Source: an uncultured Enterobacteriaceae bacterium
Lineage (GTDB): Bacteria > Desulfobacterota > Binatia > UBA12015
NCBI GenBank assembly: GCA_964529315.1
Contig: CAZGUU010000001.1
Span: 2,902 to 66,901 of the forward strand
Length of the DNA stretch: 64,000 nt
Direction of reading: 5' to 3'
Of this stretch, positions 1 to 64,000 are shown one piece after another. How positions within the stretch are numbered: position 1 is the first letter of the stretch; every line of letters starts with the position of its first letter. Both the position numbers and the translations under genes were made by a program. The notes beneath the pieces are model-generated. The model saw only the letters and a list, made by a program, of their open reading frames with translations, made no database searches and had not been told where the DNA came from.

Positions 1-1418
1 TCACCAGGGGGGATCAGGTCGGGTGGGGTGTTCTCGGCCGGCGTCGGGGAGGCGCTCGGCGAGGGCGACGGGGAAGGCGAGGTCGTCGGCCATGGCGAGG
101 GCGTCGGCGACGCGGAGGCCGTGGGCGATGGGCTCGGCGTGGGTGGAGCCCCGCCCGGCCCCTCGAGCGCACCCGCGTCGAAGGCCGCGACCCCGTCGCC
201 GTCGCCGTCGCGCGGCCGTGCCGCCAGCCCCGCGAAGTCGGCCTCGAGGAGTGCCGCGGGAACGGCCGCGTACATGCCGCGCGGATCCACGCCGGCGTCG
301 GTCGCCGCGGATCCCTGCGCAAGCGCGAAATCGTCGTCGTCCGTGTCGATTTTGCCGTCCGGCCCACTGTGGTCACCGAGCAGCGCATCGAGCCGATCGC
401 ACGCGGGGCTCGCCGCCACGCCCGGGCCCTCGAGACCCGTCGGCGTCAGGTTGGCGGCGTCCTGCACGTCGAGCATCGTGCCCACCAGCTCGCCGCCCCG
501 ATTGCCGCACAACACGTTGCCCAGCAGGCGCACCCGGCGCGGGTCCGGCGAGCTGCTGCGGCGCCGTCGCACGCCCACCCGGCTCGCCGTTGCCCCGGGC
601 GCCTGGCCGTTGTGGACGATCACGTTGTTCACCAGCTCGGCGACCGAGGCTCGCGCGATCTGCACGCCGCTCCAGGCATTGCGCGCGATCGTGTTGCCGA
701 TCACGTAGTACGAGCCGCCCCGGCCATCGCGGAAGCGGATCCCGTTGCGCCCGTTGGCGTAGATGAGGTTGTTGGCGATCACGGTGTCGGGGTTGCCTCG
801 CCCGACGTCGATCCCGCCGTTGCACTGGCGTGGCCCACCGCGCGCCAGCCGGTTGCGCTCGATGTGGATGCCCCGGCTCTCTGCGCTGCCGCCGCGCAGG
901 CCGATGCCGCGTGCCCCGGCGCCGACGATGCTGAGGCCGCGCAGCGTGAGGTATCGCGAGCGCTCCACCTCCACCGCGAATCCGGACTCGCAGCCGTCGC
1001 GGCTCCCACGCAGGACGACGCTCCCGACGGCGGCCGAGGGATCGGCCTCGATGACGATCCGGTCGGCCTCGCTCGCACCGGCGTGCGCGTTCTTGCGCCG
1101 GATGCGCAGCTGCTCGACGTACTCGCCCGCCTGGATCTCGATCCGCTCCCCCGGACCAACGGCGTCGATCGCCGCCTGGATGGTGGCAAAGCACGGCGTC
1201 TTGCCGCGGCAGGCCGTCGCCGCCTGCGCCTCGACGTGCAGGGTGCCACCCGAGGAGCGCGGCGCACCGGCAGACGGCTCCGTGCTCGCGACGGCGCGCT
1301 GCCGGAAGTCGACCGGCGCACCCTGGGCGAGCAGCGTGAGGACGAGAACGCGCGCCGTGAAGCGCGCCAGCGCCGAGCGCTCCAGCCGCGCCACGCTGGC
1401 CTCGCCCCGGCGCCTCAT
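1..1418 (-). CDS. Secreted right-handed parallel beta-helix repeat protein (NosD/pectin-lyase-like fold) with a Pro/Ser/Thr-rich C-terminal tail; the 3' end runs off the window start
   Basis: Hand translation of the reverse strand, frame checked at 329, 776 and 1418. N-terminal signal-like MRRRGEASVARLERSALARFTARVLVLTLLAQGA. PbH1-type repeats NNLIYANGRNGIRF, IGNTIARNAWSGVQI, LVNNVIVHNGQ. C-terminal PSPSPTASASPTPSPWPTTSPSPSPSPSASPTP. Absent from the ORF track because no stop codon lies inside the window. Confidence 0.55.
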   Translation of the reverse strand, partial: MRRRGEASVARLERSALARFTARVLVLTLLAQGAPVDFRQRAVASTEPSAGAPRSSGGTLHVEAQAATACRGKTPCFATIQAAIDAVGPGERIEIQAGEYVEQLRIRRKNAHAGASEADRIVIEADPSAAVGSVVLRGSRDGCESGFAVEVERSRYLTLRGLSIVGAGARGIGLRGGSAESRGIHIERNRLARGGPRQCNGGIDVGRGNPDTVIANNLIYANGRNGIRFRDGRGGSYYVIGNTIARNAWSGVQIARASVAELVNNVIVHNGQAPGATASRVGVRRRRSSSPDPRRVRLLGNVLCGNRGGELVGTMLDVQDAANLTPTGLEGPGVAASPACDRLDALLGDHSGPDGKIDTDDDDFALAQGSAATDAGVDPRGMYAAVPAALLEADFAGLAARPRDGDGDGVAAFDAGALEGPGGAPPTPSPSPTASASPTPSPWPTTSPSPSPSPSASPTPAENTPPDLIPPG

Positions 1419-1715
1419 GCCCGCCTCGCCCAGCCGCCATCGGCGAATTGCCGGCCGCCGTCGACTCGAGCCATGGCTGGGGATCTGCGGCCTCCGCGGC
1501 CGGAATCGCCCCGCACCGGGCAAGGGGTGGCGCGGGGCTCACCTGGCCGTTGCGGAACGAACCGCCGCTGCGAGGAGGCTCGGCGCATGCTCAAACGTCA
1601 CTCCTGGGGATCTGGCGCGGATCGTGAGCGACGCGCCAGCCGACGCCTCGTGGCATGCGGTGAAGGCACGTGCGAGCCGCAGCAAGGCCCTTAGCCAGGC
1701 GGAGAATGCGCTGTC

Positions 1716-1789
1716 AATGCTCGTTTCTTCACATGTGGCAGACACTCCAGATGTCCGCCCCATGAGCACTCGAATGCTCGCTTCTTCAC
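1716..1789. repeat. 17-bp near-perfect direct repeat AATGCTCG(T/C)TTCTTCAC, two copies 57 bp apart, in the divergent beta-helix/glmS intergenic region
   Basis: Seen directly: 1716-1732 AATGCTCGTTTCTTCAC and 1773-1789 AATGCTCGCTTCTTCAC. Confidence 0.5.
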
Positions 1790-1888
1790 GGCTGCTGGAG
1801 GACCCCGCTAAAGGACCCTGTTGCCGCCGCCGAGTGTCACGGGGTAGCTTGGCTCCAGCGATGCGATCCAGGAGGTGAGCTCTCAGCC

Positions 1889-3718
1889 ATGTGCGGCATC
1901 ATGGGATACATCGGCGAGCAGGAGGCGAGCCAGATCCTGGTGGGCGGCCTGCGCCGCCTGGAGTACCGCGGCTACGACTCCGCAGGCCTGGCGACCTTGA
2001 TCCATGGCCACATCGACGTCCGCCGCTGCGTCGGCAAGCTCGACAACCTGGACCGGCTGCTGCGCGAATCGCCGCTGAGCGGCACGATCGGCCTCGGGCA
2101 CACGCGCTGGGCCACGCACGGCCGACCCTCGGAGGAGAACGCTCACCCGCACCGCGCCGGCAAGGTCGTGGTCATCCACAACGGGATCATCGAGAACTAC
2201 CTCGAGCTCAAGGCCGAGCTCGAGGCACGCGGGCGAAGGTTCACCTCGGAGACCGACACCGAGGTGATCTCGCAGCTCATCGACGAGCATCTCTGCCAGG
2301 GGCTGGATCTGCTCGGCGCCAGCCGGGCGGCCGTGAAGCGGCTGCACGGCTCGTTCTCGATCGTCGTACTCTGCGAGGACGACAAGTCGCGGCTGCTCGC
2401 CGCCAAGACCGCGACGCCGATCGTCATCGGCCTGGGCCAGGGCGAGAACTTCGTCGCCTCCGACGTTCCGGCGATCCTCGACCACACGCGAGAGGTGCTC
2501 TTCCTCGAGGACGGCGAGATGGCCGAGGTCACCCGTAGCGGGGTGACGCTGACGACGTTCGACGGCGAACCCGTCGAGCGCAAGCCCAAGCACATCAGCT
2601 GGGACCCGATCACCGCACAGAAGGGCGGCTACAAGCACTTCCTGCTCAAGGAGATCCACGAGCAGCCCCAGGCGATGATCGACACCATGCTGGGGCGCAT
2701 CCGCCAGGAGGAAGGCGACGTCGTCCTACCCGAGCTCGAGCCGCTGCGCGCCACCTGGCCGGGAATCCAGCGCATCTACCTGACCGCGTGCGGCACGGCC
2801 TGGCACTCCTGCTTGGTGGGCAAGTTCCTCCTCGAGGAGATGGCGCGCATCCCCGTCGAGGTGGACTACGCGAGCGAGCTACGCTACCGCCAGCCGCTGC
2901 TCGGGCCCGACACGCTGCTCGTCGCCGTCTCCCAGTCGGGCGAGACCGCCGACACGCTGGCGGCGGTCGAGGAGGCCCGCGCCTGCGGGGCCAAGGTGCT
3001 CTCGATCTGCAACGTGGTCGACGCCTCGATCCCGCGGCGCGCCGACTGCGTGCTCTACACGCACGCGGGCCCCGAGATCTCGGTCGCCAGCACCAAGGCC
3101 TTCACCACGCAGCTCACCGCCTTCTACCTGCTCGCCATCCACCTCGGCCGCATGCTCGGCCGGCTCGGCGAGGAGCGCGGGCGCGCGCTGGTCGCCGACC
3201 TGGTCAACTTGCCGAGTCTGGTCCAGGAGACCCTCGGGCGCGACAAGCAGCTCGAGAAGATCTCGAAGAAGTACGGCCACGCGACCGACTTCCTCTACCT
3301 CGGGCGCGGCATCAACTACCCGATCGCGCTCGAGGGGGCGCTCAAGCTCAAGGAGCTCTCCTACATCCACGCCGAGGGTTACCCCGCCGGCGAGATGAAG
3401 CACGGCCCGATCGCCTTGATCGACCAGCAGCTCCCGGTGGTCGTCCTGCTGCCGCGCGACCCGATGTACCCCAAGACGCTCTCCAACCTGAAAGAGGTCG
3501 AGGCGCGCGGCGGGCGGATCATCGCGGTCACGGACTCCCCCTCGCCCGAGCTCGAGGAGATCGCCTGGGAGACCATCGTCGTGCCACGGGTGACGCACGA
3601 GCTCGCGCCGATCCTGCTGTCGATTCCGCTGCAGCTCCTGGCCTACCACATCGCCGTCTACCGCGGCTCGGACGTCGACCAGCCGCGAAACCTCGCCAAG
3701 AGCGTGACGGTCGAGTAG
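1889..3718 (+). CDS. glmS: Glutamine--fructose-6-phosphate aminotransferase
   Basis: 609 aa. N-terminal MCGIMGYIG (class II amidotransferase Cys1). Two SIS domains and the C-terminal KSVTVE. Confidence 0.95.
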   Translation: MCGIMGYIGEQEASQILVGGLRRLEYRGYDSAGLATLIHGHIDVRRCVGKLDNLDRLLRESPLSGTIGLGHTRWATHGRPSEENAHPHRAGKVVVIHNGIIENYLELKAELEARGRRFTSETDTEVISQLIDEHLCQGLDLLGASRAAVKRLHGSFSIVVLCEDDKSRLLAAKTATPIVIGLGQGENFVASDVPAILDHTREVLFLEDGEMAEVTRSGVTLTTFDGEPVERKPKHISWDPITAQKGGYKHFLLKEIHEQPQAMIDTMLGRIRQEEGDVVLPELEPLRATWPGIQRIYLTACGTAWHSCLVGKFLLEEMARIPVEVDYASELRYRQPLLGPDTLLVAVSQSGETADTLAAVEEARACGAKVLSICNVVDASIPRRADCVLYTHAGPEISVASTKAFTTQLTAFYLLAIHLGRMLGRLGEERGRALVADLVNLPSLVQETLGRDKQLEKISKKYGHATDFLYLGRGINYPIALEGALKLKELSYIHAEGYPAGEMKHGPIALIDQQLPVVVLLPRDPMYPKTLSNLKEVEARGGRIIAVTDSPSPELEEIAWETIVVPRVTHELAPILLSIPLQLLAYHIAVYRGSDVDQPRNLAKSVTVE

Positions 3719-3832
3719 CGGGCGTGGGCATCGCCCCCGGCGCGTGCGCCGCGCCAGGGCAACGGCGCAGGGGAGGCTGGCTGCGCTCGGCCGGGGAGCG
3801 AGATCTGCGAGGCTCCCCAGGGCACGGCTTGC

Positions 3833-5158
3833 GTGGCTTCGCCGCCGAGCGTTAAGTCGAAAGCCGTGTTCGGCTCGTTGCCCGAGTCCCAGATCGATCA
3901 GCCGGCTCGCCGCCGCTCCGTAGCGACCATCGAGGAGGCGATCGCCGACTACCGCGCCGGTCGCATGGTCATCGTCATGGACGACGAAGACCGTGAGAAC
4001 GAAGGCGACCTGTGCATGGCAGCCGAGAAGATCACCGCGGAGGCGATCAACTTCATGGCCACCGAGGGCCGGGGTCTGATCTGCCTGCCTCTCTCGGCCA
4101 CGAAGCTCAGCGAGCTCGGCCTGCCGATGATGGTTTCGGAGAACAATGCGCCGCTCGGCACGGCCTTCACCGTGTCGATCGACGCCCGTCGGGGGATCGG
4201 CGCCGGCATCTCGGCGAGCGACCGGGCGCGCACCATCCTGACCGCCGTGGCCGACGGCGCCACACCCAGCGACATCAAGACCCCTGGCCACGTCTTTCCG
4301 CTGCGCGCCCGCGACGGAGGCGTCCTGGTGCGCACCGGGCAGACCGAAGCGGCCGTCGACCTCGCCCGCCTGGCGGGCCTCAAGCCGGCCGGCGTGATCT
4401 GCGAGATCATGAAGAGCGACGGGACCATGGCCCGGCTGCCCGACCTCAAGCGCTTCGCCCAGCGGTTCGGCTTGAAGCTCGTCACCATCGCCGACCTGAT
4501 CCAGTACCGGCTGCGGCACGACTCCCTGGTGCACCGGGTGGCCGAGGCGCGCATCGCGACGCGCTACGGAGGCGAGTTCCGCGCCTGCGTCTACCGCAGC
4601 GACGTCGACGGTGGCGAGCACCTGGCGCTGGTCAAGGGCGAGATTCGCCACGATGTCCCGACGCTCGTGCGGGCGCACGCCGAGTACCTGCCGGGGGACG
4701 TCTTCGCGTACGCCGAGCGGAACACGGGCGAGCTCCTGCACCGCGCGATGCAGATCATCGCCGACGAGGGACGGGGCATCGTTCTCTACTTGAAGCGCGA
4801 GCACGGCTCGGAGATGTTCGCGCCGCGTGGCGAATCCACGCAGCCAGGCCGCGACGACACCGACGCGAGCAAGCCGAGCACCATGTCCTCGGCGAGGCTC
4901 AAGGAGTTTCGCGAGTACGGCATCGGCGCGCAGATCCTGCGCGACCTCGGCGCGGGAAAGATTCGCCTGATCAGCAACTACCGCCGCCGGCTGGTGAGCC
5001 TGCCGGGATACGGCCTGGAGATCGTCGAGACCGTGCCGCTCGACGTCGATGCGTCCCCGGCAGCGCAGATGGCGGTCGACTCCGGCAAGCCTCGGCGCGC
5101 GAGATCCGCCCGGTCGAACACTCCCCGGCGCACCCCGCTCGCGAGCCGCCAGCGCTGA
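3833..5158 (+). CDS. ribBA: Bifunctional RibB (3,4-dihydroxy-2-butanone-4-phosphate synthase) fused to a RibA-like GTP cyclohydrolase II domain that looks degenerate
   Basis: RibB motifs RENEGDL and ICEIMKSDG in the first half. The second half aligns by eye to RibA (ADEGRGIVLYLKRE vs AEEGRGILLYHRQE), but the zinc-ligand cysteines appear replaced (HAEYLPGD..AYAERNTG vs HSECLTGE..SLRCDCG). Confidence 0.8.
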   Translation: MASPPSVKSKAVFGSLPESQIDQPARRRSVATIEEAIADYRAGRMVIVMDDEDRENEGDLCMAAEKITAEAINFMATEGRGLICLPLSATKLSELGLPMMVSENNAPLGTAFTVSIDARRGIGAGISASDRARTILTAVADGATPSDIKTPGHVFPLRARDGGVLVRTGQTEAAVDLARLAGLKPAGVICEIMKSDGTMARLPDLKRFAQRFGLKLVTIADLIQYRLRHDSLVHRVAEARIATRYGGEFRACVYRSDVDGGEHLALVKGEIRHDVPTLVRAHAEYLPGDVFAYAERNTGELLHRAMQIIADEGRGIVLYLKREHGSEMFAPRGESTQPGRDDTDASKPSTMSSARLKEFREYGIGAQILRDLGAGKIRLISNYRRRLVSLPGYGLEIVETVPLDVDASPAAQMAVDSGKPRRARSARSNTPRRTPLASRQR

Positions 5159-5217
5159 GAGCCCCGGGCGAGCCCCCGGGCGCCGCCGCACGAGCTGTGG
5201 TAGGGTCATAGGGCGCG

Positions 5218-7311
5218 ATGCACCGGCGGAGCTCGTCCAACGAAAGCGGCCGACCCGGCCGTCCGGCGATCACGGGCAGATCCCCATCGACCGGCCGGCG
5301 GGGTATCCACCCGCGGGCTGCCGCTGCCCGCACGGCGGCCCGCCCACGGGACTCGACGGCGGCCCGCGGCCCGGCGCTGGTCGTCTGGGCTGCCTTGGCT
5401 GGCCTGCTGCTCTGCTGCAAGGGAGGTGCTGCGGCTGCGGGCGTCGTCCATCTCGGCGGCTCGATCGACCGCGCGGCCGACGGCCGGCTCATGGCATCGG
5501 CCCACGTGACGATCGCGCCCGGCTATCACATCAATGCGCACCGCCCCGCGGCCGACCACCTGATCCCCACCGAGCTGACGCTGACCGCGCCCGGAGCGCG
5601 ATTTGCGCCGCCCGTCTACCCGGAGCCGATCGCACGAGAGTTCGCCTTCAGCCCCGGCGAGAAGCTCCTGGTCTACGACGGACGCATCGAGATCCGAGCG
5701 CCGGTCGAGGAGCCGCCTGCGGGGCCGGTTCTGGCAAAGCTCCGCTTCCAGGCCTGTGACGAGGAGCGCTGCTTGCCACCGGCCACCGTCGAGGCGACCT
5801 TTGGGCGGGCCGACGCTGCCGCCCCGCCCGGCGATGCCGCGGGGGGAGCGAGCGCGGGGAGCCAGGGCTCCTCCTGGCTCACCCGCTGGCTCGAGCAGGC
5901 GAGCCTTCCCGCGGCCATCGCGATGAGCTTGGTGCTCGGCCTGACGCTGAACCTCACGCCGTGCGTCTACCCGCTGATCTCCGTCACGGTGGCGTACTTC
6001 GGCAGCCAGGCGCGGCCGGGGGAGCGGCCGTGGCGCCACGCCGTCGCCTATGTGCTGGGCATCACGGCGAGCTTTGCGGTGCTGGGCTCGAGCGCGGCAC
6101 TGTTCGGCGGCCTGATCGGCGCGCCGTTGCAGCATCCGGCGGTGCCGATCGCCGTGGCGGCGCTGCTCTTGGCGCTGGCCGGCTCGAGCTTCGGGCTCTT
6201 CGAGCTGCGCCCACCAGCCGCGCTCCTGCAGCGCTTGGGCGGCGCCTCGGTCGGCATCGGCGGCGCCCTGCTCATGGGGTTGACGATGGGTGTGGTCGCC
6301 GCGCCCTGCATCGGACCGGTGATCGTCGGTCTGCTGGTCTTCGTCGGTGCCAAGCGCGACCTGGCCCTCGGGCTTCTCCTGTTTCTTTCGCTCGGCCTGG
6401 GCATGGGGCTACCCTACCTGCTCCTGGCTTCGGCCGCGGGCTCCATCCGACGCCTGCCCCGTTCCGGTGAGTGGCTGCGCTGGGTGAATCGCCTGTTCGG
6501 CGTGATCCTCGTCGGCATGGCGCTCTACTTCCTGGCGCCGCTTCTCGGCCCACTCGCGCTGCGCGTCCTGGTGCCGGCGTACCTAGCCCTGGCCGGTCTC
6601 TACCTCGGCTTCCTCGAGCCCTCGGGCCGCGGGCTCAAGCGCTTCTCGGCTGCACGCCACATGCTGGGCCTCGGGCTGGTGGCCGCCGCCGGCTGGATCG
6701 CCTTGGTGGGTACCGAGCCCTCGGCCCAGGCGCGCGACCGGATCCGTTGGGAGCCGCTCTCCGTCGACTCCCTGGACCGGGCAATCGCCGCCCGGCGTCC
6801 GGCGATCGTCGAGTTCGCGGCCGATTGGTGCATGCCCTGCGTGGCCATGGCCCGGACCACGTTCGTCGATCCCGACGTGACGCGCGAAGCGGCGCGATTC
6901 GCCATGCTGCAGGCAGACGTGACCGAGAGCACACCGGCCAGCGAGGCGCTGCTCTCGCAGTTCCAGATCCTCGGCGTGCCGACGATCCTGTTCTACGGGC
7001 CTGCGGGAGAAGAGGTGGATCGGGTCGTGGGCTTCGTCGACGCCGAGCGCTTCTTGGGCATCATGCGCCGGGTGGCCGGAGGCGACGCAGAGCCACCCGC
7101 GAACGACCAGACCGAGCGCGCCGCAGGCGACCCCTCGCTATCCGGATTCGGGGAAGAGCGTCGGCAGGTAGTAGCCGCCGAAGGGGACGTACTCGCCACG
7201 AACCATGTAGGTGCACAGCGAGTGGATCTCGAGCCCGGCCGCAAGCAGATGCTCGACCAGGTCGGAGCACCTGGCCGGCACGAGGAGGCGCACGTCGGCT
7301 CTCGCCGGTAG
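5218..7311 (+). CDS. dsbD: Thiol:disulfide interchange protein DsbD-like: periplasmic alpha domain, CcdA-like transmembrane core, C-terminal thioredoxin domain
   Basis: Alpha-domain cysteine pair ACDEERCLPP. Transmembrane core with TPCVYP and AAPCIGP. Thioredoxin motif ADWCMPC. The Arg-rich first 50 aa and the last 70 aa past the thioredoxin domain may be read-through, so the start is uncertain. The 3' end overlaps the convergent GNAT gene. Confidence 0.75.
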   Translation: MHRRSSSNESGRPGRPAITGRSPSTGRRGIHPRAAAARTAARPRDSTAARGPALVVWAALAGLLLCCKGGAAAAGVVHLGGSIDRAADGRLMASAHVTIAPGYHINAHRPAADHLIPTELTLTAPGARFAPPVYPEPIAREFAFSPGEKLLVYDGRIEIRAPVEEPPAGPVLAKLRFQACDEERCLPPATVEATFGRADAAAPPGDAAGGASAGSQGSSWLTRWLEQASLPAAIAMSLVLGLTLNLTPCVYPLISVTVAYFGSQARPGERPWRHAVAYVLGITASFAVLGSSAALFGGLIGAPLQHPAVPIAVAALLLALAGSSFGLFELRPPAALLQRLGGASVGIGGALLMGLTMGVVAAPCIGPVIVGLLVFVGAKRDLALGLLLFLSLGLGMGLPYLLLASAAGSIRRLPRSGEWLRWVNRLFGVILVGMALYFLAPLLGPLALRVLVPAYLALAGLYLGFLEPSGRGLKRFSAARHMLGLGLVAAAGWIALVGTEPSAQARDRIRWEPLSVDSLDRAIAARRPAIVEFAADWCMPCVAMARTTFVDPDVTREAARFAMLQADVTESTPASEALLSQFQILGVPTILFYGPAGEEVDRVVGFVDAERFLGIMRRVAGGDAEPPANDQTERAAGDPSLSGFGEERRQVVAAEGDVLATNHVGAQRVDLEPGRKQMLDQVGAPGRHEEAHVGSRR

Positions 7312-8046
7312 GTCGGCGACGGCCGCCGCAAGCAAGGCGAGCTGCGCCTCGAGCGCTTGCGCGACCGCCGGCCCGAGCACGGCGATCCCGCCGCGCACCA
7401 TGCGAGCCAGGCTCGCTCGAATCCCGTCGCGATCGACGACGTAGAGATCTCCCAGGCCGGCGAGGAGCTCGTAGTCGCGCGGCCGGTGGATGCCGAGCAG
7501 GCGGCGCTCGAGGTCGACGATTCCCGGGATGTCGTCTGCGGATGCCGTCCGGACCTCGCTGCACGGCGCAGGCGACACCATGCGACGCGGCCTCACGCTC
7601 CCGCGCAGCAGCGTCTCGCGTGCGACGAAGCCGGCTCGCGCGTAGACCCCGAACGAGGTCTCGTTGAACGCGTCCTGGATCAGCCGCAACGAGCGGACCC
7701 CAGCCGCATCGGCCAACCGGCACAGTTCGCGCATCAGCGCACGGCCGGCGCCCCGGCCCTGTCGAGCAGGCTCCACGGTGATCGGCCCCACCCCGGCCGT
7801 GGGTCCCCGTACGTGGAGGAAGCCGCTGCCCACGACCTTGCCGGCGAGGGCCACCACGAGGCAGTGGCTCGGGTCGAGCGTCAGGTAGCTCGCCGCAATC
7901 GACCTGCCCATGTCGGCGTCGCCGACCACGAGCCCGTAGCCGCGCCGCCGGTAGAGGTCGTTGAATGCTTCCTGAAAGATCTCGCCGACCCGGCGGACGT
8001 CGCGCTCCACCATGGGCCGGATTGCGAGGTCAGCCGCCGTGGCCAT
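7138..8046 (-). CDS. GNAT-family N-acetyltransferase with two GNAT-like halves
   Basis: Start trimmed to MATAADLAIRPMVERD (M66 of the 367-aa ORF). Acetyl-CoA-binding-like RQGRGAGRALM. The second half folds like a second GNAT lobe. Confidence 0.6.
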   Translation of the reverse strand: MATAADLAIRPMVERDVRRVGEIFQEAFNDLYRRRGYGLVVGDADMGRSIAASYLTLDPSHCLVVALAGKVVGSGFLHVRGPTAGVGPITVEPARQGRGAGRALMRELCRLADAAGVRSLRLIQDAFNETSFGVYARAGFVARETLLRGSVRPRRMVSPAPCSEVRTASADDIPGIVDLERRLLGIHRPRDYELLAGLGDLYVVDRDGIRASLARMVRGGIAVLGPAVAQALEAQLALLAAAVADLPARADVRLLVPARCSDLVEHLLAAGLEIHSLCTYMVRGEYVPFGGYYLPTLFPESG

Positions 8047-8198
8047 CGGCCTCGTCCGGTTGCACATCCGTACGTCGCCAGGGCAACACCTGCGCCGTAT
8101 ATCATCCTCGCGATTTGCGGGCTGCCCGGCCGGCCTTCGCCGGGCCTGCGAAGGCGCCAGGGTTGCTCGGGCCAACTTCGCATGCGTACCTCTCGGGG

Positions 8199-9194
8199 AT
8201 GAAGGCGGCCGTTCTCGGCGCAGGCTCGTGGGGCACGGCACTGGCCATCCAGCTCGCTCGCGCCGGCCACGCCGTCACCCTCTGGGCACGCAGCTCGGGA
8301 CACGTCCGCCAGATGTGCGAGGCGCGCGAGAACCAACGCTACCTGCCCGGGTTCCTGCTCCCCGCGCCGATCGCGCCGACCGACGACCTGGAGCGCGCCG
8401 TGCGCGCCGGAGCCGAGATCCTGGTGTGCGCGGTGCCGTCGCACGCGGTTCGCGAAACCATGGCTGCAGCGGCACCCTTCGCCGCACCCGAAGTGGTGAT
8501 CGTGAGCGCGACCAAGGGCATCGAGGAAGGTACCTCGAGCCGCATGAGCGAGGTGATCGGGCAAGTGGCCGCGTGCGCGGAACGCGTCGCGGTGCTCTCC
8601 GGGCCGAGCTTCGCCAAGGAGGTGGCGGCCGAGATGCCCACGGCGGTGACGGTCGCCGCCCGCGACCCGAGAGTCGCGAACTTCGTCCAGCACCGCTTTG
8701 CCTCACCGATGTTCCGCGTCTACGCCTCGGGCGACGTGATCGGGGCGGAGATCGGCGGCACGGTGAAGAACGTCATCGCGATCGCCGCCGGGGTGAGCGA
8801 CGGCCTCGGCCTCGGTCACAATACCCGGGCCGGCCTGATCACACGCGGCCTTGCGGAGGTGAACCGTTTGGCCGTCGAGCTCGGAGCGGACCCGATCACG
8901 GTGACCGGGCTGGCTGGTCTCGGGGACCTGGTCCTCACATGCACCGGCGAGCTGTCGCGCAACCGCACCGTCGGGTTGCGCCTCGGTCGAGGCGAGACGC
9001 TCTCCGAGATTCTCGCCTCGATGACCCAGGTGGCCGAGGGTGTGCGCAACACGCTCGCCGTCGACGAGCTCGCCCACGCGCAGGGCGTCGAGATGCCGAT
9101 CACGGCGCAGATGCGACGTCTGCTGTTCGAGGGAAAGTCGCCCCGCGAGGCGATGGTCGACCTGATGACGCGACAGCTCAAACAAGAGTTCTAG
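8199..9194 (+). CDS. gpsA: NAD(P)H-dependent glycerol-3-phosphate dehydrogenase
   Basis: Start trimmed to MKAAVLGAGSWGTALA (Rossmann GxGxxG), preceded by GGGG. Typical GpsA length of 331 aa. Confidence 0.9.
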   Translation: MKAAVLGAGSWGTALAIQLARAGHAVTLWARSSGHVRQMCEARENQRYLPGFLLPAPIAPTDDLERAVRAGAEILVCAVPSHAVRETMAAAAPFAAPEVVIVSATKGIEEGTSSRMSEVIGQVAACAERVAVLSGPSFAKEVAAEMPTAVTVAARDPRVANFVQHRFASPMFRVYASGDVIGAEIGGTVKNVIAIAAGVSDGLGLGHNTRAGLITRGLAEVNRLAVELGADPITVTGLAGLGDLVLTCTGELSRNRTVGLRLGRGETLSEILASMTQVAEGVRNTLAVDELAHAQGVEMPITAQMRRLLFEGKSPREAMVDLMTRQLKQEF

Positions 9195-9218
9195 CCAAGA
9201 CTAGAGAGGAAGGGATCG

Positions 9219-9437
9219 ATGGGCAGCAAGGGATCGTGCAAGGCAGAGGCCTGCGAGAAGGACGTCGTCGGCAAGGGGTATTGCCGGCGCCACTACCAGG
9301 CCTGGCGCCGCGGCGAGCTGGCCAAGGCCCGATACAAGACTTGCCGCAAGGTGGGCTGCCGCAAGCGCCAGGTGAAGGCGGCGCGCTGCGAGGAGCACCA
9401 GAAGATCAAGGCACTCGCTCCCGCCGCCCAGGGCTGA
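9219..9437 (+). CDS. Small basic protein (72 aa) with an internal tandem duplication of a C-x4-C-x9-C-x2-H motif, a putative zinc-binding module
   Basis: Strong RBS AGAGAGGAAGGGATCG before the ATG. Near-uniform GC3 codons. Repeat 1 CKAEACEKDVVGKGYCRRH, repeat 2 CRKVGCRKRQVKAARCEEH. Confidence 0.6.
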   Translation: MGSKGSCKAEACEKDVVGKGYCRRHYQAWRRGELAKARYKTCRKVGCRKRQVKAARCEEHQKIKALAPAAQG

Positions 9438-9885
9438 GGGCGTGAGCCATCACCCCTTGCCGTCGCTCGCCACGACCGGCTGACGACGCAGCCGTGCACG
9501 GCTGGCTGCGGCCCTCGGAGCGCCGCAGCCGCAGCGGCGGACCCGCGTGGCAGAAGCTCACGAGATCCATGCGTGGCCTACCCGGCAGCAGCAAGGATCC
9601 GTCGCGGCAGGGGCGGCATCCGCCGGCTCGGCGGATGCGGGCAGCCCCGGGGTGTCCGGGAAACCCGCTCACGGTCCGAGATCGCACCGCCAGGGGGGCC
9701 GCATCGCTGCGGCGGCCCGAGGGACCGACCGCAGTGAGAAGCCGGGGCTCCCAGGGCTTAGCGAAGCTCAGAGACCGTTGACAGGAGCCCCACCAGATGG
9801 TTCCTTGCCCGATTGCCTCGCGCGCTGACAGCGGCCGCGCGGCGGACTTCCGGCAGCGGTTCTCGACGAGAAACGAGCGGGTGAG

Positions 9886-10044
9886 ATGAAACGGACGTAT
9901 CAGCCGAGCAACCGCCGGCGAAAGCGCGTACACGGCTTCCTGGCGAGGATGGCGAGCCCGACGGGTCGCCAGGTGATCAAGCGCCGCCGACGCAAGGGGC
10001 GCAAGCGCCTCACCGTCTCCATTCCAGCGAAGCAGCCCGGCTGA
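9886..10044 (+). CDS. rpmH: 50S ribosomal protein L34
   Basis: Hand-translated [52 protein letters not shown]. Too short for the ORF track. Confidence 0.9.
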
Positions 10045-10054
10045 GAGGCCTGCC

Positions 10055-10465
10055 TTGGCGGGCATCGGGGTATCCGCCGGCACCCAGGGGCTCCCTGCGG
10101 CGGCGCGGGTGAGAAAGCGCCGCGAGTTCCTCGAGATCCAGCGGGTGGGCCGGCGTCTGCCTACGCGTCACTTCCTGGTCGTCGCGCTCGAGGGTGGCCT
10201 GGGCGGCGCGCGGCTCGGCATCACCGTTACGCGCAAGATCGGCTGCGCCGTCGAGCGCAATCGCGTCAAGCGGTCCGTGCGGGAGGCCTTCCGCCGCAGT
10301 CGCCAGATCGTCGCCGACGGTGTGAGCCTGGTCGTCATCGCCCGAGCAGGGGCTCCCGCGCTCGACGCCACGCGTGTGGCTGGCGAGCTCGAGCCGGCGT
10401 TTCGCTCGCTCGGCCGGGGAGGCGCGCAGGGGCCAAGGCCGACCGCGGGCAGCATCGAGTCATGA
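10055..10465 (+). CDS. rnpA: Ribonuclease P protein component
   Basis: Contains [15 protein letters not shown] and [19 protein letters not shown] (the RNR motif). TTG start at 10055; an in-frame GTG at 10109 (MRKRREFL) is an equally plausible start. Confidence 0.85.
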
Positions 10466-10803
10466 GCCGCTATCTTTCGTTCGTGCTCCAGGGGGCGATC
10501 CGCGCCTACCAGATCGCCGTATCGCCGCTCGTCGGACCGGTGTGCCGGTTCTCGCCGAGCTGCTCGGCGTACACCCACGAAGCGATCGAGCGCTACGGGC
10601 CATCTCGGGGTCTCTGGCTGGGCGCGCGGCGCCTGGCCCGCTGCCATCCCCTGAAGGAAGGGGGTTTCGACCCCGTCCCGGACCCGCCGCATCTCGCCTC
10701 CGACCTGCTCGCTTGCGAAGCTAGGGGCAGCGCCTCAACGCGCCGCCTGATCGCGCTGGCGCTTGGTAGGACGAAACGCGCTCCCTCCGAGGTGAGCAGC
10801 TGA
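10462..10803 (+). CDS. yidD: Membrane protein insertion efficiency factor YidD
   Basis: [38 protein letters not shown] overlap with the rnpA stop. Confidence 0.85.
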
Positions 10804-12476
10804 TGGACCGACGCACGATCCTCTTCATCACGCTCTCGGTCCTGATCATCGTCCTCTACCAGGAGCTCGTCCTCAAGCGCATGGCGCCGCCACCAGCGCC
10901 AATGGAGATCGAGGGGGTCGAGCGGCCCGTCGCCACGGCGTCGCCTGGGCCGCGTGCCGACGTCCCACGGCCCACGGGCGAGGAACCCTCGCCGGAGGCC
11001 GCGGCGATGGCCGCGAGCCAGGCCCAACCGTCGGCGCCCCTCGAGGGGCGTAGGATCTCGGTCGAGACGGACCTCTACACCGTCGTGCTCACCACCGCGG
11101 GCGGCCGGATCGAGAGCTTCACGATGAAGCAGTTCCGGGCGACGAACGCTCCCGACAGCCCGCCGCTCGATCTGATCGTCCCGGGCCAGGAATCGGAGCT
11201 GCCGCTGGGTGTCGAGCTGCGCGGCGCTCGGGTGTGGTCCGATGCGCGCTCGGTGTACGAGTCGACAAGCTCGGCACTGCGTCTGCACGGCGCGGAGCAG
11301 GCGACCGTCGAGCTCGAGACGGCCATCGGCAGCCAGACCATCGTCAAGCGGCTCACCTTCCGCGGCGACAGCTACCCGATCGAGGCGCGCATCGAGACGC
11401 CCGCATCGGCCGGCCTCGCCCCCGAGCTCGTGGCGGCGAGTCCCGATGGCCAGGCGGCCGGCGTGGCCCTGGTGTGGAGCAAGTCGCTGCGCAAGGAGAA
11501 AGACGCGGCGGGTGTCTTCGAGGGTGCAGCGGCCGTGATCGACGGCAAGCTCGTCCAGACCACCCCCGCGGACCTGACCAAACCGGAGAACCTCACGGGC
11601 ACCGTGGCGTGGGCGGGCTACGAGGATCACTATTTCCTGTCTGCCGTCGCCCCGGACCGCGCACAGCTCGTCGCGCTTCGACCTCGCGGCGAGGCCATCG
11701 AGACGAAGATCGTGACCGCACGAGAAGGCAGTGGACCCACGGTCGTCGGCTACACGCTCTTCCTCGGGCCGAAGGAGCTCTCGGCCCTGCGCGAAGCTGG
11801 GCACGACCTCGAGCGAGGTCTGAACCTCGGCTGGTTCGGACCGATCTCTCTCTTCCTGCTCCACATCCTCAATCTCTCCCATCGGATCACGGGCAATTAC
11901 GGGATCGACATCATCCTGCTGACCATCCTGGTGAAGATCGCCTTCTGGCCGCTCACGCAGAAGAGCTTCCAATCGATGCGCGAGATGCAGAAGCTCCAAC
12001 CGGAGATGGCCAAGCTTCGCGAGAAGCACAAGGACGACCCGACGCAGATGAACAAGGAGATCATGGAGCTCTACAAGCGGCACAAGGTGAACCCGCTCGG
12101 CGGGTGCCTGCCGATGGTGCTCCAGATCCCAGTGTTTTTTGGCCTTTACCAGGCTCTGTCGAGCACGATCCAGCTACGCCACGCGCCGTTCTTTCTCTGG
12201 ATCACCGATCTCTCGGCACCCGAGCGGCTGCCCATCCTGGGCTACGGCGTGCCCGTCCTGACCATCCTGCTCGGGGTGTCGATGTTCGTGCAGCAGCGCA
12301 TGTCGCCGCCGGCGGGAGATCCCACGCAGCAGAAGGTGATGATGTTCATGCCGATCATCTTCACGTACATGTTCATCGGCTTTCCCGCCGGGCTGACGCT
12401 CTACTGGCTGACCAACAACGTGCTGACCATCGCGCAGCAGTACTTCGTCCTGCGCGGGGCGCCGCCTCGAGCCTGA
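10803..12476 (+). CDS. yidC: Membrane protein insertase YidC
   Basis: 557 aa. Conserved Oxa1/YidC core NPLGGCLPMVLQIPVFFGLYQAL. N-terminal transmembrane segment plus a large periplasmic domain. Confidence 0.95.
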   Translation: MDRRTILFITLSVLIIVLYQELVLKRMAPPPAPMEIEGVERPVATASPGPRADVPRPTGEEPSPEAAAMAASQAQPSAPLEGRRISVETDLYTVVLTTAGGRIESFTMKQFRATNAPDSPPLDLIVPGQESELPLGVELRGARVWSDARSVYESTSSALRLHGAEQATVELETAIGSQTIVKRLTFRGDSYPIEARIETPASAGLAPELVAASPDGQAAGVALVWSKSLRKEKDAAGVFEGAAAVIDGKLVQTTPADLTKPENLTGTVAWAGYEDHYFLSAVAPDRAQLVALRPRGEAIETKIVTAREGSGPTVVGYTLFLGPKELSALREAGHDLERGLNLGWFGPISLFLLHILNLSHRITGNYGIDIILLTILVKIAFWPLTQKSFQSMREMQKLQPEMAKLREKHKDDPTQMNKEIMELYKRHKVNPLGGCLPMVLQIPVFFGLYQALSSTIQLRHAPFFLWITDLSAPERLPILGYGVPVLTILLGVSMFVQQRMSPPAGDPTQQKVMMFMPIIFTYMFIGFPAGLTLYWLTNNVLTIAQQYFVLRGAPPRA

Positions 12477-12761
12477 GCGGCCAGACGGCGACGGGGTTGC
12501 CGCCGGTCCCGCCCGGAGGGTGAGCGGCGAGGCCACGGCCGACCGGGGACCAGGCCGCCGGAGCCGCATCTCCGCATCGCCCGGTGCGCGCGACCGAGGC
12601 CCGCCCGTCTCGTCGCAGGGCTGGCAGCGATCGCGCGCACGCCGTGCCCCGCCTCGCATCGACGTCGCTGCTCGATGGGACGTCATAGAACGTGGTTTGC
12701 GTTTCTTGCGCTCCAGCACTCCCGTCAGCTTCCGATTGCACGCCGGAGCTCTGCTTCTGGT

Positions 12762-14273
12762 ATGTCCGGGCCGATGCGCGCCTACGCCGACGAGACGATC
12801 GCCGCAGTCGCCACACCGGCGGGTGTAGGCGCGATCGCCGTCGTCCGCATGAGTGGTCGCTTGGCGCTGGACGTCGCCGCGCGCGTTCTCGTTCGGCGCG
12901 ACGCCCTGCGTCCTGTCGCGCGCCTGCGCGACTCGCACCGAGCACGCATCGCCCGCATCTGGGATCCCGAGACCCACCAGATCTTGGACGAAGTCCTCGT
13001 CCTGCCGATGCTCGCACCGCGCAGCGCCACCGGTGAGGACGTGGTCGAGATCCACTGCCACGGCGGGCCATTGGTGTCCGATCTGATCCTGCGTGCCCTG
13101 CTGCGGGCGGGCGCCAGGGCTGCCCGCCCAGGCGAGTTCACGGAGCGCGCTTTCTTGAACGGTCGCATCGACCTCTGCCAGGCCGAGGCGGTCGCAGATC
13201 TCATCGCCGCCAGAAGCGACGCGGGTCTGGATTCAGCCCGCCTGCAGCTCGAGGGCCGGCTGTCGCAGACCATCGCCTCGTTGCGCGAGCGCATCGTGGA
13301 GGCGCGCGCCCTGACCGAAGCTTACCTCGACTTCAGTGACGAGGACCTCCCCGAGAGCGAGCGCGCGGAGTTGCTCGACGCCATCGCGTCCCTGCGTCAC
13401 GACGCTCGCGAGCTTGGGAGCAGCTATCGGCGCGGACGCCTCGCCAGAGAGGGCCTACGAATCGCCCTGGCCGGCAAGCCCAACGTCGGCAAGTCCTCCC
13501 TACTCAACAGCCTCCTCGGCCGCGAGCGCGCGCTGGTCAGCTCCGTCCCGGGGACCACGCGCGACTACCTCGAGGAGCCGCTGGCCATCGGCACGCTAGG
13601 CGCGCTTCTCTGCGACACGGCCGGGCTACGCTCAGCCGTCGATCCGGTCGAGCTGGCCGGTGTCACGCGAGCCGCGGAGAGGATCCGTGAGGCGGACGTC
13701 ATTCTCGTCGTCCTCGACGGCTCTGTCGCCCTGGACGCCGACGACCGCCTTGCGCTGCAGCCGACCAGCGGCGGACCACCGAGAATCGTCCTGCGCAACA
13801 AGGCGGACCTTCCGGCGGTGTGGACCTGGCCCGAGGCCGAGAGCTTTTTCGGGATCGGCTCGGGCAGAGACGAAGCCTCTCGTGAGGCCGAGTGCAGCGA
13901 CTCGGCAGGCCGGCAGTCAAGGCTGCCCGCGGCGAGCAGGCGCGACCCCGTCGCGGCATCCCTCGACGTATCGGCCAAGACGGGAGAGGGGATCGCCGAG
14001 CTCTGCCGTGCAATCCAGAGCACGATCCTGCCTGCTGCGGACACGAGCTGCGCGGAGCGCCCGAGCATCACGCGGGCGCGCCACGAGAGCGCTCTCGGTC
14101 GGGCGGTCGAGCTGCTCGAGGGCGCGGAGCGTCGGGTCCGGGAGTGGGCGGAGCTCGACCTGGCGGCGATCGACCTCAGCGCCGCCACGTTGGCCCTCGA
14201 CGCCCTTCTCGGCACGATCCACGACGAGGAGGTGCTCGACGCGATCTTCCGCAGGTTCTGCGTCGGCAAGTGA
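12762..14273 (+). CDS. mnmE: tRNA modification GTPase MnmE
   Basis: GTPase motifs [21 protein letters not shown]-terminal CVGK. Start trimmed to MSGPMRAY; an ATG at 12774 is also possible. About 30 extra residues between G4 and G5. Confidence 0.9.
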
Positions 14274-14291
14274 CCTCGGCCTCTTCCCCGG

Positions 14292-14307
14292 AGTTTCACG
14301 TGGAACA
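14292..14307. promoter_or_regulatory. parS: parS-like site AGTTTCACGTGGAACA (14/16 to TGTTTCACGTGAAACA), overlapping the GTG start codon of mnmG
   Basis: Seen directly. It is the reverse complement of the site at 16931-16946. Confidence 0.6.
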
Positions 14308-16171
14308 CTATGACGTCATCGTCGTCGGAGCGGGGCACGCAGGCATCGAGACGGCGCTCGCGGCAGCGCGCTTGGGTGCCCGGACGCTTCTGCTGACCCA
14401 GAATCTCGATCAAATCGGCCAGATGTCGTGCAACCCAGCCATAGGCGGTGTGGGCAAGGGGCATCTCGTCAAGGAGATCGATGCGCTCGGCGGAGAGATG
14501 GCCCTGGCGATCGACGCCTGCGGGATCCAGTTCCGCACACTGAACACCCGCAAGGGTCGGTCCGTCCAGGCGACACGGGCACAGGCAGACAAAGCAGCCT
14601 ACCGGCGGTACATGAAGGCTGCGGTCGAGCGGACGCCAGCTCTGACGGTCAGCCAGGCGACGGTAGAGCAGCTCCACGTCGAGGCTGGGGTGGCTCGCGG
14701 CGTCGAGACCACGCTCGGCGATTCCTTCCTGGCGCGCGCCACGGTGCTGACGACGGGGACCTTCCTGGGGGGATCGATCCACGTCGGTGACCGCTCGTTC
14801 CCGGGCGGTCGCGCCGGAGACCCGGCGAGCCACGGCTTGACCCCCCAGCTCGTCTCACTCGGCTTCGAGGTGGGTCGCCTGAAGACGGGAACCTGCCCGC
14901 GACTCGATGGCCGAACCATCGATTTCGCAGCCCTCGAAGCTCAGCCTTCGGACCCTTCGCCCGTCCCCTTCTCCTTCCGGACGACCCGGATCGGGCAGCC
15001 CCAGGTCCCCTGCCACATCACCTTCACGACCGCCGAGACCCACCGCCTGATCGCCGCGAACCTGGCGCGATCGGCCATGTTCAGCGGCCAGATTCGCGGT
15101 CGCGGGCCGCGCTACTGCCCATCCGTCGAGGACAAGATCGCGCGCTTCCCCGATCGACAGCGGCACCAGGTGTTTCTCGAGCCCGAGGGCCTCGACACGG
15201 TCGAGGTCTACCCCAACGGCCTCTCCACATCGCTGCCGCTCGACGTGCAACGCGCCATGGTGCGCACGATCCCGGGCCTCGAGAACGCGCAGATCACGCG
15301 ACCTGGCTATGCCGTCGAGTATGACTTCGTCGACCCGCTCGAGCTGGGCCCCAGCCTGGAGACGAAGCGGGTCCGTGGCCTCTATCTCGCGGGTCAGATC
15401 AACGGCACGACGGGCTACGAGGAAGCCGCCGCCCAGGGGCTCGTCGCTGGCGTCAACGCCGCCCGGGCCTCGCGCTCAGAGCCACCGATCGTCCTGGGGC
15501 GCGAGAGCAGCTACATCGGCGTGCTGATCGACGATCTGGTCACCAAAGGGGTCGGCGGCGAGCCCTATCGCATGTTCACCTCGCGCGCAGAGCACCGCCT
15601 GCTGCTGCGGGAGGACAACGCCGACCAGCGTCTGAGCCCGCTCGGCCGCGAAATCGGCCTCCTCGATTCCGCTACGTCCGACCTGGTCGAGGCGAGAAGA
15701 GCGGCAGCCGCCGGTCTTCGCGAGATGCTCGAAGGAGCGGCGCTCGCCCCCACACCGCAGATCAGCGCGATATTGGTCACCCACGGTCTCACGGCACTGC
15801 GCAAGCCGAGCTCTCTCGCGGAGGTCTTGCGACGTCCCGGGGCAGATTGGCGGGTGGTCGAATCGCTGGGTTTCGCGGTCTCCGAGGACCCGCGGGTTCG
15901 CGACCAAGTTCTCCTCGACGTGAAGTACCACGGATACGTCACTCGCCAGGAGGAGATCGTCCACCAGCTCCGCCGCATGGAGGATGCCGAGGTTCCGGCG
16001 ACAACCGATTTCGCCGCGATCGATGGGCTCTCGACCGAGGTCCGAGAGAAGCTGTCCCGGGTCCAGCCGCGTACCATTGGCCAGGCCACTCGAATCCCGG
16101 GCATCACTCCGGCCGCCGTCTCGCTCCTGCGCATCCACCTCGTGCGAGCGCAACGTTCACGGCAGAGCTAA
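14300..16171 (+). CDS. mnmG: tRNA uridine 5-carboxymethylaminomethyl modification enzyme MnmG (GidA)
   Basis: GTG start giving [17 protein letters not shown] (FAD-binding GxGxxG). Strong homology through the whole length. The upstream in-frame extension of the ORF track is low-complexity. Confidence 0.9.
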
Positions 16172-16180
16172 GACTCTCGA

Positions 16181-16942
16181 GTGCCCGCCCGAAGGCTCGA
16201 TGGGCAGAGCCCCGCTCATGCGCGCTCTACGAGGGCACGCCGGCGCGGCCCCCTTTCGCTCGACGGCGAGCGGGTGCGCATGCTGCGCCAGGTGGCCGAG
16301 CAGCTGGGCGTGGCGATCGATGATCGGGCGCTCGCCGAGCTGGGAGCCTATCTCGTCGAGCTCGACCACTGGTCTCGGCACGTGAACCTGGTTTCGCAGC
16401 GCGACCTGGAGCGCTTCGTCGAACGCCACATCGTCGACTCGCTGGTCGGTGCGCCCGCGCTGGCCGGTCTGGGCTCGTCTCTGGAAATCGCCGACATTGG
16501 AAGTGGCAACGGCTTGCCGGGCGTGCCGCTGGCCATCGTGCTTCGTCCCCGGCGGATGCTGCTCGTGGAGGCTCGCCGCAAGCGCGCCAGCTTCTTGCGC
16601 GCCGTGGCTCGCCGCCTGAGCGATGTCCCGCTCGAAGTTCGCAACGTCCGAGCCGAGAACCTGGCCACCTCCGAGCCCGCCACCCTCGACGCCGTGGTCA
16701 GCCGTGCAGCCATCCCTGTCTCGTCGCTGCTCGCGATTGCCGGTCGCCTACTGAGGCCCGGCGGCCTGCTGATCCTTCACCGGGAACTGGAGGCTTCGCT
16801 GCCGGACCCGGGCCGGTCGCTGGTGATCCCTCAGGGTCTTGGCGACCCGCAGTTCGACGGCCCGAGCGCGCTGCGACACGATATCGAGCACGCAGCTCGC
16901 ACTCCGACCTGCGTCGTCTGGCGGCGGCAACGTTCCACGTGA
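16181..16942 (+). CDS. rsmG: 16S rRNA (guanine527-N7)-methyltransferase RsmG (GidB)
   Basis: SAM motif IADIGSGNGLPGVPLAI. The GTG at 16181 follows the mnmG stop by 10 nt. The first 33 aa are Arg-rich and low-complexity, so the true start may be the ATG at 16280 (MLRQVAEQLG). Confidence 0.8.
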   Translation: MPARRLDGQSPAHARSTRARRRGPLSLDGERVRMLRQVAEQLGVAIDDRALAELGAYLVELDHWSRHVNLVSQRDLERFVERHIVDSLVGAPALAGLGSSLEIADIGSGNGLPGVPLAIVLRPRRMLLVEARRKRASFLRAVARRLSDVPLEVRNVRAENLATSEPATLDAVVSRAAIPVSSLLAIAGRLLRPGGLLILHRELEASLPDPGRSLVIPQGLGDPQFDGPSALRHDIEHAARTPTCVVWRRQRST

Positions 16943-16946
16943 AACA
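16931..16946. promoter_or_regulatory. parS: parS-like site CGTTCCACGTGAAACA (14/16 to consensus), containing the rsmG TGA stop codon
   Basis: Seen directly. Its 14-nt core is identical to the reverse complement of the site at 14292-14307. Confidence 0.6.
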
Positions 16947-17135
16947 CCCGAGCGATTAAGACCGATCCAGCCCGCCCGCAGCTCGACGCGGCAGGTGCAT
17001 CCGCCTCCGCCAGGCCAGCTACGAGCCCGCCAGAAGACGTGCAGGGCGGGGCTGCAACGGGCGGCTCGAGCTCTCGTGCGCCACCTCCCGGGCGTTCCGA
17101 GAAGCCCTCGGAGCGATGCTCGACCGGGCGCTTTC

Positions 17136-17176
17136 TGTGCGGCGCGCAAATCTGCTAGTGAGCGGCGCGCAGCACA
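17136..17176. promoter_or_regulatory. Inverted repeat TGTGCGGCGCGC..(17 nt)..GCGCGCAGCACA ending on the parA ATG; a candidate operator or 5'-UTR hairpin
   Basis: Arms 17136-17147 and 17165-17176 are reverse complements with one mismatch. Confidence 0.35.
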
Positions 17177-17946
17177 TGGGACGCGTCATTGCCATCGTGA
17201 ACCAGAAGGGCGGTGTGGGGAAGACGACCACCGCCGTGAACCTCGCCGCCGCACTCGCCATGACGGGTCAGGCGGTCCTGCTGGTCGACGTGGATCCCCA
17301 GTGTAGCGCGACCAGCGGCGTGGGCATTCGCGCCGGCGAGGGAGAGCCCTCCACATACGACCTGCTCCTCGGCCATGCGTCTGCCGAGGGAGCGCTACGC
17401 AAGACCATGCTGCCCGGCCTCCAGGTCCTGGCTGCGAGCCGCGACCTGGTTGGCGCCGAGATCGAGCTCGTGACGGCCGAGGCCCGAGAGCACCGCCTCA
17501 AAGAGGCGCTGGCCGCCGTACGCTGGCGGTACAATTTCGTCCTGGTGGACTGCCCACCCTCGCTCGGACTCGTCACACTGAATGCTCTGACCGCCTGCGA
17601 CTCGCTGCTGATCCCCCTGCAGTGCGAGTACTACGCGCTCGAGGGGCTGACGGCGCTCCTCGAGACGGTGGGTCTGGTCCGCGAGAGCTTGAACCCGGAA
17701 CTCGCCATCGAAGGCCTGCTGCTCACCATGTTCGATGGACGCAACACGCTCTGCCGTCAGGTCGCGGAGGACGTCCGCAGCCACTTCCAAGAAAAGGTCT
17801 TCACGACCATCATCCCGCGCAATGTCCGCTTGAGCGAGAGCCCGAGCCACGGACTCCCGGCACAGCTCTACGACCCATCGTCGCGAGGTGCGATCGCCTA
17901 CGGCGAGCTGGCTCGGGAGGTGATTGCCAACAGCCGAGATTCATAG
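17176..17946 (+). CDS. parA: Chromosome partitioning ATPase ParA (Soj)
   Basis: Start trimmed to MGRVIAIVNQKGGVGKTTTAVNLAAALA (deviant Walker A). 256 aa. Confidence 0.92.
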   Translation: MGRVIAIVNQKGGVGKTTTAVNLAAALAMTGQAVLLVDVDPQCSATSGVGIRAGEGEPSTYDLLLGHASAEGALRKTMLPGLQVLAASRDLVGAEIELVTAEAREHRLKEALAAVRWRYNFVLVDCPPSLGLVTLNALTACDSLLIPLQCEYYALEGLTALLETVGLVRESLNPELAIEGLLLTMFDGRNTLCRQVAEDVRSHFQEKVFTTIIPRNVRLSESPSHGLPAQLYDPSSRGAIAYGELAREVIANSRDS

Positions 17947-17962
17947 AACCGTGTTTTGATTC

Positions 17963-18895
17963 TTGGGGGACTCCATGCGGCAAGCTCTCGGCAAAGGTAT
18001 CGGCGCTCTGATTCCATCGGCAACCACCCGTACTCGCCAGGCGGGATCCGCGCCGATCGAGGCAGGACAGCATCGGGCACACGGCAGCGTGCAGCAGATC
18101 CCCATCGCCGCCGTCTCTTTGAATCCCCGTCAGCCGCGCCAGCACTTCGAGCAGAGCGAGCTCGACGACCTCGGCCGCTCCGTGGCCTTGCACGGCATCC
18201 TGCAGCCGATCCTCGTACGCCCTCTTGCCGACGGCCGCTTCGAGCTGATCGCCGGCGAACGCCGGCTGCGCGCGGCGCGTCTCGCAGCGCTCGAGACCAT
18301 CCCGGCCGTCGTCAAGCAGGCCGACGACGCTGCGAGCCTGGTCCTGGCAATCGTCGAGAACGTCCAGCGTGCCGACCTCTTTCCCCTGGAGGAGGCCCGA
18401 GCCTATCGCGAGCTGATGCGCGAGTTCTCCCTCACCCAGGAGCAGGTGGCCGAGCGGGTCGGCAAGAGCCGTCCTGCGGTGGCCAATACGCTCCGCCTGC
18501 TCCAGCTACCCGAAGAGGTCCAGGCCGATCTCGCCGCCGGCCGCATCACCGCCGGGCACGCCCGTGCGCTTCTCGCCCTCGAAACCGACGCCGCACGCGT
18601 CGCCTTCGCGCGCGAGATCGCCAACCGTCGGCTCTCCGTGCGCCAAGCGGAGCACGAGGCCGCCCGCTCCCGCCCTGCCCCGTCCCCCCCCGCCTCCATC
18701 GATCCCGACCTCGCCCGCATCGAGTCGGATCTCGGCCGCGCCCTGGGCACCAAGGCCTCCGTCCGCCTCTCCCGTGGTGCAAAGGGAGGCGGTCACATCG
18801 AGCTCGCCTTCTACTCCGACGACGACCTCGCCCGGCTCTGCGACTTGCTCCTGGCCAGCGCGACCCACAAGGCCCCGCGAGCCCACCGCGCCTGA
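17963..18895 (+). CDS. parB: Chromosome partitioning protein ParB
   Basis: N-terminal LGKGIGALI. ParB box GERRLRAARLA (CTP-binding motif). An HTH and a C-terminal dimerisation region. Confidence 0.92.
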   Translation: MGDSMRQALGKGIGALIPSATTRTRQAGSAPIEAGQHRAHGSVQQIPIAAVSLNPRQPRQHFEQSELDDLGRSVALHGILQPILVRPLADGRFELIAGERRLRAARLAALETIPAVVKQADDAASLVLAIVENVQRADLFPLEEARAYRELMREFSLTQEQVAERVGKSRPAVANTLRLLQLPEEVQADLAAGRITAGHARALLALETDAARVAFAREIANRRLSVRQAEHEAARSRPAPSPPASIDPDLARIESDLGRALGTKASVRLSRGAKGGGHIELAFYSDDDLARLCDLLLASATHKAPRAHRA

Positions 18896-18954
18896 GAGCC
18901 GCGCAGGCTCGCCGCGGACGCGCATCCGTCCGCCTAATGAGTCCTGTCCCCATT

Positions 18955-18983
18955 TTGACATCCCCGCTTCTCGGTGGTAGCCA
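18955..18983 (+). promoter_or_regulatory. Sigma70-like promoter candidate (TTGACA, 17 nt, TAGCCA) upstream of the bactofilin gene
   Basis: Seen directly. The -10 is weak, so the call is tentative. Confidence 0.3.
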
Positions 18984-19066
18984 GGCGCGTTTGTGGCGCG
19001 GGCTGCGCCGCCCCTCCCAGGATGCGGAGCTGCGGCGAGCGTGTGCCACCTTTGCGAGATCATCGG

Positions 19067-19681
19067 ATGGCTCTCTTCAAGAAGGACCGGGATCGTGGCG
19101 AGCTCCCCAGAGCGGCGGAAGCCGAGCGGGTCCGTTCGGGCCCAGTCGAGCCGGCCCCCTCTGATGCTTCGCCGGTCGGACAACGAGCGGAGCGCGCGGG
19201 GGTGAGCATGGCTTCGTCCTACACGTCGACTGCCGAGAAGAGTCTCGATGCTGGCACCGCTCAGGCGAGCGCTTTCCTGGGCCGCGGCACTCGTGTCTCG
19301 GGCAAGGTCGCCTTCGAAGGTCCGGCCCGCATCGAGGGTCAGCTCGAGGGCGAGGTGATCGCCAACGATTCGCTGCTCGTCGGTGAGTCGGCTCTGCTCA
19401 ATGCACAGATCACCGGCGCAACGGTGGTGATCCACGGCAAGGTCACGGGCGACATCCACGCCACCAAGCGCCTGGAGATCCGCGCACCGGGACGGGTCTA
19501 CGGGAACGTCACGACGCCCAGCCTGGTGATCGAGGAAGGCGTCGTCTTCGAGGGCCACTGCTCGATGGGCGCAAGCGAGAGCCGCGGCACCAAGGTGACC
19601 CTGCTCGCCAAGGAAGAGAAGGCCGCTCCGGTCACCGCGGCTCCACCGACCACGCTCAAGGCCCAAGGCGACCTGAAGTAG
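19067..19681 (+). CDS. Bactofilin (BacM-like) immediately downstream of parAB
   Basis: DUF583 beta-helix repeats GTRVSGKVAFEGPARIEGQLEGEV.. and TGDIHATKRLEIRAPGRVYGNV. The N-terminus MALFKKDRDRG matches the bactofilin membrane-targeting MxxFxKK-type motif. An ATG at 19208 with a strong GGGGGTGAG RBS is an alternative start. Confidence 0.8.
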   Translation: MALFKKDRDRGELPRAAEAERVRSGPVEPAPSDASPVGQRAERAGVSMASSYTSTAEKSLDAGTAQASAFLGRGTRVSGKVAFEGPARIEGQLEGEVIANDSLLVGESALLNAQITGATVVIHGKVTGDIHATKRLEIRAPGRVYGNVTTPSLVIEEGVVFEGHCSMGASESRGTKVTLLAKEEKAAPVTAAPPTTLKAQGDLK

Positions 19682-19822
19682 AGACGGAGAACCCGCACAA
19701 GGCACGCGGCGCGCTTCCCGCACCGAGCCCGATTCCGTGGTCGCCGCCTCGGCACCGCGGCCGGCTGCCTCGCGGGCCAGGACGCCGCCGCTCGCGCCCT
19801 GCGCGCTTCGAGAGATCGCACC

Positions 19823-20260
19823 ATGCTCGAGATACCGCCCGACATCACCTACTACCTGCAGATCGTCGCCTTCCTCGTCTTCGCCGCGATGCTCCACGCC
19901 CTGGTTTGGTCCCCCACCCAGCAGGTCCTCGACGAGCGCGCCAAGCGCACCAGCGGAGCCCAAGCCGAGGCCGCCACCATGCGTGAGGAGGCGGCTGCCT
20001 TGCAGGCCCAGCTCGACGCGGAGCTCGAGGCAGCGCGGCAGGCGGGCAGCGACGCTGGTGCAAAGATCCGCCGGGAAGCGGAGGCCGCCGAGCGACAAAT
20101 CCTCGAAGAGGCGCGCCACGATGCCGCGCACTCCCTCGAGGACGTGCGCCAGCGCGTGACCCGGGAGACCGCGCTCGCTCGCGCGGCGCTGCGCGACCAG
20201 GTGGGATCGATCGCAACCCTGGCCGCCGAGCACCTCCTCGGCCGCTCGGTGGCCGCATGA
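19823..20260 (+). CDS. atpF2: F0F1 ATP synthase subunit b' (first of two b-type subunits)
   Basis: 145 aa. One N-terminal transmembrane helix, then a long Ala/Glu/Arg-rich coiled coil. First gene of the atpF'FHAGDC block. Confidence 0.75.
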   Translation: MLEIPPDITYYLQIVAFLVFAAMLHALVWSPTQQVLDERAKRTSGAQAEAATMREEAAALQAQLDAELEAARQAGSDAGAKIRREAEAAERQILEEARHDAAHSLEDVRQRVTRETALARAALRDQVGSIATLAAEHLLGRSVAA

Positions 20261-20919
20261 GACCCACCACGGCTCCTGGCCGCATCGTCACGGCCCGCGC
20301 CACCGCAGGCCGCGACCCGGCCGCTCTCCTCCGGCGAGCCGTCGTCGCCCTGGCGGCGCTCTTCCTCCTGCCAGCTCTGGCGCTCGCCTCCGAGGCTGGT
20401 GGCGAAGCCCACCCTCGCTCGGTCCAGATGCTGGTCTTGGCGTTCGTCAACTTCGCCATCTACTTCTTCTTGCTGCGCCGCTTCGCCTGGCCGCTGGTCG
20501 TCCAGTACCTCAAGGACCGGCGCGCCGGGGTGGTCGCCGCCCTCGAGGCCGCCTCCCGCGCGCGAGCCGAGGCCCAGGCCATCAAGCAAGAGTTCGAAGC
20601 CAAGCTGCGCGGGATCGAGGCCGATGCGGCTCGGGCGCGTGCCGAGATCGTCGCCCTGGCCGAAACCGAGGCCAAGCACCTCCTCGAGCAAGCTCGCAGG
20701 TCCGCCGATCGCATCCGCAGCGACGCGCGCCTGGTCGCCGATCAGGAGGTCGCCCGGGCTCGCCGGCTGCTGCAAGAGGAGAGCGCCGCACTGGTCGCCG
20801 AGATCGCCGGGCAGGTGGTCGCGCGCAATCTGACGAGCGAGGATCAGTCGCGGTTCGTCGCCGACTTCTTGATCGACGCGCGCGCCACCGCCGCCTCGTC
20901 CGCGGGAGGCGCCCGATGA
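20257..20919 (+). CDS. atpF: F0F1 ATP synthase subunit b, with a signal-like N-terminal extension
   Basis: 220 aa. A transmembrane helix then a coiled coil (AEAQAIKQEFEAKLRGIEADAARARAEI). Overlaps atpF' by 4 nt and atpH by 4 nt. Confidence 0.8.
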   Translation: MRPTTAPGRIVTARATAGRDPAALLRRAVVALAALFLLPALALASEAGGEAHPRSVQMLVLAFVNFAIYFFLLRRFAWPLVVQYLKDRRAGVVAALEAASRARAEAQAIKQEFEAKLRGIEADAARARAEIVALAETEAKHLLEQARRSADRIRSDARLVADQEVARARRLLQEESAALVAEIAGQVVARNLTSEDQSRFVADFLIDARATAASSAGGAR

Positions 20920-21464
20920 CCGGCGCCGTCGCGAAGCGCTACGCTCGAGCTCTGGCCGCCGTCGCCTCGGAGGAGGGCCGCCTCGAGTCGACGGTCGAAG
21001 AGCTCGCCCGGGTTTCGGCCTGGGTCGCGGACCCCCAGCTCGCCACCGCCCTGGCGGCTCCGACGCTCGCAGGGGCACCACGGCGCGCCCTGATCGGGCA
21101 GATGACCCAATCCCTCGGCCTCGCCACCCTGACGAGCAACTTCCTCTCCCTGCTCGCCGAGCGCAACCGGCTGGGCGAGCTCGCGGCGATCGCTCATGCT
21201 TACGGCGCCATGGTCGACCGCGCGCTCGACCGGGTGCGCGCCAGGATCCGCGTCGCCGCCCCCCTGGCGGCCGAGACGCTGGCCGAGGTGTCGGAGGTGC
21301 TCGAGAGGATCTGCGGCAAGTCCGTGATCGCCACCGTCGAGACCGACCCCGACCTGATCGGCGGGCTCACCATCGAGATCGAGGGGCGCGTCTACGACGG
21401 GAGCGTACGCACGCAGCTCGAGCACCTGGCACGCACCCTCTCGCGCGCCACCCCACCCGGCTGA
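20916..21464 (+). CDS. atpH: F0F1 ATP synthase subunit delta
   Basis: 182 aa. OSCP-like fold by position and length, immediately upstream of atpA. Confidence 0.8.
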   Translation: MTGAVAKRYARALAAVASEEGRLESTVEELARVSAWVADPQLATALAAPTLAGAPRRALIGQMTQSLGLATLTSNFLSLLAERNRLGELAAIAHAYGAMVDRALDRVRARIRVAAPLAAETLAEVSEVLERICGKSVIATVETDPDLIGGLTIEIEGRVYDGSVRTQLEHLARTLSRATPPG

Positions 21465-21540
21465 GCCGCGCCCAGCCAGCCACGCTCGCGCCCGAAACCA
21501 TCGCGTCAACGAGAGACAGGCGGAAGAGGAGAAGTAGCAG

Positions 21541-25399
<3,859 letters not shown>

Positions 25400-25417
25400 G
25401 CGGACGCGGCGGGAACC

Positions 25418-25816
25418 ATGCGACTCGTCGTCGTCACACCAGAGCGGCTCGTCCTCGACACCGACGTCGAGGAAGTCTACGCCCCTGGCGTCATGGGCCA
25501 GTTCGGCGTGCTTCCCAAGCACGTCACCTTCCTGACGGCGCTCGCCAGCGGCGAGCTCCGCTACCGGGAGCGCGGCACCGACCGCTACATGGCCGTGAGC
25601 GGCGGTGTGTGCGAGGTGCTCGACGACACGGCGACGATCCTCGCCGATACGGCGGAGGCCGCTTCCGAGATCGACGTGGATCGCGCATCGGCCGCGGAGA
25701 AGCGCGCCATCGATGCGCTGTCCCGAGCTGCGGCGGGCAGCCTGGAGCACACCGAGCTGCGCGCTGCGGCCGAGCGAGCGGCAAACCGCCGGGCCGTCGC
25801 CGCTCGAGCGAGGTAG
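25418..25816 (+). CDS. atpC: F0F1 ATP synthase subunit epsilon
   Basis: 132 aa, starting MRLVVVTPERLVLDTDVEEVYAPGVMGQFGVLPKH. Confidence 0.9.
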   Translation: MRLVVVTPERLVLDTDVEEVYAPGVMGQFGVLPKHVTFLTALASGELRYRERGTDRYMAVSGGVCEVLDDTATILADTAEAASEIDVDRASAAEKRAIDALSRAAAGSLEHTELRAAAERAANRRAVAARAR

Positions 25817-25826
25817 CTGCTCCGCT

Positions 25827-26948
25827 TCAGGCGGCTCCGGCCGCCATGCGACGCTGGGCCGTCAGGACGAATTCGACGTCGGTCGATCGCTCGGGCCACT
25901 CGACGCGCACCTCTTCACCCCCGACCAGCTGCCGCGAGGCAATCAGGCGCGCCAGCGGCGAAACCAGCCGTCGCTCGACGACCCGCTTCATGGGCCGTGC
26001 TCCGTTCTCGGGGTCCGTGCCTTCCGCGAGGAGCCTGCGGATCGCCTGATCGCTGTAGCGGATCGACAAGGCGACGCCGCGCCGCGCCAGACGTCCCTCG
26101 ACCTTCTGGATCTCGAGCCGCAGGATCTCCTCGAGCTGGCTGGGGCTCAGCCGGTGGAAGACGATCTTGTGATCGATTCGGTTCAGGAATTCGGGGGCGA
26201 ACGTCCGCCGGGCCGTCCACAGAACCGCCTTCTCGACCCGGCGCTGGACCGCGGTCTCGGCTTCCCCGGTTCGACCGACGAACCCCATCGGCGGCGAGAG
26301 AATCTCTCCCAGCGAGCGGCTGCCGACGTTGCTCGTGAGAAAGATGAAGCAGCGCGACAGGTCGACCTCTTTGTTGTTCCCCAGCGTGAGCCTGGCCTTG
26401 TCCAGGACTCCCAGCAGGAGCTGCCAGAGCGAATCGCTCGCCTTCTCGATCTCGTCGAAGAGCAGCAGGGTGAACGGGCAGCTCGCCGTCTGGTGCCGTG
26501 TGATGTTCGCGCTCGAGAGGTAGGGCGTGGTCTCCTGATGCCCGAGGTAGCCCGGTGGCGACCCGATCAGGCGAGAGATCTCGTGGCTGTGGCTGAACTC
26601 CGCGCAGTCGATCTTGAGCATCGCCTTGCGGTCGCCGAAGCACGCGTCGGCGAACGCCTCGACCAGGTTCGTCTTGCCGGTACCGGTCGGGCCAAGGAAC
26701 AGGAAGGAGCCCAGCGGCCGCTCGGAGCTGGCCAGGCCAGAGCACTGGATCTGATAGGCTTCCGTCACCGCATCGACGGCCGGATCCTGGCCGACGACCC
26801 GTTCGCGGAGCGCGCGGCGAAACGCCTCGACGTCCTCGCCGAGGCGGTCGGGGAGAAGCCGCTCTCGGACCCGCTGTGCTCGCCGGGCACCGCGATCGCC
26901 TGCACGCCGCCCCGATCCCGTCCTCTGTCTGTTGCTTTCGGGCACCAC
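25827..26948 (-). CDS. Stand-alone ClpA/ClpB D2-type AAA+ ATPase, with no N-domain, D1 or middle domain
   Basis: Trimmed to a GTG at 26948, preceded by GGAGGA. Walker A GPTGTGKT. Walker [11 protein letters not shown]. Sensor-1 TSN. Sensor-2 GARPMKR. D2-small domain. Aligns closely with the D2 of the ClpB at 55401. The 140 aa upstream in the track ORF are low-complexity. Confidence 0.75.
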   Translation of the reverse strand: MVPESNRQRTGSGRRAGDRGARRAQRVRERLLPDRLGEDVEAFRRALRERVVGQDPAVDAVTEAYQIQCSGLASSERPLGSFLFLGPTGTGKTNLVEAFADACFGDRKAMLKIDCAEFSHSHEISRLIGSPPGYLGHQETTPYLSSANITRHQTASCPFTLLLFDEIEKASDSLWQLLLGVLDKARLTLGNNKEVDLSRCFIFLTSNVGSRSLGEILSPPMGFVGRTGEAETAVQRRVEKAVLWTARRTFAPEFLNRIDHKIVFHRLSPSQLEEILRLEIQKVEGRLARRGVALSIRYSDQAIRRLLAEGTDPENGARPMKRVVERRLVSPLARLIASRQLVGGEEVRVEWPERSTDVEFVLTAQRRMAAGAA

Positions 26949-27063
26949 TCGTCCTCCAACGTAACCAGAAGTCGGCACGGCCGGCCCAACCCTTGAGCCG
27001 CGACGTGAGGACAGGCCGCCTGGCCCCTTCACTCCCCGGGATCTGCGTGCCATAGCCACAGGG

Positions 27064-27804
27064 ATGAAGCTGCACGGCAAGACGGCCTTCGTGACGGGTG
27101 GCTCGCGCGGGATCGGCCGCGCCATCGCGCTCGCCTTCGCCCGAGAAGGGGCAGACGTCGCCCTGAGCTTCCGCCGCGATCTGGCCGCTGCCCAGGCCAC
27201 GGTCGAGGAGATCCGAGCCCTGGGCCGGCGTGCGAGCCACCACCAGGCGGACGTCGCCGACCCCGCGGCCGTCGAGCGCATCTTCCAGGAGGCGGGCGCC
27301 ACCTTCGGCTCGTTCGACGTCGTCGTCGCGAACTCGGGCATCGCCTCTCGGACGGCGTCGGTGACGGACACCGACGTCGCCTACTGGAAGCGGGTTCTCG
27401 AGGTGGATCTCGACGGCGTCTTCTACACCTGCAAGTGGGGCGTCCCGTTGCTGCGAGCGCACGGCAGCGTGATCATCATCTCGTCGATCGGCGCCGACCT
27501 CTGCGCGCCCTTCGGCGCGCCCTACTACGTCGCCAAGGCGGGGGCCAATGCCCTGACCAAGGTCCTGGCCAAGGAGCTGGCTTTCGAGCAGAAGCGCGCC
27601 AACTGCATCGCCCCGGGCGTGATCGCTACCGACATGGGCAACCGCCTCGTGGCGGCCTTGGGCGAGGGCGTCCTGAGCAGCATCCCGCTGGGTCGGCTCG
27701 GCCAACCCGAGGACATCGGCGCCGCAGCCGTGTTCCTCGCCTCGGACGAGGCGAGCTTCATCACCGGCAAGATCCTGCGCATCGACGGCGGCGCGTTCAT
27801 GTAG
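27064..27804 (+). CDS. SDR-family oxidoreductase (3-oxoacyl-ACP reductase-like)
   Basis: TGGSRGIGRAIA (TGxxxGxG). Catalytic YxxxK in PYYVAKAG. 246 aa. Confidence 0.85.
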   Translation: MKLHGKTAFVTGGSRGIGRAIALAFAREGADVALSFRRDLAAAQATVEEIRALGRRASHHQADVADPAAVERIFQEAGATFGSFDVVVANSGIASRTASVTDTDVAYWKRVLEVDLDGVFYTCKWGVPLLRAHGSVIIISSIGADLCAPFGAPYYVAKAGANALTKVLAKELAFEQKRANCIAPGVIATDMGNRLVAALGEGVLSSIPLGRLGQPEDIGAAAVFLASDEASFITGKILRIDGGAFM

Positions 27805-27970
27805 CCGCGGATCGGGGCCGAGGGCCGCCGAGCTCCCGGCAATCGCCCGGGGCATTTCCTGTGCTTCCCACGCGTGTGCTCGCGCCATCCTCTGGAGTCC
27901 CGCGAGCAGGCCCGTTTTCGGGTACCTTGCCTGGCTGACTCGGCGAACCCATTGACAATGCGCGTCATAT

Positions 27971-27989
27971 TATACTAAACGTTCAGTAT
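27971..27989. promoter_or_regulatory. 18-bp imperfect palindrome ATACTAAACGTTCAGTAT (8 of 9 pairs) running into the TetR start codon; a candidate TetR operator. TTGACA lies about 14 nt upstream
   Basis: Seen directly. AT-rich island in GC-rich DNA. My coordinates are uncertain by 1 nt. Confidence 0.45.
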
Positions 27990-28632
27990 GGCTTCCCCGG
28001 CAACGGGACGAGCGCGTCGATCCGAGCCTGGTCGAGACGGCCTGATTGCCACCGCGATCGACTGCTTCGCTCGGCAAGGCTACGCCGGAACTTCCATCGA
28101 CCGCATCGCCCGAGCGGCCGGGGTCACCAAGGGAGCGCTCTACTACCACTTCCGCGACAAGGAGCACCTGCTCTTCGAGGCCGTGAAGGAGCGTATCGGG
28201 GCCTTCGAGCGGTACGTGGTGCAGCACGTGGAAAAGGCAGAGGACCCCGTGGGGGCGCTACGCGAGATCGCCTCGATCTGTGCCAAGAACGCGGCTCGCG
28301 ACAACCACCGGCGCTTCATCCTGACGTTGATGGTCGAGGCCCTCGACACGAACGCGGCACTCTCGGTCGAGTTTCGCGAAATGCTGCACCGCTTTCGCAG
28401 CTTTCACCGCCACCTGATCCGCAGGGGCGTGGAGCGCGGCCTCTTCCGCGCAGACATCGATGTCGCCGTGGCCGCGGAGACCTTCGTCAGCGGGATCCTC
28501 GGTGCCGAGATCCAGTACTACCAGGATCCGCAGGCGATCGACATCGATCGATCGCTGGACCTTCACGTGGAGCAGTTCCTCGCCTGGATTGCCGTGCCTC
28601 CTGCGCGGCACCAGCCCGGAGAAGGATCGTGA
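27988..28632 (+). CDS. TetR/AcrR-family transcriptional regulator
   Basis: HTH GYAGTSIDRIARAAGVTKGALYYHF. First gene of a TetR-ACAD-ACAD block. Confidence 0.85.
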   Translation: MASPATGRARRSEPGRDGLIATAIDCFARQGYAGTSIDRIARAAGVTKGALYYHFRDKEHLLFEAVKERIGAFERYVVQHVEKAEDPVGALREIASICAKNAARDNHRRFILTLMVEALDTNAALSVEFREMLHRFRSFHRHLIRRGVERGLFRADIDVAVAAETFVSGILGAEIQYYQDPQAIDIDRSLDLHVEQFLAWIAVPPARHQPGEGS

Positions 28633-28633
28633 G

Positions 28634-29737
28634 ATGTTCGATCTCGAGTTGACCCAAGAGCAGCGCCTCATGCGCGACACCATCGCAAGCTTCGCCCGCG
28701 ACGAGATTCGCCCCGTGGCTCGCGACTGTGACGAGCGCGGAATCATTCCGCCCCAGCTGGCCGAGAAGGGCTTCGGCCTGGGCCTCATCCACTCACCTCT
28801 CCCAGAGGCCTACGGCGGGTTCGGCGAGGAACGATCCGCGGTCACCGGAGCCATCATCGCCGAGGAGCTCGGGTGGGGCAGCCTGGCCATTGCCCTCCAC
28901 CTGCTCGCGCCGCGTCTGGTCGCCTACCCGGTCCTCGACATCGGAACGCAAGAGCAGCGCGAGCGGCTTCTGCCGCGCTTCTCCTCCGGATTCCATCCGG
29001 CTTCGGCAGCCATCGTCGAGCCGCGCTTCGACTTCGACACCGTCCGCTTCGCCACCACCGCGCGCCGCGACAACGGCAGCTACGTCCTGGACGGAGCCAA
29101 GTGCTTCGTCCCGCTCGCCGCCGACGCCGACCTGGTGCTGGTCTTCGCGCAGCTCCTCGAGGGAGACGGCGACCGCCGTGCAGCCTTCCTCGTGGATCGC
29201 GGCGCCGAGGGACTGCTGGTCGGCGACCGCGAGAGCAACATGGGCGCCAAGGCCCTCGCCACGCACGAGATCACGCTCGACGGCGTGCGAATCCCGGCCT
29301 CGGCCCGGCTCGGTGGCGAAACCGGGGAGGGCCTCGAGCGACTGCTCGACCACACGCGGGTCGGCCTCGCTGCCCTGGCGATCGGCGTGGCTCGAGGGGC
29401 CTTCGAGTATGCCCGGGACTATGCGAAGGACAGAAAGGCGTTCGGCGTTCCCATCGCGCAGAAGCAGGCCATCGCCTTCATGCTCGCGGAGATGGCCATC
29501 GAGATCGACGCCGCGCGCTTGCTCGTCTGGGAGGCTGCCTGGGCCCTGGACCGAGGCCGCAAGGCCACCCGCGAGTGCATCTTGGCCAAGCGATACGCCT
29601 CGAATGCCGTCCTGAAGGTCGCGGACAATGCGCTGCAGGTTCTGGGCGGCCACGGCTACGTCCGCGACCACCCCGTGGAGCTCTGGCTGCGCGATGCCCG
29701 TGGGTTTGTGTCTTTCGAGGGCCTGGCCATCGTCTGA
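28634..29737 (+). CDS. Acyl-CoA dehydrogenase family protein
   Basis: Start trimmed to MFDLELTQEQRL, RBS GGAGAAGGA. The C-terminal FEG carboxylate is present. Confidence 0.85.
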   Translation: MFDLELTQEQRLMRDTIASFARDEIRPVARDCDERGIIPPQLAEKGFGLGLIHSPLPEAYGGFGEERSAVTGAIIAEELGWGSLAIALHLLAPRLVAYPVLDIGTQEQRERLLPRFSSGFHPASAAIVEPRFDFDTVRFATTARRDNGSYVLDGAKCFVPLAADADLVLVFAQLLEGDGDRRAAFLVDRGAEGLLVGDRESNMGAKALATHEITLDGVRIPASARLGGETGEGLERLLDHTRVGLAALAIGVARGAFEYARDYAKDRKAFGVPIAQKQAIAFMLAEMAIEIDAARLLVWEAAWALDRGRKATRECILAKRYASNAVLKVADNALQVLGGHGYVRDHPVELWLRDARGFVSFEGLAIV

Positions 29738-29814
29738 GCCGGCGGCTCGGCGTGTCCCGTTTGGGGTTCCTGGGAGCCCGCAAGCGCCGAGTCCTACGCA
29801 TCGAGGAGTGGAGC

Positions 29815-31038
29815 ATGATCGACTTCGAGCTTTCCCAAGGCGTGCAGAACCAGCGTCAGATGGTGCACATGGTCGCCGAGCAGATGATGCGGCCCATCTC
29901 GCGCGAGTTCGACGAGCGCGAGCACGAGAAGCCGTGGGATTTCCTCAAGACCATGTGGGCCGTTTCGGGAAGCTCACCGATCGGCAACGACAGCAGCCAG
30001 AAGGCTCGGGCTGGCGATGCGCCACGGGAATCCAACCTCGGCTCATGCGTGACGATCGAGGAGCTCTCCTGGGGTGACGCCGGCCTCTACCTGACGATCC
30101 CCAACGCCGGTCTGGGCGGAGCTGCAGTGATGGCCGCCGGCACGCCGGAGCAGAAGCAGCGCTTCCTGGCGCCGTTCAAGAGCGGCGAGCCGAAGTGGGG
30201 CGCCATGGCCATCACCGAGCCCCACTGCGGCTCCGATTCGGCGGCGCTCCAGACGACCGCGGTGCGCGACGGCGACCACTGGGTGCTCAACGGCACCAAG
30301 ATCTACTGCACCTCCGGCTTGATGGCCGCGGAGAAGTCGGACGGCTTCGTCGTCGTGTGGGCCACCATCGACAAGTCGGCCGGCCGCGCGGGCATCAAGT
30401 CGTTCGTGGTCGAGGCTCACACCCCGGGAATGAAGGTCATCAAGTGCGAGAACAAGCTCGGGATTCGAGCCTCGGATACGGCGATGATCGTCTTCGAGGA
30501 CTGCCGTATCCCGCTCGACAACCTGCTCGGATCCGCCGAGGTGAAGACCACCACCGAGGGATTCAAGGGTGCCATGGCCACGTTCGATGCCACCCGGCCA
30601 TTGGTGGCGGCGAGCGCAATCGGCATCGGTCGCGCTGCCCTCGACTTCACCCGCGAGGCTCTGGAGCGTGCGGGTATCCGCATCCGCTATGCGGCGAGCA
30701 GCGCCACGCTGACGGCGGTCGAGCGCGACTTCATGGAGATGGAGGCCGAGCTCCAGGCAGCTCGGCTGCTGACCTGGCGCGCTGCCTGGATGATGGACCG
30801 AGGACAGCGAAACAGCCTCGAGGCGTCGATGGCCAAGGCCAAGGCGGGCCTCGCGGTCACCCGAGTGACGCAAAAAGCGGTCGAGATGCTCGGCCCACTC
30901 GGCTACTCCAGGCGGCTGCTCCTCGAGAAGTGGATGCGCGACGCGAAGATCAACGACATCTTCGAGGGCACCCAGCAGATCAACATGCTGGTCGTCGCCA
31001 GGCGGATCCTGGGCTACTCGAGCAAGGAGCTGAGCTAG
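29815..31038 (+). CDS. Acyl-CoA dehydrogenase family protein (second of a pair)
   Basis: Start trimmed to MIDFELSQGVQ, RBS GAGGAG. Contains AITEPHCGSD and DIFEGTQQI. Confidence 0.85.
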   Translation: MIDFELSQGVQNQRQMVHMVAEQMMRPISREFDEREHEKPWDFLKTMWAVSGSSPIGNDSSQKARAGDAPRESNLGSCVTIEELSWGDAGLYLTIPNAGLGGAAVMAAGTPEQKQRFLAPFKSGEPKWGAMAITEPHCGSDSAALQTTAVRDGDHWVLNGTKIYCTSGLMAAEKSDGFVVVWATIDKSAGRAGIKSFVVEAHTPGMKVIKCENKLGIRASDTAMIVFEDCRIPLDNLLGSAEVKTTTEGFKGAMATFDATRPLVAASAIGIGRAALDFTREALERAGIRIRYAASSATLTAVERDFMEMEAELQAARLLTWRAAWMMDRGQRNSLEASMAKAKAGLAVTRVTQKAVEMLGPLGYSRRLLLEKWMRDAKINDIFEGTQQINMLVVARRILGYSSKELS

Positions 31039-31327
31039 GGCCCTGTCGACCGTGAGGGCGCTTGCTGCGATGCGTGATGGATCGCCATCCCCCGCGGCAA
31101 GCTCCGGGACGCGCTCCGCGATCCGCATTCGACGTGGACGTGACGCTTTTCGGCCGGGCGTCATCGGTTTGGCGCCGGGCCACGCGCTGAGAGAACCGCG
31201 CAGCCGTCACGGCAGCTGACGCGGCAAAGAAAAGCGCGTATCGTAGCTCTGCGCGGCCCCGCGCGAGCGTCGCTGCGTCCATGGCATTCCTCTTGCATGA
31301 GCTCTCCTGCGGGGAAAGGAGAGAATC

Positions 31328-31516
31328 ATGACTCCAACGGTGACTCTGCACGAGGTGATCGCGGCCGTCTCGGAGTTCGCTCACTCGGAAAACGAGGTGA
31401 TCGCCACGATCGTGCACCTCGTCAACACCGGGCGCGTACGTCTTCGCGGGGACTTCGCAGGTGCCCACATCGACCTCTCCTCGAGGTCGACTGCGCTGCC
31501 CGTCCCTTCCGCGTGA
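31328..31516 (+). CDS. Small hypothetical protein (62 aa)
   Basis: Strong RBS GGGGAAAGGAGAG 5 nt upstream. Mostly GC3-rich codons. I do not recognise the family. Confidence 0.4.
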   Translation: MTPTVTLHEVIAAVSEFAHSENEVIATIVHLVNTGRVRLRGDFAGAHIDLSSRSTALPVPSA

Positions 31517-31543
31517 GCGCAGCGTCGTTCGGAGGGCCTCACG

Positions 31544-31738
31544 ATGAACACCAGCACAGAGAGGCGCTGCTTTTACGTCTCTGGGCAGGCGGTGGAGCTG
31601 TGGGAGGATTCCGCAACGCCTTTCGGCTGGACCAGAGATGATCTGGCCGCTTATGCGGCCGAGGGCGCGTGGGAGTTGCTCTTCAACGCCCTGGTCCTGA
31701 ACTCCGCAGTCGATCCGAGCGGGTCGTCCGTCGCCTGA
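31544..31738 (+). CDS. Small hypothetical protein (64 aa), in tandem with the previous small ORF
   Basis: RBS GGAGGG 7 nt upstream. GC3-rich codons. I do not recognise the family. Confidence 0.4.
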   Translation: MNTSTERRCFYVSGQAVELWEDSATPFGWTRDDLAAYAAEGAWELLFNALVLNSAVDPSGSSVA

Positions 31739-31831
31739 AGTCGACCGGGACGATCCGAACTCCTCCCGGCGGCCGTCTGGCCGCCCCACGCAGGGACGTG
31801 ACAGGCTGCCCGCTTGCGGTAGCCTCGAGGC

Positions 31832-33907
31832 ATGGCAGAGCGCCTCAACCGCCTTGCGAGCGAGCAAAGCCCGTATCTCCGGCAGCACGCGGCCAACCCC
31901 GTAGATTGGTACCCATGGGGCACCGAGGCTCTGGATCGAGCCCGCCGCGAGGACAAGCCGATCCTTCTCTCGATCGGCTACTCGGCCTGCCACTGGTGCC
32001 ACGTGATGGAGCGCGAGTCGTTCGAGGACGCGCGGATCGCGTCGCTCATGAACGACCTCTTCGTGAACATCAAGGTCGATCGCGAAGAGCGGCCCGACCT
32101 CGACACGATCTACATGAACGCCGTCCAGCTTCTCACCGGGAGCGGCGGTTGGCCGCTGACGGTCTTCCTGACACCGGACGGCAAGCCCTACTACGGCGGC
32201 ACCTATTTCCCCCCCGAGGACCGCCATGGCCGGCCAGGATTTCCTCGGGTGCTCGAGGCTCTGGCGCGAGCGTTCCGCGAGAGCCGGGGCGAGGTAGCGC
32301 GAACCGCGCAGCAGCTCATGGACGAAGTGGCACGGCTCTCTCGCTACGATCCACTTCCGGAGGTGATCCACCCCGATACCGTGGCGCGAGCGGCCGAGAA
32401 GCTTCTGGCACGCGTCGACCCGGTGCACGGGGGTATGGGGGCAGCACCGAAGTTCCCCAACGTGCCGGTCTTCTCGCTCCTGCTGCGCCGCCACCGTGCC
32501 ACGGACCGGGCCGAACTGCTCGATGCCGTGACGCTCACGCTCGACCGCATGGCCATGGGCGGCATCTACGACCAGATCGGCGGCGGATTCCACCGCTATT
32601 CGGTAGACGAGCAGTGGCTCGTACCGCACTTCGAGAAGATGCTGTACGACAACGCCCTGCTGGTCCCTCTCTATCTCGACGCCTACCGGGTCACCCAAGC
32701 CCAGACCTATCGCCGCGTGGCCGAGGAAACGCTCGACTACCTCCTGCGCGAGATGACCCATCCGGAAGGCGGCTTCTTCTCCTCCCAAGACGCCGATAGC
32801 GAGGGCGAGGAGGGCAAGTTCTACGTTTGGGACTTCTCGGCCTTCGAGCAGCTTCTCCCGGCGGACGAGGGCGCCCTGGCACGACGGTACTTCCGCGTGG
32901 ACCCGCAAGGGAACTTCGCCGAGGCCGGTTGCCGGCGAGCGAGCAACATCCTGCACCGGGACCTCTCGCCCGACGGACTCGCCGCGGTCCTCGGCCGCGA
33001 CCCGGCCGAGATCACGGAGGCGCTGCGCCGGGCGCGCCTGGCGCTTCTCGCCGAAAGAGGGAAGCGAGTGGCGCCCGCCCTCGACGACAAGATCCTCACC
33101 AGCTGGAACGCCCTGGCGATTCGCGCCTTCGTACACGCAGCCAACGTCCTGGGTGAGCAGCGCTTCCTCGTCGCAGCACTGCGTGCCGCCCGCTTCCTCG
33201 AGCGGAACCTGACGACTGGCCCGGGCGAGCTCCTGCGCAGCTGGAGGAGCGGGGCGGGCAGGTACGCAGCCTACCTCGACGACTACGCCTTCCTGGGGAT
33301 GGCCCGGCTCGACCTCTTTGCGGCCACCGGCGACCTCGATCATCTCGTCGCGGCACGACGCTCGGCCGACATCCTGCTGCGCGACTTCGCCGACTCGCAA
33401 GAGGGGGGCTTCTTCTTCACGGCATCGACGCACGAAGCGCTCGTGGATCGGCCAAAGACCGCATTCGACGGCTCCATCCCGTCGGGCAATGCGATGGCCG
33501 TCGAGCTGCTCATCCGCTTGGACCGACTCGACGGTTCGACGGCGAACCGCGACCTGATCGAGCGATCTCTGGGCTTGTTCGGCGCGCAGATGAACGGCCA
33601 GCCGTTCGCAACGGCGGCGCTCCTGGGCGTGCTCGACGAGCTCACGGCTGGCTCCACGGAAGTCGTCGTCGTCGGGGCCAGAGACGAGCCGAGAACCAGA
33701 GCCCTCCTCGCCGCGGCCCATGCCACCTACCGATCCGACAAGGCCGTCTTCTTCGTCGACCCCGGGGCTGCCCAAGCCGACCTGCCGGAATCCCTGCGGG
33801 CGAAGCCCGCCGTGCACGGACACGCCGCTGCGTACGTTTGCCGCAACTCCACATGCTCGCCGCCAACCACCGACCCCGCAGAGCTCGCCTCGCTGCTCTC
33901 CACCTGA
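31832..33907 (+). CDS. Thioredoxin-domain protein of the YyaL/DUF255 type with a C-terminal six-hairpin (N-acylglucosamine 2-epimerase-like) domain
   Basis: N-terminal [39 protein letters not shown]. 691 aa. The 998-aa antisense ORF over this region is spurious. Confidence 0.8.
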
Positions 33908-34001
33908 GGCTCGGAGCGCGCGGCACCATCGCGTGCTCCAGCCGCCACGAGCAGCGCACCTCCGAGCGCAAACCACCCGGCAGCCTGCAGCCGGCTTCGT
34001 G

Positions 34002-34772
34002 TCAGCGGCCGTGGAACGTCGGCTTGCGCTTCTCGAGGATGGCCCGGATGCCTTCCTGTGCGTCCTCGCTCGAACGGGCCCGCTCGGCGGCGGTGCGAAC
34101 GACGTCGCTGGCCTCCAGCGTGCGGTGCGCTCCGCCTGCCGCGATGGCCCGCTTCATCGCCGCGATGGAGAGTGGAGCATTGCCGGCAATGGTGCGCGCC
34201 GTCCGCACGGCTTCCGCAGCGAGATCCTGCGCCGCGACCAGCCGGTTGACCATCGCGAGCTCGAGCGCTCGTTCGGCGGCAAGCGGCTCCGCGGTGAAGA
34301 GCATCTCGCTCGTCACCGCCGAGCCGACCGTGTCGATCAGCTTGAGCACCAAGGGGTACGGCACGACGATTCCGATCCTGGCCAGGGGCATGCCGAGGCG
34401 CGCGTGTGGCACCGCAATCCGCAGGTCGCAGTGCAAAGCCAGCTCCAGGCCACCAGCCAGCGCGTCGCCGTTCATCGCCGCGATGGTCGGGCAGCGCAGG
34501 CCCTCGAGCGGACGCAGCACCCCGTCGACGAGCTGCTGCTCGAGACGGTCCTGTCGCGGCGTCGCTCCCATCGCGCCGAGGTCCAAGCCCGAGCAGAACA
34601 CGCCTCCCGCGCCGGTCAGGATCAGGACGCGAATCGCCTCGTCTCGCTCGATCTCGGCCAGAAGGCGCTCCAGCTCGACCATCATCGCCGAGCTCAGCGC
34701 GTTGCGCCGCTCGGGTCGGTTGAGACGAATCGTCGCGACCGAATCACTCGTCGTCAGCTCGATCTCCGCCAT
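34002..34772 (-). CDS. Enoyl-CoA hydratase/isomerase (crotonase) family protein
   Basis: Start trimmed to MAEIELTTSDSVATIRLNRPERRNAL, RBS GAGAGGGG. Oxyanion-hole region LTGAGGVFCSGLDL. Confidence 0.85.
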   Translation of the reverse strand: MAEIELTTSDSVATIRLNRPERRNALSSAMMVELERLLAEIERDEAIRVLILTGAGGVFCSGLDLGAMGATPRQDRLEQQLVDGVLRPLEGLRCPTIAAMNGDALAGGLELALHCDLRIAVPHARLGMPLARIGIVVPYPLVLKLIDTVGSAVTSEMLFTAEPLAAERALELAMVNRLVAAQDLAAEAVRTARTIAGNAPLSIAAMKRAIAAGGAHRTLEASDVVRTAAERARSSEDAQEGIRAILEKRKPTFHGR

Positions 34773-36078
34773 GGGCCCCTCTCGTCGTCGCGGCGCGGCT
34801 CCTCGCCGTCCGGCGCCTGGCACTCTCTCGCAGCTCCGTTCGCGCCTGCGGTGCCGCGATCTCGATGAGGGCCTCCGCTCTCTGCTCGAGATCCAAGCCG
34901 GAGAGCTTCGCGGCGCCATGCTCGGTGACCACGACGTCCACGGCAAACCGCGGCACCGTCACCACGGCGCCCTCGCGTAGCCGCGGGACGATCCTCGAGC
35001 GCCCGCGCGCCGTCGCGGGCAGGGCGAGGATCGAAACGCCGCCTGTCGAGTACCGCGCCCCCTCGACGAAATCGAGGCTTCCCCCGACACCGCTGACCTG
35101 GTGCCCATCGATCGTCTCGGCGTTCACCTGGCCAGTCAGGTCGACCTCGATCGCCGAGTTGACCGAGACGAAGCGCTCGAGAGAGGCCAGGTGGCGCAGA
35201 TCGTGGGTGATCGAGGTCGGCAGGAGCACGACTCGCGGGTCGCTCGCCGCGCGGCGGTACATCTCGAGCGAGCCCTCGACCTCGCCCGTGCGGATGCGAC
35301 TGCCGCTGCCCGCCACATCGAGGAAGGCTCCGAGCGTGTCGGTCAGCATCCCGGAGTGGAGATTCACTCCGGGAATCTCCGCGAGCCGCTCGAGGATCGC
35401 CTCGGGAACCGCCCCGACACCGAGCTGAACCCACGCGCCTTCCGGGATCAGCCGCAGCACTTGGTCGACGATGGCTCGCTCCACGGCGCCGGCCGGGCTG
35501 GGTGCCAAGGTGCCCAGTGGTGCCGTCGCCTCTACGGCCACGTCGATGCGCTCGACGGGTATCGCCGTGTGTCCGGCGGTCCTGGGCATGTCGGGATGCA
35601 CCTCGGCGATCACCAGCCGCGCCGCATCGAGCACTGCGGGAAAGATCGCGCAGGAGATGCCCAGGTTCACCTGGCCCGCCTGGGGCGGCGCGCACTGGAC
35701 GATGGCGACGTCGGCTGCCAGCGCGCCACCTGGCCCGAAGAGCCTCGGCAGATCTCGGAACCGTGCCGGCAAAAAGCCCACTCCACCCTGCCGCGCGATG
35801 CCGCGAATGCGCGGGCCGACCTGCCAGGTGACGAAGCGATAGCCGGGCCCGAGACCACCGCACTCGGCTCGCCCCCCGAGCAACCCGTCTCCGAGGAACC
35901 CGTACTCGCCGAACTGCAGGCCCGTGTACAGGATCGGTGGGTTCTCCGGGTGGCCGGGCGACTTCCCGATGGCCTCGAAGAGTGATTGCGGCTCGACGCA
36001 GCCGTGCGGCAGCACGACACGCGCACCCCTGGGGATGCCGCGAACCGCCTCTTCCGCCGATACCCAGTGCATCGCCAT
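34744..36078 (-). CDS. Acetyl-CoA hydrolase/transferase family protein (4-hydroxybutyrate CoA-transferase-like)
   Basis: 444 aa with homology across both CoA-transferase lobes. Overlaps the downstream crotonase gene by 29 nt. Confidence 0.8.
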   Translation of the reverse strand: MAMHWVSAEEAVRGIPRGARVVLPHGCVEPQSLFEAIGKSPGHPENPPILYTGLQFGEYGFLGDGLLGGRAECGGLGPGYRFVTWQVGPRIRGIARQGGVGFLPARFRDLPRLFGPGGALAADVAIVQCAPPQAGQVNLGISCAIFPAVLDAARLVIAEVHPDMPRTAGHTAIPVERIDVAVEATAPLGTLAPSPAGAVERAIVDQVLRLIPEGAWVQLGVGAVPEAILERLAEIPGVNLHSGMLTDTLGAFLDVAGSGSRIRTGEVEGSLEMYRRAASDPRVVLLPTSITHDLRHLASLERFVSVNSAIEVDLTGQVNAETIDGHQVSGVGGSLDFVEGARYSTGGVSILALPATARGRSRIVPRLREGAVVTVPRFAVDVVVTEHGAAKLSGLDLEQRAEALIEIAAPQARTELRESARRRTARSRAATTRGAHGGDRADDE

Positions 36079-36177
36079 CTCTGCGATTCCGAGGCCCGTG
36101 CAAGGGCTGCCGGGGGAGCGCCGAACGTGGTGTCGCGCGGCCCAGCGACCTCGGGCGCTACCGCCAGAGCCTACCGG

Positions 36178-37005
36178 TCAGAACTCGTCCTTGAGCCTTC
36201 GCGTGCATGCGAAGATGCGCTCGTCGTTCTCGTCCGACTCGGGGAACCGCTTGCGGATCGAGGCGCGCAGCTCCGGGCTGTGAGATCGCAGGAACGGGTT
36301 GGTGGCGCGCTCGGAGGCAAGCGTCGTCGGTACCGTGGGTAGCCCTTGCGCCCGCCGGGAGCGCGCCCAGGCGAGCTTGTCGGCGATGGCGCGATTGCTC
36401 GGCTCCAAGAGGAGTGCGAACTCGAGATTTCGCACGGTGTACTCGTGTCCGAAGTAGACCTGCGTGTCCTCGGGGAGCGCGGTCAGCCTCGCCAGCGATG
36501 CCATCATCTGCGCCGGGTCCCCCTCGAAGAGCCGCCCGCAGCCCGCCGCGAACAAGGTGTCGCCGGTGAACACGACGCGCTCGCGAGGGAAATGGTAGGC
36601 AACGTGCCCACTCGTGTGCGCCGGAATGAAGAGAACCGTCGCCAGCAGCCGCCCTAGGTGCACCTCGTCGCCAGCCCCAACGCCATCCGTCAATCCTGGG
36701 ATTCGCTCTCGATCGCCGGAGCTACCGTAGACGCGTACGGGCAGCTGCGCCGCGATCTCGTCGTTGCCCCCGACATGGTCGTAGTGGTGGTGCGTCGAAA
36801 GAACGGCCCTGATGGCCACCCCTTCGTGTCGTGCGGCGGCGAGCACCGGGGCGGCCTCGGCGCAATCGACCACGGCGGCAACGCGCTCCTCTTCGTCGAT
36901 CACCAGGTAGCTGTAGTTGTCCTGCAGGACTGGAACGGGAACGATTCGCACGGCTTCGACCCTTCTTCTCCTCGTCTCAACCGGGCGCGCCGCCGCCCGT
37001 AGCAT
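36178..37005 (-). CDS. gloB: Hydroxyacylglutathione hydrolase (glyoxalase II)
   Basis: VPVLQDNYSYLVIDEE..THHHYDHVGGN..DTLFAAGCGRLFEG. Trimmed from the 441-aa ORF to an ATG (MLRAAARP). A GTG at 36951 (MRIVPVPV), after AGGAGAAGAAGG, is an alternative start. Confidence 0.85.
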   Translation of the reverse strand: MLRAAARPVETRRRRVEAVRIVPVPVLQDNYSYLVIDEEERVAAVVDCAEAAPVLAAARHEGVAIRAVLSTHHHYDHVGGNDEIAAQLPVRVYGSSGDRERIPGLTDGVGAGDEVHLGRLLATVLFIPAHTSGHVAYHFPRERVVFTGDTLFAAGCGRLFEGDPAQMMASLARLTALPEDTQVYFGHEYTVRNLEFALLLEPSNRAIADKLAWARSRRAQGLPTVPTTLASERATNPFLRSHSPELRASIRKRFPESDENDERIFACTRRLKDEF

Positions 37006-37400
37006 GGATCGCATCGAGAGCCGCCCGGGGCCGGCTGCGCGGTACTCGCAGCTCGAGGTCCAGATTGGCCCGACCTGGCCAGGCCACCCCGCAAGCCCGG
37101 GCCGCGCCTCGAACTCTCGCGTAGAGCTTGCCCTCCCTTCCCGTCGAGCGCAATTCCTCCAGCCCGCCGGCGCCAGTGCGCCCCGTTTGGATCCGGCCTG
37201 CGGCGCGCTCGGCGCGTTGGCCGCCTGGGACCTCGCGACGTGCTCCACGCCGCGGCGTGCCGGAGCTCGGGGCGGCAGCCGGTGTCGCCGCGAATCCTCT
37301 TGCACGGATGCACGACTCGCTGGTTTGCAGACTCGCAAGGGGGAAAAGGTCCCGTGCCAGCGACCTTGGATCGGCACTATCCTTGCGGTCCCGACCGGCG

Positions 37401-37886
37401 ATGGCTTGCCCGACCGGACGCACGTGGGCTCACTGCCTGGTGCTCGGAGCGTTGCTGCTGGCGACGCTCGCCATCGCATTGCTCCCGGCCCCAGCCCAGG
37501 CACGCTCGAAGCGGCTGCGGCCCCCCCCCAACGTCCTACTCCACCCGGACCGCGGCATGACCTTCGGTCGACTCTCGAAGATCGAGCACGACCAGCGCGC
37601 CTTCAAGCCGCTCAACCAGGGGACTCGGCTGCCCAAGATCGATCCGGCCATCGATCCGTATCAACCCGCTGTCCGCCCGAACGTGTACGACCCTCAGACG
37701 GGTGTGATTCGCGGCTCCTTGAGCGATGCCCTGCGCGCGGTCCGAAGGGGCGAGGACCTCACCAAGAGATCTCGAGAGGCCAGCCGCGGTGCGACCGCGG
37801 TTCGGTCCGCGAACGCGAAGCCCCCGCAACAGGAAGCCTCCGCAGGCACCGTCGGACCCGGGTCGCCCCGCGCCGCGTCGCGCTGA
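37401..37886 (+). CDS. Hypothetical secreted protein (signal peptide, low-complexity C-terminus)
   Basis: Trimmed to MACPTGRTWAHCLVLGALLLATLAIALLPAPAQA. No clear RBS. Confidence 0.35.
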   Translation: MACPTGRTWAHCLVLGALLLATLAIALLPAPAQARSKRLRPPPNVLLHPDRGMTFGRLSKIEHDQRAFKPLNQGTRLPKIDPAIDPYQPAVRPNVYDPQTGVIRGSLSDALRAVRRGEDLTKRSREASRGATAVRSANAKPPQQEASAGTVGPGSPRAASR

Positions 37887-37997
37887 CCACCCAGAGCGCC
37901 AAGCGCTGCCGAAGGCACCGGTTCCTGCCGCTGCCCCCATCGCGTGGCGTGTACGCCAAACGGCGCCGCGCTCTCGGCTCCGCTACACTGACCCATC

Positions 37998-39071
37998 ATG
38001 GCTCATGGGCTGCCGCTCGCGCGCTGGGCGAGGCTGCGATCGCGCGGTGTCGTGGTCGACTTCCCGTTCCTGCTGGCCCCCATGGTCGGCCTGTCGCACA
38101 CCGCGCTACGCCAGACCGTCGCGAGCTACCTTCCGGCTGGCGCCAGCACCCTGTCGTTCACGGAGATGCTCTCCTCGCGGCGGCTTCCCGCCGAACGCAT
38201 GGGCGACCGACCAGAGACCGTCCGCTGTCCGCGCGAGACTAGCCTCGTTCCACAGCTACTCGGCAACGAGGAGCGATTCATCGCTGCGTCGCTCGCCAAG
38301 CTCACCGCGCTGCAGCCGCTGGCCGTCGACATCAACATGGGTTGTCCGGTCACCAAGGCACTCAGGCACAACTGGGGTGTAGCCTTGATGGGAGACCCCT
38401 CCTATGCAGAGCAGGTCGTGCGCATCACCGTACGCCACTCGCCATGGCCGGTGTCCGTCAAGCTGCGCACGGGGCTCGACGACGACCCCGCATACCTCGT
38501 CGACTTCGCGCGCATGCTCGAGGATGCAGGCGCGGCGTGGATCACCCTTCACCCCCGAATCGCCCTCCAGCAACGCCGTGGTGCGGCTCGCTGGGAGTAC
38601 ATCGGCCGAGTACGTGACGCGGTGTCGATACCCGTCGTGGGAAACGGCGATGTCCAGACGGCTCAGGACGCGATCGCGCTGCTCCGCGAAACCGGCTGCG
38701 ACGGCGTCATGATCGGACGCGCCGCGGTGGGCCGGCCCTGGATCTTCTGGCAGATCGCCGAGGCGTTGGCCTTGCCCGCGCCGGCCGCCCGGCTCGGGCA
38801 AGGCCCGCCGAGCGATCCCTGGTCCGAGGGGGTGGAGTTCGGCCGAGCTCTGGACACTTTCATCGTCACGGCGGATCGGTGGTTCACGCCGCCCGATGCC
38901 CTGAAGCGCGTGCGCTTCTTCACGCACTGGGGAGCGCGATGGCTCGATTTTGGGCACGAGCTCTGGCGGCGCATGACCAACGCTTCGGATCTTCACCAAG
39001 CCCGTGCTGTCGGCCAGGAGTTCTTCGCCAGACCTCAGCGAATGAGCGCACGGACCGCCCTGGCCAGCTGA
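37998..39071 (+). CDS. tRNA-dihydrouridine synthase (Dus family)
   Basis: DINMGCP (catalytic Cys). VSVKLRTG. TIM-barrel FMN-binding pattern. 357 aa. Confidence 0.85.
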   Translation: MAHGLPLARWARLRSRGVVVDFPFLLAPMVGLSHTALRQTVASYLPAGASTLSFTEMLSSRRLPAERMGDRPETVRCPRETSLVPQLLGNEERFIAASLAKLTALQPLAVDINMGCPVTKALRHNWGVALMGDPSYAEQVVRITVRHSPWPVSVKLRTGLDDDPAYLVDFARMLEDAGAAWITLHPRIALQQRRGAARWEYIGRVRDAVSIPVVGNGDVQTAQDAIALLRETGCDGVMIGRAAVGRPWIFWQIAEALALPAPAARLGQGPPSDPWSEGVEFGRALDTFIVTADRWFTPPDALKRVRFFTHWGARWLDFGHELWRRMTNASDLHQARAVGQEFFARPQRMSARTALAS

Positions 39072-39086
39072 AGGCCCTCCCTGGGC

Positions 39087-41612
39087 TCAGCTCGCAGGCT
39101 CGGGACCACCTCCATCCTCCTCCAGCTCGCCGCTCGCCACGTCATCCTCGACCTCGCCGCCGTTGGCCGACGGCTCCGCTGGAGATCCGACGCGCTCTTC
39201 CATGTCTGCGACCCGTGCCAGGCTGACGACTCGCTCGCCCTCGTCCACCTCGAGCAGCTTCACGCCTTGCGTGTTCCGGCCGATCACGCGGATGTCGCTC
39301 GCTCGCAGGCGGATCAAGCGTCCGCGGTCGGTCACCAGCATCACCTCGTCGTCTTCGCCGATCTGGGCTACCCCGACCACGCCTCCGGTCTTCTCCGTGA
39401 CCTTCATCGTGATGATGCCCTTGCCTCCGCGCGACTGCAGCCGGTACTCCTCGAGCCCGCTGCGCTTTCCCTGCCCGTTCTCCGACACCGAGAGCACCGC
39501 AGCCTGCGGCGAGAGGATGTCGACGCTCACGACCTCGTCTTCTGGATCGAGCGAAACGCCCCTCACTCCACCGGCGCTCCGGCCCATGGCGCGGACGTCG
39601 GATTCCCGGAAGCGGATCGCCTGTCCGCCCCGGGTCGAAAGCAGTACCTCCTGCTCGGGGTCGACCAGCCGCACCCCGACGAGCCGATCCCCGTCGTCGA
39701 GACCGATGGCGATGATGCCTGCCGCGCGCCGGTTCGCATACGCCATCAGGTCGGTCTTCTTGACCATGCCCCTGCGGGTCGCGAAGAGCAGGTAGCGGCC
39801 GGGCTCGAACGCGGCGATGGGCAGGAAGGCCGAGAGCTTCTCGTCCGCTGCGAGCTGCAGCAGGTTGACGATGGCCTTGCCTCGCGCGGTGCGACCCCCT
39901 GGCGGGATCTCGTGCACCTTGCGCCAGTGGACGCGACCCGAGGTGGTGAAGAACAGGATGCTGTCGTGGCTCGAGGCGACGAAGAGGTGCGCGATGAAGT
40001 CGGCCTCGCGGGCTGGCGCGCCCACCTTACCACGCCCGCCGCGACGCTGGGCTCGGTACTCCGAGGCTGCGATGCGCTTGATGTACCCGGCGTGCGACAC
40101 CGTGACCGCCATGTCCTCGCGCGGGATCAGATCCTCGACGGAGAGATCCTCCGCCCTGCCGACGATCGTCGTGCGCCGGCGGTCGCCGTACTGCCCTCGG
40201 ATCTCGATCAGCTCGCCGCGGATGATCGCGTCCACCTCGGCGCGGTCCGCCAGGATGGCCTTGAGGCGGGCGATCAGGGCTTCCGTCTCGCGGTGCTCGT
40301 CGAGGATCTTGTCGCGCTCGAGGTTGGTCAACCGCTGCAGCCGCATGTCCAGGATGGCCTGCGCCTGGATCTCGGAGAGGCCGAAGCTCGCCATCAGACC
40401 CGAGCGCGCGGCGGCCGGGCTCGCCGACGAGCGGATCAGGGCAATGACCGCGTCGAGGTTCTCGAGGGCGATCTTGAGCCCGTCGAGGATGTGCAGGCGC
40501 TCTTCGGCCTTGCGCAGGTCGAACACGGTCCGCCGGGTCACCACCTCGCGGCGATGGTCGAGGAAGACCTGCAGCGCGTCGCGCAGGTTGAGCAGGCGGG
40601 GCCTGCCCTCGACGATCGCCAGCAGGTTGACGCCGAAGGACTCCTGCATGGCCGTCAGCTTGAACAGCTGGTTCAGGACGACCTGGCCCACGGCGTCCTT
40701 CTTGAGCTCGATCACGATCCGCATGCCATCGCGATCGGACTCGTCGCGCAGGTCCGAGATGCCCTCGATCTTCTTCTCGTTGACCAGCTCGGCGATGCGC
40801 TCGATGAGGCGCGCCTTGTTCACCTGATAGGGGATCGCGTCGACCACGATGGTCTCGCGGCCGGTGCGTGCGTCCTCCTCGATCTCGGCGCTGGCCCTCA
40901 TCTGGAGGATGCCGCGTCCCGTGGCGTAAGCCTCGCGAATGGGTGCGCTGCCGCAGATGAACCCACCCGTCGGGAAGTCGGGCCCGGGGATCCAGCGCAT
41001 CAGGTCGAGCGGCGTGAGCGAGGGATCGTCGAGCAGCGCGATGCAGCCGTCCACCAGCTCGGTCAGGTTGTGCGGCGGGACGTTGGTGGCCATCCCGACG
41101 GCGATGCCGGAGGCCCCATTGAGGAGTAGGTTGGGGATCTTGGCCGGAAGGACGACCGGCTCGCGCTCGGTGTCGTCGTAGTTGGCCGCGAAGTCGACGG
41201 TTTCGCGGTCGATGTCGGCCAAGAGCTCGCTCGCGATGCGTGCGAGGCGGATCTCCGTGTAGCGCATCGCCGCCGGCGCGTCGCCGTCGACCGAGCCGAA
41301 ATTGCCCTGCCCGTCTACCAACGGGTAGCGCATCGAAAAATCTTGCGCGAGGCGGACAATCGTGTCGTACACGGCGGCGTCGCCGTGCGGGTGGTACTTG
41401 CCGATCACGTCTCCGACGATGCGAGCCGACTTCTTGTAGCCCCGGTTCCAATCGACCCCGAGCTCGTTCATCGCGTAGAGCACGCGCCGGTGGACGGGCT
41501 TGAGGCCGTCGCGAGCGTCGGGAAGAGCGCGGCCGATGATCACGCTCATTGCGTAGTCCATGTAGGACTGACGCATCTCGTCTTCGATGCTGATCGGGAT
41601 TCGGTCGGCCAT
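39087..41612 (-). CDS. gyrA: DNA gyrase subunit A
   Basis: 841 aa. N-terminus [43 protein letters not shown], active-site Tyr region, acidic C-terminal tail. Confidence 0.97.
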
Positions 41613-41638
41613 CGGCTGGTTCTACGCTTCGCGCCTGC

Positions 41639-44089
<2,451 letters not shown>

Positions 44090-44207
44090 TTAACAGTATT
44101 TGCCGAAAGGTCGCTTATAGCAGACCGAGACGCCGAAAAGAAGCCCCGGCCAGGCCCGCGCACACGCTCCAGCGAACCCCTGCGATCCATCTCGGAATCG
44201 CCGCGGA

Positions 44208-45317
44208 TCAGAGTCGCATCGGCATCACGACGTAGCGGTAGGAGTCGTCTTCGTCGCTGCGGATGACCCCTGGGCTGGCATCGTCGATCAGCGAGATCTC
44301 GACCCGCTGGTCGTCCGGCAACACGGCCAGAACGTCGGTGAGATAGCGCGAGTTGAAGCCGACGGCGAGCTCGGCTCCCTCGTAGGCGACCTCGATCTCT
44401 TCGCTCGCCTCGCCGAAGTCCGGGCTGCTCGCCGAAACCGCGAGCTGTCCCGTGGTTGCTTGGAGCTTGACACCCCGCGCTCGGTCGCTGGCCACGACCG
44501 AAACTCGCCGCAATGCGGAGAGCAGCTCGCTCTTGTCGATCGCGATCTGGTGGCTGGCGGCCTTGGGAATCACCTGCTCGTAGTTCGGGAACTCGCCATC
44601 GACCAGACGCATGACCAGCTCGACGTTGGCCCGCACTACTCGCGCCGTGTTGCTGCCCACCGACAGGCGAGCCCTCCCTTCCTCGCCGACGATGAGCTTC
44701 TGGACTTCCACGAGGCCCTTTCGCGGCAGGATGGCGCCCTTCGTCTCGCCGCTTCCCTGCGCGCTCCCCTCCTCGACGAGAGCCAGACGATGGCCATCGG
44801 TGCCGACCAAGCGCAGGACGTTCTCGCTCTTCGACAGCAGAACCCCGCCCAGGTGCGGCCGGGTCTCGTCGGTAGACACGGCAAACAGGGTGCACTCGAT
44901 CATGCGAGCCAGCGTGTCGCAGGGCAGATCGACGACGACCCCGTCCTTCTCGTCCACTTGCGGGAAGCTCGGGAAGTCGCCTGCAGGCAGCCCGACCAGC
45001 TTCACGCGCGAGCGGCCCGACACGATCTCGACGAAGTGGTTCTCGAGCAGCCGCACCGTGACGTCACCCGGCTTCAGCTCGCGCACGAACTCGAAGAGCT
45101 TGCGCGCGCCGACCGTCGCTGCGCCCGATTCCCGGATCTTCGCCGTGCACCTGCGGCGGAGGTGCACCTCGAGGTCCGTCGCTGCGATCGACAAATCCTT
45201 GCCCGAGGCATCGAGCAGGACATTGGCGAGGATCGGAAGCGTATTGCGCCGCTCGACCACGCCCTGCGTGAGCGAGAGGCCCTGCAAGAACTCTCCTCGG
45301 TCGACCGAGAACTCCAT
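44208..45317 (-). CDS. dnaN: DNA polymerase III beta sliding clamp
   Basis: Trimmed to MEFSVDRGEFLQGLSL, with the strong RBS GGGGGGGAAG upstream. 369 aa, three-domain clamp. Confidence 0.93.
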   Translation of the reverse strand: MEFSVDRGEFLQGLSLTQGVVERRNTLPILANVLLDASGKDLSIAATDLEVHLRRRCTAKIRESGAATVGARKLFEFVRELKPGDVTVRLLENHFVEIVSGRSRVKLVGLPAGDFPSFPQVDEKDGVVVDLPCDTLARMIECTLFAVSTDETRPHLGGVLLSKSENVLRLVGTDGHRLALVEEGSAQGSGETKGAILPRKGLVEVQKLIVGEEGRARLSVGSNTARVVRANVELVMRLVDGEFPNYEQVIPKAASHQIAIDKSELLSALRRVSVVASDRARGVKLQATTGQLAVSASSPDFGEASEEIEVAYEGAELAVGFNSRYLTDVLAVLPDDQRVEISLIDDASPGVIRSDEDDSYRYVVMPMRL

Positions 45318-45387
45318 CACTTCCCCCCCGTTGGACGAGCACCCCCCGTGAGCGTGCTGCACCGCACTCCCCACGTGCCGCCGTCTT

Positions 45388-45584
45388 CTCTATTCTTCTT
45401 TATACTATTCAAATAGAGGTAGTAGAGCCTGTGGACACGGTGGACAAGGGATTCAACGCCGCGGTTCCCGGTCGCATTCACCTGTGGGAATGAAGGCGCC
45501 GCTGCCATCGGGCGCGAAGATCGCTCTGGTCGGCCGTGGATCTCCCCAGGTTGAGGGCGAGCAGCCCACAGGGAATCCACAAGC
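45388..45584. other. oriC: Candidate oriC core in the dnaA-dnaN intergenic region: a 40-bp AT-rich segment followed by tandem DnaA-box-like 9-mers
   Basis: TCTATTCTTCTTTATACTATTCAAATAGAGGTAGTAGAG (45388-45428). TGTGGACAC (45430-38) and GGTGGACAA (45439-47) abut each other. GAATCCACA at 45573-81. Each is 7-8 of 9 to TTATCCACA or TTGTCCACA. Confidence 0.45.
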
Positions 45585-45652
45585 GCTCGAAGAAGGAGCC
45601 AGTCCCCGGACCGAAGCCCTCTACGCTTCGCCGGGGCCGTGGCAGCGTCGCG

Positions 45653-47002
45653 TCAGGATGGCTGCTTCGTCAGGCTGCTCTCGAGCCCCTGGATGGTCGC
45701 GCGAAGCGCTGGGTCCCCGTCCAATCGGCGTGAGATGACGGTCTGGGCGTGGATCACCGTCGAGTGATCCCGCCCTCCGAACTTCGCGCCGATGACCGGG
45801 AAGGACGCGGCGACGAGCTTGCGCGACAGGTACATGGCAATCTGTCGCGGCACCGAGAGGTTCTGTGTCCTGCGCTTCGACTTGATCTCCGTCAGAGAGA
45901 GGCCGAAGTGCGCGCAAACCGCCTGCTGGACGTCGTCGATCGTCAGCTCCCGGCGGCGCTCGCGAAGGTGAGGCTGCAGCACGCTGCGTGCGAAGGGAAC
46001 CGTGATCTCGGCCCGTTGTAGAGAGGCCATCGCCCCGAGGCGCGTCAGGGCACCCTCGAGCTCGCGGACGTTGGTGGTGATCTCGGCGGCCATGAACGAG
46101 GCCACCTCCTCCGAGAGCGAGAACCCCTCCATCTCGGCCTTCTTTTGCAAGATGGCGACCCGGGTCTCCATCTCGGGAGCCTGGATGTCTGCGGTGAGGC
46201 CCCACTCGAAACGGTTGCGCAGGCGCTCCTCGAGGTCGGGGATGTCCTTGGGGAACTTGTCGGAGGTCAAGATGATCTGGCGGTGGCCTTCGTGCAGCGT
46301 GTTGAAAGTGTGGAAGAACTCCTCCTGGGTCCGCTCGCGGCCGGCGAGAAACTGGACGTCGTCGATGATCAGCAGGTCGACCTGACGCAGGCGGTTCTTG
46401 AACTCGTCCATGCGGTCGCGCCTGAGGGACGAGATCATGTCGTTCACGAACGACTCGCTCGCCATGTAGACGATCTTAGCCGAGGGGTTCCGCTTGAGGA
46501 CCGAGTGGCCGATGGCATTCACCAGGTGGGTCTTTCCCACCCCGACCCACCCGTAGACGAAGAGGGGGTTGTAGTGCTCGCCCGGCCGTCCCGCGACGGC
46601 GAGGGAAGCCGCGTGTGCGAACTCGTTGCTCGGCCCGACGACGAAGTTCTCGAAGGTGTAGTGCGGAACCAGATTGCCGACGCGAGCCGCCGGGCGTCGC
46701 ATCGCGGTGCGCGGCAGGGCCTCGGACTGGGTCTCGGCGGGCGCCGCGAAGAGCTCTCCCTGGTTGCCGTCGTCGACGCGAAAGACGATCTCCGGAGGCG
46801 GCTCGCTGCCGACTCGCAAGCAGGTCTTGATGGCGCCCAGGAAGTTGCGAGCGACCCAGTCGCGATAAAACTTGCTCGGTGCGCTGATGCACACCTTTCC
46901 GGCCCCGACCGAGGTGAATCGCAGGGGCTTGATCCAGGTCTCGAAGTTCCCCTCGCCGACCCGGTCGCGCAGGGCGACGCGGGCCTCCTCCCAGCTTTCC
47001 AT
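45653..47002 (-). CDS. dnaA: Chromosomal replication initiator protein DnaA
   Basis: 449 aa. AAA+ GxxGxGKTHL. DNA-binding domain IV at the C-terminus. RBS GAGGGG. Confidence 0.97.
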   Translation of the reverse strand: MESWEEARVALRDRVGEGNFETWIKPLRFTSVGAGKVCISAPSKFYRDWVARNFLGAIKTCLRVGSEPPPEIVFRVDDGNQGELFAAPAETQSEALPRTAMRRPAARVGNLVPHYTFENFVVGPSNEFAHAASLAVAGRPGEHYNPLFVYGWVGVGKTHLVNAIGHSVLKRNPSAKIVYMASESFVNDMISSLRRDRMDEFKNRLRQVDLLIIDDVQFLAGRERTQEEFFHTFNTLHEGHRQIILTSDKFPKDIPDLEERLRNRFEWGLTADIQAPEMETRVAILQKKAEMEGFSLSEEVASFMAAEITTNVRELEGALTRLGAMASLQRAEITVPFARSVLQPHLRERRRELTIDDVQQAVCAHFGLSLTEIKSKRRTQNLSVPRQIAMYLSRKLVAASFPVIGAKFGGRDHSTVIHAQTVISRRLDGDPALRATIQGLESSLTKQPS

Positions 47003-47031
47003 ACGGGTTACCCCTCTGCCGGCAAGAGGTT

Positions 47032-47185
47032 ATTCACAGGAATGTGCACACCTGTGGATGATCGAATATTCCACCCGAATTCCGGTGGTTTGCACCCACC
47101 AGCGCCAGGCCATTTTCACCTCGAACGACACTCTCTGAAGGGCGCCCGTTGGTTCGTGTTCCGGGACGGGCGGCCGAGATCCACA
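47032..47185. promoter_or_regulatory. DnaA-box-like motifs in the dnaA 5' region (autoregulation and/or a second oriC candidate), followed by an A-rich stretch at 47200-47400
   Basis: TTATTCACA (47032-40, 8/9). TGTGGATGA, which is the reverse of TCATCCACA (47055-63, 8/9). AGATCCACA (47177-85, 7/9). Confidence 0.45.
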
Positions 47186-47409
47186 CCGTGAGAAAACAAT
47201 GAGCCGTGGGATGCGAGAAAATGTCGTGCCTGCAGGCGCGAGGGCGCTTCTCTAGCGCCCGACCTTTCGCAGTTGCAAGAAGAAAAGCGAAAGCAGATGA
47301 GAAAGCTCCCGATATTGCACGAGAAAAAACTTCCGAGCGCGATTTCCTTGACGCTGCTGCGGGAGGTTGGTAAGCGCCGGTCTCCCTTTTCCCCATTGGA
47401 CATCGCAAC

Positions 47410-48690
47410 TTGCGAGAGGCATCACGAAAACTGCTGGCCCGCGCATCGCGGGTGTTGCCAGCTGGGGTAAACAGCCCGGTTCGCGCGTGGCGCGCGGTGG
47501 GAGGCGATCCCCCCTTCATCATTCGCGGTGAGGGAGTGCGCGTCGTCGATGCCGACGGCAACTCCTACCTCGATCTCGTCGGCGCCTGGGGCCCGCTCGT
47601 TGCGGGGCACGCGCCACCTCCCGTGGTCGCCGCGGTAGTCGAAGCCGTGCGGCGGGGAGCCGGCTTTGGTGCGCCGACACCCGTCGAGGTCGATCTCGCG
47701 GAGCGAGTGACGCAAGCCTTTCCCACGATCGAGAGGTTGCGTCTCGTCACCTCCGGAACCGAGGCGACGATGACCGCGATCCGCATCGCGCGGGCTGCGA
47801 CGGGCCGGTCGCGGCTGATCAAGTTCAATGGCTGCTATCACGGTCACAGCGACGACCTCTTGGTGCGCGCGGGGTCCGGCGCGGCGACGTTTGGGATCCC
47901 AGACAGCGCGGGCGTGCCCGAGGAGGCATCGCGGCTGACCAGCGTCGTGGAATACAACGATCTCCCCGGATTCCGTTCGGCCGTGCGAGAGGGGGCCCCG
48001 GTGGCGGCGGTGATCCTGGAGCCGATCGCCGCCAACATGGGGGTCGTTCCCCCGGAGCCCGGCTTTCTGGAGGGAGTCGTCGAGGCGGCACACGACCAGG
48101 GTGCGCTGGTGATTTTCGACGAGGTGATCTCGGGATTCCGGGTGGCGCGTGGTGGGGCACAGCAACTCTACGGCGTCGCGGCCGATCTCACCTGCCTCGG
48201 CAAGATCATCGGCGGCGGCTTGCCGGTCGGAGCGGTGGGCGGCCGAGCCGAGTTGCTCGATCTCCTTGCTCCGCTCGGGCCCGTCTACCAGGCGGGCACT
48301 CTCGCCGGAAACCCCGTGGCGTGTGCCGCCGGGTACGCGACACTGGAGTTGCTCACACCGGAGGCATACGCACGGCTCGAGGAGGCCGGGGCTTTTCTCG
48401 AGCGCGCCCTGAGAGGCGCGCTCGAGGATTCGTCGGTGATCGGCTGCGTGCAGCGCGCGGGCTCTCTTCTCACCATCTTTTTCGGGGTCGAGCGGGTGCG
48501 GAACTTCGTCGAGGCACAAGCCTGCGATACTGCGGCTTTCGCCCGCTTCTTCCGGAGGATGTTCGAGCGAGGCGTATACCTTCCGCCGTCTCAGTTCGAG
48601 GCGTGGTTCCTGAGCCTCGCGCATCGGCAAGAAGACCTCGATGAAATCGTGGCGGCTGCCCGTTCGAGCCTCGCTGGATCGAACGGTTGA
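47410..48690 (+). CDS. hemL: Glutamate-1-semialdehyde 2,1-aminomutase
   Basis: TTG start. ASRKLLARASRVLPAGVNSPVRAW aligns with the E. coli HemL N-terminus. PLP lysine context GKIIGGGLPVGA. Confidence 0.92.
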   Translation: MREASRKLLARASRVLPAGVNSPVRAWRAVGGDPPFIIRGEGVRVVDADGNSYLDLVGAWGPLVAGHAPPPVVAAVVEAVRRGAGFGAPTPVEVDLAERVTQAFPTIERLRLVTSGTEATMTAIRIARAATGRSRLIKFNGCYHGHSDDLLVRAGSGAATFGIPDSAGVPEEASRLTSVVEYNDLPGFRSAVREGAPVAAVILEPIAANMGVVPPEPGFLEGVVEAAHDQGALVIFDEVISGFRVARGGAQQLYGVAADLTCLGKIIGGGLPVGAVGGRAELLDLLAPLGPVYQAGTLAGNPVACAAGYATLELLTPEAYARLEEAGAFLERALRGALEDSSVIGCVQRAGSLLTIFFGVERVRNFVEAQACDTAAFARFFRRMFERGVYLPPSQFEAWFLSLAHRQEDLDEIVAAARSSLAGSNG

Positions 48691-48956
48691 GTTCTTCGCC
48701 GGCCGTGCCCCAAGGTAAGCAGCCGACGCCCGCCCAGCGGCGGCGTGAGCTGGCGATCCAGATGACGGCGCTCGGCCTCGAGTTTTCCGGGTCCGTTCTC
48801 GGCGGGCTCGGGCTGGGCTACTACCTCGACCAGTGGCTCGGGACGGAGCCGTGGTTGCTGATCCTTGCGACCTTCGGAGGCATGGGAGCCGCGGTGAGCC
48901 GCCTGATCGTGCTGACGAAGCGCTTTCAGCGGATTCGTGGGGATGGTGAGCGCTGA
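48687..48956 (+). CDS. atpZ: AtpZ-family small membrane protein encoded ahead of atpI
   Basis: LGLGYYLDQWLGTEPWLLILATFGGMGAAV matches the AtpZ DxWLGT motif. TTG start overlapping the hemL stop. An ATG at 48762 is an alternative start. Confidence 0.65.
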   Translation: MSSSPAVPQGKQPTPAQRRRELAIQMTALGLEFSGSVLGGLGLGYYLDQWLGTEPWLLILATFGGMGAAVSRLIVLTKRFQRIRGDGER

Positions 48957-49332
48957 AGAGCCGCGCATGGCCGGAGGCACGCCACGCGTCCTTCTCTGGC
49001 AGGCTCTCTTGACCGTCATTCTCGTGGGCGTTGTGGGTGCCAGCGGCCGGGGTTCCCCGGCCAGCGTGGCGCTCGGGGCGGCCTTGCTCGGGGGAAGCTT
49101 CCTCTTGCAAAGGTGGGCCGTCTCGGCCGCGCTGCGTGCACGGCCCCGGCCCGCGCTAGCGGTCGGCCTCTTCCTGCTGAAGCTCGGACTGCTGCTCGGC
49201 TTGGTGCTGGCGGGTCTGGGAAGCTCTCGGGTCGCCCCGATCTCCCTGGCGGCCGGGGCAACTACGCTGTGGCTCGCGATTCTCGTTGAGACATGCTACT
49301 GCGCCCGCCTGTCCCACGGTCGGGACGCCTGA
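48937..49332 (+). CDS. atpI: ATP synthase protein I (AtpI)
   Basis: 131 aa, four hydrophobic segments, immediately upstream of atpB. GTG start. An ATG at 48967 is an alternative start. Confidence 0.65.
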   Translation: MGMVSAEEPRMAGGTPRVLLWQALLTVILVGVVGASGRGSPASVALGAALLGGSFLLQRWAVSAALRARPRPALAVGLFLLKLGLLLGLVLAGLGSSRVAPISLAAGATTLWLAILVETCYCARLSHGRDA

Positions 49333-49363
49333 CGACTTCGTCGAGGAAGGCCTCGAAATCCGA

Positions 49364-50071
49364 ATGGAACACCCGTTCACCTGGACGTACGCCCTGGGAA
49401 TCCCCCAGCATTTCGAGTACTTCGCTGTGGCCTGCCTGGTCATGGGGGTCGTGCTCCTACTCGCCTTTCGTGCCCGAGCGGCGCTCGGGAGCGAGGCAGC
49501 GGTGGTCCCGGACGAGACGCTGACGGCGCGAAACGTCTTCGAGCTGGTCACCGAGGCGATCGGCGGCCTTGCTCACAGCGTGATTGGCCACCACAGCGAG
49601 CGCTACGTGCCGCTTCTGTGCTCGTTCTTCCTGTACATCTTAGCCTGCAACGCGATGGGCCTGCTGCCGGGCCTGATGCCGCCGACGAGCAATTTCAACA
49701 TCACCTTCGCGCTCGGGACGGTGTCCTTTCTCGCCTTCAACTACTACGGATTTCGCGCCCAGGGAGTCGCCTACCTCAAGCACTTCGCCGGCCCGATCTG
49801 GTGGTTGGCCGTCCTGATGGTCCCGCTGGAGCTCATCGGAGCGCTGGTGCGGCCGTTCTCGCTTGGCTTGCGTCTCTTCGGCAACCTCTTCGGCGACCAC
49901 CTCGTGCTGGAGATCTTCACCAGCCTGACCAAGGTCGGAGTCCCCGTGGTCTTCTATCTCCTGGGTAGCCTCGTCGTGGTGATCCAGGCATTCGTCTTCA
50001 CTCTGCTGAGCATGATCTACATCGCGCTGGCCGTCTCGCATCACGACGAGGCGGTCGCGGACATGCTGTAG
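49364..50071 (+). CDS. atpB: F0F1 ATP synthase subunit a
   Basis: Trimmed to MEHPFTWTYALGIPQ. Conserved LRLFGNLFGDHLVL (the essential Arg). Confidence 0.92.
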   Translation: MEHPFTWTYALGIPQHFEYFAVACLVMGVVLLLAFRARAALGSEAAVVPDETLTARNVFELVTEAIGGLAHSVIGHHSERYVPLLCSFFLYILACNAMGLLPGLMPPTSNFNITFALGTVSFLAFNYYGFRAQGVAYLKHFAGPIWWLAVLMVPLELIGALVRPFSLGLRLFGNLFGDHLVLEIFTSLTKVGVPVVFYLLGSLVVVIQAFVFTLLSMIYIALAVSHHDEAVADML

Positions 50072-50185
50072 GTCGCGGCTCTAGTCTACGCAGCTCGAAG
50101 GCCGTGGGCGTGGTGTGGCGAGGATGAGGACAGAGGAGTGCCCATCGAGCGGCCGCGGGCGGGCGGGAAAGGAGGAAAGAAGCTC

Positions 50186-50518
50186 ATGATCAGATCGACC
50201 CTCAAGGGCGCGCTCGTAGCGCTCTTCACCGTGGCCTTTGCCGTTCTGGGCCAGTCCACGGCGTTTGCAGCCGACGCTGCCGCGGGCGGCGGCGACAAGG
50301 CGATGATCGCCCTTGCTGCCGGCATCGCCATCGCCGGCGCCGCCATCGGCGCCGCCATCGGACAAGGGCGTGCCGTCGCGGCCGCCATGGAGTCGATCGG
50401 CCGCAATCCCAACGCGGCAGATCGAATCCAGACGCCGATGATCCTCGGCCTCGCGTTCATCGAGGCCCTGGCGATCTACGCTCTCGTGATCGCCTTCTTG
50501 CTCCAGGGCAAGATCTGA
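50186..50518 (+). CDS. atpE: F0F1 ATP synthase subunit c, with a roughly 38-aa signal-peptide-like N-terminal extension
   Basis: Mature-like core [46 protein letters not shown] (loop RNP, carboxylate E). Extension [38 protein letters not shown], with the strong RBS AAAGGAGGA before the ATG at 50186. Confidence 0.88.
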
Positions 50519-50547
50519 GGGCTCTCGAGTCACCGACGTGAACAAAC

Positions 50548-50588
50548 GATCGCCCCGCCGGCGTTGCTGGCGGGGCGATCGCGTTTCC
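50548..50588 (+). terminator. Rho-independent terminator after atpE: a 12-bp perfect GC stem (GATCGCCCCGCC / GGCGGGGCGATC), 9-nt loop, then GCGTTTCC
   Basis: Seen directly, 30 nt after the atpE stop. Confidence 0.6.
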
Positions 50589-50654
50589 GGCCGAGGCCGG
50601 TACGTTGGAACCCCCTTGTCCAGGCCCGAACCAGGGCCCCGGGCCCCACGCCCA

Positions 50655-50682
50655 TTGACAGCTACGGGGGCGGCCGTCTAAT
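50655..50682 (+). promoter_or_regulatory. Sigma70-like promoter (TTGACA, 16 nt, TCTAAT) for the ParB paralogue
   Basis: Seen directly, 66 nt upstream of the GTG at 50749. Confidence 0.45.
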
Positions 50683-50748
50683 GGGGCGGCCACGGCGACT
50701 GGCCTCGCGAGGGCGTAGGCCTACAGGACGGGTGGAGGGGGTGCTGTT

Positions 50749-51783
50749 GTGGAGAACGCAGCCTGGTCCCGGACCGCTCGAGAGCTACCGGCCGGAGCCC
50801 CACGCGGGGGCGATGCACAGCAGGTCGCCGATAGCCCCGCGGGCGACCTCGAGCCAGCGGGTGCTCTGGCAGTCTCGCTAGCTGCCAAGAAGGATGTGGT
50901 GCCCGCGGTTGCCCGAGTCGCCGCAGCCGGGCACTTCATCGGGCGCCGCCGGACGTTCTTCGCCGCGGTCCCCATCGCGTTAGTCAAGCCGAACCCGCAC
51001 CAGCCGCGGCAGTACTTCGACCCGACCTCTCTGGCCGAGTTGGCCGAGTCGATCCGCGAGAGGGGCCTGCTGCAGCCGATCATCGTTCGCCGAGGGCCGG
51101 ATGGCGAATACACGCTGGTCGCCGGGGAGCGCCGACTCCGGGCAGCCGAGCTGGCCGGGGTTGCCCTGGTCCCGGCGATCCTGAGCGACGACGACCTGCT
51201 CGAGGTGGCTCTCGAAGAGAACGTGCAACGGGAGGATCTCTCGCCCCTGGAGGAGGCCGAGGCTCTGGCGGTGCTCGCACAGGAGCGCGGCCACTCCCAT
51301 GCCGAGCTGGCGCAGGTGATCCACAAGAGCCGCCCGTACGTCTCCAATACGTTGGCGCTCACCCGCCTGCCCGACGACGTGAAACACGAGTATTTCAGAG
51401 AGGGTAGGACTGTTTCGCGCGAGATCATGATCAATATCGCCCGCCAGGAGAGCCCCGAGCAGATGCGATCCCTATGGCGGCGGGTGAAGCTTCAGTCGAT
51501 TTCGGTGCGCAGCTTCCGAAGCGCCGAGCAGGGAAAGACGACGGCGTCTCCCGAGGCGGGCATCCTGCGCTCTGCGAGACGACTGGATCGAGCGCTGCGG
51601 TCGCTCCCCGAGGAGGCGAGGCTCAACCGCGACCAGGTCGTCGGCCTCGAGCGCGCGCTGCGGCGTACGATTCGCAGGGCCGCGGCGCTGGTCGACGAAC
51701 TCGCCTCCGGGATCCGCACCGTGGAGGGTCCCGCCGACCATTGCCCCCCGAAGCTGCAGCCACGCCGAGCGGGAGGAGAATGA
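50749..51783 (+). CDS. Orphan ParB/Srx-family protein: ParB N-domain with GERRLRAA and an HTH, but a C-terminus unlike ParB and no adjacent ParA
   Basis: VPIALVKPNPHQPRQYF..LLQPIIVRR..LVAGERRLRAAELAG..VALEENVQREDLSPLEEAEA..HKSRPYVSNTLAL aligns block-for-block with the ParB at 17963. GTG start with RBS GGAGGGGG. Confidence 0.8.
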   Translation: MENAAWSRTARELPAGAPRGGDAQQVADSPAGDLEPAGALAVSLAAKKDVVPAVARVAAAGHFIGRRRTFFAAVPIALVKPNPHQPRQYFDPTSLAELAESIRERGLLQPIIVRRGPDGEYTLVAGERRLRAAELAGVALVPAILSDDDLLEVALEENVQREDLSPLEEAEALAVLAQERGHSHAELAQVIHKSRPYVSNTLALTRLPDDVKHEYFREGRTVSREIMINIARQESPEQMRSLWRRVKLQSISVRSFRSAEQGKTTASPEAGILRSARRLDRALRSLPEEARLNRDQVVGLERALRRTIRRAAALVDELASGIRTVEGPADHCPPKLQPRRAGGE

Positions 51784-51911
51784 TCCGAGCTACCCCAGCC
51801 GGTGATTCGTTCGGCTCGAGCTGGTTCACCCCTTACGGGCGCTAGGAGCGGGCTGAAGAGAGTGACATGCCCGGCCGAAAGAGGTAACAGGGCCAAGCGG
51901 GGGAGGAGACC

Positions 51912-52502
51912 ATGGGAGCGCGGAGATCCGTCGGGTTCGGCCTGATCTGCCTTTGGATGTGGCTCGCCGGAGCGGCTGGCGCCGCGGCGCAGGGCGACGG
52001 CGGAGTCGGCTGCGAGGGGATCTCTCCCGAGCGACCGTACCTCTGCGACGTGGGTGATCCGAAGCCTTTGTCGCTGCAGAGCTTCCGCACCATCCTGTCG
52101 ACCAATGAAGCGGTGCGCGACACGGTCGCGCGGATCGGCATGCCAGACTTCGCCGAGCTGCAGAGGGTCGACGTCGAGTCGCCCTGGGCGAGCTACGAAA
52201 TCCGCGCCTACTATCGCTCATTCAACAAGATGTACGCCTTCGCGCGTGCCTTCCTCCTGGGCAGACCGGGTGTTGCGCTGGTCCGCTTCACCGGACCGAT
52301 CCCGCCCGAGAAGCGCGCGCAAATGGCTGGTGCACTGCCCGCTCGCGCCGCTCTCGATCCGGAGCAGGAGGCGCTGCGAGCCGAGCGCGCGGCGGCAGAG
52401 GCCGAGGCGCTCGCCGAGCGGGCCGAGAAGAGGGCTGACAAGGCGGAAGCCATCGCCGACACGGCAGGCCGGGAGTTCCGGCAAAGCCTGGTGAAGCAGT
52501 AG
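51912..52502 (+). CDS. Hypothetical secreted protein with a C-terminal Ala/Glu/Arg-rich coiled coil
   Basis: Strong RBS GGGGGAGGAG. Signal peptide MGARRSVGFGLICLWMWLAGAAGAAAQG. Two Cys (GCEGISPERPYLCD). Confidence 0.6.
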   Translation: MGARRSVGFGLICLWMWLAGAAGAAAQGDGGVGCEGISPERPYLCDVGDPKPLSLQSFRTILSTNEAVRDTVARIGMPDFAELQRVDVESPWASYEIRAYYRSFNKMYAFARAFLLGRPGVALVRFTGPIPPEKRAQMAGALPARAALDPEQEALRAERAAAEAEALAERAEKRADKAEAIADTAGREFRQSLVKQ

Positions 52503-52559
52503 GCGAAGAGCAGCGGGCTCACCCGACCTCCGAGGTCCGTTCAGAGCCGTGGCCCACGC

Positions 52560-53507
52560 GTGAGGGCGCTGATCTGGGATGGCGCGACGCTGCGCGTTGT
52601 CGATGGCGCCCCCGATCCGCAAGGCCATGGCGAGATGGCCGTGGTCCGGGTGCGGGTTGCCGGGATCTGTTCTACCGACCTCGAGATCGTGCGGGGCTAT
52701 CTAGGCTTCAAGGGGATTCCCGGGCATGAATTCGTCGGCGACGTGGTATCCGGACCAAGCGCGCTCGTCGGACGCCGGGTCGTGGGAGAGATCAACTTCG
52801 CCTGCGGCCGCTGCCGGACCTGTCTTGCAGGTCGCCGGCGGCACTGCCCCGGGCGGACGGTGCTGGGGATCGTCGGCGCGGATGGCGCCCTAGCCGAAAG
52901 GCTGGCGATTCCAAAGGAGAATCTCCACGTCATCCCGGAGAGCCTCGAGGACCGCATAGCGGTATTTGCAGAGCCCACCGCCGCAGCGTTCGAAGCCGCC
53001 CTGCAGACCGAGCACGTCGCCGGCGGACGCACCCTGGTGCTCGGCGCCGGAAAGCTGGGCTTGCTGATCGCGCAAGTATTGGTGGTACGAGGCGATCACG
53101 TGTCCGTGCTGGCACGTCGAGAGCGAGCCCGGGAAGTCGCCGTGCAGCTGGGCCTGAATGCCGTGCCCGCCGATCCGGCGCCCGGGTCCTGGGATCTGGT
53201 CGTCGACGCAACCGGAGATGTCACGGGGTTCGAAGCGGCGATCCGGGCGGTTCGGCCGTTGGGTGTCGTGGTTCTCAAGTCGACGGTCGCCAGGCCTTAC
53301 GAGGTCGACCTTACGCCGTTGGTGGTCAACGAGGTGAGCGTCGTCGGCTCGCGGTGTGGTCCCTTCGAGCCGGCGATCGACGCTCTGGCGCGGGGAACCG
53401 TGTCCGTTGCACCGCTCGTCGATGCGATCATCCCTCTAAGCGAGGGCGTCGAGGCGTTCCAAAGGGCTGCGCGCCCCGGGGCTCTGAAGGTACTCGTGTG
53501 TCCCTGA
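52560..53507 (+). CDS. Zinc-dependent alcohol dehydrogenase (MDR) family protein
   Basis: GICSTDLEIVRG..GHEFVGDV (catalytic Zn). FACGRCRTCLAGRRRHC (structural Zn). Rossmann VLGAGKLG. Confidence 0.85.
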   Translation: MRALIWDGATLRVVDGAPDPQGHGEMAVVRVRVAGICSTDLEIVRGYLGFKGIPGHEFVGDVVSGPSALVGRRVVGEINFACGRCRTCLAGRRRHCPGRTVLGIVGADGALAERLAIPKENLHVIPESLEDRIAVFAEPTAAAFEAALQTEHVAGGRTLVLGAGKLGLLIAQVLVVRGDHVSVLARRERAREVAVQLGLNAVPADPAPGSWDLVVDATGDVTGFEAAIRAVRPLGVVVLKSTVARPYEVDLTPLVVNEVSVVGSRCGPFEPAIDALARGTVSVAPLVDAIIPLSEGVEAFQRAARPGALKVLVCP

Positions 53508-53532
53508 GCCCCCGGGGCCGGGCAGCTGAGCA

Positions 53533-53970
53533 TCAGGCGCGCTTGCGCGCGCCCCGGTCGCGAACCGTGATCGAGTGGCGCTTGCCGTTCACTCGGCGGA
53601 ACGGGAAGCGATAGACGTGCGCCTTGCCGCTGACCCTCTCGTCCCGCCATGCGCGGAGACCGTTTCGCAGGGTCTCCGGCTCGAAGCGCAGAGCAGAGCA
53701 GACGTTCTCGAAAGAGTAGGGCCAGCTGGTGTCGGTCGAGTTGATCCACTGCTCGGCATCTTCGAACAGCTTTTGATTGCGCCGGCTTGGCTCCGTCGCG
53801 TAGCGCTGATACGTGGCGACGGCGTCCTCCATCACGGCCAGCATCAACCGGATCTCGGGCTGATCGGTCCGCTCGGCCCGAACCCTGTCCCGATGCTGGT
53901 CGGGAGTGATCAGATCCGGCTCGAAAAGACGGACGACGTTCTCTTCGGCTACCGAGTTGGTTGGGTCCAT
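53533..53970 (-). CDS. Hypothetical protein (145 aa) with a basic C-terminus
   Basis: Trimmed to an ATG with RBS GGGGAGG (MDPTNSVAEENVV..). GC3-rich codons. Family not recognised. Confidence 0.5.
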   Translation of the reverse strand: MDPTNSVAEENVVRLFEPDLITPDQHRDRVRAERTDQPEIRLMLAVMEDAVATYQRYATEPSRRNQKLFEDAEQWINSTDTSWPYSFENVCSALRFEPETLRNGLRAWRDERVSGKAHVYRFPFRRVNGKRHSITVRDRGARKRA

Positions 53971-54072
53971 GAAGCCTCCCCTTGGCTGAGGTTCGTCATC
54001 ATGCACCTCGCGTGCCAGCCCAGATCTCCGCATGGAGGGCCCGCGACGTTGAAAGTCAGGCCGAGGCGTGTT

Positions 54073-54101
54073 GGATTGTGACAACCTGTAGGATTGCGAC
54101 A
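54073..54101. repeat. Direct repeat GGATTG(T/C)GACA, two copies 18 bp apart, in the divergent intergenic region; the first copy contains the palindrome TTGTGACAA
   Basis: Seen directly: 54073-54083 and 54091-54101. Confidence 0.4.
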
Positions 54102-54115
54102 TCTGGAAGTCCCTC

Positions 54116-54646
54116 GTGACCAACTCGTCAGAAGCTGCCAAGAAGGCGCCTCCCCCACCGACGCTGAGCCGGCTCGCGGCGGAGGCTCTCATCGAGACTA
54201 TCGACGGTCCGGTGGAGATCGTTAAGCTCGTGGGCAAGACCATCCCGGTCCTGACGCGCCTCGGGGACGGCTCGCTCGGCTTCCGGATGATGCGCGAGGT
54301 CCGCCAGATCGAGTCCGACGACCCCCTTCTCGAGGTGGAGAGCTCGGATGGCCAGACCGTGAGGGTGGGGTCGGACCACGTCTTCGTGCGGGTGGATGGA
54401 TCCGACGTGCGCGCGGCCGATCTCGTCGTCGGCGAGCTACTCGAGCCAGCCTGGAGCTATCCGGAGGGCTACGCTTTCCCCGACGCTCCGGAATACGCTC
54501 CGGCGCTGCGCGGGCGCCCGTTCGACCGAGCCGTGCTGGTCGCGGCGGTCCGCCCTGCCGGTAGCGGCCCGCTGTTCGGATCGAGCGTCAGCGAGACAAA
54601 GAGCTACTTCCTTGCCTTGGGTGCACGGGCTCGGGCGCAGGTTTGA
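54116..54646 (+). CDS. Hypothetical protein (176 aa) with weak resemblance to the N-terminal half of a Hint (intein/Hedgehog) fold; the catalytic residues appear substituted
   Basis: GC3-rich coding. ALIETIDGPVEIVKLVG resembles intein block A (C-L-x-x-D-T..DG..V.I.ELV) but with Ala in place of Cys1. GQTVRVGSDHVFVRVDGSDVRAADLVVGELL resembles block B (TxxH...G.W..A.EL..GD). GTG start with a weak RBS. Confidence 0.5.
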   Translation: MTNSSEAAKKAPPPPTLSRLAAEALIETIDGPVEIVKLVGKTIPVLTRLGDGSLGFRMMREVRQIESDDPLLEVESSDGQTVRVGSDHVFVRVDGSDVRAADLVVGELLEPAWSYPEGYAFPDAPEYAPALRGRPFDRAVLVAAVRPAGSGPLFGSSVSETKSYFLALGARARAQV

Positions 54647-54661
54647 GTGAGGCCGGGCGGA

Positions 54662-54967
54662 TCAGCCTCCGCCCAGCCGGCTCAAGAGCCGCTCGAACGC
54701 CGCGCGGCGTTCGGGGTCGCCTAGCGTCGCAAGCGCGTCTGCATCGAACCAGGAGCCGTGGCCTGCGGCACATACCAGGGCGCGCAGCGGCCCTTCCTCG
54801 ACGCGCTCGAGCTTGCTCGAGCATCTCGGGCAGGAAATCGTCTCGGCCTCCTCAGAGGCGCGCAGCTTCTCGAGCAGCTCGCGATCTCGCTTGGCGAAGT
54901 ACTGGTCCTCGCGCGCCTGCTCGAGATCGCGCAGCTTGTCACCCCAGCGATCCTTCTCGGAATCCAC
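54662..54967 (-). CDS. Small zinc-ribbon protein (zf-TFIIB-like CPxC..C..GxWxD) with an N-terminal charged helix
   Basis: CPRCSSKLERVEEGPLRALVCAAGHGSWFDADAL. GTG start, no clear RBS. Sits 19 nt downstream of the small membrane ORF on the same strand. Confidence 0.5.
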   Translation of the reverse strand: MDSEKDRWGDKLRDLEQAREDQYFAKRDRELLEKLRASEEAETISCPRCSSKLERVEEGPLRALVCAAGHGSWFDADALATLGDPERRAAFERLLSRLGGG

Positions 54968-54986
54968 GGTGCTCGCCGCGCGCTTC

Positions 54987-55193
54987 TCAGGCGGTGCGCT
55001 CGACGGGCGTTCGGGGCGGGTAGAGCCGCGCGGCGGCCCAGGGGTGCGCCGCCAGCAGGGGCAGCCCCGCTACCGTGACGGCCAGCCCGATCGCGCTCCA
55101 CAGGAGCACACCGTTCACCATGCCGATGAGCAGCATGGCGAGCCCCCAGGTCGAAACCACGGCCGAAGCGATGAAACGGACGGTCCACAGCAT
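54987..55193 (-). CDS. Small membrane protein (68 aa, two predicted transmembrane segments)
   Basis: MLWTVRFIASAVVSTWGLAMLLIGMVNGVLLWSAIGLAVTVAGLPLLAA. RBS-like AGGCAGGA 9 nt upstream. Confidence 0.45.
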   Translation of the reverse strand: MLWTVRFIASAVVSTWGLAMLLIGMVNGVLLWSAIGLAVTVAGLPLLAAHPWAAARLYPPRTPVERTA

Positions 55194-55400
55194 GGCTGGA
55201 CATCCTGCCTATCACGCTGGACGGATCGCTTCCACCCGAAGTCCGCCGTTGCTGATCCCCGTTTGGGAAACCTCGATAGCCCGGGCCGCGATCGCGCCGG
55301 TCAAGGGGGCTGCTCTTGTCCGGCGATCGATCGTGCTTAGTCTTGCCGCATTCGCCGTTGCCCTGTGCCGAGCGATCAGGGCGGGAAGAGGACCTCTCGC

Positions 55401-58025
<2,625 letters not shown>

Positions 58026-58130
58026 GAGCCGGAGCGGCCATTCCCAGGCCCCTCGCCGAGGGCTGCGCTCGAAGAGGCCGTTGACACGCACCGAGCGTCC
58101 GGACTACTCCGCTCGTGGAGTCGCTCGGCG

Positions 58131-58706
58131 ATGGACGCCAGAACCAAGATCCTAGAGACGGCGACCAGGCTGTTCGCCACGCAGGGCTACGACAGCACGT
58201 CGCTCTCCCAAGTTGCCAAGGATGCGAGCGTCAGCAAGGCGCTGATCTTCTGGCATTTCGCGACCAAGGAGAATCTCTTCCAGGAGGTCGTCTCCCGGAC
58301 GATCGAGCCTTACTCGATCCACCTCGAGCTCGACGGCTTGAGCGAGCCCGAGCAGCTGCGCAAGCTGATCGACCTCTACTACGAGTTCGTCACCCGGAAC
58401 CTCTACTCGGTGCGCTTCTTCCTCGGCGTGTTCCTGCGCGACGAGGCTCGCCCGGACGACCTCTTCGGGCGCATCCTCGAGCTCCACGAGCTCTACCGTG
58501 GCAAGCTCGCAGAGATCGTCGAGCGTGGCCAGCAACATGGCACCCTCTGCCAGCAAGTCGATCCCGTGGCCCGAGCAGCACTGATCCTGAGCGCGCTCAA
58601 CGGCATCCTGGTGCAGGGCTTCGTCTGGCCCGTGCCCGACCCCCGGCCCGACGCCATGCTCGCGGAGCTCAAGACGGCGCTGGTTGACACGCTCCTAGTG
58701 CAGTGA
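58131..58706 (+). CDS. TetR/AcrR-family transcriptional regulator
   Basis: HTH GYDSTSLSQVAKDASVSKALIFWHF. TTGACA at 58081. Confidence 0.85.
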   Translation: MDARTKILETATRLFATQGYDSTSLSQVAKDASVSKALIFWHFATKENLFQEVVSRTIEPYSIHLELDGLSEPEQLRKLIDLYYEFVTRNLYSVRFFLGVFLRDEARPDDLFGRILELHELYRGKLAEIVERGQQHGTLCQQVDPVARAALILSALNGILVQGFVWPVPDPRPDAMLAELKTALVDTLLVQ

Positions 58707-58872
58707 GAGAGTCCGCCATCTCTTGGCTTTGCGGTGCCGTGAGCACTCGCCGGGCGGGAGCGGTTGACGGACGGTGTGCCCGTGGCCGGCGGAGCCGCGG
58801 ACGCGGGCGAGGGGAAAGCACGTCGGTAGCGGCGTGCGTTCCATACCGAGGGCTTCCTTCTCTCGAGCACCG

Positions 58873-59433
58873 ATGACACGAGTTGCGGCCGAGGCCAAGG
58901 GTCAGAAGACGAGCGACTCGCTGCGCGACTGGATCCGCTCGATGGCGGACAAGGCAGCGCAGAAGGTGGAGTCCCAGCCCAAGCTGCCGCGTCGCGGCAA
59001 CCGGGAGAAGGAGCTGTTCGCCTTGCGCGCGCAGCACGTCAAGGGCCTCTTCCAGCGGATGGAGTCGCTCTCGCAAGCGGTGAACAAGGAGGCGGGAAGC
59101 ACGATGATCACCGCACAGCGCACGCTGAGTGCCAAGAACCTCGGTGGGATCGAGGTTCCCGACGGGGCACGCCTGGTGCTCAAGTTCCTCGACCGGCGTG
59201 TGGAGCTGGTCGTGAACCCGCTGCAGAACGTGGGTGGACGGCCCGCACCGATCGGCGGGCTCGCCGCGGCCTCGGTCATCCAGTACGACGCCAGCGACCC
59301 GACCGGCGCCGACTGGTTCGACGTGACGCTGCGCGAGGACGGCTGGCACCGCAAGACGGGGGACAGCGAGGTGGGTCAGGCAGCCCTGGGAGACAAGGAC
59401 CTGCGCAAGCTGATCGACTGGCTGGTCTCCTGA
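58873..59433 (+). CDS. Hypothetical protein (186 aa)
   Basis: Trimmed to MTRVAAEAKGQKT. GC3-rich. No signal peptide. Family not recognised. Confidence 0.45.
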   Translation: MTRVAAEAKGQKTSDSLRDWIRSMADKAAQKVESQPKLPRRGNREKELFALRAQHVKGLFQRMESLSQAVNKEAGSTMITAQRTLSAKNLGGIEVPDGARLVLKFLDRRVELVVNPLQNVGGRPAPIGGLAAASVIQYDASDPTGADWFDVTLREDGWHRKTGDSEVGQAALGDKDLRKLIDWLVS

Positions 59434-59440
59434 TGGCCCC

Positions 59441-60208
59441 TCAGCGTGGCTCCTCCTCCCGTTTCCGCTCGGCCCGCTCGACGGCCGGTCCCAGCCCGGT
59501 GATGCCGCGAGTTCGCCAATCCAGCCAGAACGACGCCAGCGTGTAGTAGAGCGGGTAGAGCAGAGAGACCACTGCGAGGGTCTCTGGCCGCTCGGGCAGA
59601 CGCGCCAGGATCGCGGCCACGAGCACGGCCCACAGCAGGCCCAGCCCGACCGACGAGCGTCGCAGCCACGGCGTGCGCGACGGGTAGATGAAGCGCAGTG
59701 GAGCGAAGACTAGGACCGCCAGCACGGCGGTGATGGTCGCGCAGACCCAAGGCTGCGGGCGAAGGACGTAGAGGTAGAGCGCCAGCACGTTCCAGTACGA
59801 CGGAAACCCGGTGAAGAAGTGCTCCGGGGTCTTCGCGTCGGCGTGGCAGAAGCGGTAGGCGGAGGCCAGCGTCGCGCCGGCCGCGGCGGCGGCGCCGGGC
59901 CATCCGTCGAGCAGCCCCACCTGGAGCATCAGGAACAGGGGCACGACGACGAACGTCAAGTAGTCGACGATGTCGTCGAGCTTGGCGCCGTCGAAATGAG
60001 GGATGTAGCGCTTGACGCCGGCCACGCGGGCGAGCGTGCCATCCGTCGCGTCGACCACCACGGCGAGGTACAGGCAGGCGAACGCGGCCGGGATCTGCTG
60101 CCGCACGGTCGCGGCGAGAGCCGCGAGCGCGAGCACCGCGCCGCTGGCGGTGTAGAAGTGCACCGCCCAGCAGGCGGCCAGGCGAAGCCGAGAGGGCGTC
60201 GATGGCAT
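59441..60208 (-). CDS. CDP-alcohol phosphatidyltransferase family protein (phosphatidylcholine/phosphatidylglycerophosphate synthase-like)
   Basis: DATDGTLARVAGVKRYIPHFDGAKLDDIVD matches D-x2-DG-x2-AR..G-x3-D-x3-D. Multiple transmembrane helices. Confidence 0.75.
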   Translation of the reverse strand: MPSTPSRLRLAACWAVHFYTASGAVLALAALAATVRQQIPAAFACLYLAVVVDATDGTLARVAGVKRYIPHFDGAKLDDIVDYLTFVVVPLFLMLQVGLLDGWPGAAAAAGATLASAYRFCHADAKTPEHFFTGFPSYWNVLALYLYVLRPQPWVCATITAVLAVLVFAPLRFIYPSRTPWLRRSSVGLGLLWAVLVAAILARLPERPETLAVVSLLYPLYYTLASFWLDWRTRGITGLGPAVERAERKREEEPR

Positions 60209-60324
60209 CGCGCTAGAGGTCGGGGACCGGGGTCGGGCGCATCGCTGCCACCCCTATCCCCGGCGGCCGAGGCCGGCAAGGGTACGCCACGCCGTCGATC
60301 ACGCCCCGCCGGGGGCCGCGGATC

Positions 60325-61158
60325 TCACCCGAGCCGCTCGCTCGCCCGCAGCAGGCAATCGCGCAGCGTGCTGGCGATGCGAGCGCCGATCACGCCGTCG
60401 ATGAACCGGTGGTCGAAGGTGCACCCGAGGGTGAGGATCGGCCGGATCTCGACGCGATCGTCGATCGCCACTGGGCGTTGCTGGACGTTGTTGACCAGGA
60501 CGACGATCGGCACGTGGCTGAACGGCACGATCGGCGCGAGCGCGACGCCCAGGCCCGCGTCGATCGCCCCGATGCTGGTCACCATGGCGCTGCCGAACTG
60601 GTCGTGGGCCACCCCGAGCGCACTCAGGTCGAGCCCGAGGCCGTAGGTGAGAAAGCCGACCAGGCGCATCGCGGGCGACAGAAGGAAGTCGGGGATCGTC
60701 GCCAGCGAGGCCTTGCTGCGCTCCACCTCCTGGTCCTGTCGAGCTCGAACACGCTCCGCCCGGGCCTCGATCTGTCTTGCGATGTCGCGCAGTGGCAGCT
60801 GGTCCGCGGCTCGGATCTTGATGCCCGAGAGGTCGCGGCCGTCCTCGCTGGCCACCTGGAGGAAGATGTCGACCTGGTCTCGTTGGTAGACGCGTCGTCC
60901 GATGATCAGGCCGTTGCCGTCGGGGTTGGCGGCGAGGCCCAGGGCGAGGGCCTTGGCGACCAGGTGGGTGACGGTGACATGGACGCCTTCCTCGTCTCGA
61001 AGTCGCTCGATCAAGGAGAGCCCATCGGAGAGATCCACCTCGATGACGCCGTACACGGTCGGGTTGTCGGGGGCCCGCCAGGTGGCCAGGGCCAGGCGGC
61101 GCCAGCTCGTCGGGCTGGCCACGCGCCGGTACGGAGGTTTGCGTCCACGCATCGACAT
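60325..61158 (-). CDS. 2-oxoacid dehydrogenase E2-type acyltransferase catalytic domain only, with no lipoyl or subunit-binding domains
   Basis: Catalytic motif TLGCTFDHRFIDGVIGARIASTL (DHRxxDG). Trimmed to MSMRGRKPPY. The upstream 55 aa of the ORF are low-complexity. Upstream of and co-oriented with the CDP-alcohol phosphatidyltransferase gene. Confidence 0.75.
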   Translation of the reverse strand: MSMRGRKPPYRRVASPTSWRRLALATWRAPDNPTVYGVIEVDLSDGLSLIERLRDEEGVHVTVTHLVAKALALGLAANPDGNGLIIGRRVYQRDQVDIFLQVASEDGRDLSGIKIRAADQLPLRDIARQIEARAERVRARQDQEVERSKASLATIPDFLLSPAMRLVGFLTYGLGLDLSALGVAHDQFGSAMVTSIGAIDAGLGVALAPIVPFSHVPIVVLVNNVQQRPVAIDDRVEIRPILTLGCTFDHRFIDGVIGARIASTLRDCLLRASERLG

Positions 61159-61419
61159 CACGCGCACGATCGATTGGATCGGCCGGCCGGTCAAGTGCGA
61201 GGGCAGCTCCTTGGGCTGGCGCGCTCCGACGGGTGTCGATCCCACAATGGAGCGGGCTGTTCGGAAGCGGAGGTGCACGGCGCGAGCGGGTACACGGGGT
61301 CTGGCAGGCGCAGCTTGGCGCAACGCGTCAGGCGGGTGTGCCGTACCCCGTGCGTCCCGGCGGTTGGCCTCAAGAAGCGAGTCCTGCTATCCGATGGACG
61401 TCGTGGGAAGGGGGCTGAC

Positions 61420-61746
61420 ATGAGGCTGCGTCGTCTTGCCATGGGTTTGTTGGTCGGGGCACTGGCCGTGTCGCCTGCGCTCGCAGAGGAGTACGAGCCC
61501 ACGCATCGCACGGTGGGATCCTACAGCGACGGGGAAGCGAATCCCTTGCGCATCGTCGCGTACGCGATCGCGCCGGTGGGATTCCTCGCCGAGTGGCTCG
61601 TCACGCGACCGCTCTTCCGCCTGGTTTCGCAGGACGAGACCGCGCCGATCTTCAGCTACACGCCGCAGGCCGGCTTCGACTACGAGACCTATCAGGAAGG
61701 CCTGAGCACCGGTGTGACCTTCGAGGATCCGCACGCCATCGAGTGA
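61420..61746 (+). CDS. Small secreted hypothetical protein (108 aa)
   Basis: RBS GGGAAGGGGG. Signal peptide MRLRRLAMGLLVGALAVSPALA. This is the only credible part of the long antisense track ORF 60409..61746. Confidence 0.55.
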   Translation: MRLRRLAMGLLVGALAVSPALAEEYEPTHRTVGSYSDGEANPLRIVAYAIAPVGFLAEWLVTRPLFRLVSQDETAPIFSYTPQAGFDYETYQEGLSTGVTFEDPHAIE

Positions 61747-61818
61747 GTCCCCGACGCGGCTGCGATTGCGCTCGGTCGGGGCCGCGACGCGGATCGCCGC
61801 GGCAGCCGACGGCGCGGC

Positions 61819-64000
<2,182 letters not shown>

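Follow-up and report, generated by a model that had tools for sequence, protein, structure and literature searches.

A gene that joins a DHBP synthase (RibB) domain to a domain resembling GTP cyclohydrolase II (GCH II) lies in a 64-kb window, the whole stretch of DNA analysed, from an uncultured member of the Binatia, and raises the question of whether its C-terminal half can still act on GTP or has become a partner of the RibB half. The concept of RibBX, an intact RibB domain carrying a GCH II-derived domain, reportedly goes back to Brutinel, Dean and Gralnick in 2013 (J Bacteriol 195:5479), who are said to have described it in Proteobacteria including Shewanella oneidensis, Aeromonas salmonicida, Bradyrhizobium and Rhodopseudomonas palustris. 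According to passages of PMC10012899 (citing Brutinel 2013) and of bioRxiv 10.1101/2025.05.05.652280, the C-terminal domain of RibBX from S. oneidensis and A. salmonicida is devoid of GCH II activity. The same passages of PMC10012899, again citing Brutinel 2013, state that a separate monocistronic ribA supplies GCH II in these two species and that the X domain modulates RibB; the A. salmonicida gene is placed there in a ribD-ribE-ribBX-ribH operon. We consider it quite probable that the Binatia gene encodes a protein of this type, in which an active RibB domain is combined with a GCH II-dead X module retained for a structural or regulatory role, while GCH II is provided by another gene. The gene is as follows.

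3833..5158, plus strand: ribBX-type gene, DHBP synthase with a degenerate GTP cyclohydrolase II-like domain (open reading frame list, GC3, Pfam)

The open reading frame spans 441 amino acids, counted from the first GTG, with a GC3 of 0.91, and matches the Pfam families DHBP_synthase (PF00926, residues 34-225, E 5e-86) and GTP_cyclohydro2 (PF00925, residues 235-402, E 2e-42). A 776-aa minus-strand open reading frame that overlaps the gene was rejected as a high-GC artefact, because the coding GC3 signature and the homologues belong to the plus frame. The preliminary description had credited the protein with an N-terminal extension of about 25 aa and a basic C-terminal extension. A GTG at 3866 (codon 12) offers an alternative start that yields 430 aa, and many homologues begin with MF... 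at V12-F13. This GTG is the probable true start, to judge from the alignment with homologues, and the N-terminal extension would then be shorter and in part a start-codon artefact. The basic C-terminal extension is present in the reading frame.

5045..5155, plus strand: basic low-complexity C-terminal tail, residues 405-441 (variable in homologues, pN/pS, pLDDT)

This tail shows no conservation: it is variable or missing among relatives, its pN/pS is about 1, and its pLDDT stays below 50, so that it is probably disordered. With both tails unconstrained, the extensions carry less meaning than was first attached to them.

The N-terminal half had been called canonical, and its catalytic residues are indeed kept.

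3932..4507, plus strand: DHBP synthase (RibB) domain (PF00926, TIGR00506, conserved residue pattern)

This domain scores 250 bits against TIGR00506 (ribB), above the cutoff of 177, and contains D33, D34, R37, E38, D42, C67, H136, T154, E155 and E174. The pattern DDDRENEGD...C...H...RTGQTE...E is kept across the clade, and most of the domain has a pLDDT above 85 in the AlphaFold2 (AF2) model. The sole departure among catalytic and metal-binding residues is H153, which is replaced by glutamine (Q170, nucleotides 4340-4342, within RTGQTE). The same glutamine occurs in canonical RibBA of Nitrospiraceae and Phycisphaerae with all three zinc cysteines (CCC). We considered the H153Q change as a mark of RibB inactivation and rejected it, because canonical RibBA proteins that pass the equivalog cutoff carry glutamine as well. 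The description of this half as canonical thus holds, with the qualification of one change that canonical RibBA shares, and the domain would be expected to have RibB activity.

The C-terminal half presents a different picture. It had been described as a GCH II domain that lost all three zinc-ligand cysteines, and the alignments bear this out.

4535..5038, plus strand: X domain, GTP cyclohydrolase II-like fold, residues 235-402 (PF00925, TIGR00505, Foldseek, pN/pS)
4676..4729, plus strand: former zinc motif, H282-G299, HAEYLPGDVFAYAERNTG (alignments, counts in 120 homologues, codons)
4685-4687, 4718-4720 and 4724-4726, plus strand: Y285, R296 and T298, at the positions of C54, C65 and C67 (codons checked)
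4781..4888, plus strand: catalytic-loop replacement, residues 317-352 (clade versus canonical consensus, pN/pS, pLDDT)

In the HMMER alignment with Mycobacterium tuberculosis RibBA (4I14), HAEYLPGDVFAYAERNTG faces HSECLTGDVFGSRRCDCG. A MAFFT alignment that included E. coli RibA, by a sequence 100% identical to 2BZ0, placed Y285 at C54, R296 at C65 and T298 at C67. Cysteines thus fell at 0 of the 3 zinc positions in either alignment made. The E. coli motif quoted earlier as HSECLTGE should read HSECLTGD. Losses extend beyond those first noted: Q70 is replaced by leucine, the loop containing EGR(92-94), Y105 and D113-T114 is replaced, and NNPxK has become NYRRR. When the clade is compared with the canonical consensus, the loop QEGRGIGLLNKLRAYALQD.G.DTVEAN, with R94, Y105 and T114, is gone, and a short PST motif alone is conserved in its place. 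Against the ribA domain model TIGR00505 the protein scores 89.7 bits, under half of the cutoff of 205.85.

Other parts of the site are retained, namely R49, H51, E53, G57-D58, R128 (which we take to be the proposed nucleophile of GCH II) and T/S149, with conservative D126E and K154R changes. Retention of R49, H51, E53, R128 and T/S149 makes residual nucleotide binding or partial chemistry conceivable. The X domain could accordingly be a remodelled, metal-free nucleotide pocket, which either senses GTP or an intermediate of the pathway and tunes RibB allosterically, or converts GTP to GMP and PPi independently of zinc. Kaiser et al. reportedly found in 2002 (Eur J Biochem) that E. coli RibA with C54S, C65S or C67S no longer opens the ring and still releases pyrophosphate to give GMP, a half-reaction that would lend such a pocket some plausibility. 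We regard it as unlikely: Q70, R94, Y105 and T114, the GTP contacts of canonical RibA, are lost, and the loop that replaced three of them shows poor conservation and is disordered in the model. That the domain is without GCH II activity is, in contrast, almost certain as far as sequence can tell.

Conservation of the altered site bears on whether the changes are real. Among the 120 best database homologues (67-100% identity, from Candidatus Binatia and "Deltaproteobacteria" MAGs), the three zinc columns read Y in 119/120, R in 120/120 and T in 120/120. About 18 GTDB species genomes contain members of the clade, under the labels Candidatus Binatia, Deltaproteobacteria, Thermodesulfobacteriota or UTPRO1. 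Because the three replacements are near-invariant in these homologues, the loss of cysteines is no sequencing accident. Replacements that are near-invariant and not drifting would also suit a remodelled nucleotide pocket. However, in a 410-aa sister group the arginine at the C65 position is G or S, so that this residue is not essential to the family.

Selection on the domain was uneven in its strength along the chain. The X-domain core has pN/pS values of about 0.08-0.12/0.4 (residues 235-316) and 0.05-0.1/0.4 (residues 353-404), and is about as constrained as the RibB domain (0.07/0.45). The loop at 317-352 is relaxed relative to this core (about 0.2/0.4). A ratio of about 0.2 in the core resembles RibB, lies far under the values of the tails, and points to purifying selection on a retained non-catalytic module; selection as strong as on RibB would equally suit a nucleotide pocket. 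In the AF2 model, both halves of the X domain are confident outside the loop, which has a pLDDT of 30-40, and the former zinc motif falls locally below 50. Foldseek matched the whole two-domain model to M. tuberculosis RibA2 (4I14) and to A. baumannii RibBX (6MNZ; E 2.9e-37, TM 0.79 on target), and also to a chain with GCH II alone, E. coli RibA (2BZ0).

These data also dispose of the idea that the C-terminal half is a decaying, functionless remnant, or that its missing cysteines are assembly or sequencing errors of the MAG. In favour of this idea, the source contig (105 kb) was assembled from a metagenome, and selection is relaxed and model confidence low in the old catalytic loop and in the two tails. 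Yet Y, R and T recur in 119-120 of the 120 best homologues, which stem from many independent assemblies, no break interrupts the reading frame, the X-domain core is constrained like RibB, and both of its halves are modelled confidently. We rate a remnant or an error as scarcely credible, and the conservation and selection data in effect refute it. The earlier proposal that the GCH II domain is dead and retained for a structural or regulatory purpose gains support from the loss of ligands and loop, the profile scores, the selection data and the GCH II-like fold of the model.

If the X domain is dead, GCH II activity must come from another gene of the genome, and the neighbourhood was searched for one.

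1889..3718, plus strand: glmS, conserved upstream neighbour, not a rib gene (translation of the open reading frame, tblastx synteny)
3719..3832, plus strand: glmS-ribBX intergenic region (Rfam, promoter scan)
5218..7311, plus strand: dsbD-like thiol:disulfide interchange protein, conserved downstream neighbour (Pfam DsbD_N, DsbD_TM, thioredoxin-like)

The order glmS-ribBX-dsbD is repeated in a related locus (L002), where the syntenic glmS has GATase_6/7 and SIS domains; the gene of the window lies near oriC. In the sister group the context is dxr-...-ribBX-hslO, again free of rib genes. No FMN riboswitch was matched by Rfam at the gathering threshold in the whole window, or at E<=10 over 3600-3950, and a promoter scan of the glmS-ribBX intergenic region gave 0 sigma-70-like sites. 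A tblastn search of the window with the full protein and with its GCH II half returned the gene itself and no second GCH II homologue. There was likewise none within 10 kb in 20 clade loci or 4 sister-group loci, nor within 2 kb in 3 more related loci. A scan of a genome collection with 10-kb flanks recovered the clade and canonical RibBA of other phyla, with no co-located GCH II.

The nearest canonical representative (P0129) was considered as a Binatia ribA and rejected, being a frameshifted RibBA of Gemmatimonadales in a ribD-ribE-ribBA-nusB operon. Another canonical representative (P0139) comes from an organism of 57% GC. No Binatia were found among the 20 canonical or 'XA' representatives, which belong to Chloroflexota, Solirubrobacterales, Nanopelagicales and Cyanobacteria, and a literature search on Binatota riboflavin genes returned nothing specific.

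The lack of a neighbouring ribA could be read in favour of a protein that is still bifunctional, carrying out GCH II chemistry without a three-cysteine zinc site, through other ligands or with arginine in place of the metal, such that no other ribA is needed. The gene family is highly conserved, and these organisms must possess some GCH II activity, because RibB would be pointless without the pyrimidine branch. The search, however, covered 64 kb and short flanks, whereas genomes of relatives reach several megabases, so that failure to find a ribA close by carries little weight. The three metal ligands have gone, together with the R94/Y105/T114 loop; against the ribA profile the score stays under half of the cutoff; and the RibBX proteins tested experimentally, which have suffered comparable losses, are devoid of GCH II activity according to passages of PMC10012899. 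A bifunctional enzyme is thus highly improbable. More daring still, Binatia might lack canonical GCH II altogether, with the Tyr/Arg/Thr domain (R49, H51, E53, R128) performing the first step of the pyrimidine branch independently of zinc; in a milder form, the domain would be a metal-free GTP sensor that couples both branches of riboflavin synthesis. We hold this suggestion to be very doubtful in the present state of the data.

We therefore return to the RibBX-type reading, under which the following scheme may be proposed. The C-terminal domain would derive from a GTP cyclohydrolase II whose zinc site (C54Y, C65R, C67T) and catalytic loop have disappeared, as a result of which the imidazole ring of GTP could not be opened. 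Selection would maintain the domain in folded form, and its most likely role would be to assist RibB structurally or to regulate it, in line with reports on RibBX of Shewanella. A separate ribA would then be expected elsewhere in the genome.

Names given to this family differ among databases. JGI labels it 'DHBP synthase / GTP cyclohydrolase II', and at NCBI a single MAG entry reads 'cyclohydrolase'; the NCBI name for the clade, 'DHBP synthase', is already correct. Reconstructions of Binatia pathways built on the JGI or 'cyclohydrolase' labels would wrongly credit these organisms with GCH II activity. The finding opens no long-standing question, and extends the RibBX phenomenon to a well-conserved lineage outside the Proteobacteria. 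In the representative set, all four combinations of intact and dead domains occur in the RibB-GCH II fusion, which makes it a handy case for why dead enzyme domains persist. The Binatia clade, with a nucleotide site fuller than that of the solved A. baumannii RibBX, may be a good subject for studies of nucleotide binding by the X domain.

Profile tests separate the protein from bifunctional RibBA (EC 4.1.99.12 / 3.5.4.25). It reaches none of the cutoffs of the six NCBI RibBA equivalog models, with scores against cutoffs of 451/513 (NF010626), 446.5/569 (NF006803), 427/764 (NF006806), 360/693 (NF009132), 314/432 (NF006804) and 193.5/486 (NF006805). The ribB model is the sole NCBI rib model passed, as is also the case for three clade members (L021, P0125 and P0127) and for RibBX of Rhodobacteraceae; a canonical RibBA of Nitrospiraceae passes both the ribB and the ribA profiles. 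The sequence features of RibBX, an intact RibB domain and a GCH II-homologous C-terminal domain without zinc and ring-opening residues, are present. Those of a bifunctional RibBA, namely an equivalog score, the Cys54/Cys65/Cys67 site and, apart from R49, H51, E53 and R128, the GTP-binding and catalytic residues, are absent, as is the location in a rib operon that goes with the RibBX clade. Neighbour-joining (NJ) trees of the RibB half joined the Binatia group and proteobacterial RibBX in 19/200 bootstraps, and the X-domain NJ tree is ambiguous and at risk of long-branch attraction. 'RibBX' as used here is thus a functional class and not a demonstrated clade with proteobacterial RibBX. Judged by its sequence, the gene is a RibBX-type, lineage-specific example in uncultured Binatia of an already known kind of protein. 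RibBX as a described class had been missed in the preliminary description.

Among known systems, E. coli RibB (PDB 1G57; TIGR00506) resembles the N-terminal domain, with 52% identity over the aligned half. Relative to a monofunctional RibB, the Binatia protein has an additional selected domain of about 170 aa and unconstrained tails. M. tuberculosis RibA2 (4I14), a canonical RibBA of the kind described by NF006803/PRK09311, ranks first among PDB matches by sequence (E 2.5e-100, with residues 32-408 collinear) and also by fold. The nearest genomic relatives outside the clade are likewise canonical RibBA, from Nitrospiraceae (55%), Dehalococcoidia and Eremiobacterota, and share RTGQTE or RAGQTE. 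Unlike canonical RibBA, the Binatia protein lacks C54, C65, C67, Q70, R94, Y105 and T114 and fails all equivalog cutoffs. Canonical loci (L003 and L004) are ribD-ribE-ribBA-(ribH)-(nusB) operons, whereas the Binatia gene lies in no rib operon.

Proteobacterial RibBX shares with the Binatia protein an intact RibB and a domain derived from GCH II in which zinc ligands and ring-opening residues are missing, and differs from it in host lineage and in gene location, the A. salmonicida gene being inside a rib operon. The Binatia X domain is 34-39% identical to X domains of Rhodobacteraceae, as compared with 41-49% to canonical GCH II. The A. baumannii structure 6MNZ, entitled 'RibBX, a two domain DHBP synthase from A. 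baumannii', also lacks the canonical catalytic-loop sequence. In A. baumannii RibBX, however, the motif has become RVHGFSPVRDLL and D126 and R128 are lost, whereas the Binatia protein, with HAEYLPGDVF..R.TG, is much less degenerate and retains more residues of the nucleotide site.

The ORF at 3833-5158 (+), in a window of about 69% G+C, is a genuine coding frame with a third-position GC bias (GC3) of 0.91. Long ORFs overlapping it in other frames were rejected as high-GC artefacts, the coding-type GC3 bias lying in the ribBX frame. In its product Pfam recognizes two complete domains, DHBP_synthase (residues 34-225, E 5e-86) and GTP_cyclohydro2 (residues 235-402, E 2e-42), which, together with the coding GC3, bear out the RibB-GCH II-like fusion of the preliminary description. 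The closest solved structures are M. tuberculosis RibBA 4I14 (E 2.5e-100), then 6MNZ (E 5.9e-98). Both domains are folded in an AlphaFold2 model (93 sequences, mean pLDDT 73.9), confidence being low in the former zinc motif, the replaced loop and the N- and C-terminal tails; Foldseek returns Mtb RibA2 and A. baumannii RibBX as near-equal matches (TM on target, 0.81 vs 0.79).

The RibB half had been called canonical, and so it is for the catalytic and metal residues D33, D34, R37, E38, D42, C67, H136, T154, E155 and E174 of E. coli RibB, all present in the window protein and its whole clade; the sole exception is H153, which is replaced by Q (RTGQTE). Because canonical RibBA proteins with all three zinc-ligand Cys carry the same Q (e.g., a Nitrospiraceae RibBA above the NF006803 cutoff), the replacement is not read as inactivating.

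In the GCH II half, HMMER pairs HAEYLPGDVFAYAERNTG of the window protein with HSECLTGDVFGSRRCDCG of M. tuberculosis RibBA, and a MAFFT alignment including E. coli RibA (sequence 100% identical to 2BZ0) places Y285, R296 and T298, with codons verified, at C54, C65 and C67, respectively. The claimed loss of all three zinc ligands is thus upheld by both alignments, and the damage extends beyond the cysteines originally listed. The residues that bind GTP or act in catalysis in E. coli RibA, according to the literature and UniProt (R49, H51, E53, Q70, E92-G93-R94, Y105, D113-T114, D126, R128, K154 and NNPxK) align with the window protein as follows:

R49, H51, E53 and R128: retained
D126: E
K154: R
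Q70: L
E92-G93-R94...Y105...D113-T114: entire segment exchanged
NNPxK: NYRRR

The segment substituting for the catalytic loop is unrelated in sequence to the canonical one, its sole conserved piece being a short PST motif. Alignment to a RibA-family profile, suggested earlier as a check, left the protein far under the cutoff (NCBIfam ribA model, 89.7 vs 205.85). The ribB equivalog-domain model was passed (250 vs a cutoff of 177), and all six bifunctional RibBA equivalogs scored under cutoff.

The Y/R/T variant is a conserved family rather than an accident. Among the best 120 matches in a database of 5.8 billion proteins (identity 67-100%), Y occurs in 119, and R and T in all 120; the named sources are MAGs of Candidatus Binatia, 'Deltaproteobacteria' or Thermodesulfobacteriota. 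A scan of GTDB species genomes found the variant, among the matches listed, in about 18 genomes with the same labels, 'Polyangiaceae bacterium UTPRO1' among them. Below this clade, identity steps sharply from 66% to 55%, beyond which lie canonical three-Cys RibBA proteins of Nitrospiraceae, Dehalococcoidia, Eremiobacterota, Omnitrophota and others, plus Rhodobacteraceae RibBX. A search seeded with a divergent member, P0125, yielded a sister group whose 410-aa proteins keep Y and T and have G or S at the Arg position; their contigs measure 4.3-5.2 Mb, and two or more of these appear to be circular. Some public labels are wrong: the contig CAMBZJ010000011.1, which carries a Binatia-type gene (79% identical), is titled 'MAG: Klebsiella pneumoniae', and the family member P0019 is clearly mislabelled 'Candidatus Bathyarchaeia archaeon'.

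Codons were compared pairwise with those of 20 relatives; the resulting proportions of nonsynonymous and synonymous differences (pN/pS) are listed for the nearer relatives:

Residues 31-226, RibB: about 0.07/0.45
Residues 235-316, N-terminal part of the X domain: 0.08-0.12/0.4
Residues 353-404, C-terminal part of the X domain: 0.05-0.10/0.4
Residues 317-352, replaced loop: about 0.2/0.4
N- and C-terminal tails: about 1:1

Since the values of both X-domain parts are close to that of RibB, selection constrains the dead domain's core and the live domain to the same degree, and this purifying selection shows that the X domain is retained. A live minority possibility is that it keeps residual nucleotide binding or a zinc-independent GTP -> GMP + PPi half-reaction, because R49, H51, E53 and R128 are retained in the clade and the residues replacing the zinc cysteines are fixed there. 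Cys mutants of E. coli RibA reportedly still run this half-reaction (Kaiser et al. 2002).

The gene lies near the replication origin of the chromosome, in the following surroundings:

1889-3718: glmS, adjoining ribBX upstream
5218-7311: dsbD-like gene, adjoining it downstream
39087-47002 (- strand), and 9800-14300 and 17116-18895 (+ strand): origin region, with gyrA, gyrB, dnaN, dnaA (45653-47002, -), an rpmH-rnpA-yidD-yidC-mnmE block (by synteny with related locus L002 and Pfam) and parA/parB

The G+C minimum falls at 44-48 kb and that of cumulative GC skew around 36-48 kb; two 9-mers resembling DnaA boxes (one mismatch) occur immediately upstream of dnaA, at 47030 and 47053, and rpmH and dnaA are on opposite strands about 35 kb apart. 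The F-type ATP synthase genes form two clusters about 24 kb apart, one for b, b', delta, alpha, gamma, beta and epsilon (19.8-25.8 kb; 19823-25816) and one for a and c (49.3-50.5 kb; 49286-50518). A 514-aa ORF at 25827-27371 (-) holds only the second AAA module and D2-small of ClpB (AAA_2 plus ClpB_D2-small) and, as called, overlaps the neighbouring SDR gene at 27064-27804 (+); a truncated paralogue of Clp/Hsp100 could explain it, as could an ORF called too long. A full-length clpB lies at 55365-58025.

Neighbours of ribBX are again glmS and dsbD at L002, and glmS and a DsbD_N gene at a second related locus, L001, both with a PagL gene between ribBX and dsbD on the opposite strand; the 410-aa sister group has the order dxr - squalene/phytoene synthase - x - ribBX - hslO. 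Neither the 64-kb window nor the flanks of the related loci examined hold ribD, ribE, ribH or a second GCH II gene, and no Binatia GCH II turned up among the matches listed in the homologue and genome searches. No FMN riboswitch was found upstream of the window ribBX. Unlike it, the canonical RibBA genes fetched for comparison lie inside ribD-ribE-ribBA-(ribH)-(nusB) operons. Two such operons, on ENA long-read metagenome contigs (L003 and L004), are broken by frameshifts, with ribD, ribBA, leuS and metK each divided into several called genes, and several 'short RibA' representatives are RibBA pieces from error-prone assemblies.

In the best-supported reading, the window protein would act as a DHBP synthase whose C-terminal domain, a GCH II descendant that is probably without catalytic activity, would be kept as a structural or regulatory partner, with GCH II encoded elsewhere in the genome. 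Loss of the zinc site and loop, failure of the ribA model and purifying selection on the core support the earlier proposal of a dead domain kept for structure or regulation; we infer that role, and a separate ribA. The predicted DHBP synthase identity and dead GCH II domain are supported by sequence and profile evidence and by experimental precedent in other species. The A. salmonicida 'RibBA' fusion complemented ribB and not ribA, and monocistronic ribA is essential there (PMC10012899). Where that paper cites Brutinel et al. 2013, the S. oneidensis X domain is described as lacking GCH II activity yet modulating RibB by an unknown mechanism. In R. palustris, X-domain point mutations alter flavin-dependent physiology, and RibBX is, according to the authors, often misannotated as RibBA (bioRxiv 10.1101/2025.05.05.652280).

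Judged by its sequence, the window protein is a RibBX by function. Across its X domain, it shares 41-49% identity with canonical GCH II domains and no more than 34-39% with the X domains of Rhodobacteraceae; its RibB half is about equally close to Rhodobacteraceae RibBX (0.64-0.67) and canonical RibBA (mostly 0.61-0.66). In a neighbour-joining tree of X domains it falls among other degenerate sequences, a placement that long-branch attraction would also yield, and a joint clade with proteobacterial RibBX appeared in 19 of 200 bootstraps of RibB-half trees. The window clade and Nitrospiraceae-like RibBA have the RTGQTE/RAGQTE variant in common. A separate loss, in descent from a Nitrospiraceae-like RibBA, is no less likely than a shared origin with proteobacterial RibBX.

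Other fusion states were also seen. Eight proteins of 371-425 aa (P0168, P0191, P0196, P0209, P0219, P0238, P0251 and P0270) have both halves apparently dead ('XX'), lacking the catalytic RENEGD motif in RibB and, in GCH II, both the zinc cysteines and the catalytic loop. In 'XA' forms the RibB half is dead and GCH II intact; examples are P0136 (Chloroflexota) and P0176 (Nanopelagicales), both named 'GTP cyclohydrolase II' by NCBI. P0138 (405 aa), with an intact RibB, an almost canonical GCH II loop (EGR, Y105, D126, R128, K154) and two of the three zinc cysteines lost (C54 kept, C65D, C67T), is an apparent intermediate.

As the RibBX phenomenon has already been described, the window protein is a further, lineage-specific case of it rather than a new phenomenon, marked by a distinctive, unusually well-conserved substitution pattern and the non-operonic location of its gene.

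Follow-up and report, generated by a model that had tools for sequence, protein, structure and literature searches.

Two 16-mers that resemble the parS centromere site fall on gene ends in the window (the whole 64-kb stretch of DNA analysed here), one in the translation-initiation region of mnmG and the other at the stop codon of rsmG, raising the question of whether they are genuine ParB-binding sites and, if so, whether the overlap itself has a function. We consider it very probable that both are origin-proximal parS sites of a chromosomal ParABS system, and that the codon overlap arose incidentally, from the compact arrangement of the locus and from the parS sequence itself. Both 16-mers are present as reported in the preliminary description: site 1, AGTTTCACGTGGAACA, at 14292..14307 and site 2, CGTTCCACGTGAAACA, at 16931..16946, neither assigned to a strand. 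Each departs from the consensus TGTTTCACGTGAAACA at two positions (14/16 agreement), and the 14-nt cores, GTTTCACGTGGAAC and GTTCCACGTGAAAC, are indeed exact reverse complements of each other. Both sites match GTTYCACGTGRAAC at 14 of 14 positions. Each is a hybrid of one GTTTCAC half and one GTTCCAC half, the latter a T-to-C variant that is the norm in several other lineages among related loci, and each departs from the consensus at its outer base, position 1 (A or C). These two features could make binding somewhat weaker than to a perfect palindrome.

The palindromic core CACGTG is widespread, and near-palindromes abound in GC-rich genomes; the window itself has scattered examples that match NGTTYCACGTGRAACN with three mismatches. 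Accordingly, the two sites might be chance matches, or belong to another CACGTG-binding factor or a restriction-modification system and merely resemble parS. We regard this explanation as highly improbable: two sites were observed where 0.02 were expected, the mean of 100 dinucleotide-preserving shuffles that never yielded two, identity spans all 14 core bases rather than CACGTG alone, and dozens of distant relatives encoding ParAB carry the same sites at the same gene junctions. Sites 1 and 2 are the only matches to TGTTTCACGTGAAACA with three or fewer mismatches in the 64-kb window. Further degenerate copies had been anticipated, but no site in the window has one or two mismatches to NGTTYCACGTGRAACN, and a heptamer half-site search of the window returned few, scattered hits and no additional degenerate parS. 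Both sites are located within 3 kb of parAB, with none elsewhere, a statement that applies to the 64-kb window and not to the whole chromosome.

The gene order is mnmE, mnmG, rsmG, parA, and parB, with mnmG-rsmG flanked by the two parS sites and directly upstream of parAB. A centromere cluster 0.2–3 kb upstream of parAB had been proposed. The distances hold, as the parA open reading frame (ORF) begins 170 nt downstream of site 2 and 2.8 kb from site 1, but there are two sites and no cluster. The parA gene (17116..17946, + strand) encodes a Soj-type deviant Walker A ATPase (KGGVGKT) and lies alongside parB. Its ORF matches ParA-family profiles, but is under the curated cutoff of the plasmid-type equivalog, and identity to ParA encoded beside ParB in relatives is 55%–79%. 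Matches to the homologue in locus L001 (79% identical) begin at residues 12–21, and the start may be M21 at 17176. The next gene, parB (17963..18895, + strand), encodes a canonical chromosomal ParB/Spo0J that matches TIGR00180 and the Pfam domains ParB_N (GERRLRAA), HTH_ParB, and ParB_C, with 1VZ0 (T. thermophilus Spo0J) and 6T1F (Caulobacter ParB crystallised with parS) as its best solved relatives. Contact residues were mapped by alignment to 6T1F and read against PMC7383237, in which R173 and G201 are the residues that determine specificity for parS versus NBS in Caulobacter ParB. GERRLRAA and the equivalents of Caulobacter Q162, G170-K171-S172-R173, N178, G201, and R204 were identified in the aligned window ParB, which combines the HTH, the parS-type contact and specificity residues, and the GERRxRA CTP motif of a cognate ParB. 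Elsewhere in the window, dnaA (45653..47002, − strand; TIGR00362) is followed by dnaN, gyrB, and gyrA, the four genes occupying 39–47 kb, with a DnaA-box-like pair at 47030–47061 and a cumulative GC-skew minimum (44–46 kb) and GC dip at 44–48 kb. The parS sites are ~29–33 kb from dnaA, and the dnaA region, DnaA-box-like pair, and GC skew together indicate that they are origin-proximal.

Site 1 lies just beyond mnmE (12675..14273, + strand; NCBIfam NF003661 and TIGR00450), whose TGA stop (14271–14273) is 18 nt before it. The following gene, mnmG (gidA; 14300..16171, + strand; TIGR00136, 814 bits), probably starts at GTG 14300, judging by comparison with relatives, and this GTG (14300–14302) corresponds to parS positions 9–11. 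It is the best-supported start because a GGAG, read from sequence as a Shine-Dalgarno-like motif (14290..14293, + strand), lies 6 nt upstream, because the TIGR00136 (MnmG equivalog) match begins at residue 4 of the resulting ORF, and because related MnmG proteins start 2–6 residues ahead of the DVIVVG motif. The last two bases of the GGAG are parS positions 1–2. The mnmG start codon is therefore probably inside site 1, as first described, although GTG 14270, which is in frame with mnmG with no stop between and overlaps the mnmE TGA as GTGA, is an alternative. Relatives have ATG where the window has the codon GAG (14291–14293).

At site 2, the stop codon is confirmed as had been noted: the TGA of rsmG (gidB; 16181..16942, + strand; RsmG equivalog TIGR00138 and Pfam GidB PF02527) occupies 16940–16942, which are parS positions 10–12. 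Positions 1–12 of the site supply the last three codons of the gene and its stop, CGT TCC ACG TGA (R-S-T-stop). At the other end of rsmG, translation may in fact begin at the ATG near 16280, since tblastn matches in relatives begin at residues 27–35.

The sites were compared across 160 related loci from genome and metagenome collections (labelled L001 etc.). No close relative of the window was found in either type of collection, and the top MnmG identity was 70%; the lineage of the window is Binatia-like (MnmG identity ≤70%). Its clade consists of L120, L081, and L001 (MnmG identity 66%–70%). Across the Binatia, Nitrospirota-like, and Bdellovibrionota-like lineages among the 160 loci, parS lies between mnmE and mnmG, between mnmG and rsmG, or between rsmG and parA, with the first and last of these positions conserved in many loci. 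The three closest relatives (L001, L081, and L120) match the window exactly in the register of parS, at the start of mnmG as well as at the stop of rsmG. The rsmG register, with the first base of parS 9 nt ahead of the stop, is common to these three and to L100, L011, L012, L008, and L089, such that the parS TGA terminates rsmG in no fewer than four clades (that of the window, L100, L011, and the L012/L008/L089 group), while decayed parS copies are present at the rsmG end in L004 and L014. The 16-mers are 93%–95% conserved, including codon third positions, versus 39%–53% for their flanks (95% at site 1 versus 53% for its 5′ flank). Based on a consensus match far beyond chance, a canonical ParB, a distance of ~30 kb to dnaA, and the same positions and register in relatives, we conclude from sequence comparison that the two 16-mers are real parS sites.

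Conserved palindromes at gene ends could instead act in RNA, as a hairpin masking the mnmG start or as a signal downstream of rsmG for termination or processing, without being ParB sites. Folding of the 14-nt palindrome can give a 5-bp hairpin encompassing the GTG, and this small stem is present in the minimum-free-energy fold of 14262–14340. That fold, however, is no stabler than those of shuffled sequences (z = +0.85; equal or better folding in 160 of 200 shuffles), leading us to reject an RNA-structure role at the mnmG start. A T-run terminator is absent at both sites, an Rfam scan of the whole window gave no matches, and what is conserved is precisely the ParB recognition sequence, base by base rather than through compensatory changes. 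We give an RNA role in place of ParB binding hardly any credence.

We infer ParB binding, clamp loading, and the choice of start codon at this locus. As in other members of the family, each palindrome would be recognised by ParB dimers through their HTH domains, and ParB would bind CTP at the GERRxRA motif and close into sliding clamps, which would spread over the nearby few kilobases, here mnmG-rsmG-parAB. The complex would then be moved by ParA-ATP, and SMC would probably also be loaded by ParB. The parS sequence itself offers gene ends: a frame check showed that frame 0 reads C-F-T-stop (TGT TTC ACG TGA) and frame 2 reads F-H-V-K, the other parS frame, (A)TG TTT CAC GTG AAA CA, providing an ATG or GTG start. 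In this Binatia lineage, the rsmG frame enters one parS and ends at its TGA, and mnmG probably initiates inside the other. Selection for ParB binding would freeze the 16-mer, which would make the DNA site, rather than the proteins, the determinant of the MnmG N-terminus (M-F-H-V-K-H; fM-E-H in the window) and of the RsmG C-terminus ([C/R]-[F/S]-T). In the window, the ancestral ATG has become GAG. This substitution also produces a GGAG Shine-Dalgarno ahead of the GTG that lies within the parS core, and the mnmG start has therefore probably moved three codons downstream within the same site. The codon overlap is, on the comparison with relatives, old and dictated by the DNA site. The joint constraint on ParB binding and gene expression suggested in the preliminary description is one-sided, with conservation acting on the DNA site and the protein termini following.

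A different view of genuine parS sites is that the overlap is functional regulation, tying the output of mnmG, rsmG, and parAB to the occupancy of the centromere. Bound or clamped ParB at site 1 would impede RNA polymerase travelling from mnmE into mnmG, and at site 2, ParB would modulate read-through or initiation into parAB. In its fullest form, this would be a selected Binatia device in which ParB occupancy or clamp loading gates transcription through mnmE-mnmG-rsmG into parAB, with mutation-proof start and stop codons; if true, cells would link the production of ParAB and of enzymes that modify tRNA and rRNA to centromere state. The exact register is kept on both genes in the clade of the window and on rsmG in at least four clades, a parAB promoter would be expected where site 2 sits (170–230 nt upstream of parA), and an effect of ParB on transcription has been proposed or reported for the mycobacterial gidB promoter, which overlaps parS (PMC2346475), as well as near parS in Vibrio and Pseudomonas. 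A stop or start that is provided by a frozen DNA site will nonetheless keep its register without any regulatory role, and the overlap is dispensable, because many relatives have equivalent parS sites 2–40 nt outside genes. Around the two sites, a scan for promoters of the sigma-70 type and for intrinsic terminators detected no promoter-like site at either, and its single terminator-like match, within chance expectation, was inside the parA start region and not at parS. We consider both the general regulatory reading and the dedicated Binatia device unlikely, and retain the by-product of a compact locus as the explanation of the overlap.

One or several origin-near parS sites are the norm (reviewed in PMC7333895). 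Like the parS of B. subtilis Spo0J, Caulobacter ParB, and T. thermophilus Spo0J (consensus tGTTNCACGTGAAACa), those of the window are 16-bp palindromes that are origin-proximal and adjoin parAB, with a canonical CTP-motif ParB carrying parS-type specificity residues. There is no mechanistic difference from these classical systems, the putative binding sites of the window being set apart by hybrid halves and by numbering only two in 64 kb. The location is similarly familiar, as Thermus thermophilus parSc is inside gidB (PMC4409726) and mycobacterial parS is upstream of or within gidB and parA (PMC2346475); in both, as here, parS is in or beside gidB/rsmG, directly before parA. That ParB bound there could influence gidB or parA expression has also been suggested previously (PMC4409726, PMC2346475). 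Unlike in Thermus and mycobacteria, one parS in the window forms the rsmG stop and a second forms the mnmG initiation region, in a register common to several Binatia lineages. A literature search, with subscription journals outside its scope, returned no paper on parS embedding start or stop codons or on parS in Binatia, which is weak evidence that none exists.

Given that parS beside gidB/rsmG and parAB is already known, the start and stop overlap is a small curiosity and no new mechanism, and current understanding of chromosome segregation is unchanged. These results do place a canonical ParABS centromere in Binatia, which are uncultured and known only from metagenome-assembled genomes, and indicate a simple architecture for this clade of two parS sites bracketing mnmG-rsmG. 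The less ordinary point is evolutionary: a strongly selected protein-binding DNA site appears to have been recruited to serve one gene as its stop codon and another as its start region. In dictating protein termini across lineages with only ~60%–70% MnmG identity, parS would be a cis-element that constrains coding sequence. Caution is advisable for gene callers, as the start and stop here would be fixed by a non-coding function.

The preliminary description suggested a comparison with Myxococcus xanthus, in which about two dozen parS sites lie upstream of parAB (Harms 2013; Iniesta 2014; both cited in the review PMC7333895). The comparison did not stand. The window has just two sites in 64 kb, neither clustered nor accompanied by degenerate copies, and derives from a Binatia-like rather than a Myxococcus-like organism. 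A Myxococcus-type cluster of ~20 or more closely spaced copies was accordingly rejected. What the two do share is parS upstream of parAB and a bactofilin gene following parB. This parB-then-bactofilin order resembles the M. xanthus parAB-padC-bacNOP neighbourhood.

Two parS-like 16-mers occur in the window, site 1 at 14292-14307 (AGTTTCACGTGGAACA) and site 2 at 16931-16946 (CGTTCCACGTGAAACA). Each differs from the parS consensus TGTTTCACGTGAAACA by two mismatches, and the 14-nt core of one is the exact reverse complement of the other's, both points in agreement with the preliminary description. The two sites are the sole matches to TGTTTCACGTGAAACA at ≤3 mismatches in the 64-kb window, and both match the degenerate consensus NGTTYCACGTGRAACN without mismatch. 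Further degenerate copies had been expected, but scanning the 64-kb window with NGTTYCACGTGRAACN returned none at one or two mismatches, and the three-mismatch matches were GC-rich near-palindromes dispersed over the window. A chance match, or the target of another CACGTG-binding factor, is excluded by the scarcity of such matches in shuffled sequence (mean of 0.02 over 100 dinucleotide-preserving shuffles, two never being reached) and by the conservation of 14 of 14 core bases beside parAB in many lineages. That the two predicted sites are parS is very probable.

Gene identification with NCBIfam and Pfam placed the sites among mnmE (12675-14273), mnmG (gidA; 14300-16171; TIGR00136, 814 bits), rsmG (gidB; 16181-16942), a Soj-type parA (17116-17946), and parB (17963-18895; ParB_N, HTH_ParB, and ParB_C domains), with rnpA and yidC upstream and a bactofilin gene and an F-type ATP synthase operon downstream. 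The dnaA (45653-47002), dnaN, gyrB, and gyrA genes, all on the minus strand, lie ~30 kb from the sites; a cumulative GC-skew minimum (~44-46 kb) and a GC dip fall in the dnaA region, and one pair of DnaA-box-like 9-mers (47030-47038 and 47053-47061) is found just upstream of dnaA. The 39087-48936 interval is the probable replication-origin region, and based on these genes, the skew minimum, and the DnaA-box-like 9-mers, both sites are origin-proximal. Part of this interval (47003-48936, ~1.9 kb) has lower G+C and holds no GC3-supported ORF. One or several origin-near parS sites, often adjoining parAB, are the textbook arrangement (PMC7333895), with parS located within gidB directly upstream of parA in Thermus thermophilus (PMC4409726), and upstream of or within gidB and also within parA in mycobacteria (PMC2346475). 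The parS clusters of Myxococcus, previously proposed for comparison, fit poorly on taxonomy and site number, as the organism here is Binatia-like and has two sites rather than a cluster.

Among solved structures, the encoded ParB comes closest to T. thermophilus Spo0J (1VZ0) and Caulobacter ParB (6T1F, solved with parS). Interpreted against Jalal et al. 2020 (PMC7383237), the alignment revealed equivalents of Q162, G170-K171-S172, N178, and R204, in addition to R173 and G201, the two residues separating ParB from Noc; variable positions 179 and 184, typically lysines in Noc (PMC7383237), are T and Q. The CTP-binding motif reads GERRLRAA.

The claim that site 2 contains the rsmG stop is plain from the sequence: the final codons CGT TCC ACG TGA occupy parS positions 1-12, with TGA (16940-16942) at positions 10-12. 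At site 1, GTG 14300 coincides with parS positions 9-11, and is supported as the mnmG start by a GGAG (14290-14293) 6 nt 5' of it, by the MnmG equivalog model beginning at residue 4 of this ORF, and by related MnmG proteins starting just 2-6 residues ahead of the DVIVVGAG motif. An alternative in-frame GTG at 14270 overlaps the mnmE TGA as GTGA, so the mnmG start claimed in site 1 is favored, with moderate confidence, rather than settled; whichever start is used, parS falls among the opening codons if not in the initiation region itself. In relatives, matches to RsmG start at residues 27-35 and those to ParA at residues 12-21, and the true starts may be an ATG near 16280 (M34) instead of 16181 for rsmG and ATG 17176 (M21) instead of 17116 for parA, which would give a mnmG-rsmG spacer of ~108 nt and place site 2 ~230 nt from parA.

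Searching with MnmG retrieved 80 loci each from species-representative genomes and metagenomes, in which MnmE, MnmG, RsmG, ParA, and ParB were mapped by tblastn before scanning for parS. The best matches were Candidatus Binatia MAGs at only 59%-70% identity (the nearest, L120 on contig Ga0070741_10000137, at only 70%), and the window thus represents a Binatia-like lineage lacking a close representative. Exact-sequence searches with its ParB and AtpA gave no hit, and its own genome seems not to be among the protein and contig collections. Sites recurred at three junctions (mnmE-mnmG, mnmG-rsmG, and rsmG-parA) throughout Binatia and in Nitrospirota-like and Bdellovibrionota-like loci. Sites 2-25 nt past the rsmG stop were common. 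An exact parS lay from -16 to +30 relative to the stop in 19 of the 67 loci whose rsmG end was complete, and the commonest single offset was -9, with the parS TGA as the stop.

In a neighbor-joining (NJ) tree of MnmG, the window clusters with loci L120, L081, and L001, and all four carry parS on the mnmG start and rsmG stop in identical register. The mnmG start in these three relatives reads aTG TTy CAC GTG AAA CA (M-F-H-V-K-H/Q), its ATG formed by the base preceding parS and parS positions 1-2; the window has lost this ATG (gAG TTT CAC GTG GAA CA), and the two substitutions removing it also make the GGAG that would serve as Shine-Dalgarno for the parS-core GTG. The window's start looks to have moved three codons inside one site. 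The rsmG stop is also the parS TGA in L100, L011, L012, L008, and L089, whereas in L004 and L014 the parS at the stop has decayed, these loci spanning at least three clades of the tree besides the window's. Across the eleven loci ending at parS or decayed parS, the rsmG-stop 16-mer was 93% conserved, codon third positions included, compared with 52% and 39% for its 24-nt flanks, and the mnmG-start site was 95% conserved vs 53% for its 5' flank. Variation in the RsmG tail was limited to what parS permits (C/R from T/C at position 1; F/S from T/C at position 5). The overlap with these codons is genuine and its conservation ancient, and the constrained entity is the DNA site; the joint constraint on ParB binding and gene expression suggested earlier is one-sided, the protein termini following the conserved site.

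Read in frame 0, a perfect parS encodes C-F-T-stop; frames 1 and 2 give V-S-R-E-T and F-H-V-K, respectively. A gene whose 3' end enters parS in frame 0 would be forced to terminate, and one starting there in frame 2 would be offered GTG, or ATG too if A precedes the site. Once taken, such codons would be shielded by selection for ParB binding, and long persistence would therefore be expected without regulatory purpose. Many relatives have the same sites outside genes by a few to 40 nt, indicating that the overlap is dispensable; its most likely origin is passive capture, in which adjacent reading frames have taken up a frozen cis-element. A less likely alternative is regulatory coupling, with ParB perhaps impeding RNA polymerase between mnmE and mnmG or on its way into parAB, as suggested for mycobacterial gidB and parA (PMC2346475); no observation here demands it. 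An RNA-level role of the palindromes is not supported, as the region around the mnmG start did not fold better than its shuffled versions (z = +0.85), neither site had a terminator-like or promoter-like element, and no Rfam match was found anywhere in the window. No paper noting parS as a source of start or stop codons was found in open-access text. Passive capture neatly illustrates how a DNA-binding site can constrain protein termini, and these sites give an initial view of how the centromere is built in an uncultured class (Binatia).

The bactofilin gene (18974-19681, plus strand; PF04519, 96 bits) is immediately 3' of parB, and also occurs at L120 (9828-10433), L081 (9569-10159), and L001 (9607-10206). 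This adjacency was present in 24 of 49 parB-holding related loci, from Binatia, Nitrospirota-like, and Bdellovibrionota-like lineages, and resembles the parAB-padC-bacNOP neighborhood of Myxococcus xanthus. A further case of mnmG-embedded parS was found in a lineage with ~52% MnmG identity to the window, where TGTTCCACGTGGAACA is perfectly conserved 739 nt from the mnmG start in the F-H-V-E-Q frame (L142 2481, L144 5737, L151 3678, and L155 5731); the window has no parS at this internal position. In a Binataceae-like clade of Binatia (L003, L005, L013, L085, L088, L091, and L097), parS sites are paired at fixed spacing, 65-66 bp apart in the mnmG-rsmG spacer (L003 3750/3816; L005 6898/6963) and 110-116 bp apart in the rsmG-parA spacer (L003 4601/4712; L005 7953/8064), which suggests a constrained higher-order arrangement.

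What the first reader, a model, noticed from the sequence alone, without database searches (positions are those of the whole stretch)
25827..26948. Free-standing ClpB-D2-like AAA+ ATPase convergent with the ATP synthase operon
The protein has only the second nucleotide-binding module of Hsp100 proteins. All catalytic motifs are intact (Walker A and B, sensor 1, sensor 2 GARPMKR, D2-small domain). It has no N-domain, D1, middle domain or ClpP-binding loop. A full ClpB is encoded at 55401 in the same window. D2-only relatives are uncommon, and their substrates and partners are unknown. The track ORF adds 140 aa of junk, so the true start is an inference (a GTG after GGAGGA).
Basis: partly seen in the sequence, partly recalled or inferred. 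Interest (0 to 1): 0.5.

Follow-up and report, generated by a model that had tools for sequence, protein, structure and literature searches.

The report
Single-ring Clp unfoldase with ClpP-docking loop
This is an intact gene for a one-ring protein-unfolding ATPase from a large, unstudied bacterial family, and it carries the short loop motif that related ATPases use to dock onto the ClpP protease, so it is probably a protease partner rather than a ClpB-like chaperone.

Summary
Window 25827..26948 (-) encodes a 373-aa protein made only of an Hsp100 D2 module (Pfam AAA_2 plus ClpB_D2-small). Walker A and B, the pore-loop Tyr, sensor 1, the Arg finger and sensor 2 are all intact. The GTG start after GGAGGA is supported. 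The 141 extra codons of the long ORF are the antisense shadow of an SDR gene, and there is no D1 remnant, so it is not a pseudogene.

- D2-only relatives are not uncommon. The best 120 database hits are almost all single-module proteins. At 50% clustering, about 110 of the best 150 clusters are single-module proteins, mostly from Acidobacteriota and Binatia. They form a clade apart from the D2 of two-ring ClpB and ClpC proteins.
- The protein does have a ClpP-binding-type loop. M221-G222-F223 sits at the tip of a flexible helix-loop-helix. G-F is invariant in 114 of 114 family members while its flanks vary. The family profile aligns it onto G672-F673 of the S. aureus ClpC AGF motif, which is required for ClpP binding.

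The best reading is a stand-alone, single-ring ClpP-partner unfoldase of an unnamed family. ClpP docking is inferred, not shown. There is no conserved neighbour gene and no adjacent clpP. I rate it a new variant of a known kind, of moderate interest.

The parts
25827..26948 (-). Coding sequence of the stand-alone D2-type AAA+ protein (373 aa, GTG start, TGA stop at 25827-25829)
   Evidence: a 373-aa protein 100% identical over full length is in public data (P0001); GC3 0.86
26952..26957 (-). Shine-Dalgarno-like GGAGGA, 3 nt before GTG 26948 and 6 nt before the alternative GTG 26945
   Evidence: sequence read
26949..27063 (.). 115-bp divergent intergenic region shared with the SDR gene (27064-27804 +). 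It presumably holds both promoters. No sigma-70 consensus match was found.
   Evidence: in-frame GC3 only 0.55
26841..26948 (-). N-terminal Arg-rich tail (residues 1-36), predicted disordered. It replaces a folded N-domain. Basic tails recur in the Binatia clade, followed by a conserved RL-x-P-x-RLG linker.
   Evidence: pLDDT 50-65; N-terminal alignment; L31 and P33 conserved in 109 of 114
26169..26720 (-). AAA_2 large ATPase subdomain (residues 77-260)
   Evidence: Pfam PF07724, E 5.5e-33
26670..26693 (-). Walker A GPTGTGKT (residues 86-93)
   Evidence: invariant G86 P87 T88 G89 G91 K92 T93
26541..26552 (-). Substrate-gripping pore-1 loop G-Y-L-G (residues 133-136), within the family signature SPPGYLGHxET
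   Evidence: Y134 invariant in 114 of 114; aligned to GYVG of ClpC and ClpB
26451..26468 (-). Walker B LLLFDE (residues 161-166)
   Evidence: L163 F164 D165 E166 invariant
26328..26330 (-). Sensor-1 Asn207 (TSN)
   Evidence: T205 S206 N207 invariant
26259..26297 (-). P-loop equivalent: a flexible loop (residues 218-230) between helices 210-217 and 231-249
   Evidence: AF2 model secondary structure; block-mean pLDDT dips to 83 (211-220) and 70 (221-230); flanks variable across the family
26280..26288 (-). Phi-G-F tripeptide M221-G222-F223, the putative ClpP H-site docking motif
   Evidence: G and F in 114 of 114, position 221 is L/M/F in 110 of 114; a Phi-G-[FYL] motif in 104 of 116 single-module proteins (111 cluster representatives plus 5 family members); the profile aligns G-F on ClpC G672-F673; AGF 671-673 is required for ClpP binding (PMC12521514)
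26178..26180 (-). Arg finger R257 (PEFLNRID)
   Evidence: invariant
25902..26150 (-). D2-small (lid) domain, residues 267-349
   Evidence: Pfam PF10431, E 1.3e-17
25995..26003 (-). Sensor-2 G316-A317-R318 (GARPMKR)
   Evidence: R318 invariant

Best explanation
The gene encodes an intact, monocistronic, single-module Hsp100/Clp ATPase from a large unnamed family. Each subunit is one D2-type AAA+ module plus a D2-small lid.

By analogy with ClpX, human CLPB/Skd3 and the D2 rings of ClpC and ClpA, six subunits should form one ring. That ring would grip polypeptides with the invariant GYLG pore-loop tyrosine and thread them using ATP hydrolysis.

The ring's flexible helix-loop-helix carries a family-invariant Phi-G-F tripeptide (MGF 221-223), at the position where ClpC, ClpA and ClpE carry the tripeptide that plugs into the hydrophobic pockets of ClpP. 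The most likely mechanism is therefore that the ring docks on ClpP and feeds it unfolded substrates. That would make it a minimal ClpC-D2-like alternative to ClpX, ClpA and ClpC, not a ClpB-like disaggregase.

Substrate choice would rest on the pore loops, on the Arg-rich disordered N-terminal tail, or on unlinked adaptors.

Shown: gene integrity, domain content, motif conservation, loop position, family size and lack of an operon partner. Inferred: hexamer formation, ClpP docking and the identity of substrates.
For: Domain content and intact motifs.

Model. The AF2 model has pLDDT 89 and pTM 0.85. The lower-confidence loop 218-230 lies between helices 210-217 and 231-249. The top Foldseek matches are ClpC chains taken from ClpC-ClpP complexes, and ClpB D2.

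Motif conservation. G222-F223 is invariant in 114 of 114 relatives, with L/M/F before it in 110 of 114 and variable flanks. The same tripeptide class occurs in 104 of 116 single-module proteins (111 representatives of different 50%-identity clusters plus 5 family members).

Loop survey across 89 loci. Every D2-only gene whose loop could be parsed has Phi-G-F (one has FGY); the single D2-only outlier L039 could not be parsed. Two-ring ClpC-type genes have L/V/I-G-F. ClpB-type genes, including the window's own ClpB, have none.

Alignment to a known docking motif. The family profile scores highest on S. aureus ClpC (296 bits, against 287 for the best ClpB). It aligns its G-F on G672-F673. G672D/F673D abolish the ClpC-ClpP interaction (PMC12521514).

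Precedent. The literature uses this loop as the ClpC-versus-ClpB discriminator and as the basis for inferring ClpP partnership (PMC10149685). A ClpB scaffold given a ClpA loop (BAP) binds ClpP (PDB 4d2q and 4d2x, listed).

Fused relatives. A sister subfamily fuses the module to a response-regulator receiver domain, which fits regulated activity.
Against: No clpP gene lies in the window or within 7-10 kb of any of about 55 D2-only loci. This was tested by tblastn with a ClpP probe validated against Pfam at 298 bits and by the Pfam-annotated contexts. This is weak evidence, because clpA and clpC are usually unlinked to clpP as well.

No physical or complex-level test was possible, since only single-chain prediction was available.

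The presence of ClpP in this organism could not be checked.

The NCBIfam ClpB model scores higher than the ClpA model (259 against 211 bits).

A conserved G-F at a loop tip could serve another contact, for example ring stacking or a different partner.
Confidence: 0.6

Rival explanations
1. It is a ClpP-independent single-ring remodeller or disaggregase, as the reader implied with 'ClpB-D2-like'. It would unfold or extract substrates and release them, like human CLPB/Skd3. The conserved G-F would then serve another contact.
For: The best NCBIfam alignment is to ClpB positions 561-847. Identity to the window's ClpB D2 is 40%. Single-NBD2 Skd3 structures match at E about 1e-34. There is no clpP linkage.
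Against: Every ClpB-type D2 surveyed lacks the tripeptide and has a shorter loop. The G-F invariance within an otherwise free-varying loop, and its exact profile alignment on the ClpC docking residues, would need another explanation. The family is not nested within ClpB in the NJ tree.
Confidence: 0.28
2. It is a component of an anti-phage defence system related to PDC-M37B or Dodola DolB.
For: PADLOC hits: PDC-M37B at E 1.3e-22 and DolB at E 2.5e-11. One distant relative has a TIR-D2-REC architecture (P0270).
Against: The hits cover only the generic ATPase core (query 37-219). No partner gene is present. The neighbours are housekeeping genes (ATP synthase, SDR, TetR, acyl-CoA dehydrogenases) and are syntenic in other Binatia. 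No neighbour is conserved across 30 loci. No family member occurs on plasmids or phages.
Confidence: 0.04
3. It is a pseudogene fragment of a two-ring ClpB or ClpC that lost D1 through a frameshift or deletion.
For: The ORF extends 141 codons upstream of the proposed start.
Against: The extension is antisense to a bona fide SDR gene and has a shadow-frame composition. No D1, N-domain or M-domain similarity occurs within 25-31 kb. Orthologues of the same length at 64-80% identity exist, with different upstream neighbours. All catalytic residues are conserved. The family forms its own deep clade.
Confidence: 0.02

Closest known systems
ClpC (and ClpE/ClpA) D2 ring with its P-loop
   Same: The same fold and motifs. 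The profile's best solved match is ClpC (296 bits). Both have a long flexible helix-loop-helix after sensor 1 with a Phi-G-F tip, and the family G-F aligns on ClpC G672-F673.
   Different: No N-domain, no D1 ring and no M-domain, so none of the known adaptor docking sites (MecA, McsB, ClpS) is present. It falls in a separate clade from all two-ring D2s. It also has family-specific signatures: DCAEFxHSHE, GYLGHxET and LWxLLLGILDK.
ClpX
   Same: A single-ring ClpP partner with an IGF loop and AAA_2 plus D2-small Pfam content. It is the functional analogue.
   Different: Only marginal sequence similarity (NCBIfam ClpX 21.8 bits against a cut-off of 359). No zinc-binding N-domain. Not encoded next to clpP.
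ClpB D2 and the engineered BAP variant
   Same: About 40% identity to ClpB D2. BAP shows that a ClpB scaffold given a ClpA-type loop binds ClpP (PDB 4d2q and 4d2x; PMC10149685).
   Different: Natural ClpB lacks the tripeptide, has a 29-residue loop against 42 here, and has an N-domain, D1 and M-domain for DnaK coupling.
Human CLPB/Skd3
   Same: A natural protein with a single NBD2-type module plus D2-small that works as a ring (PDB 7ttr and others, E about 1e-34).
   Different: Skd3 has ankyrin repeats and acts without a peptidase (my own knowledge). The sequence relationship is much more distant.
ClpI (ClpIa) of Actinomycetota
   Same: Another recently recognised Clp unfoldase class defined bioinformatically, whose ClpP partnership is inferred from the LGF loop (PMC10149685).
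   Different: ClpI has two rings plus an M-domain and is restricted to Actinomycetota. In that study, short sequences were set aside as possible fragments.
Plastid single-AAA ClpC/ClpM-like proteins
   Same: When only one AAA module is retained, it is D2 (preprint 10.64898/2026.05.20.726455).
   Different: Those are reduced plastid derivatives of ClpC. P. falciparum ClpM lacks the ClpP-binding site. The family here is bacterial, ancient and keeps the motif.

Membership tests
Hsp100/Clp D2-type AAA+ module (Pfam AAA_2 + ClpB_D2-small) | Both Pfam domains above the gathering score, in order | tested here: met
   AAA_2 114.8 bits (cut-off 27) and ClpB_D2-small 64.1 bits (cut-off 21.9)
Hsp100/Clp D2-type AAA+ module (Pfam AAA_2 + ClpB_D2-small) | Walker A, Walker B, sensor 1, Arg finger, sensor 2 and pore-loop Tyr | tested here: met
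   All present and invariant in the family
ClpB (TIGR03346 / PRK10865) | Full-length match above the curated cut-off (N-domain, D1, M-domain, D2) | tested here: not met
   258.9 bits against a cut-off of 1232.1; only model positions 561-847 align; no D1, N-domain or M-domain in the flanking DNA
ClpB (TIGR03346 / PRK10865) | Absence of a ClpP-docking tripeptide loop | tested here: not met
   MGF 221-223 lies in a 42-residue loop; the window's ClpB and all ClpB-type D2s surveyed lack it
ClpA/ClpC/ClpE class I ClpP partners | Two AAA+ rings plus an N-terminal domain | tested here: not met
   ClpA model 211 bits against a cut-off of 993, D2 region only; Pfam finds no Clp_N or AAA_lid_9
ClpA/ClpC/ClpE class I ClpP partners | Phi-G-F/L tripeptide at the tip of the D2 helix-loop-helix | tested here: met
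   reference motif from PMC12521514
ClpA/ClpC/ClpE class I ClpP partners | Physical binding to and activation of ClpP | not testable with these tools
   Needs multimer modelling or biochemistry
ClpX | Match to the ClpX equivalog model and a zinc-binding N-domain | tested here: not met
   21.8 bits against a cut-off of 359; the N-terminus is a disordered Arg-rich tail
Dodola DolB / PDC-M37B defence ATPases | Full-length model match plus the cognate partner gene nearby | tested here: not met
   Partial core-only matches; housekeeping neighbours and no conserved partner
Stand-alone D2 family defined here (unnamed) | Single D2 module of 330-430 aa, the signatures DCAEFxHSHE / SPPGYLGHxET / LWxLLLGILDK, and a Phi-G-F loop | tested here: met
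   The query carries all of these; the family alignment and clade are

The most novel reading that the evidence does not exclude
These stand-alone D2 proteins may be a previously unrecognised, widespread class of single-ring ClpP-activating unfoldases. Members occur in Acidobacteriota, Binatia, Thermodesulfobacteriota-labelled MAGs and many unlabelled metagenomic lineages. They use a basic disordered tail instead of a folded N-domain. In some lineages they are fused to a receiver domain or duplicated in tandem. This would add a new branch to the short list of ClpP partners (ClpX, ClpA, ClpC, ClpE, ClpIa).
Probability: 0.5. Interest if true: 0.65.

Novelty: new variant of a known kind. Interest (0 to 1): 0.5.

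Why it matters
ClpP proteases are central to bacterial proteostasis and are drug targets, and the set of ATPases known to drive them is small. A deep-branching, abundant family of one-ring D2 modules that keeps the ClpP-docking tripeptide would be an additional, minimal ClpP motor in major soil phyla. Databases currently label these proteins 'AAA family ATPase' or mislabel them ClpA/ClpB. Such a family would show that a D2 ring alone can be a natural protease partner, and it offers a compact system for studying D2 mechanics. If the loop instead serves another partner, that would be more surprising. For genome annotation, the practical lesson is that these proteins should not be called ClpB.

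Tried and rejected
Gene linkage to clpP.
The probe was validated as PF00574 at 298 bits. There were no hits.
- About 2 Mb of random genome would hold well under one clpP, so this is only weakly informative.

Conserved neighbours.
- All-against-all clustering of ORFs from 30 D2-only loci found nothing shared beyond lineage-specific synteny, at most 6 of 30 loci.
- Pfam-annotated contexts agree.

ATP synthase link.
- The synteny holds only within Binatia, and other genes interrupt it in L001 and L002. I rejected it as a functional link.

Mobile elements.
- There are no family members among plasmid or phage records. All hits there are below 43% identity and are canonical ClpB or ClpC.

RNA and regulatory scans.
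- Rfam found nothing in the window.
- There were no promoter-like or terminator-like sites, and only one short palindrome inside the gene.

Literature.
- Five searches found no description of a bacterial stand-alone D2 family (one search covered Binatia). One of these was swamped by dopamine-receptor papers.

Technical failures.
- An exact look-up of P0001 found no contig on record.
- The afdb50 fold library was unavailable.

Full report
**1. What is in the sequence**

The minus-strand ORF 25827..27371 (514 codons) exists. Only its last 373 codons look like a gene.

- GGAGGA lies at 26957-26952, followed by GTG at 26948 and a second GTG at 26945. There is no other in-frame start before the conserved core.
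- The gene body has GC1/2/3 of 0.69/0.48/0.86, like atpC and the SDR gene.
- The 114 bp upstream of the start has an in-frame GC3 of only 0.55.
- The stretch 27063-27371 has the 0.55/0.72/0.90 pattern of a shadow frame. It runs antisense through the divergent SDR gene 27064-27804 (adh_short_C2, E 5e-62).
- A 373-aa protein 100% identical to the query over its full length is already in NCBI-derived data (P0001). Forty-four of 114 aligned relatives start at the same alignment column.

Pfam finds AAA_2 (residues 77-260, E 5.5e-33) and ClpB_D2-small (267-349, E 1.3e-17) and nothing else.

The window's real ClpB is at 55365-58025 (+), with Clp_N, AAA, AAA_lid_9, AAA_2 and D2-small. A tblastn search with its N-domain, D1 and M-domain against window 25000-31000 finds nothing better than E = 0.7.

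**2. What the protein is**

NCBIfam aligns it only to the D2 part of the two-ring families (ClpB positions 561-847, ClpA 447-733, ClpV, ClpK, ClpG). All scores fall far below the curated cut-offs. ClpX scores only 21.8 bits.

Against solved structures, S. aureus ClpC D2 and E. coli ClpB D2 are equally close, at E about 1e-64. With the family profile, ClpC comes first: 296 bits against 287 for the best ClpB.

An AlphaFold2 model built on 54 relatives is confident (pLDDT 89, pTM 0.85). Confidence is low only in three places: the first 30 or so residues, the pore-loop region, and a loop at 218-230 flanked by helices 210-217 and 231-249. Its best Foldseek matches are ClpC chains from ClpC-ClpP complexes, and ClpB D2.

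All of the following are present and invariant in the family:
- Walker A (86-93)
- Walker B (161-166)
- pore-loop Tyr134
- sensor-1 Asn207
- Arg finger R257
- sensor-2 R318

**3. The family is large, old and separate**

They are not.

- The first database search scored 7914 hits at E <= 1e-10. Its best 120 are almost all single-module proteins, and 99 of them are 350-399 aa long. The named ones come from Binatia, Thermodesulfobacteriota, 'Deltaproteobacteria' and Terriglobales MAGs.
- In the library clustered at 50% identity, 111 of the best 150 representatives are 320-620 aa single-module proteins. Seventy-six of the aligned single-module set share less than 50% identity with each other.
- A profile of those representatives again returns only proteins of about 390 aa, mostly from Acidobacteriota.
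- In a neighbour-joining tree of D2 regions from 88 sequences, all but one of the D2-only proteins form one clade. The exception is the outlier L039, which sits on the two-ring side. The main clade is separated at the midpoint root from the D2 of all two-ring proteins, both ClpC-type and ClpB-type. No support values were computed.
- The family has its own signatures: DCAEFxHSHE, SPPGYLGHxET and LWxLLLGILDK.
- Sources name these proteins 'AAA family ATPase' or 'ATP-dependent Clp protease ATP-binding subunit ClpA/ClpB'. NCBIfam has no model for them.

**4. The key correction: a ClpP-docking-type loop is present**

Between sensor 1 (TSN) and FAPEF the protein has 42 residues. The window's ClpB has 29 and S. 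aureus ClpC has 37.

At the tip of that loop is M221-G222-F223.

- In 114 relatives, G and F are invariant and position 221 is L, M or F in 110 of 114. The neighbouring positions vary freely.
- Across 116 single-module proteins (111 cluster representatives plus 5 family members), 104 have Phi-G-[FYL] at this point. Their loops differ in length and sequence.
- In a survey of 89 loci, every D2-only gene whose loop could be parsed has the tripeptide (one has FGY); only the outlier L039 could not be parsed. Two-ring genes split into ClpC-like genes with L/V/I-G-F and ClpB-like genes without it.
- The S. aureus MecA/ClpC/ClpP structure paper places the AGF motif at residues 671-673, at the tip of the P-loop (660-680). 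It docks in the ClpP H-site, and G672D/F673D abolish the interaction (PMC12521514).
- The single-sequence alignment puts the query's MGF three residues from AGF, in the same loop. The family-profile alignment puts the family G-F exactly on G672-F673.
- The ClpI study states that the presence or absence of the LGF loop discriminates ClpC from ClpB, and it infers ClpP partnership from it (PMC10149685).
- PDB entries of BAP (ClpB carrying the ClpA loop) bound to ClpP show that a ClpB-type D2 scaffold with such a loop is sufficient for docking.

**5. Context**

The window is the origin region of a Binatia-like chromosome:
- gyrA, gyrB, dnaN and dnaA at 39-47 kb
- the GC-skew minimum at about 45 kb
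- synteny with two Binatia contigs, L001 and L002

The gene stands alone. It converges on atpC with a 10-bp gap, and diverges from the SDR gene across 115 bp. In L001 and L002 the upstream neighbour differs (an HTH protein, or TetR), and other genes separate it from the atp operon. So the atp adjacency reflects shared descent, not function.

In Acidobacteriota the neighbours are unrelated. Clustering the ORFs of 30 loci finds no shared neighbour.

No clpP lies within 7-10 kb of any locus (probe validated). That is the usual situation for clpA and clpC too, so it neither supports nor refutes the model.

There are no family members on plasmids or phages. The PADLOC hits (PDC-M37B, DolB) cover only the ATPase core.

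**6. Mechanism proposed**

Shown:
- An intact one-module D2 ATPase
- A gripping pore loop
- A conserved Phi-G-F loop at the ClpC position
- A disordered Arg-rich N-terminal tail that recurs in the Binatia clade, followed by a conserved RL-x-P-x-RLG linker

Inferred:
- Six subunits form one ring.
- The ring threads substrates.
- It docks on ClpP through the Phi-G-F loops, acting as a minimal ClpP motor.
- Selectivity is provided by the pore, the basic tail or unlinked adaptors.

Relatives fused to a receiver domain (L027, L040, P0202) and tandem paralogue pairs (L015, L016, L095) suggest regulated and possibly mixed rings.

I put the ClpP-partner reading at about 0.6. A ClpP-independent remodeller is at about 0.28. 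The defence and pseudogene readings are each below 0.05.

**7. Novelty and verdict**

I found no description of this bacterial family in the searchable literature. The nearest published parallels are:
- ClpI, which has two rings and occurs in Actinomycetota
- Plastid single-AAA ClpC/M proteins
- Human CLPB/Skd3

The gene is an ordinary member of its family. The family itself is an uncharacterised variant of a known kind of machine.

The 'ClpB-like, no ClpP loop, rare' framing should be replaced by 'ClpC-D2-like single ring with a ClpP-docking loop, common in soil phyla'. Interest is moderate (0.5).

Noticed in passing
window 39087-49110: This is the replication-origin neighbourhood: gyrA 39087-41612(-), gyrB 41639-44074(-), dnaN 44208-45374(-), dnaA 45653-47002(-). 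The cumulative GC skew reaches its minimum at about 44-46 kb, GC drops to 0.647, and AT skew is -0.23 at 48-50 kb. The long ORFs 47034-47561(-) and 47422-49110(-) have no Pfam hit and may be shadow ORFs over oriC.
   Followed up: partly
L015 10001-10981 and 11516-12520; L016 8533-9531 and 10001-11050; L095 2852-3862 and 4388-5416: Some Acidobacteriota-like genomes and a 'Candidatus Cybelea' genome carry two D2-only paralogues in tandem on the same strand. Both copies keep the Phi-G-F loop. This could mean mixed or stacked rings.
   Followed up: partly
L027 5452-7008; L040 9965-11395; also L028, L029, L108, L109; P0202: A sister subfamily, seen in the Bryobacteraceae loci L027-L029 and the Terriglobia locus L040, fuses the D2 module (with an FGF or YGF loop) to a C-terminal response-regulator receiver domain. 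This suggests phosphorylation-controlled unfoldase activity.
   Followed up: partly
P0270 (610 aa, representative library): One relative has a TIR - D2 - receiver-domain architecture, which resembles defence or signalling proteins.
   Followed up: no
P0137 (4189 aa), P0148 (4896 aa), P0207 (7819 aa), P0249, P0259: Giant proteins with three D2-like stretches each rank among the best representatives. Their P-loop regions lack the tripeptide. Their origin is unknown.
   Followed up: no
L003 11120-11773, L006 6117-6890, L018 9176-9862, L029: A related ECF-type sigma-70 gene lies near the D2-only gene in 4 of 30 loci. It is directly upstream in L006. L003 also has a SpoIIE phosphatase / anti-sigma kinase / STAS partner-switching set. 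This may hint at sigma or anti-sigma factors as substrates, or it may be coincidence.
   Followed up: no
window 25817-25826: The stop codons of atpC (+) and the AAA+ gene (-) are only 10 bp apart, and no terminator-like hairpin was detected in 25600-27200. Convergent transcripts may therefore overlap.
   Followed up: partly
L170 5228-9170: In one acidobacterial contig the D2-only gene follows rpoN (split into two calls) and a ribosome hibernation factor gene (Ribosom_S30AE_C), downstream of lptC/lptA-like and lptB-like genes.
   Followed up: no

Follow-up and report, generated by a model that had tools for sequence, protein, structure and literature searches.

A candidate chromosomal origin with a Bacillus-type layout in the dnaA-dnaN spacer of an uncultured high-GC lineage

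Genes and AT-rich segments around dnaA

The window, as we call the whole 64-kb stretch of DNA analyzed here (mean GC content of 68.5%), carries dnaA, dnaN, gyrB and gyrA on its minus strand. Pfam searches identified dnaA, coding for a replication initiator of 449 aa, at 45653-47002 (domains DnaA_N, Bac_DnaA, Hda_lid and Bac_DnaA_C); dnaN, coding for a beta sliding clamp of 369 aa with three of three DNA_pol3_beta domains, at 44208-45317; gyrB at 41639-44074; and gyrA at 39087-41612. A class-III aminotransferase gene, also assigned by Pfam, is divergent from dnaA and runs on the plus strand from about 47410. The start codon of dnaN, an ATG at 45317, agrees with the dnaN starts of related loci. 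A preliminary description of this DNA had placed a candidate oriC between dnaA and dnaN, and the Pfam assignments confirm the location: the 335 bp at 45318-45652 are exactly the intergenic spacer between both genes, which puts them next to dnaA, the ancestral position of an origin. An Rfam search of 45318-45652 gave no match at E <= 1.

Uncultured bacteria with the labels Candidatus Binatia, Thermodesulfobacteriota or Deltaproteobacteria provide the nearest homologues of the window's DnaA (53-74% identity). We compared 13 distinct related loci (L001, L002, L081, L082, of which L083 is an identical second copy, and L084-L091). The order atpB-atpI-aminotransferase / dnaA-dnaN-gyrB-gyrA is conserved between the window and its relatives: the 12 loci reached via close DnaA homologues share atpB-atpI-aminotransferase / dnaA-dnaN-gyrB, and in L002 the comparison covered dnaA-dnaN-gyrB. 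The window also contains yidC, mnmE and, downstream of atpB and 4 kb from dnaA, a parB gene (50719-51783), beside which no parA was identified; the order atpB-atpE-parB is common to the window, L090 and L091.

When we scanned the 64 kb for 41-bp windows with a GC content of 40% or less, only four segments were retrieved: one at 27945, one upstream of gyrB (44050-44125), one in the dnaA-dnaN spacer (45373-45439) and one upstream of dnaA (47030-47070). In the segment upstream of gyrB lies a 41-mer (27% GC) that ranks second in the window for low stability; the segment abuts the gyrB start codon, which has no obvious Shine-Dalgarno sequence beside it; we assume that this segment may be a supercoiling-sensitive promoter or leader of gyrB. 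The one at 27945-27995 lies in a divergent intergenic region, between a truncated ClpB-like AAA gene (25827-27380, minus strand) and an acyl-CoA dehydrogenase gene (28418, plus strand), and holds a TTGACA...TATACT arrangement that is likely a strong promoter.

A box-and-trio module in the dnaA-dnaN spacer

Within the spacer, the segment at 45388-45428 had been singled out as strikingly AT-rich, and indeed its GC content is 31.7%, against 68.5% for the window, with the string TCTATTCTTCTTTATACTATTCAAATAGAGG at 45389-45419. We delimited the putative DNA unwinding element as 45384-45425 (27% GC), which includes the tandem 10-mers TCTTCTCTAT and TCTTCTTTAT. Ranked by nearest-neighbour energy, the 41-mers of the 64 kb have their least stable member at 45385-45425, with -43.8 kcal/mol for a mean of -65.5 and a standard deviation of 3.6. 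It lies at one edge of an array of DnaA boxes, as the unwinding element of an oriC should. The AT-rich tract is short, around 40 bp, and consists of a pyrimidine block followed by a purine block; the same succession, with a GAGAAGA-like purine block, was found in every relative inspected for it (L001 and L081-L091). The element of the window also contains a 7-bp inverted repeat, CTCTATT / AATAGAG. A conserved hairpin or cruciform between the pyrimidine and the purine blocks was rejected, with z-scores from -0.8 to +0.9 in six folds compared with shuffled sequences.

Two DnaA boxes in tandem lie next to this element, in line with the two abutting box-like 9-mers initially reported on the plus strand (TGTGGACAC at 45430-45438 and GGTGGACAA at 45439-45447). 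Read on the minus strand, in the direction from dnaA to dnaN, they are a distal (upstream) box, TTGTCCACC (45439-45447), and a proximal one, GTGTCCACA (45430-45438), which abuts it in the same orientation. Both are one mismatch away from TTGTCCACA and two from TTATCCACA, and hence within the two mismatches from consensus allowed for a basal unwinding system (BUS). The distal box aligns with TTGTCCCCG or TTATCCCCG in the relatives and, at the same position, with the boxes TTATCCACA and TTATCAACA of two Bacillaceae loci. At 45453-45461, 7-15 nt upstream of the distal box (columns 5-15 of alignment A1), there is a GGACTTGA-like motif, GGCGTTGAA in the window, which is conserved in most relatives and fits poorly to either a DnaA box or a -35 element.

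Weaker boxes fill the rest of the spacer. Two of them, ATTCCCACA (45483-45491) and AGATCCACG (45535-45543), have three mismatches each and are oriented toward the unwinding element on the minus strand; a CCACAGG-type box occurs near the place of ATTCCCACA in the relatives. Beside the dnaA stop codon there is a pair in the opposite orientation on the plus strand (45562-45581), formed by CAGCCCACA (45562-45570) and GAATCCACA (45573-45581), 11 nt apart from start to start; the latter is the further box that had been noticed at first, found here at 45573-45581. Every relative has a TGTGG...TGTGGA pair near the 3' end of dnaA, spaced by about one helical turn where measured. Altogether, the 335 bp hold two boxes at one mismatch, one at two and three at three, a cluster of the kind sought in an oriC.

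Regarding the specificity of these matches, only nine boxes with at most one mismatch from TTATCCACA or TTGTCCACA exist on both strands of the window. Four of the nine flank dnaA, namely the abutting pair of the dnaA-dnaN spacer and two others located immediately upstream of the gene. With a limit of two mismatches the spacer has only three boxes, around the top 3% of 335-bp windows, and the spacer upstream of dnaA has six, a count that discriminates weakly given that chance alone yields up to 4-5 boxes per 400 bp in coding regions; we discarded box counting at this limit as a criterion.

Between the boxes and the AT-rich core there are 15 bases that the preliminary description had overlooked and that read as DnaA-trios. 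For the comparison we used the BUS layout as defined in previous reports (PMC8287927, PMC10721633). From dnaA to dnaN, the minus strand of the core reads TTGTCCACC GTGTCCACA GGCT CTA CTA CCT CTA TTT GAA TAG TAT AAA GAA GAA TAG AG, where GGCT is a GC-rich spacer of 4 bp (45426-45429). The trios are therefore 3'-GAT GAT GGA GAT AAA-5' on the plus strand (45411-45425; 5'-CTA CTA CCT CTA TTT on the minus strand), and overlap the unwinding element. In known BUS modules the spacer between box and trios measures up to 16 bp, most often 13 bp from the better or upstream box (PMC8287927, PMC6669920); here the proximal box is separated from the first trio by 4 bp, and the distal box by 13 bp. As in the BUS layout, a co-oriented pair of boxes is followed by CTA repeats on the same strand, with the orientation seen in the Bacillaceae loci. 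A strict search for tandem boxes, a spacer of 2-6 nt and CTA-led trios gave a single match in the window, at 45447, and none in 200 dinucleotide-preserving shuffles. We also considered a mirrored second BUS on the dnaN side, with the purine block as trios, and rejected it by inspection: its sole candidate box, CTCCCCACG, has four mismatches, and the GGGAGTGG motifs of the relatives are the Shine-Dalgarno sites of dnaN.

Each of the 13 distinct relatives has the module in the part of the spacer nearest dnaN, as do the two Bacillaceae loci. In the relatives it takes the form TTRTCCMCN, NNNTYCACA, 4 nt, CTA CTN CTN..., a T- or pyrimidine-rich block and a purine block, and the remainder of the spacer diverges among them (alignment A1). 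Two sets of columns in A1 do not vary in its 13 sequences, the ACA that ends the proximal box and TAC at the first trio, and both Bacillaceae sequences agree with them.

The published search rule for BUS modules asks for a run of three or more trios centred on adenine, (NAN)x3, and this adenine matters in Bacillus subtilis (PMC10721633). In the window, four of the five trios have it but no more than two are consecutive, since the third trio is GGA. Nine of the 13 relatives follow the rule directly after the spacer; the exception at the third trio is common to the window, L082 and L085, and L086 breaks the run at the second trio. Other traits that would set the clade apart are a distal box rich in C (TTGTCCCCG in most members), a proximal box rich in T (NNTTTCACA) and a conserved downstream purine block, GAGAAGA. 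Together with the tolerance for a non-adenine centre at the third position and the GGACTTGA-like motif, these could be the marks of a modified unwinding module, and one could argue that this Binatia-like clade relies on a lineage-specific accessory factor or on a different register of the DnaA filament, which we regard as a rather unlikely option.

To contextualize the trios, we aligned the DnaA of the window with that of B. subtilis in PDB 8btg, the cryo-EM structure of the BUS. The match has an E-value of 1e-125 and the numbering of both proteins is identical from residue 109. Among the residues reported to contact the trios (PMC10721633), where N187 touches the central adenine, E183, N187, I190, E223 and E228 are identical, and I193L, N196D, R202K and K222R are conservative changes. 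The arginine finger, R264, is also identical. Hence, this DnaA keeps the residues for contacting single-stranded DNA and trios that a BUS demands.

With the AT-rich segment 67-108 nt upstream of the dnaN ATG, one could also argue that it is the promoter or 5' leader of dnaN, and that the tandem boxes are a DnaA operator acting on this gene with no origin function. DnaA is a known transcription factor, and dnaN might need its own promoter given the weak terminator-like hairpin that follows dnaA (45614-45599). Terminator-like structures in the spacer are nevertheless at chance level, and a scan of the dnaA-dnaN spacer for sigma-70-like promoters gave no -35/-10 pair, the hexamers checked by hand being poor. 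Conservation among the relatives concerns the pair of boxes, the spacer of 4 nt and the CTA repeats, all in a fixed register, and does not extend to -35 and -10 hexamers. The conserved trio-contacting residues of DnaA and the skew switch described below also favour an origin over a dnaN promoter alone, and such a promoter would be compatible with origin function. We consider it hardly probable that the segment serves dnaN only.

Strand composition and the two spacers flanking dnaA

The cumulative G-C count of the window has its minimum at 45410, a base-level position that partly reflects the local pyrimidine-then-purine pattern and the composition of dnaA itself. On its left side the skew amounts to -0.035 and on its right side to +0.032; when 1-kb blocks were permuted 10000 times, the observed minimum was never reached. 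Within the 64 kb there is, thus, a GC-skew switch with the polarity of an origin. The composition of codon positions ties skew to the coding strand, so we controlled for gene orientation. Genes on the plus strand have more plus-strand G on the right than on the left, at third and at first-plus-second codon positions, and those on the minus strand behave likewise. If the origin is set here, the coding-strand skew is +0.033 for co-oriented genes versus -0.038 for head-on genes (Mann-Whitney, p = 0.0004), whereas strand alone does not separate it (p = 0.13). Gene orientation does not explain the change of sign.

Of the 34 called genes, 20 are head-on to an origin at this position, including glmS, dsbD, yidC, mnmE and atpA on the left flank. 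Nearly all genes in 1-34000 are on the plus strand (glmS-like at 1766, dsbD at 5212, yidC at 10770, mnmE at 12477, atpA at 21538, acyl-CoA dehydrogenase at 28418 and DsbH at 31823), head-on to a fork leaving 45.4 kb, yet with a composition that resembles the lagging strand. DsbH is co-oriented with dnaA in L090 and L091 and inverted relative to dnaA in the window, which points to a rearrangement breakpoint near 34 kb in this genome. As a separate matter, the head-on orientation of the left flank could be the trace of a recent rearrangement beside the origin. An origin near yidC and mnmE (10-14 kb) was rejected, as this region has no box cluster, AT-rich element or skew switch.

With a view limited to 64 kb, head-on genes on the left flank and a genome rearranged near 34 kb relative to L090 and L091, the match in the spacer might be taken for a coincidence or a relic, with replication starting elsewhere in the genome. 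We find this extremely improbable: the module is kept across relatives whose DnaA identity is as low as 53% and at most 74%, the shuffled sequences never produced it, and the change of skew sign is robust to gene orientation.

The skew is less informative on which side of dnaA the origin lies. In a scan of gene boundaries the best switch point was 45652 (t = 4.55), followed by 47409 (t = 4.05), which fits almost as well. Protein composition confounds the comparison of gene-level skew between dnaA and dnaN in 12 loci; at third codon positions, dnaA is less negative than gyrB. In L090, which comes from a contig of 8.1 Mb, the dnaA-dnaN spacer contains the G-C minimum of the 21 kb; this is not so in L091. 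With a base-level minimum that is partly compositional and a confounded test between dnaA and dnaN, the skew supports an origin at the dnaA locus without separating the two spacers that flank the gene. The preliminary description proposed a GC-skew analysis of the whole genome; the minimum at 45410 agrees with its reading within the 64 kb covered here, which is no proof of a genome-wide minimum.

The spacer upstream of dnaA (47003-47409) has to be weighed, then, as the true unwinding site, in which case the boxes between dnaA and dnaN would only regulate dnaN or assist the loading of DnaA. DnaA boxes are nowhere denser in the window than in this spacer, two of its six having at most one mismatch, and its local GC content falls to 39-47%. 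Three boxes form a cluster at 47030-47061, 30-60 nt upstream of the dnaA start, which reads TCATCCACA gg TGTGCACAT tcc TGTGAATAA on the minus strand. This arrangement is conserved in the 12 relatives examined out of 12, and the boxes of several of them match TTGTCCACA perfectly. Against these points, in the sequences of the window and of the relatives we read no trios beside the cluster and no BUS-type layout, and the only match of the strict search is the one at 45447. The duplex is also far less unstable than in the dnaA-dnaN spacer, with -52.0 vs -43.8 kcal/mol. Furthermore, the boxes lie close to the dnaA start and below a promoter-like block that is conserved, where autoregulatory sites are classically found. 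This block, TTTTCTTCTTGCAA-N18-TAGAGA at around 47255-47300, lies upstream of the triple boxes and is conserved in all relatives examined. According to these data, we judge it improbable that unwinding takes place upstream of dnaA.

The boxes and the promoter-like block upstream of dnaA can be read as a promoter and autoregulatory operator of this gene, and possibly also as the distal half of a bipartite origin. Clusters of DnaA boxes are present on both sides of dnaA, as in bipartite oriCs. Judging by the arrangement of boxes, the origin may be bipartite, or those at 47030-47061 may only autoregulate dnaA.

Proposed unwinding and comparison with known origins

Several observations support the candidate oriC of the preliminary description: it lies between dnaA and dnaN, it has boxes in tandem and the DNA of lowest duplex stability in the window, the skew changes sign there, and the module is conserved in relatives. 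The nearby parB and the presence of yidC and mnmE in the window are likewise in its favour. From the sequence, we consider it likely that the dnaA-dnaN spacer, built as a Bacillus-type BUS, is where the chromosomal oriC unwinds, and this module may work with the box cluster upstream of dnaA. We infer that DnaA would bind, the DNA unwind and the helicase be loaded as follows. Domain IV of DnaA would bind the co-oriented boxes TTGTCCACC and GTGTCCACA (45447-45430, minus strand). From this anchor, an oligomer of ATP-DnaA would grow toward dnaN along the plus strand and capture the trios 3'-GAT GAT GGA GAT AAA-5' (45425-45411). As the plus strand is stretched, the adjoining segment of 27% GC (45384-45425) would open, and the helicase would be loaded there for bidirectional replication. 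The four weaker boxes toward dnaA would feed or stabilise the DnaA oligomer. The triple-box cluster upstream of dnaA might do so as well, which would make the origin bipartite.

With these observations, an origin can be annotated with good support in an uncultured high-GC lineage, the closest named relatives of which are MAGs of Candidatus Binatia and Thermodesulfobacteriota; a text search of the literature retrieved no paper naming Binatia or Binatota together with oriC. They add comparative support to the idea that the unwinding module made of a box pair and trios is ancestral and widespread, and supply natural variants for strand-separation assays, such as a third trio centred on G and degenerate, C-rich boxes. 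In practical terms, anyone who assembles or orients these MAGs is given a fixed start coordinate and the replichores.

The preliminary description had compared the locus with the oriC of Actinobacteria. Actinobacterial origins, such as those of Streptomyces and Mycobacterium, belong to high-GC genomes, lie in the dnaA-dnaN spacer and have a box consensus of the TTGTCCACA type, as in the window. These origins have many more boxes (around 13-19), longer spacers and, as far as is known, no pronounced AT-rich block, while the spacer of the window measures 335 bp, has a sharp AT-rich element and contains two strong boxes. Besides, the nearest relatives of its DnaA carry Candidatus Binatia, Thermodesulfobacteriota or Deltaproteobacteria labels and are not Actinobacteria. 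The closest analogue is the incC region of Firmicutes, with the boxes and trios of a Bacillus-type BUS. To our knowledge, the DnaD/DnaB helicase-loading elements of Firmicutes are not expected in this lineage.

The oriC of Helicobacter pylori is also instructive. There, the interaction with oriC2 depends on supercoiling. Its oriC1 and oriC2 form a bipartite origin that flanks dnaA and contains a BUS (PMC8287927, PMC8235120). Like the window, it has box clusters on both sides of dnaA and the trio-bearing module downstream of the gene; unlike the window, its genome is AT-rich.

The likeness is greatest with B. subtilis, in which the incC/BUS part of oriC lies in the dnaA-dnaN spacer with its unwinding element on the dnaN side (Richardson 2016, 2019; Pelliciari 2021, 2023). 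Both have two co-oriented boxes, a spacer of about 4 bp and 3'-GAT-5' trios that run into an AT-rich tract, and incAB is a second box cluster upstream of dnaA, as in the window. The two Bacillaceae loci that we aligned (L035 and L024) have the same orientation and register. In the Peribacillus locus the module reads TTATCCACA TATCCACA AGAC CTA CTA CTA TTA CTA CTA, followed by an A/T run, and in the Siminovitchia locus TTATCAACA TATCCACA GCCC CTA CTA CTA TTA CTA, in both cases with the strand, order and register of the window. The differences from incC are the high-GC form of the boxes (TTGTCCACA), the GGA in the third trio, and an AT tract of about 40 bp made of pyrimidine and purine blocks. 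In addition, incC has seven boxes (PMC6669920), and the window has fewer strong ones, around six with the weak ones included. Overall, by its layout the locus looks like an ordinary chromosomal origin of the Bacillus type, a sound annotation that brings no surprise.

What the first reader, a model, noticed from the sequence alone, without database searches (positions are those of the whole stretch)
50749..51783. Orphan ParB paralogue with an intact CTP-binding motif, no ParA partner, a divergent C-terminus and its own sigma70-like promoter
The N-domain and HTH align block-for-block with the canonical ParB at 17963, including GERRLRAA, so CTP binding and parS-type DNA recognition are plausible. 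The last 110 aa show no similarity to the ParB dimerisation domain, and there is no adjacent ParA. The protein could be a second centromere-binding protein, a nucleoid-occlusion-like factor or a regulator. A parS half-site GTGAAACA occurs inside its own coding sequence at about 51361.
Basis: partly seen in the sequence, partly recalled or inferred. Interest (0 to 1): 0.55.

Follow-up and report, generated by a model that had tools for sequence, protein, structure and literature searches.

The report
Origin-linked orphan ParB paralogue
This is a real, conserved second copy of the chromosome-partitioning protein ParB, encoded about 3.7 kb from the replication origin in Binatia-type bacteria; it keeps the CTP switch and DNA-binding fold but has lost the ParA-contact peptide and has a different tail, so it most likely acts as a ParA-independent DNA clamp on an unknown target, which is interesting but not very surprising.

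Summary
The ORF at 50749..51783 (+) is a genuine ParB-family gene. It has ParB_N and HTH_ParB domains and is 48% identical to the canonical ParB at 17963 over 142 aa. Box I, II and III residues are invariant in 120 homologues.

It defines a family of at least 120 sequence clusters whose named members are Candidatus Binatia or 'Deltaproteobacteria' MAGs. In 7 of 8 loci fetched, plus one gene table without DNA, it sits in the same place: gyrB-dnaN-dnaA | hemL-atpZ-atpI-atpB-atpE-parB2. The same contigs also carry a canonical ParB.

The family differs from canonical ParB in three ways:
- **ParA-binding motif:** present in 0 of 120 orphans and 37 of 38 canonical ParBs.
- **C-terminus:** no homology to the ParB dimerisation domain; AlphaFold2 predicts an Arg-rich two-helix hairpin.
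- **DNA-contact positions:** family-wide substitutions (Q162 to H, G170 to H, R/K at 184, non-Gly at 201).

The core is under strong purifying selection (dN/dS about 0.1). A terminator-like hairpin follows atpE, and a conserved TTGACA box supports a separate promoter. The 'parS half-site' lies at 51379-51386, not 51361. It occurs at chance level and is not conserved in homologues.

Best reading: a neofunctionalised, ParA-independent, CTP-dependent DNA clamp with a non-parS target, analogous to Noc, KorB or BisD. The target and function are unknown. I rate it a new variant of a known kind, of moderate interest.

The parts
50749..51783 (+). parB2: orphan ParB-family paralogue, 344 aa, GTG start
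   Evidence: ORF. Domains. An identical protein, P0001, is in NCBI. dN/dS of the core is 0.10-0.13 against orthologues.
50547..50581 (+). Terminator-like GC hairpin after atpE (16-bp stem, then CGCGTTTCC)
   Evidence: Inverted repeat, 94% complementary. RNA fold -51.3 kcal/mol, z -4.3. An equivalent hairpin followed by GTTTC or GTATC is present in L087 and L088.
50655..50682 (+). Promoter-like TTGACA-16 nt-TCTAAT
   Evidence: Read from the sequence. TTGACA/TTGACT is conserved in L001, L002, L006, L087 and L088, and the TCTAA-like -10 in L087 and L088. The strict scanner did not call it.
50730..50778 (+). Purine-rich ribosome-binding region plus the first ~10 codons (V-E-N-A-A-W-S-R-T), conserved in close relatives
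   Evidence: Nucleotide block conserved with L087 and L088 while the next ~40 codons diverge. The peptide is shared by P0002, P0003, P0004 and P0008.
50749..50913 (+). Variable N-terminal extension (aa 1-55); aa 1-48 predicted disordered; coding status of this part is less certain
   Evidence: pLDDT below 50 for aa 1-48. GC3 is 0.69 against 0.85 in the core, and dN/dS is about 0.6. In-frame alternative GTG codons lie at 50896 and 50899, after AAGAAGGA.
50914..50955 (+). Family-specific N-terminal motif R-[FLV]-A-x-A-G-x-[VIL]-[FI]-G-R-R-R-T directly before strand beta1; it occupies the N-terminal position where canonical ParB has its LG[KR]GL ParA-binding peptide
   Evidence: Column counts in 120 homologues: G61 113, R68 109, T69 113. 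The ParA motif is found in 0/120 orphans and 37/38 canonical ParBs.
50962..51228 (+). ParB N-terminal (CTPase) domain, aa 72-160
   Evidence: PF02195, E 1.5e-27. Foldseek matches ParB, Noc and KorB structures at E about 1e-15.
50992..51012 (+). Box I, NPHQPRQ (aa 82-88)
   Evidence: N82, Q85, P86 and R87 present in 119/120.
51124..51147 (+). Box II, GERRLRAA (aa 126-133)
   Evidence: G126, E127, R128, R129 and R131 present in 120/120.
51214..51237 (+). Box III, EENVQRED (aa 156-163)
   Evidence: E157, Q160 and R161 in 120/120; N158 in 119/120.
51232..51516 (+). ParB-type HTH DNA-binding domain, aa 162-256
   Evidence: PF17762, E 6e-14. hhalign to the canonical ParB profile runs up to aa 259.
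51325..51360 (+). Recognition-helix segment KSRPYVSNTLAL (aa 193-204)
   Evidence: K, S, R and N invariant; T201 in 116/120. The preceding H192 replaces the conserved Gly, and H184 replaces the conserved Gln.
51379..51386 (+). GTGAAACA, the 'parS half-site' of the finding: a chance match and not a functional part
51550..51705 (+). C-terminal Arg-rich helical hairpin (helices aa 268-285 and 294-319), the putative dimerisation and/or DNA-contact module
   Evidence: AlphaFold2 block-mean pLDDT 92-96 over aa 271-320. No Pfam hit. Not aligned by hhalign. Conserved R277, L279, R281, R302, L304, R306 and L315. dN/dS 0.57-0.68.

Best explanation
parB2 is a lineage-wide duplicate of the chromosomal parB gene (Binatia-type bacteria) that has taken on a new role.

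**Shown.**
- It keeps a complete ParB CTPase domain and a ParB-type helix-turn-helix domain.
- It lacks the ParA-activating N-terminal peptide.
- It has no detectable ParB dimerisation domain. A conserved Arg-rich two-helix hairpin is predicted in its place.
- It carries family-invariant substitutions at DNA-contact positions.
- It is kept about 3.7 kb from the DnaA-box cluster, downstream of atpE, behind a terminator-like hairpin and a conserved -35 box.
- It co-occurs with a canonical ParAB-parS system.

**Inferred.**
- The protein dimerises through the C-terminal hairpins, probably as a four-helix bundle.
- It loads at a specific DNA site that is not canonical parS.
- It closes its N-terminal gate on binding CTP and slides or spreads on DNA as a clamp.
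- It acts without ParA, organising or regulating DNA in the way Noc, KorB or BisD do.

The target site and the cellular output are unknown.
For: - **Domains and motifs:**. Box I, II and III residues are invariant in 120 homologues.
- **Selection:** strong purifying selection on the core, dN/dS 0.10-0.13.
- **ParA-binding motif:** 0/120 orphans against 37/38 canonical ParBs. No ParA gene next to it in 8 loci, and only one ParA in the window.
- **C-terminus:** no ParB_C hit. hhalign stops at aa 259. AlphaFold2 predicts two confident helices at 268-285 and 294-319, with conserved Arg and Leu positions.
- **DNA-contact positions:** Q162H 120/120, G170H 95/120, R/K at 184 in 120/120, non-Gly at 201 in most (residue roles from PMC7383237).
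- **Synteny:** dnaA | hemL-atpZIBE-parB2 conserved down to about 50% identity.
- **Origin:** placed by conserved DnaA boxes and the cumulative GC-skew minimum at 44-48 kb.
- **Own transcription unit:**
Against: - No candidate binding site was found. There is no conserved palindrome in the window or the syntenic loci, and no parS/NBS hybrid or NBS site.
- C-terminal dimerisation is inferred from a monomer model only, and that region evolves fast (dN/dS about 0.6).
- Most base- and backbone-contact residues of ParB are retained, so binding to parS itself is not excluded.
- Nucleotide specificity (CTP versus ATP or GTP) cannot be read reliably from sequence, according to the 2025 survey (bioRxiv 10.1101/2025.10.10.680097).
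- No expression or functional data exist.
Confidence: 0.55

Rival explanations
1. It is a second parS-binding protein. parB2 still recognises the canonical parS sites (14292-14307 and 16931-16946) and works at the centromere as an accessory to, or competitor of, ParB without contacting ParA. It might, for example, modulate spreading or SMC loading.
For: - K171, S172, R173, N178, T179 and R204 equivalents are conserved.
- In the one-hybrid screen of PMC7383237, parS-specific variants need R at 173, tolerate nearly any residue at 179 and 184, and accept G, C, S or T at 201. The window protein has R, T, R and T at these positions.
- Two good parS sites lie 30-33 kb from the origin, on the other side from parB2.
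Against: - Q162 and G170, which contact parS and are conserved in both ParB and Noc, are replaced by His across the family.
- Position 201 is V, P or D in many members, which is outside the parS-compatible set.
- No parS lies near the gene, and the internal half-site is chance.
- The different C-terminal domain argues against heterodimers with ParB.
Confidence: 0.15
2. It is mainly a local transcription regulator, KorB- or VirB-like. It would control neighbouring genes: the atpZIBE cluster, the conserved secreted protein downstream, or dnaA/hemL. It might regulate itself. CTP could tune repression range.
For: - Tight, conserved linkage to atpE upstream and to a conserved about 190-aa secreted protein downstream.
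- Its own promoter region is conserved.
- ParB-fold regulators are known (KorB 8qa8/8qa9 appear among the structural matches; VirB and BisD papers are listed).
Against: - No conserved inverted repeat or operator-like motif in the atpE-parB2, parB2-downstream or dnaA-hemL intergenic regions.
- One subclade (P0095, L004) has left this neighbourhood.
- Conserved synteny near the origin may simply be inherited gene order.
Confidence: 0.2
3. It is a decaying or non-functional duplicate, or a gene brought in by a plasmid or prophage.
For: - The N- and C-terminal parts evolve fast (dN/dS about 0.6).
- The survey finds many orphan ParBs on mobile elements.
Against: - The ORF is intact and the core dN/dS is about 0.1.
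- Dozens of residues are invariant across 120 clusters.
- Chromosomal synteny next to dnaA is fixed.
- GC content is typical of the window.
- There is only one weak plasmid hit, to the HTH part.
Confidence: 0.03

Closest known systems
Canonical chromosomal ParB/Spo0J (TIGR00180; e.g. B. subtilis 6SDK, Caulobacter 6T1F, M. xanthus 7BNK; window copy at 17963..18895)
   Same: - ParB_N CTPase domain with Box I, II and III.
- ParB HTH with the KSRP..N-T recognition segment and the conserved Arg of GHAR.
- 48% identity over the core.
- Origin-proximal gene.
   Different: - No LG[KR]GL ParA-binding peptide.
- No parA neighbour.
- No ParB_C domain; a helical hairpin is predicted instead.
- Q162H, G170H, R/K184 and non-Gly 201.
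- A short N-motif directly abuts beta1.
Noc (nucleoid occlusion protein of Bacillota; TIGR04285; 7NFU, 7OL9)
   Same: - A chromosomal ParB duplicate that kept the CTP switch, lost ParA coupling, changed DNA specificity and coexists with ParAB.
- A basic residue at position 184.
   Different: - Scores 147 bits against a cutoff of 315.
- Specificity residues are R-T-R-x, not Q-K-K-R.
- Noc has a ParB-like C-terminus (from my own knowledge) and an N-terminal membrane-targeting helix (abstract). Neither was shown here.
- Different phylum and different gene neighbourhood.
- No NBS-like sites in the window.
KorB (RK2), BisD (ICEclc) and VirB (Shigella): ParB-fold CTP clamps used for gene regulation
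   Same: - NTD plus HTH fold: KorB 8QA8/8QA9 match at E 1e-11 to 1e-13.
- ParA-independent action.
- Non-ParB C-terminal oligomerisation modules.
   Different: - Those proteins are encoded on plasmids or ICEs and have known partners or operators. parB2 is chromosomal, origin-linked and vertically inherited.
- Sequence similarity to KorB is much lower (E 8e-17) than to ParB or Noc.
- No operator was found.
'Orphan ParB' class of the 2025 survey (bioRxiv 10.1101/2025.10.10.680097)
   Same: Fits the survey's definition: clear similarity to canonical ParB including the CTPase fold, encoded outside a parAB operon, and lacking the ParA-binding motif.
   Different: - The survey stresses orphans in lineages that lost parAB, and orphans on mobile elements. 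This family coexists with parAB and is chromosomal and syntenic.
- In the passages I read, the survey does not mention this Binatia family.

Membership tests
ParB/Spo0J family in the broad sense (TIGR00180 domain model) | ParB N-terminal domain with Box I (NPxQPR), Box II (GERRxRA) and Box III (ENxQRxDL) | tested here: met
   PF02195, E 1.5e-27. TIGR00180 153.6 bits against cutoff 58.45. Residues invariant in 120 homologues.
ParB/Spo0J family in the broad sense (TIGR00180 domain model) | ParB-type HTH DNA-binding domain | tested here: met
   PF17762, E 6e-14. hhalign probability 100% over 187 columns. Foldseek matches to ParB, Noc and KorB.
Canonical chromosomal ParB of a ParABS system | N-terminal ParA-binding motif [LIF]G[KR]G[LIF] | tested here: not met
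   0/120 orphan-family members against 37/38 canonical ParBs of related genomes.
Canonical chromosomal ParB of a ParABS system | Encoded next to parA | tested here: not met
   Neighbours are atpE and a secreted protein. There is no ParA-type family in 8 related loci. The only ParA in the window is at 17116.
Canonical chromosomal ParB of a ParABS system | C-terminal ParB dimerisation domain (PF23552) | tested here: not met
   No hit, while the canonical copy hits at E 2.7e-07. Precomputed Pfam lists lack PF23552 for all 120 listed orphans and include it for all listed canonical ParBs. hhalign ends at aa 259.
Canonical chromosomal ParB of a ParABS system | Specific binding to parS (TGTTNCACGTGAAACA) | tested here: inconclusive
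   R173, N178, T179 and R204 are kept, but Q162H, G170H, R/K184 and a variable 201 are found. No parS lies near the gene. Binding itself cannot be tested with these tools.
Canonical chromosomal ParB of a ParABS system | CTP binding and hydrolysis, and clamp closure | not testable with these tools
   Motifs are intact. The survey states that sequence cannot reliably predict nucleotide specificity.
Noc (TIGR04285) | Score above the curated family cutoff | tested here: not met
   146.9 bits against cutoff 315. The canonical ParB of the window scores higher, at 226.6.
Noc (TIGR04285) | Specificity residues Q173, K179, K184 and R201, and NBS sites | tested here: not met
   The family has R, T, R/K and a variable residue at these positions. 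There are no NBS or hybrid sites in 64 kb.
Noc (TIGR04285) | N-terminal amphipathic membrane-targeting helix | tested here: inconclusive
   A conserved hydrophobic and basic motif (RFAMAGQVFGRRRT) exists and is at the extreme N-terminus in some gene calls. AlphaFold2 gives short strand or bridge segments there, not a helix, at mean pLDDT 64-72.
KorB-type regulators | Plasmid-borne, with a KorA partner, OB operators and an SH3-like C-terminal domain | tested here: not met
   The locus is chromosomal and syntenic. The C-terminus is predicted helical. No operator-like repeat was found. A KorA partner was not searched for.

The most novel reading that the evidence does not exclude
parB2 would be the Binatia counterpart of Noc in function but not by descent. 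It would be a CTP-switched clamp that loads at its own, still unidentified sites around the origin. Through its family-specific N-terminal hydrophobic and basic peptide and its Arg-rich C-terminal bundle, it would couple the origin region to another cellular structure or process. Candidates are the membrane, the division machinery or replication initiation. That would be a second, independent invention of a ParB-derived spatial regulator in a diderm phylum.
Probability: 0.12. Interest if true: 0.6.

Novelty: new variant of a known kind. Interest (0 to 1): 0.33.

Why it matters
ParB-fold CTP switches are a young field, and only a handful of ParA-independent examples are understood (Noc, KorB, VirB, BisD). 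This family is different in origin: it is vertically inherited, origin-linked and coexists with ParABS in an uncultured phylum. It offers a natural experiment in how a centromere protein is repurposed, because the partner peptide is lost, the dimerisation module is replaced and the DNA-contact residues are retuned.

The C-terminal hairpin and the His substitutions at two otherwise universally conserved DNA-contact positions are concrete, testable differences. The practical impact is modest, because the organism is uncultured and orphan ParBs are already known to be common.

Tried and rejected
1. **Internal parS half-site.** Rejected: it is at chance frequency and is not conserved at the nucleotide level in five orthologues. 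The apparent everted partner TGTTTCGC 24 nt downstream is also explained by codons.
2. **Predicted hybrid parS/NBS site and NBS.** TGTTTCCCGGGAAACA and the NBS sequence gave no match with up to 3 mismatches in 64 kb.
3. **De novo search for conserved palindromes.** I searched 14- and 16-mers with at most 1 asymmetric pair, shared across the window and five loci. Only coding-region matches in dnaA, clpB and atpE came up.
4. **Alignments of three intergenic regions** (atpE-parB2, parB2-downstream, dnaA-hemL). They showed the promoter, terminator and DnaA boxes but no operator-like repeat.
5. **DnaA-box-like TTCTCCACA over the start codon** (50748-50756) and TGATCCACA at 51317. These are one-mismatch matches, and the first is not conserved in L087 or L088. 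Rejected.
6. **Genome-contig scan with the family alignment.** Nearly all 80 loci are canonical ParBs, so no taxonomic distribution could be drawn.
7. **C-terminal region alone against 1.8 billion representatives (phmmer).** This gave 9 hits, which were family fragments and low-complexity proteins.
8. **C-terminal profile against 5.8 billion proteins.** This gave 3 hits, all truncated family members. Candidate selection was probably swamped by Arg-rich words. No occurrence outside the family was seen, but sensitivity was poor.
9. **Plasmid tblastn with aa 200-325.** One weak hit, to the HTH part only.
10. **afdb50 fold search.** The library was unavailable.
11. **Rfam on 50300-52100.** Only sub-threshold matches, driven by the terminator hairpin.
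12. **Literature searches.** No paper found on this family.
Full report
**1. Observation**

The ORF 50749..51783 (+) encodes 344 aa from a GTG start. Pfam finds ParB_N at aa 72-160 (E 1.5e-27) and HTH_ParB at aa 162-256 (E 6e-14), and nothing else. The canonical ParB at 17963..18895 also hits the ParB_C dimerisation domain. NCBIfam's generic ParB model TIGR00180 is passed at 153.6 bits against a cutoff of 58. The Noc model scores 147 bits against a cutoff of 315, which is less than the canonical copy scores.

The two window proteins are 48% identical over aa 74-212, including GERRLRAA. Solved structures matched by sequence and by fold are ParB, Noc and KorB N-domain plus HTH fragments. The only ParA-like ORF in the 64 kb is the canonical parA at 17116..17946. 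The descriptive core of the finding is therefore correct.

**2. Corrections to the finding**

- **C-terminal boundary.** Profile-profile alignment with canonical ParBs runs to aa 259. The unrelated tail is about 85 aa, not 110.
- **Half-site.** GTGAAACA lies at 51379-51386, not 51361. It occurs twice in the window against 0.43 expected, and 8 of 100 shuffles reach that number. Orthologues read GTGAAGGA, ATCAAGCG or GTCAAGCG there. It is a by-product of the codons for D-V-K-H.
- **Real parS sites.** These are at 14292-14307 and 16931-16946, upstream of parA.
- **Promoter.** It is TTGACA (50655-50660), 16 nt, TCTAAT (50677-50682). The strict scanner did not call it. However, the -35 box is present at the same place in L001, L002, L006, L087 and L088, and the -10 is present in the close relatives.
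- **Terminator.** A 16-bp GC hairpin at 50547-50581 (z -4.3), followed by GTTTCC, sits after atpE. It is mirrored in L087 and L088. A separate transcription unit is plausible but not proven.

**3. A conserved family in a fixed location**

The word-indexed search returned more than 120 clusters at 47-77% identity. All carry ParB_N and HTH_ParB and none carries ParB_C. Named members are 'Candidatus Binatia bacterium' or 'Deltaproteobacteria bacterium' MAGs.

In seven of the eight loci fetched, the gene order is gyrB-dnaN-dnaA | hemL-atpZ-atpI-atpB-atpE-parB2, wherever the contig reaches that far. One further gene table without DNA also shows atpE directly upstream. A conserved secreted protein of about 190 aa usually follows, then an ADH-like gene and clpB (downstream protein). 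This order holds down to about 50% identity. One subclade (P0095, L004) lies elsewhere.

The dnaA-hemL spacer holds three conserved DnaA boxes. The cumulative GC skew of the window has its minimum at 44-48 kb. parB2 therefore starts about 3.7 kb from the probable origin. The canonical parS-parAB lies about 30 kb away on the other side.

Contigs that carry the orphan also carry a canonical ParB. The two are stable paralogues.

**4. What is kept**

In 120 homologues:
- Box I residues N82, Q85, P86 and R87 are present in 119.
- Box II residues G126, E127, R128, R129 and R131 are invariant.
- Box III residues E157, Q160 and R161 are invariant, and N158 is present in 119.

dN/dS for aa 56-260 against two orthologues is 0.10-0.13. 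The gene is not a pseudogene.

**5. What is changed**

**(a) ParA-binding motif.** The motif as defined in the 2025 survey ((L/I/F)G(K/R)G(L/I/F)) is found in 0 of 120 orphans and 37 of 38 canonical ParBs from related genomes. In its place the family has a conserved R-[FLV]-A-x-A-G-x-[VIL]-[FI]-G-R-R-R-T peptide that runs straight into strand beta1.

**(b) C-terminus.** AlphaFold2, run with the 120-sequence alignment, gave mean pLDDT 80. Residues 1-48 are predicted disordered. The ParB N-domain and HTH are confident. Two confident helices follow at 268-285 and 294-319 (block-mean pLDDT 92-96), and then a disordered tail.

The helices are amphipathic and Arg-rich, with conserved R277, L279, R281, R302, L304, R306 and L315. 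This region evolves faster than the core (dN/dS 0.57-0.68). I infer a dimerising four-helix bundle that may also touch DNA. This is inference from a monomer model.

**(c) DNA-contact residues.** I used the contact map of Jalal et al. 2020 (PMC7383237) and the hhalign register.
- **Kept:** K171, S172, R173, N178, T179 and R204.
- **Changed:** Q162 becomes His in 120/120 and G170 becomes His in 95/120. Both contact parS and are conserved in ParB and in Noc.
- **Changed:** R181 becomes Ala or Thr.
- **Changed:** Position 184 is always Arg or Lys, and G201 is replaced by V, T, G, P, S or D.

The register around position 201 differs between HMMER and hhalign. I prefer hhalign because it aligns the invariant Arg residues. 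The pattern argues for a family-specific DNA preference, but parS binding is not excluded.

**6. Search for the target**

I found none.
- No parS/NBS hybrid and no NBS site occur in the window.
- No palindrome is shared by non-coding regions of the window and the syntenic loci.
- The three relevant intergenic alignments show only the promoter, the terminator and DnaA boxes.

**7. Mechanism and rivals**

My best explanation (confidence 0.55) is a neofunctionalised, ParA-independent, CTP-dependent DNA clamp with a non-parS loading site and a novel dimerisation module. It would be analogous to Noc, KorB or BisD.

| Rival | Confidence | Note |
|---|---|---|
| Second parS binder | 0.15 | |
| Mainly local transcription regulator | 0.2 | Partly overlaps with the main model, as KorB shows |
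| Decaying or mobile-element gene | 0.03 | Effectively excluded |

**8. Comparison and novelty**

The protein is a member of the broad ParB/Spo0J superfamily. It fails three defining features of a canonical ParABS ParB: the ParA peptide, a parA neighbour and the ParB_C domain. It also fails the Noc and KorB membership tests.

It fits the 'orphan ParB' class that a 2025 survey describes as common and widespread. It differs from the cases stressed there by being chromosomal, syntenic, origin-linked and coexisting with parAB. Two literature searches found nothing on this family. Databases name it generically as 'ParB/RepB/Spo0J family partition protein'.

My verdict is a new variant of a known kind. 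It is of moderate interest to ParB specialists and low surprise overall.

**9. Limits**

- The taxonomic spread could not be measured. The genome scan was saturated by generic ParB patterns.
- Searches with the C-terminus alone were insensitive.
- afdb50 was unavailable.
- The true start codon is uncertain. The first about 10 codons and the ribosome-binding region are conserved in close relatives. However, aa 1-55 have weak coding statistics (GC3 0.69), and in-frame GTGs exist at 50896 and 50899.

Noticed in passing
window 14292-14307 and 16931-16946: Two near-consensus parS sites (one mismatch each). They flank the mnmG and rsmG genes (13892..16171 and 16181..16942) just upstream of parA. They are the only good parS matches in the 64 kb.
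   Followed up: partly
window 17116-19681: parA and parB are followed directly by a bactofilin gene (18974..19681, PF04519, E 1.9e-27), then atpF'-atpF-atpH-atpA. From memory, this parAB-bactofilin order is also seen with bacM in Myxococcus xanthus.
   Followed up: no
window 19823-23049 and 48687-50518: The ATP synthase genes are split into two clusters, and each cluster lies next to one of the two ParB genes. parAB-bactofilin is followed by atpF'FHA..., and atpZ-atpI-atpB-atpE is followed by parB2. I could not tell whether this is more than inherited gene order.
   Followed up: no
window 47030-47061 and 47273-47291; GC-skew minimum at 44-48 kb: The dnaA-hemL spacer carries three DnaA boxes conserved in five genomes and a conserved TTGCAAGAAGAAAAGCGAA block. 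Together with the cumulative GC-skew minimum, this marks the probable oriC.
   Followed up: partly
window 51912-52502 (+): A conserved protein of about 190 aa with a signal-peptide-like N-terminus, a conserved ERPYxCDVG...RIGMPD core and an Ala/Glu/Arg-rich helical tail. It has no Pfam family. It follows parB2 in the window, L001, L002 and L006, and a gene of matching size follows it in L087 and L088.
   Followed up: partly
window 53533-54243 (-); L005 9025-9483: A protein without a Pfam family (motifs MLAVMEDA...WPYSF...FPFRRVNGKRH). Genes of matching size and position in the syntenic loci may be homologues. In L005 a clear homologue sits immediately downstream of parB2, in place of the secreted protein.
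   Followed up: no
window 50730-50778: The ribosome-binding region and the first ~10 codons of parB2 (V-E-N-A-A-W-S-R-T) are conserved at the nucleotide level with L087 and L088, while the following ~40 codons diverge. This could be an N-terminal peptide motif or a translational control element.
   Followed up: partly
L011 5138-8452: A Gammaproteobacteria MAG contig carries a plasmid-like ParA-ParB-(Rep-like) module. Its 280-aa ParB aligns to parB2 over aa 74-316 at 33% identity and also ends in a Lys/Glu-rich stretch that looks helical from its sequence, rather than an obvious ParB_C. Helical C-termini may therefore recur in ParB-like proteins that do have a ParA.
   Followed up: no
window 54662-54967 (-): A 101-aa zinc-ribbon protein with a weak, sub-threshold resemblance to the mitochondrial ATPase inhibitor family IATP (E 0.0099). 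This is probably coiled-coil noise.
   Followed up: no
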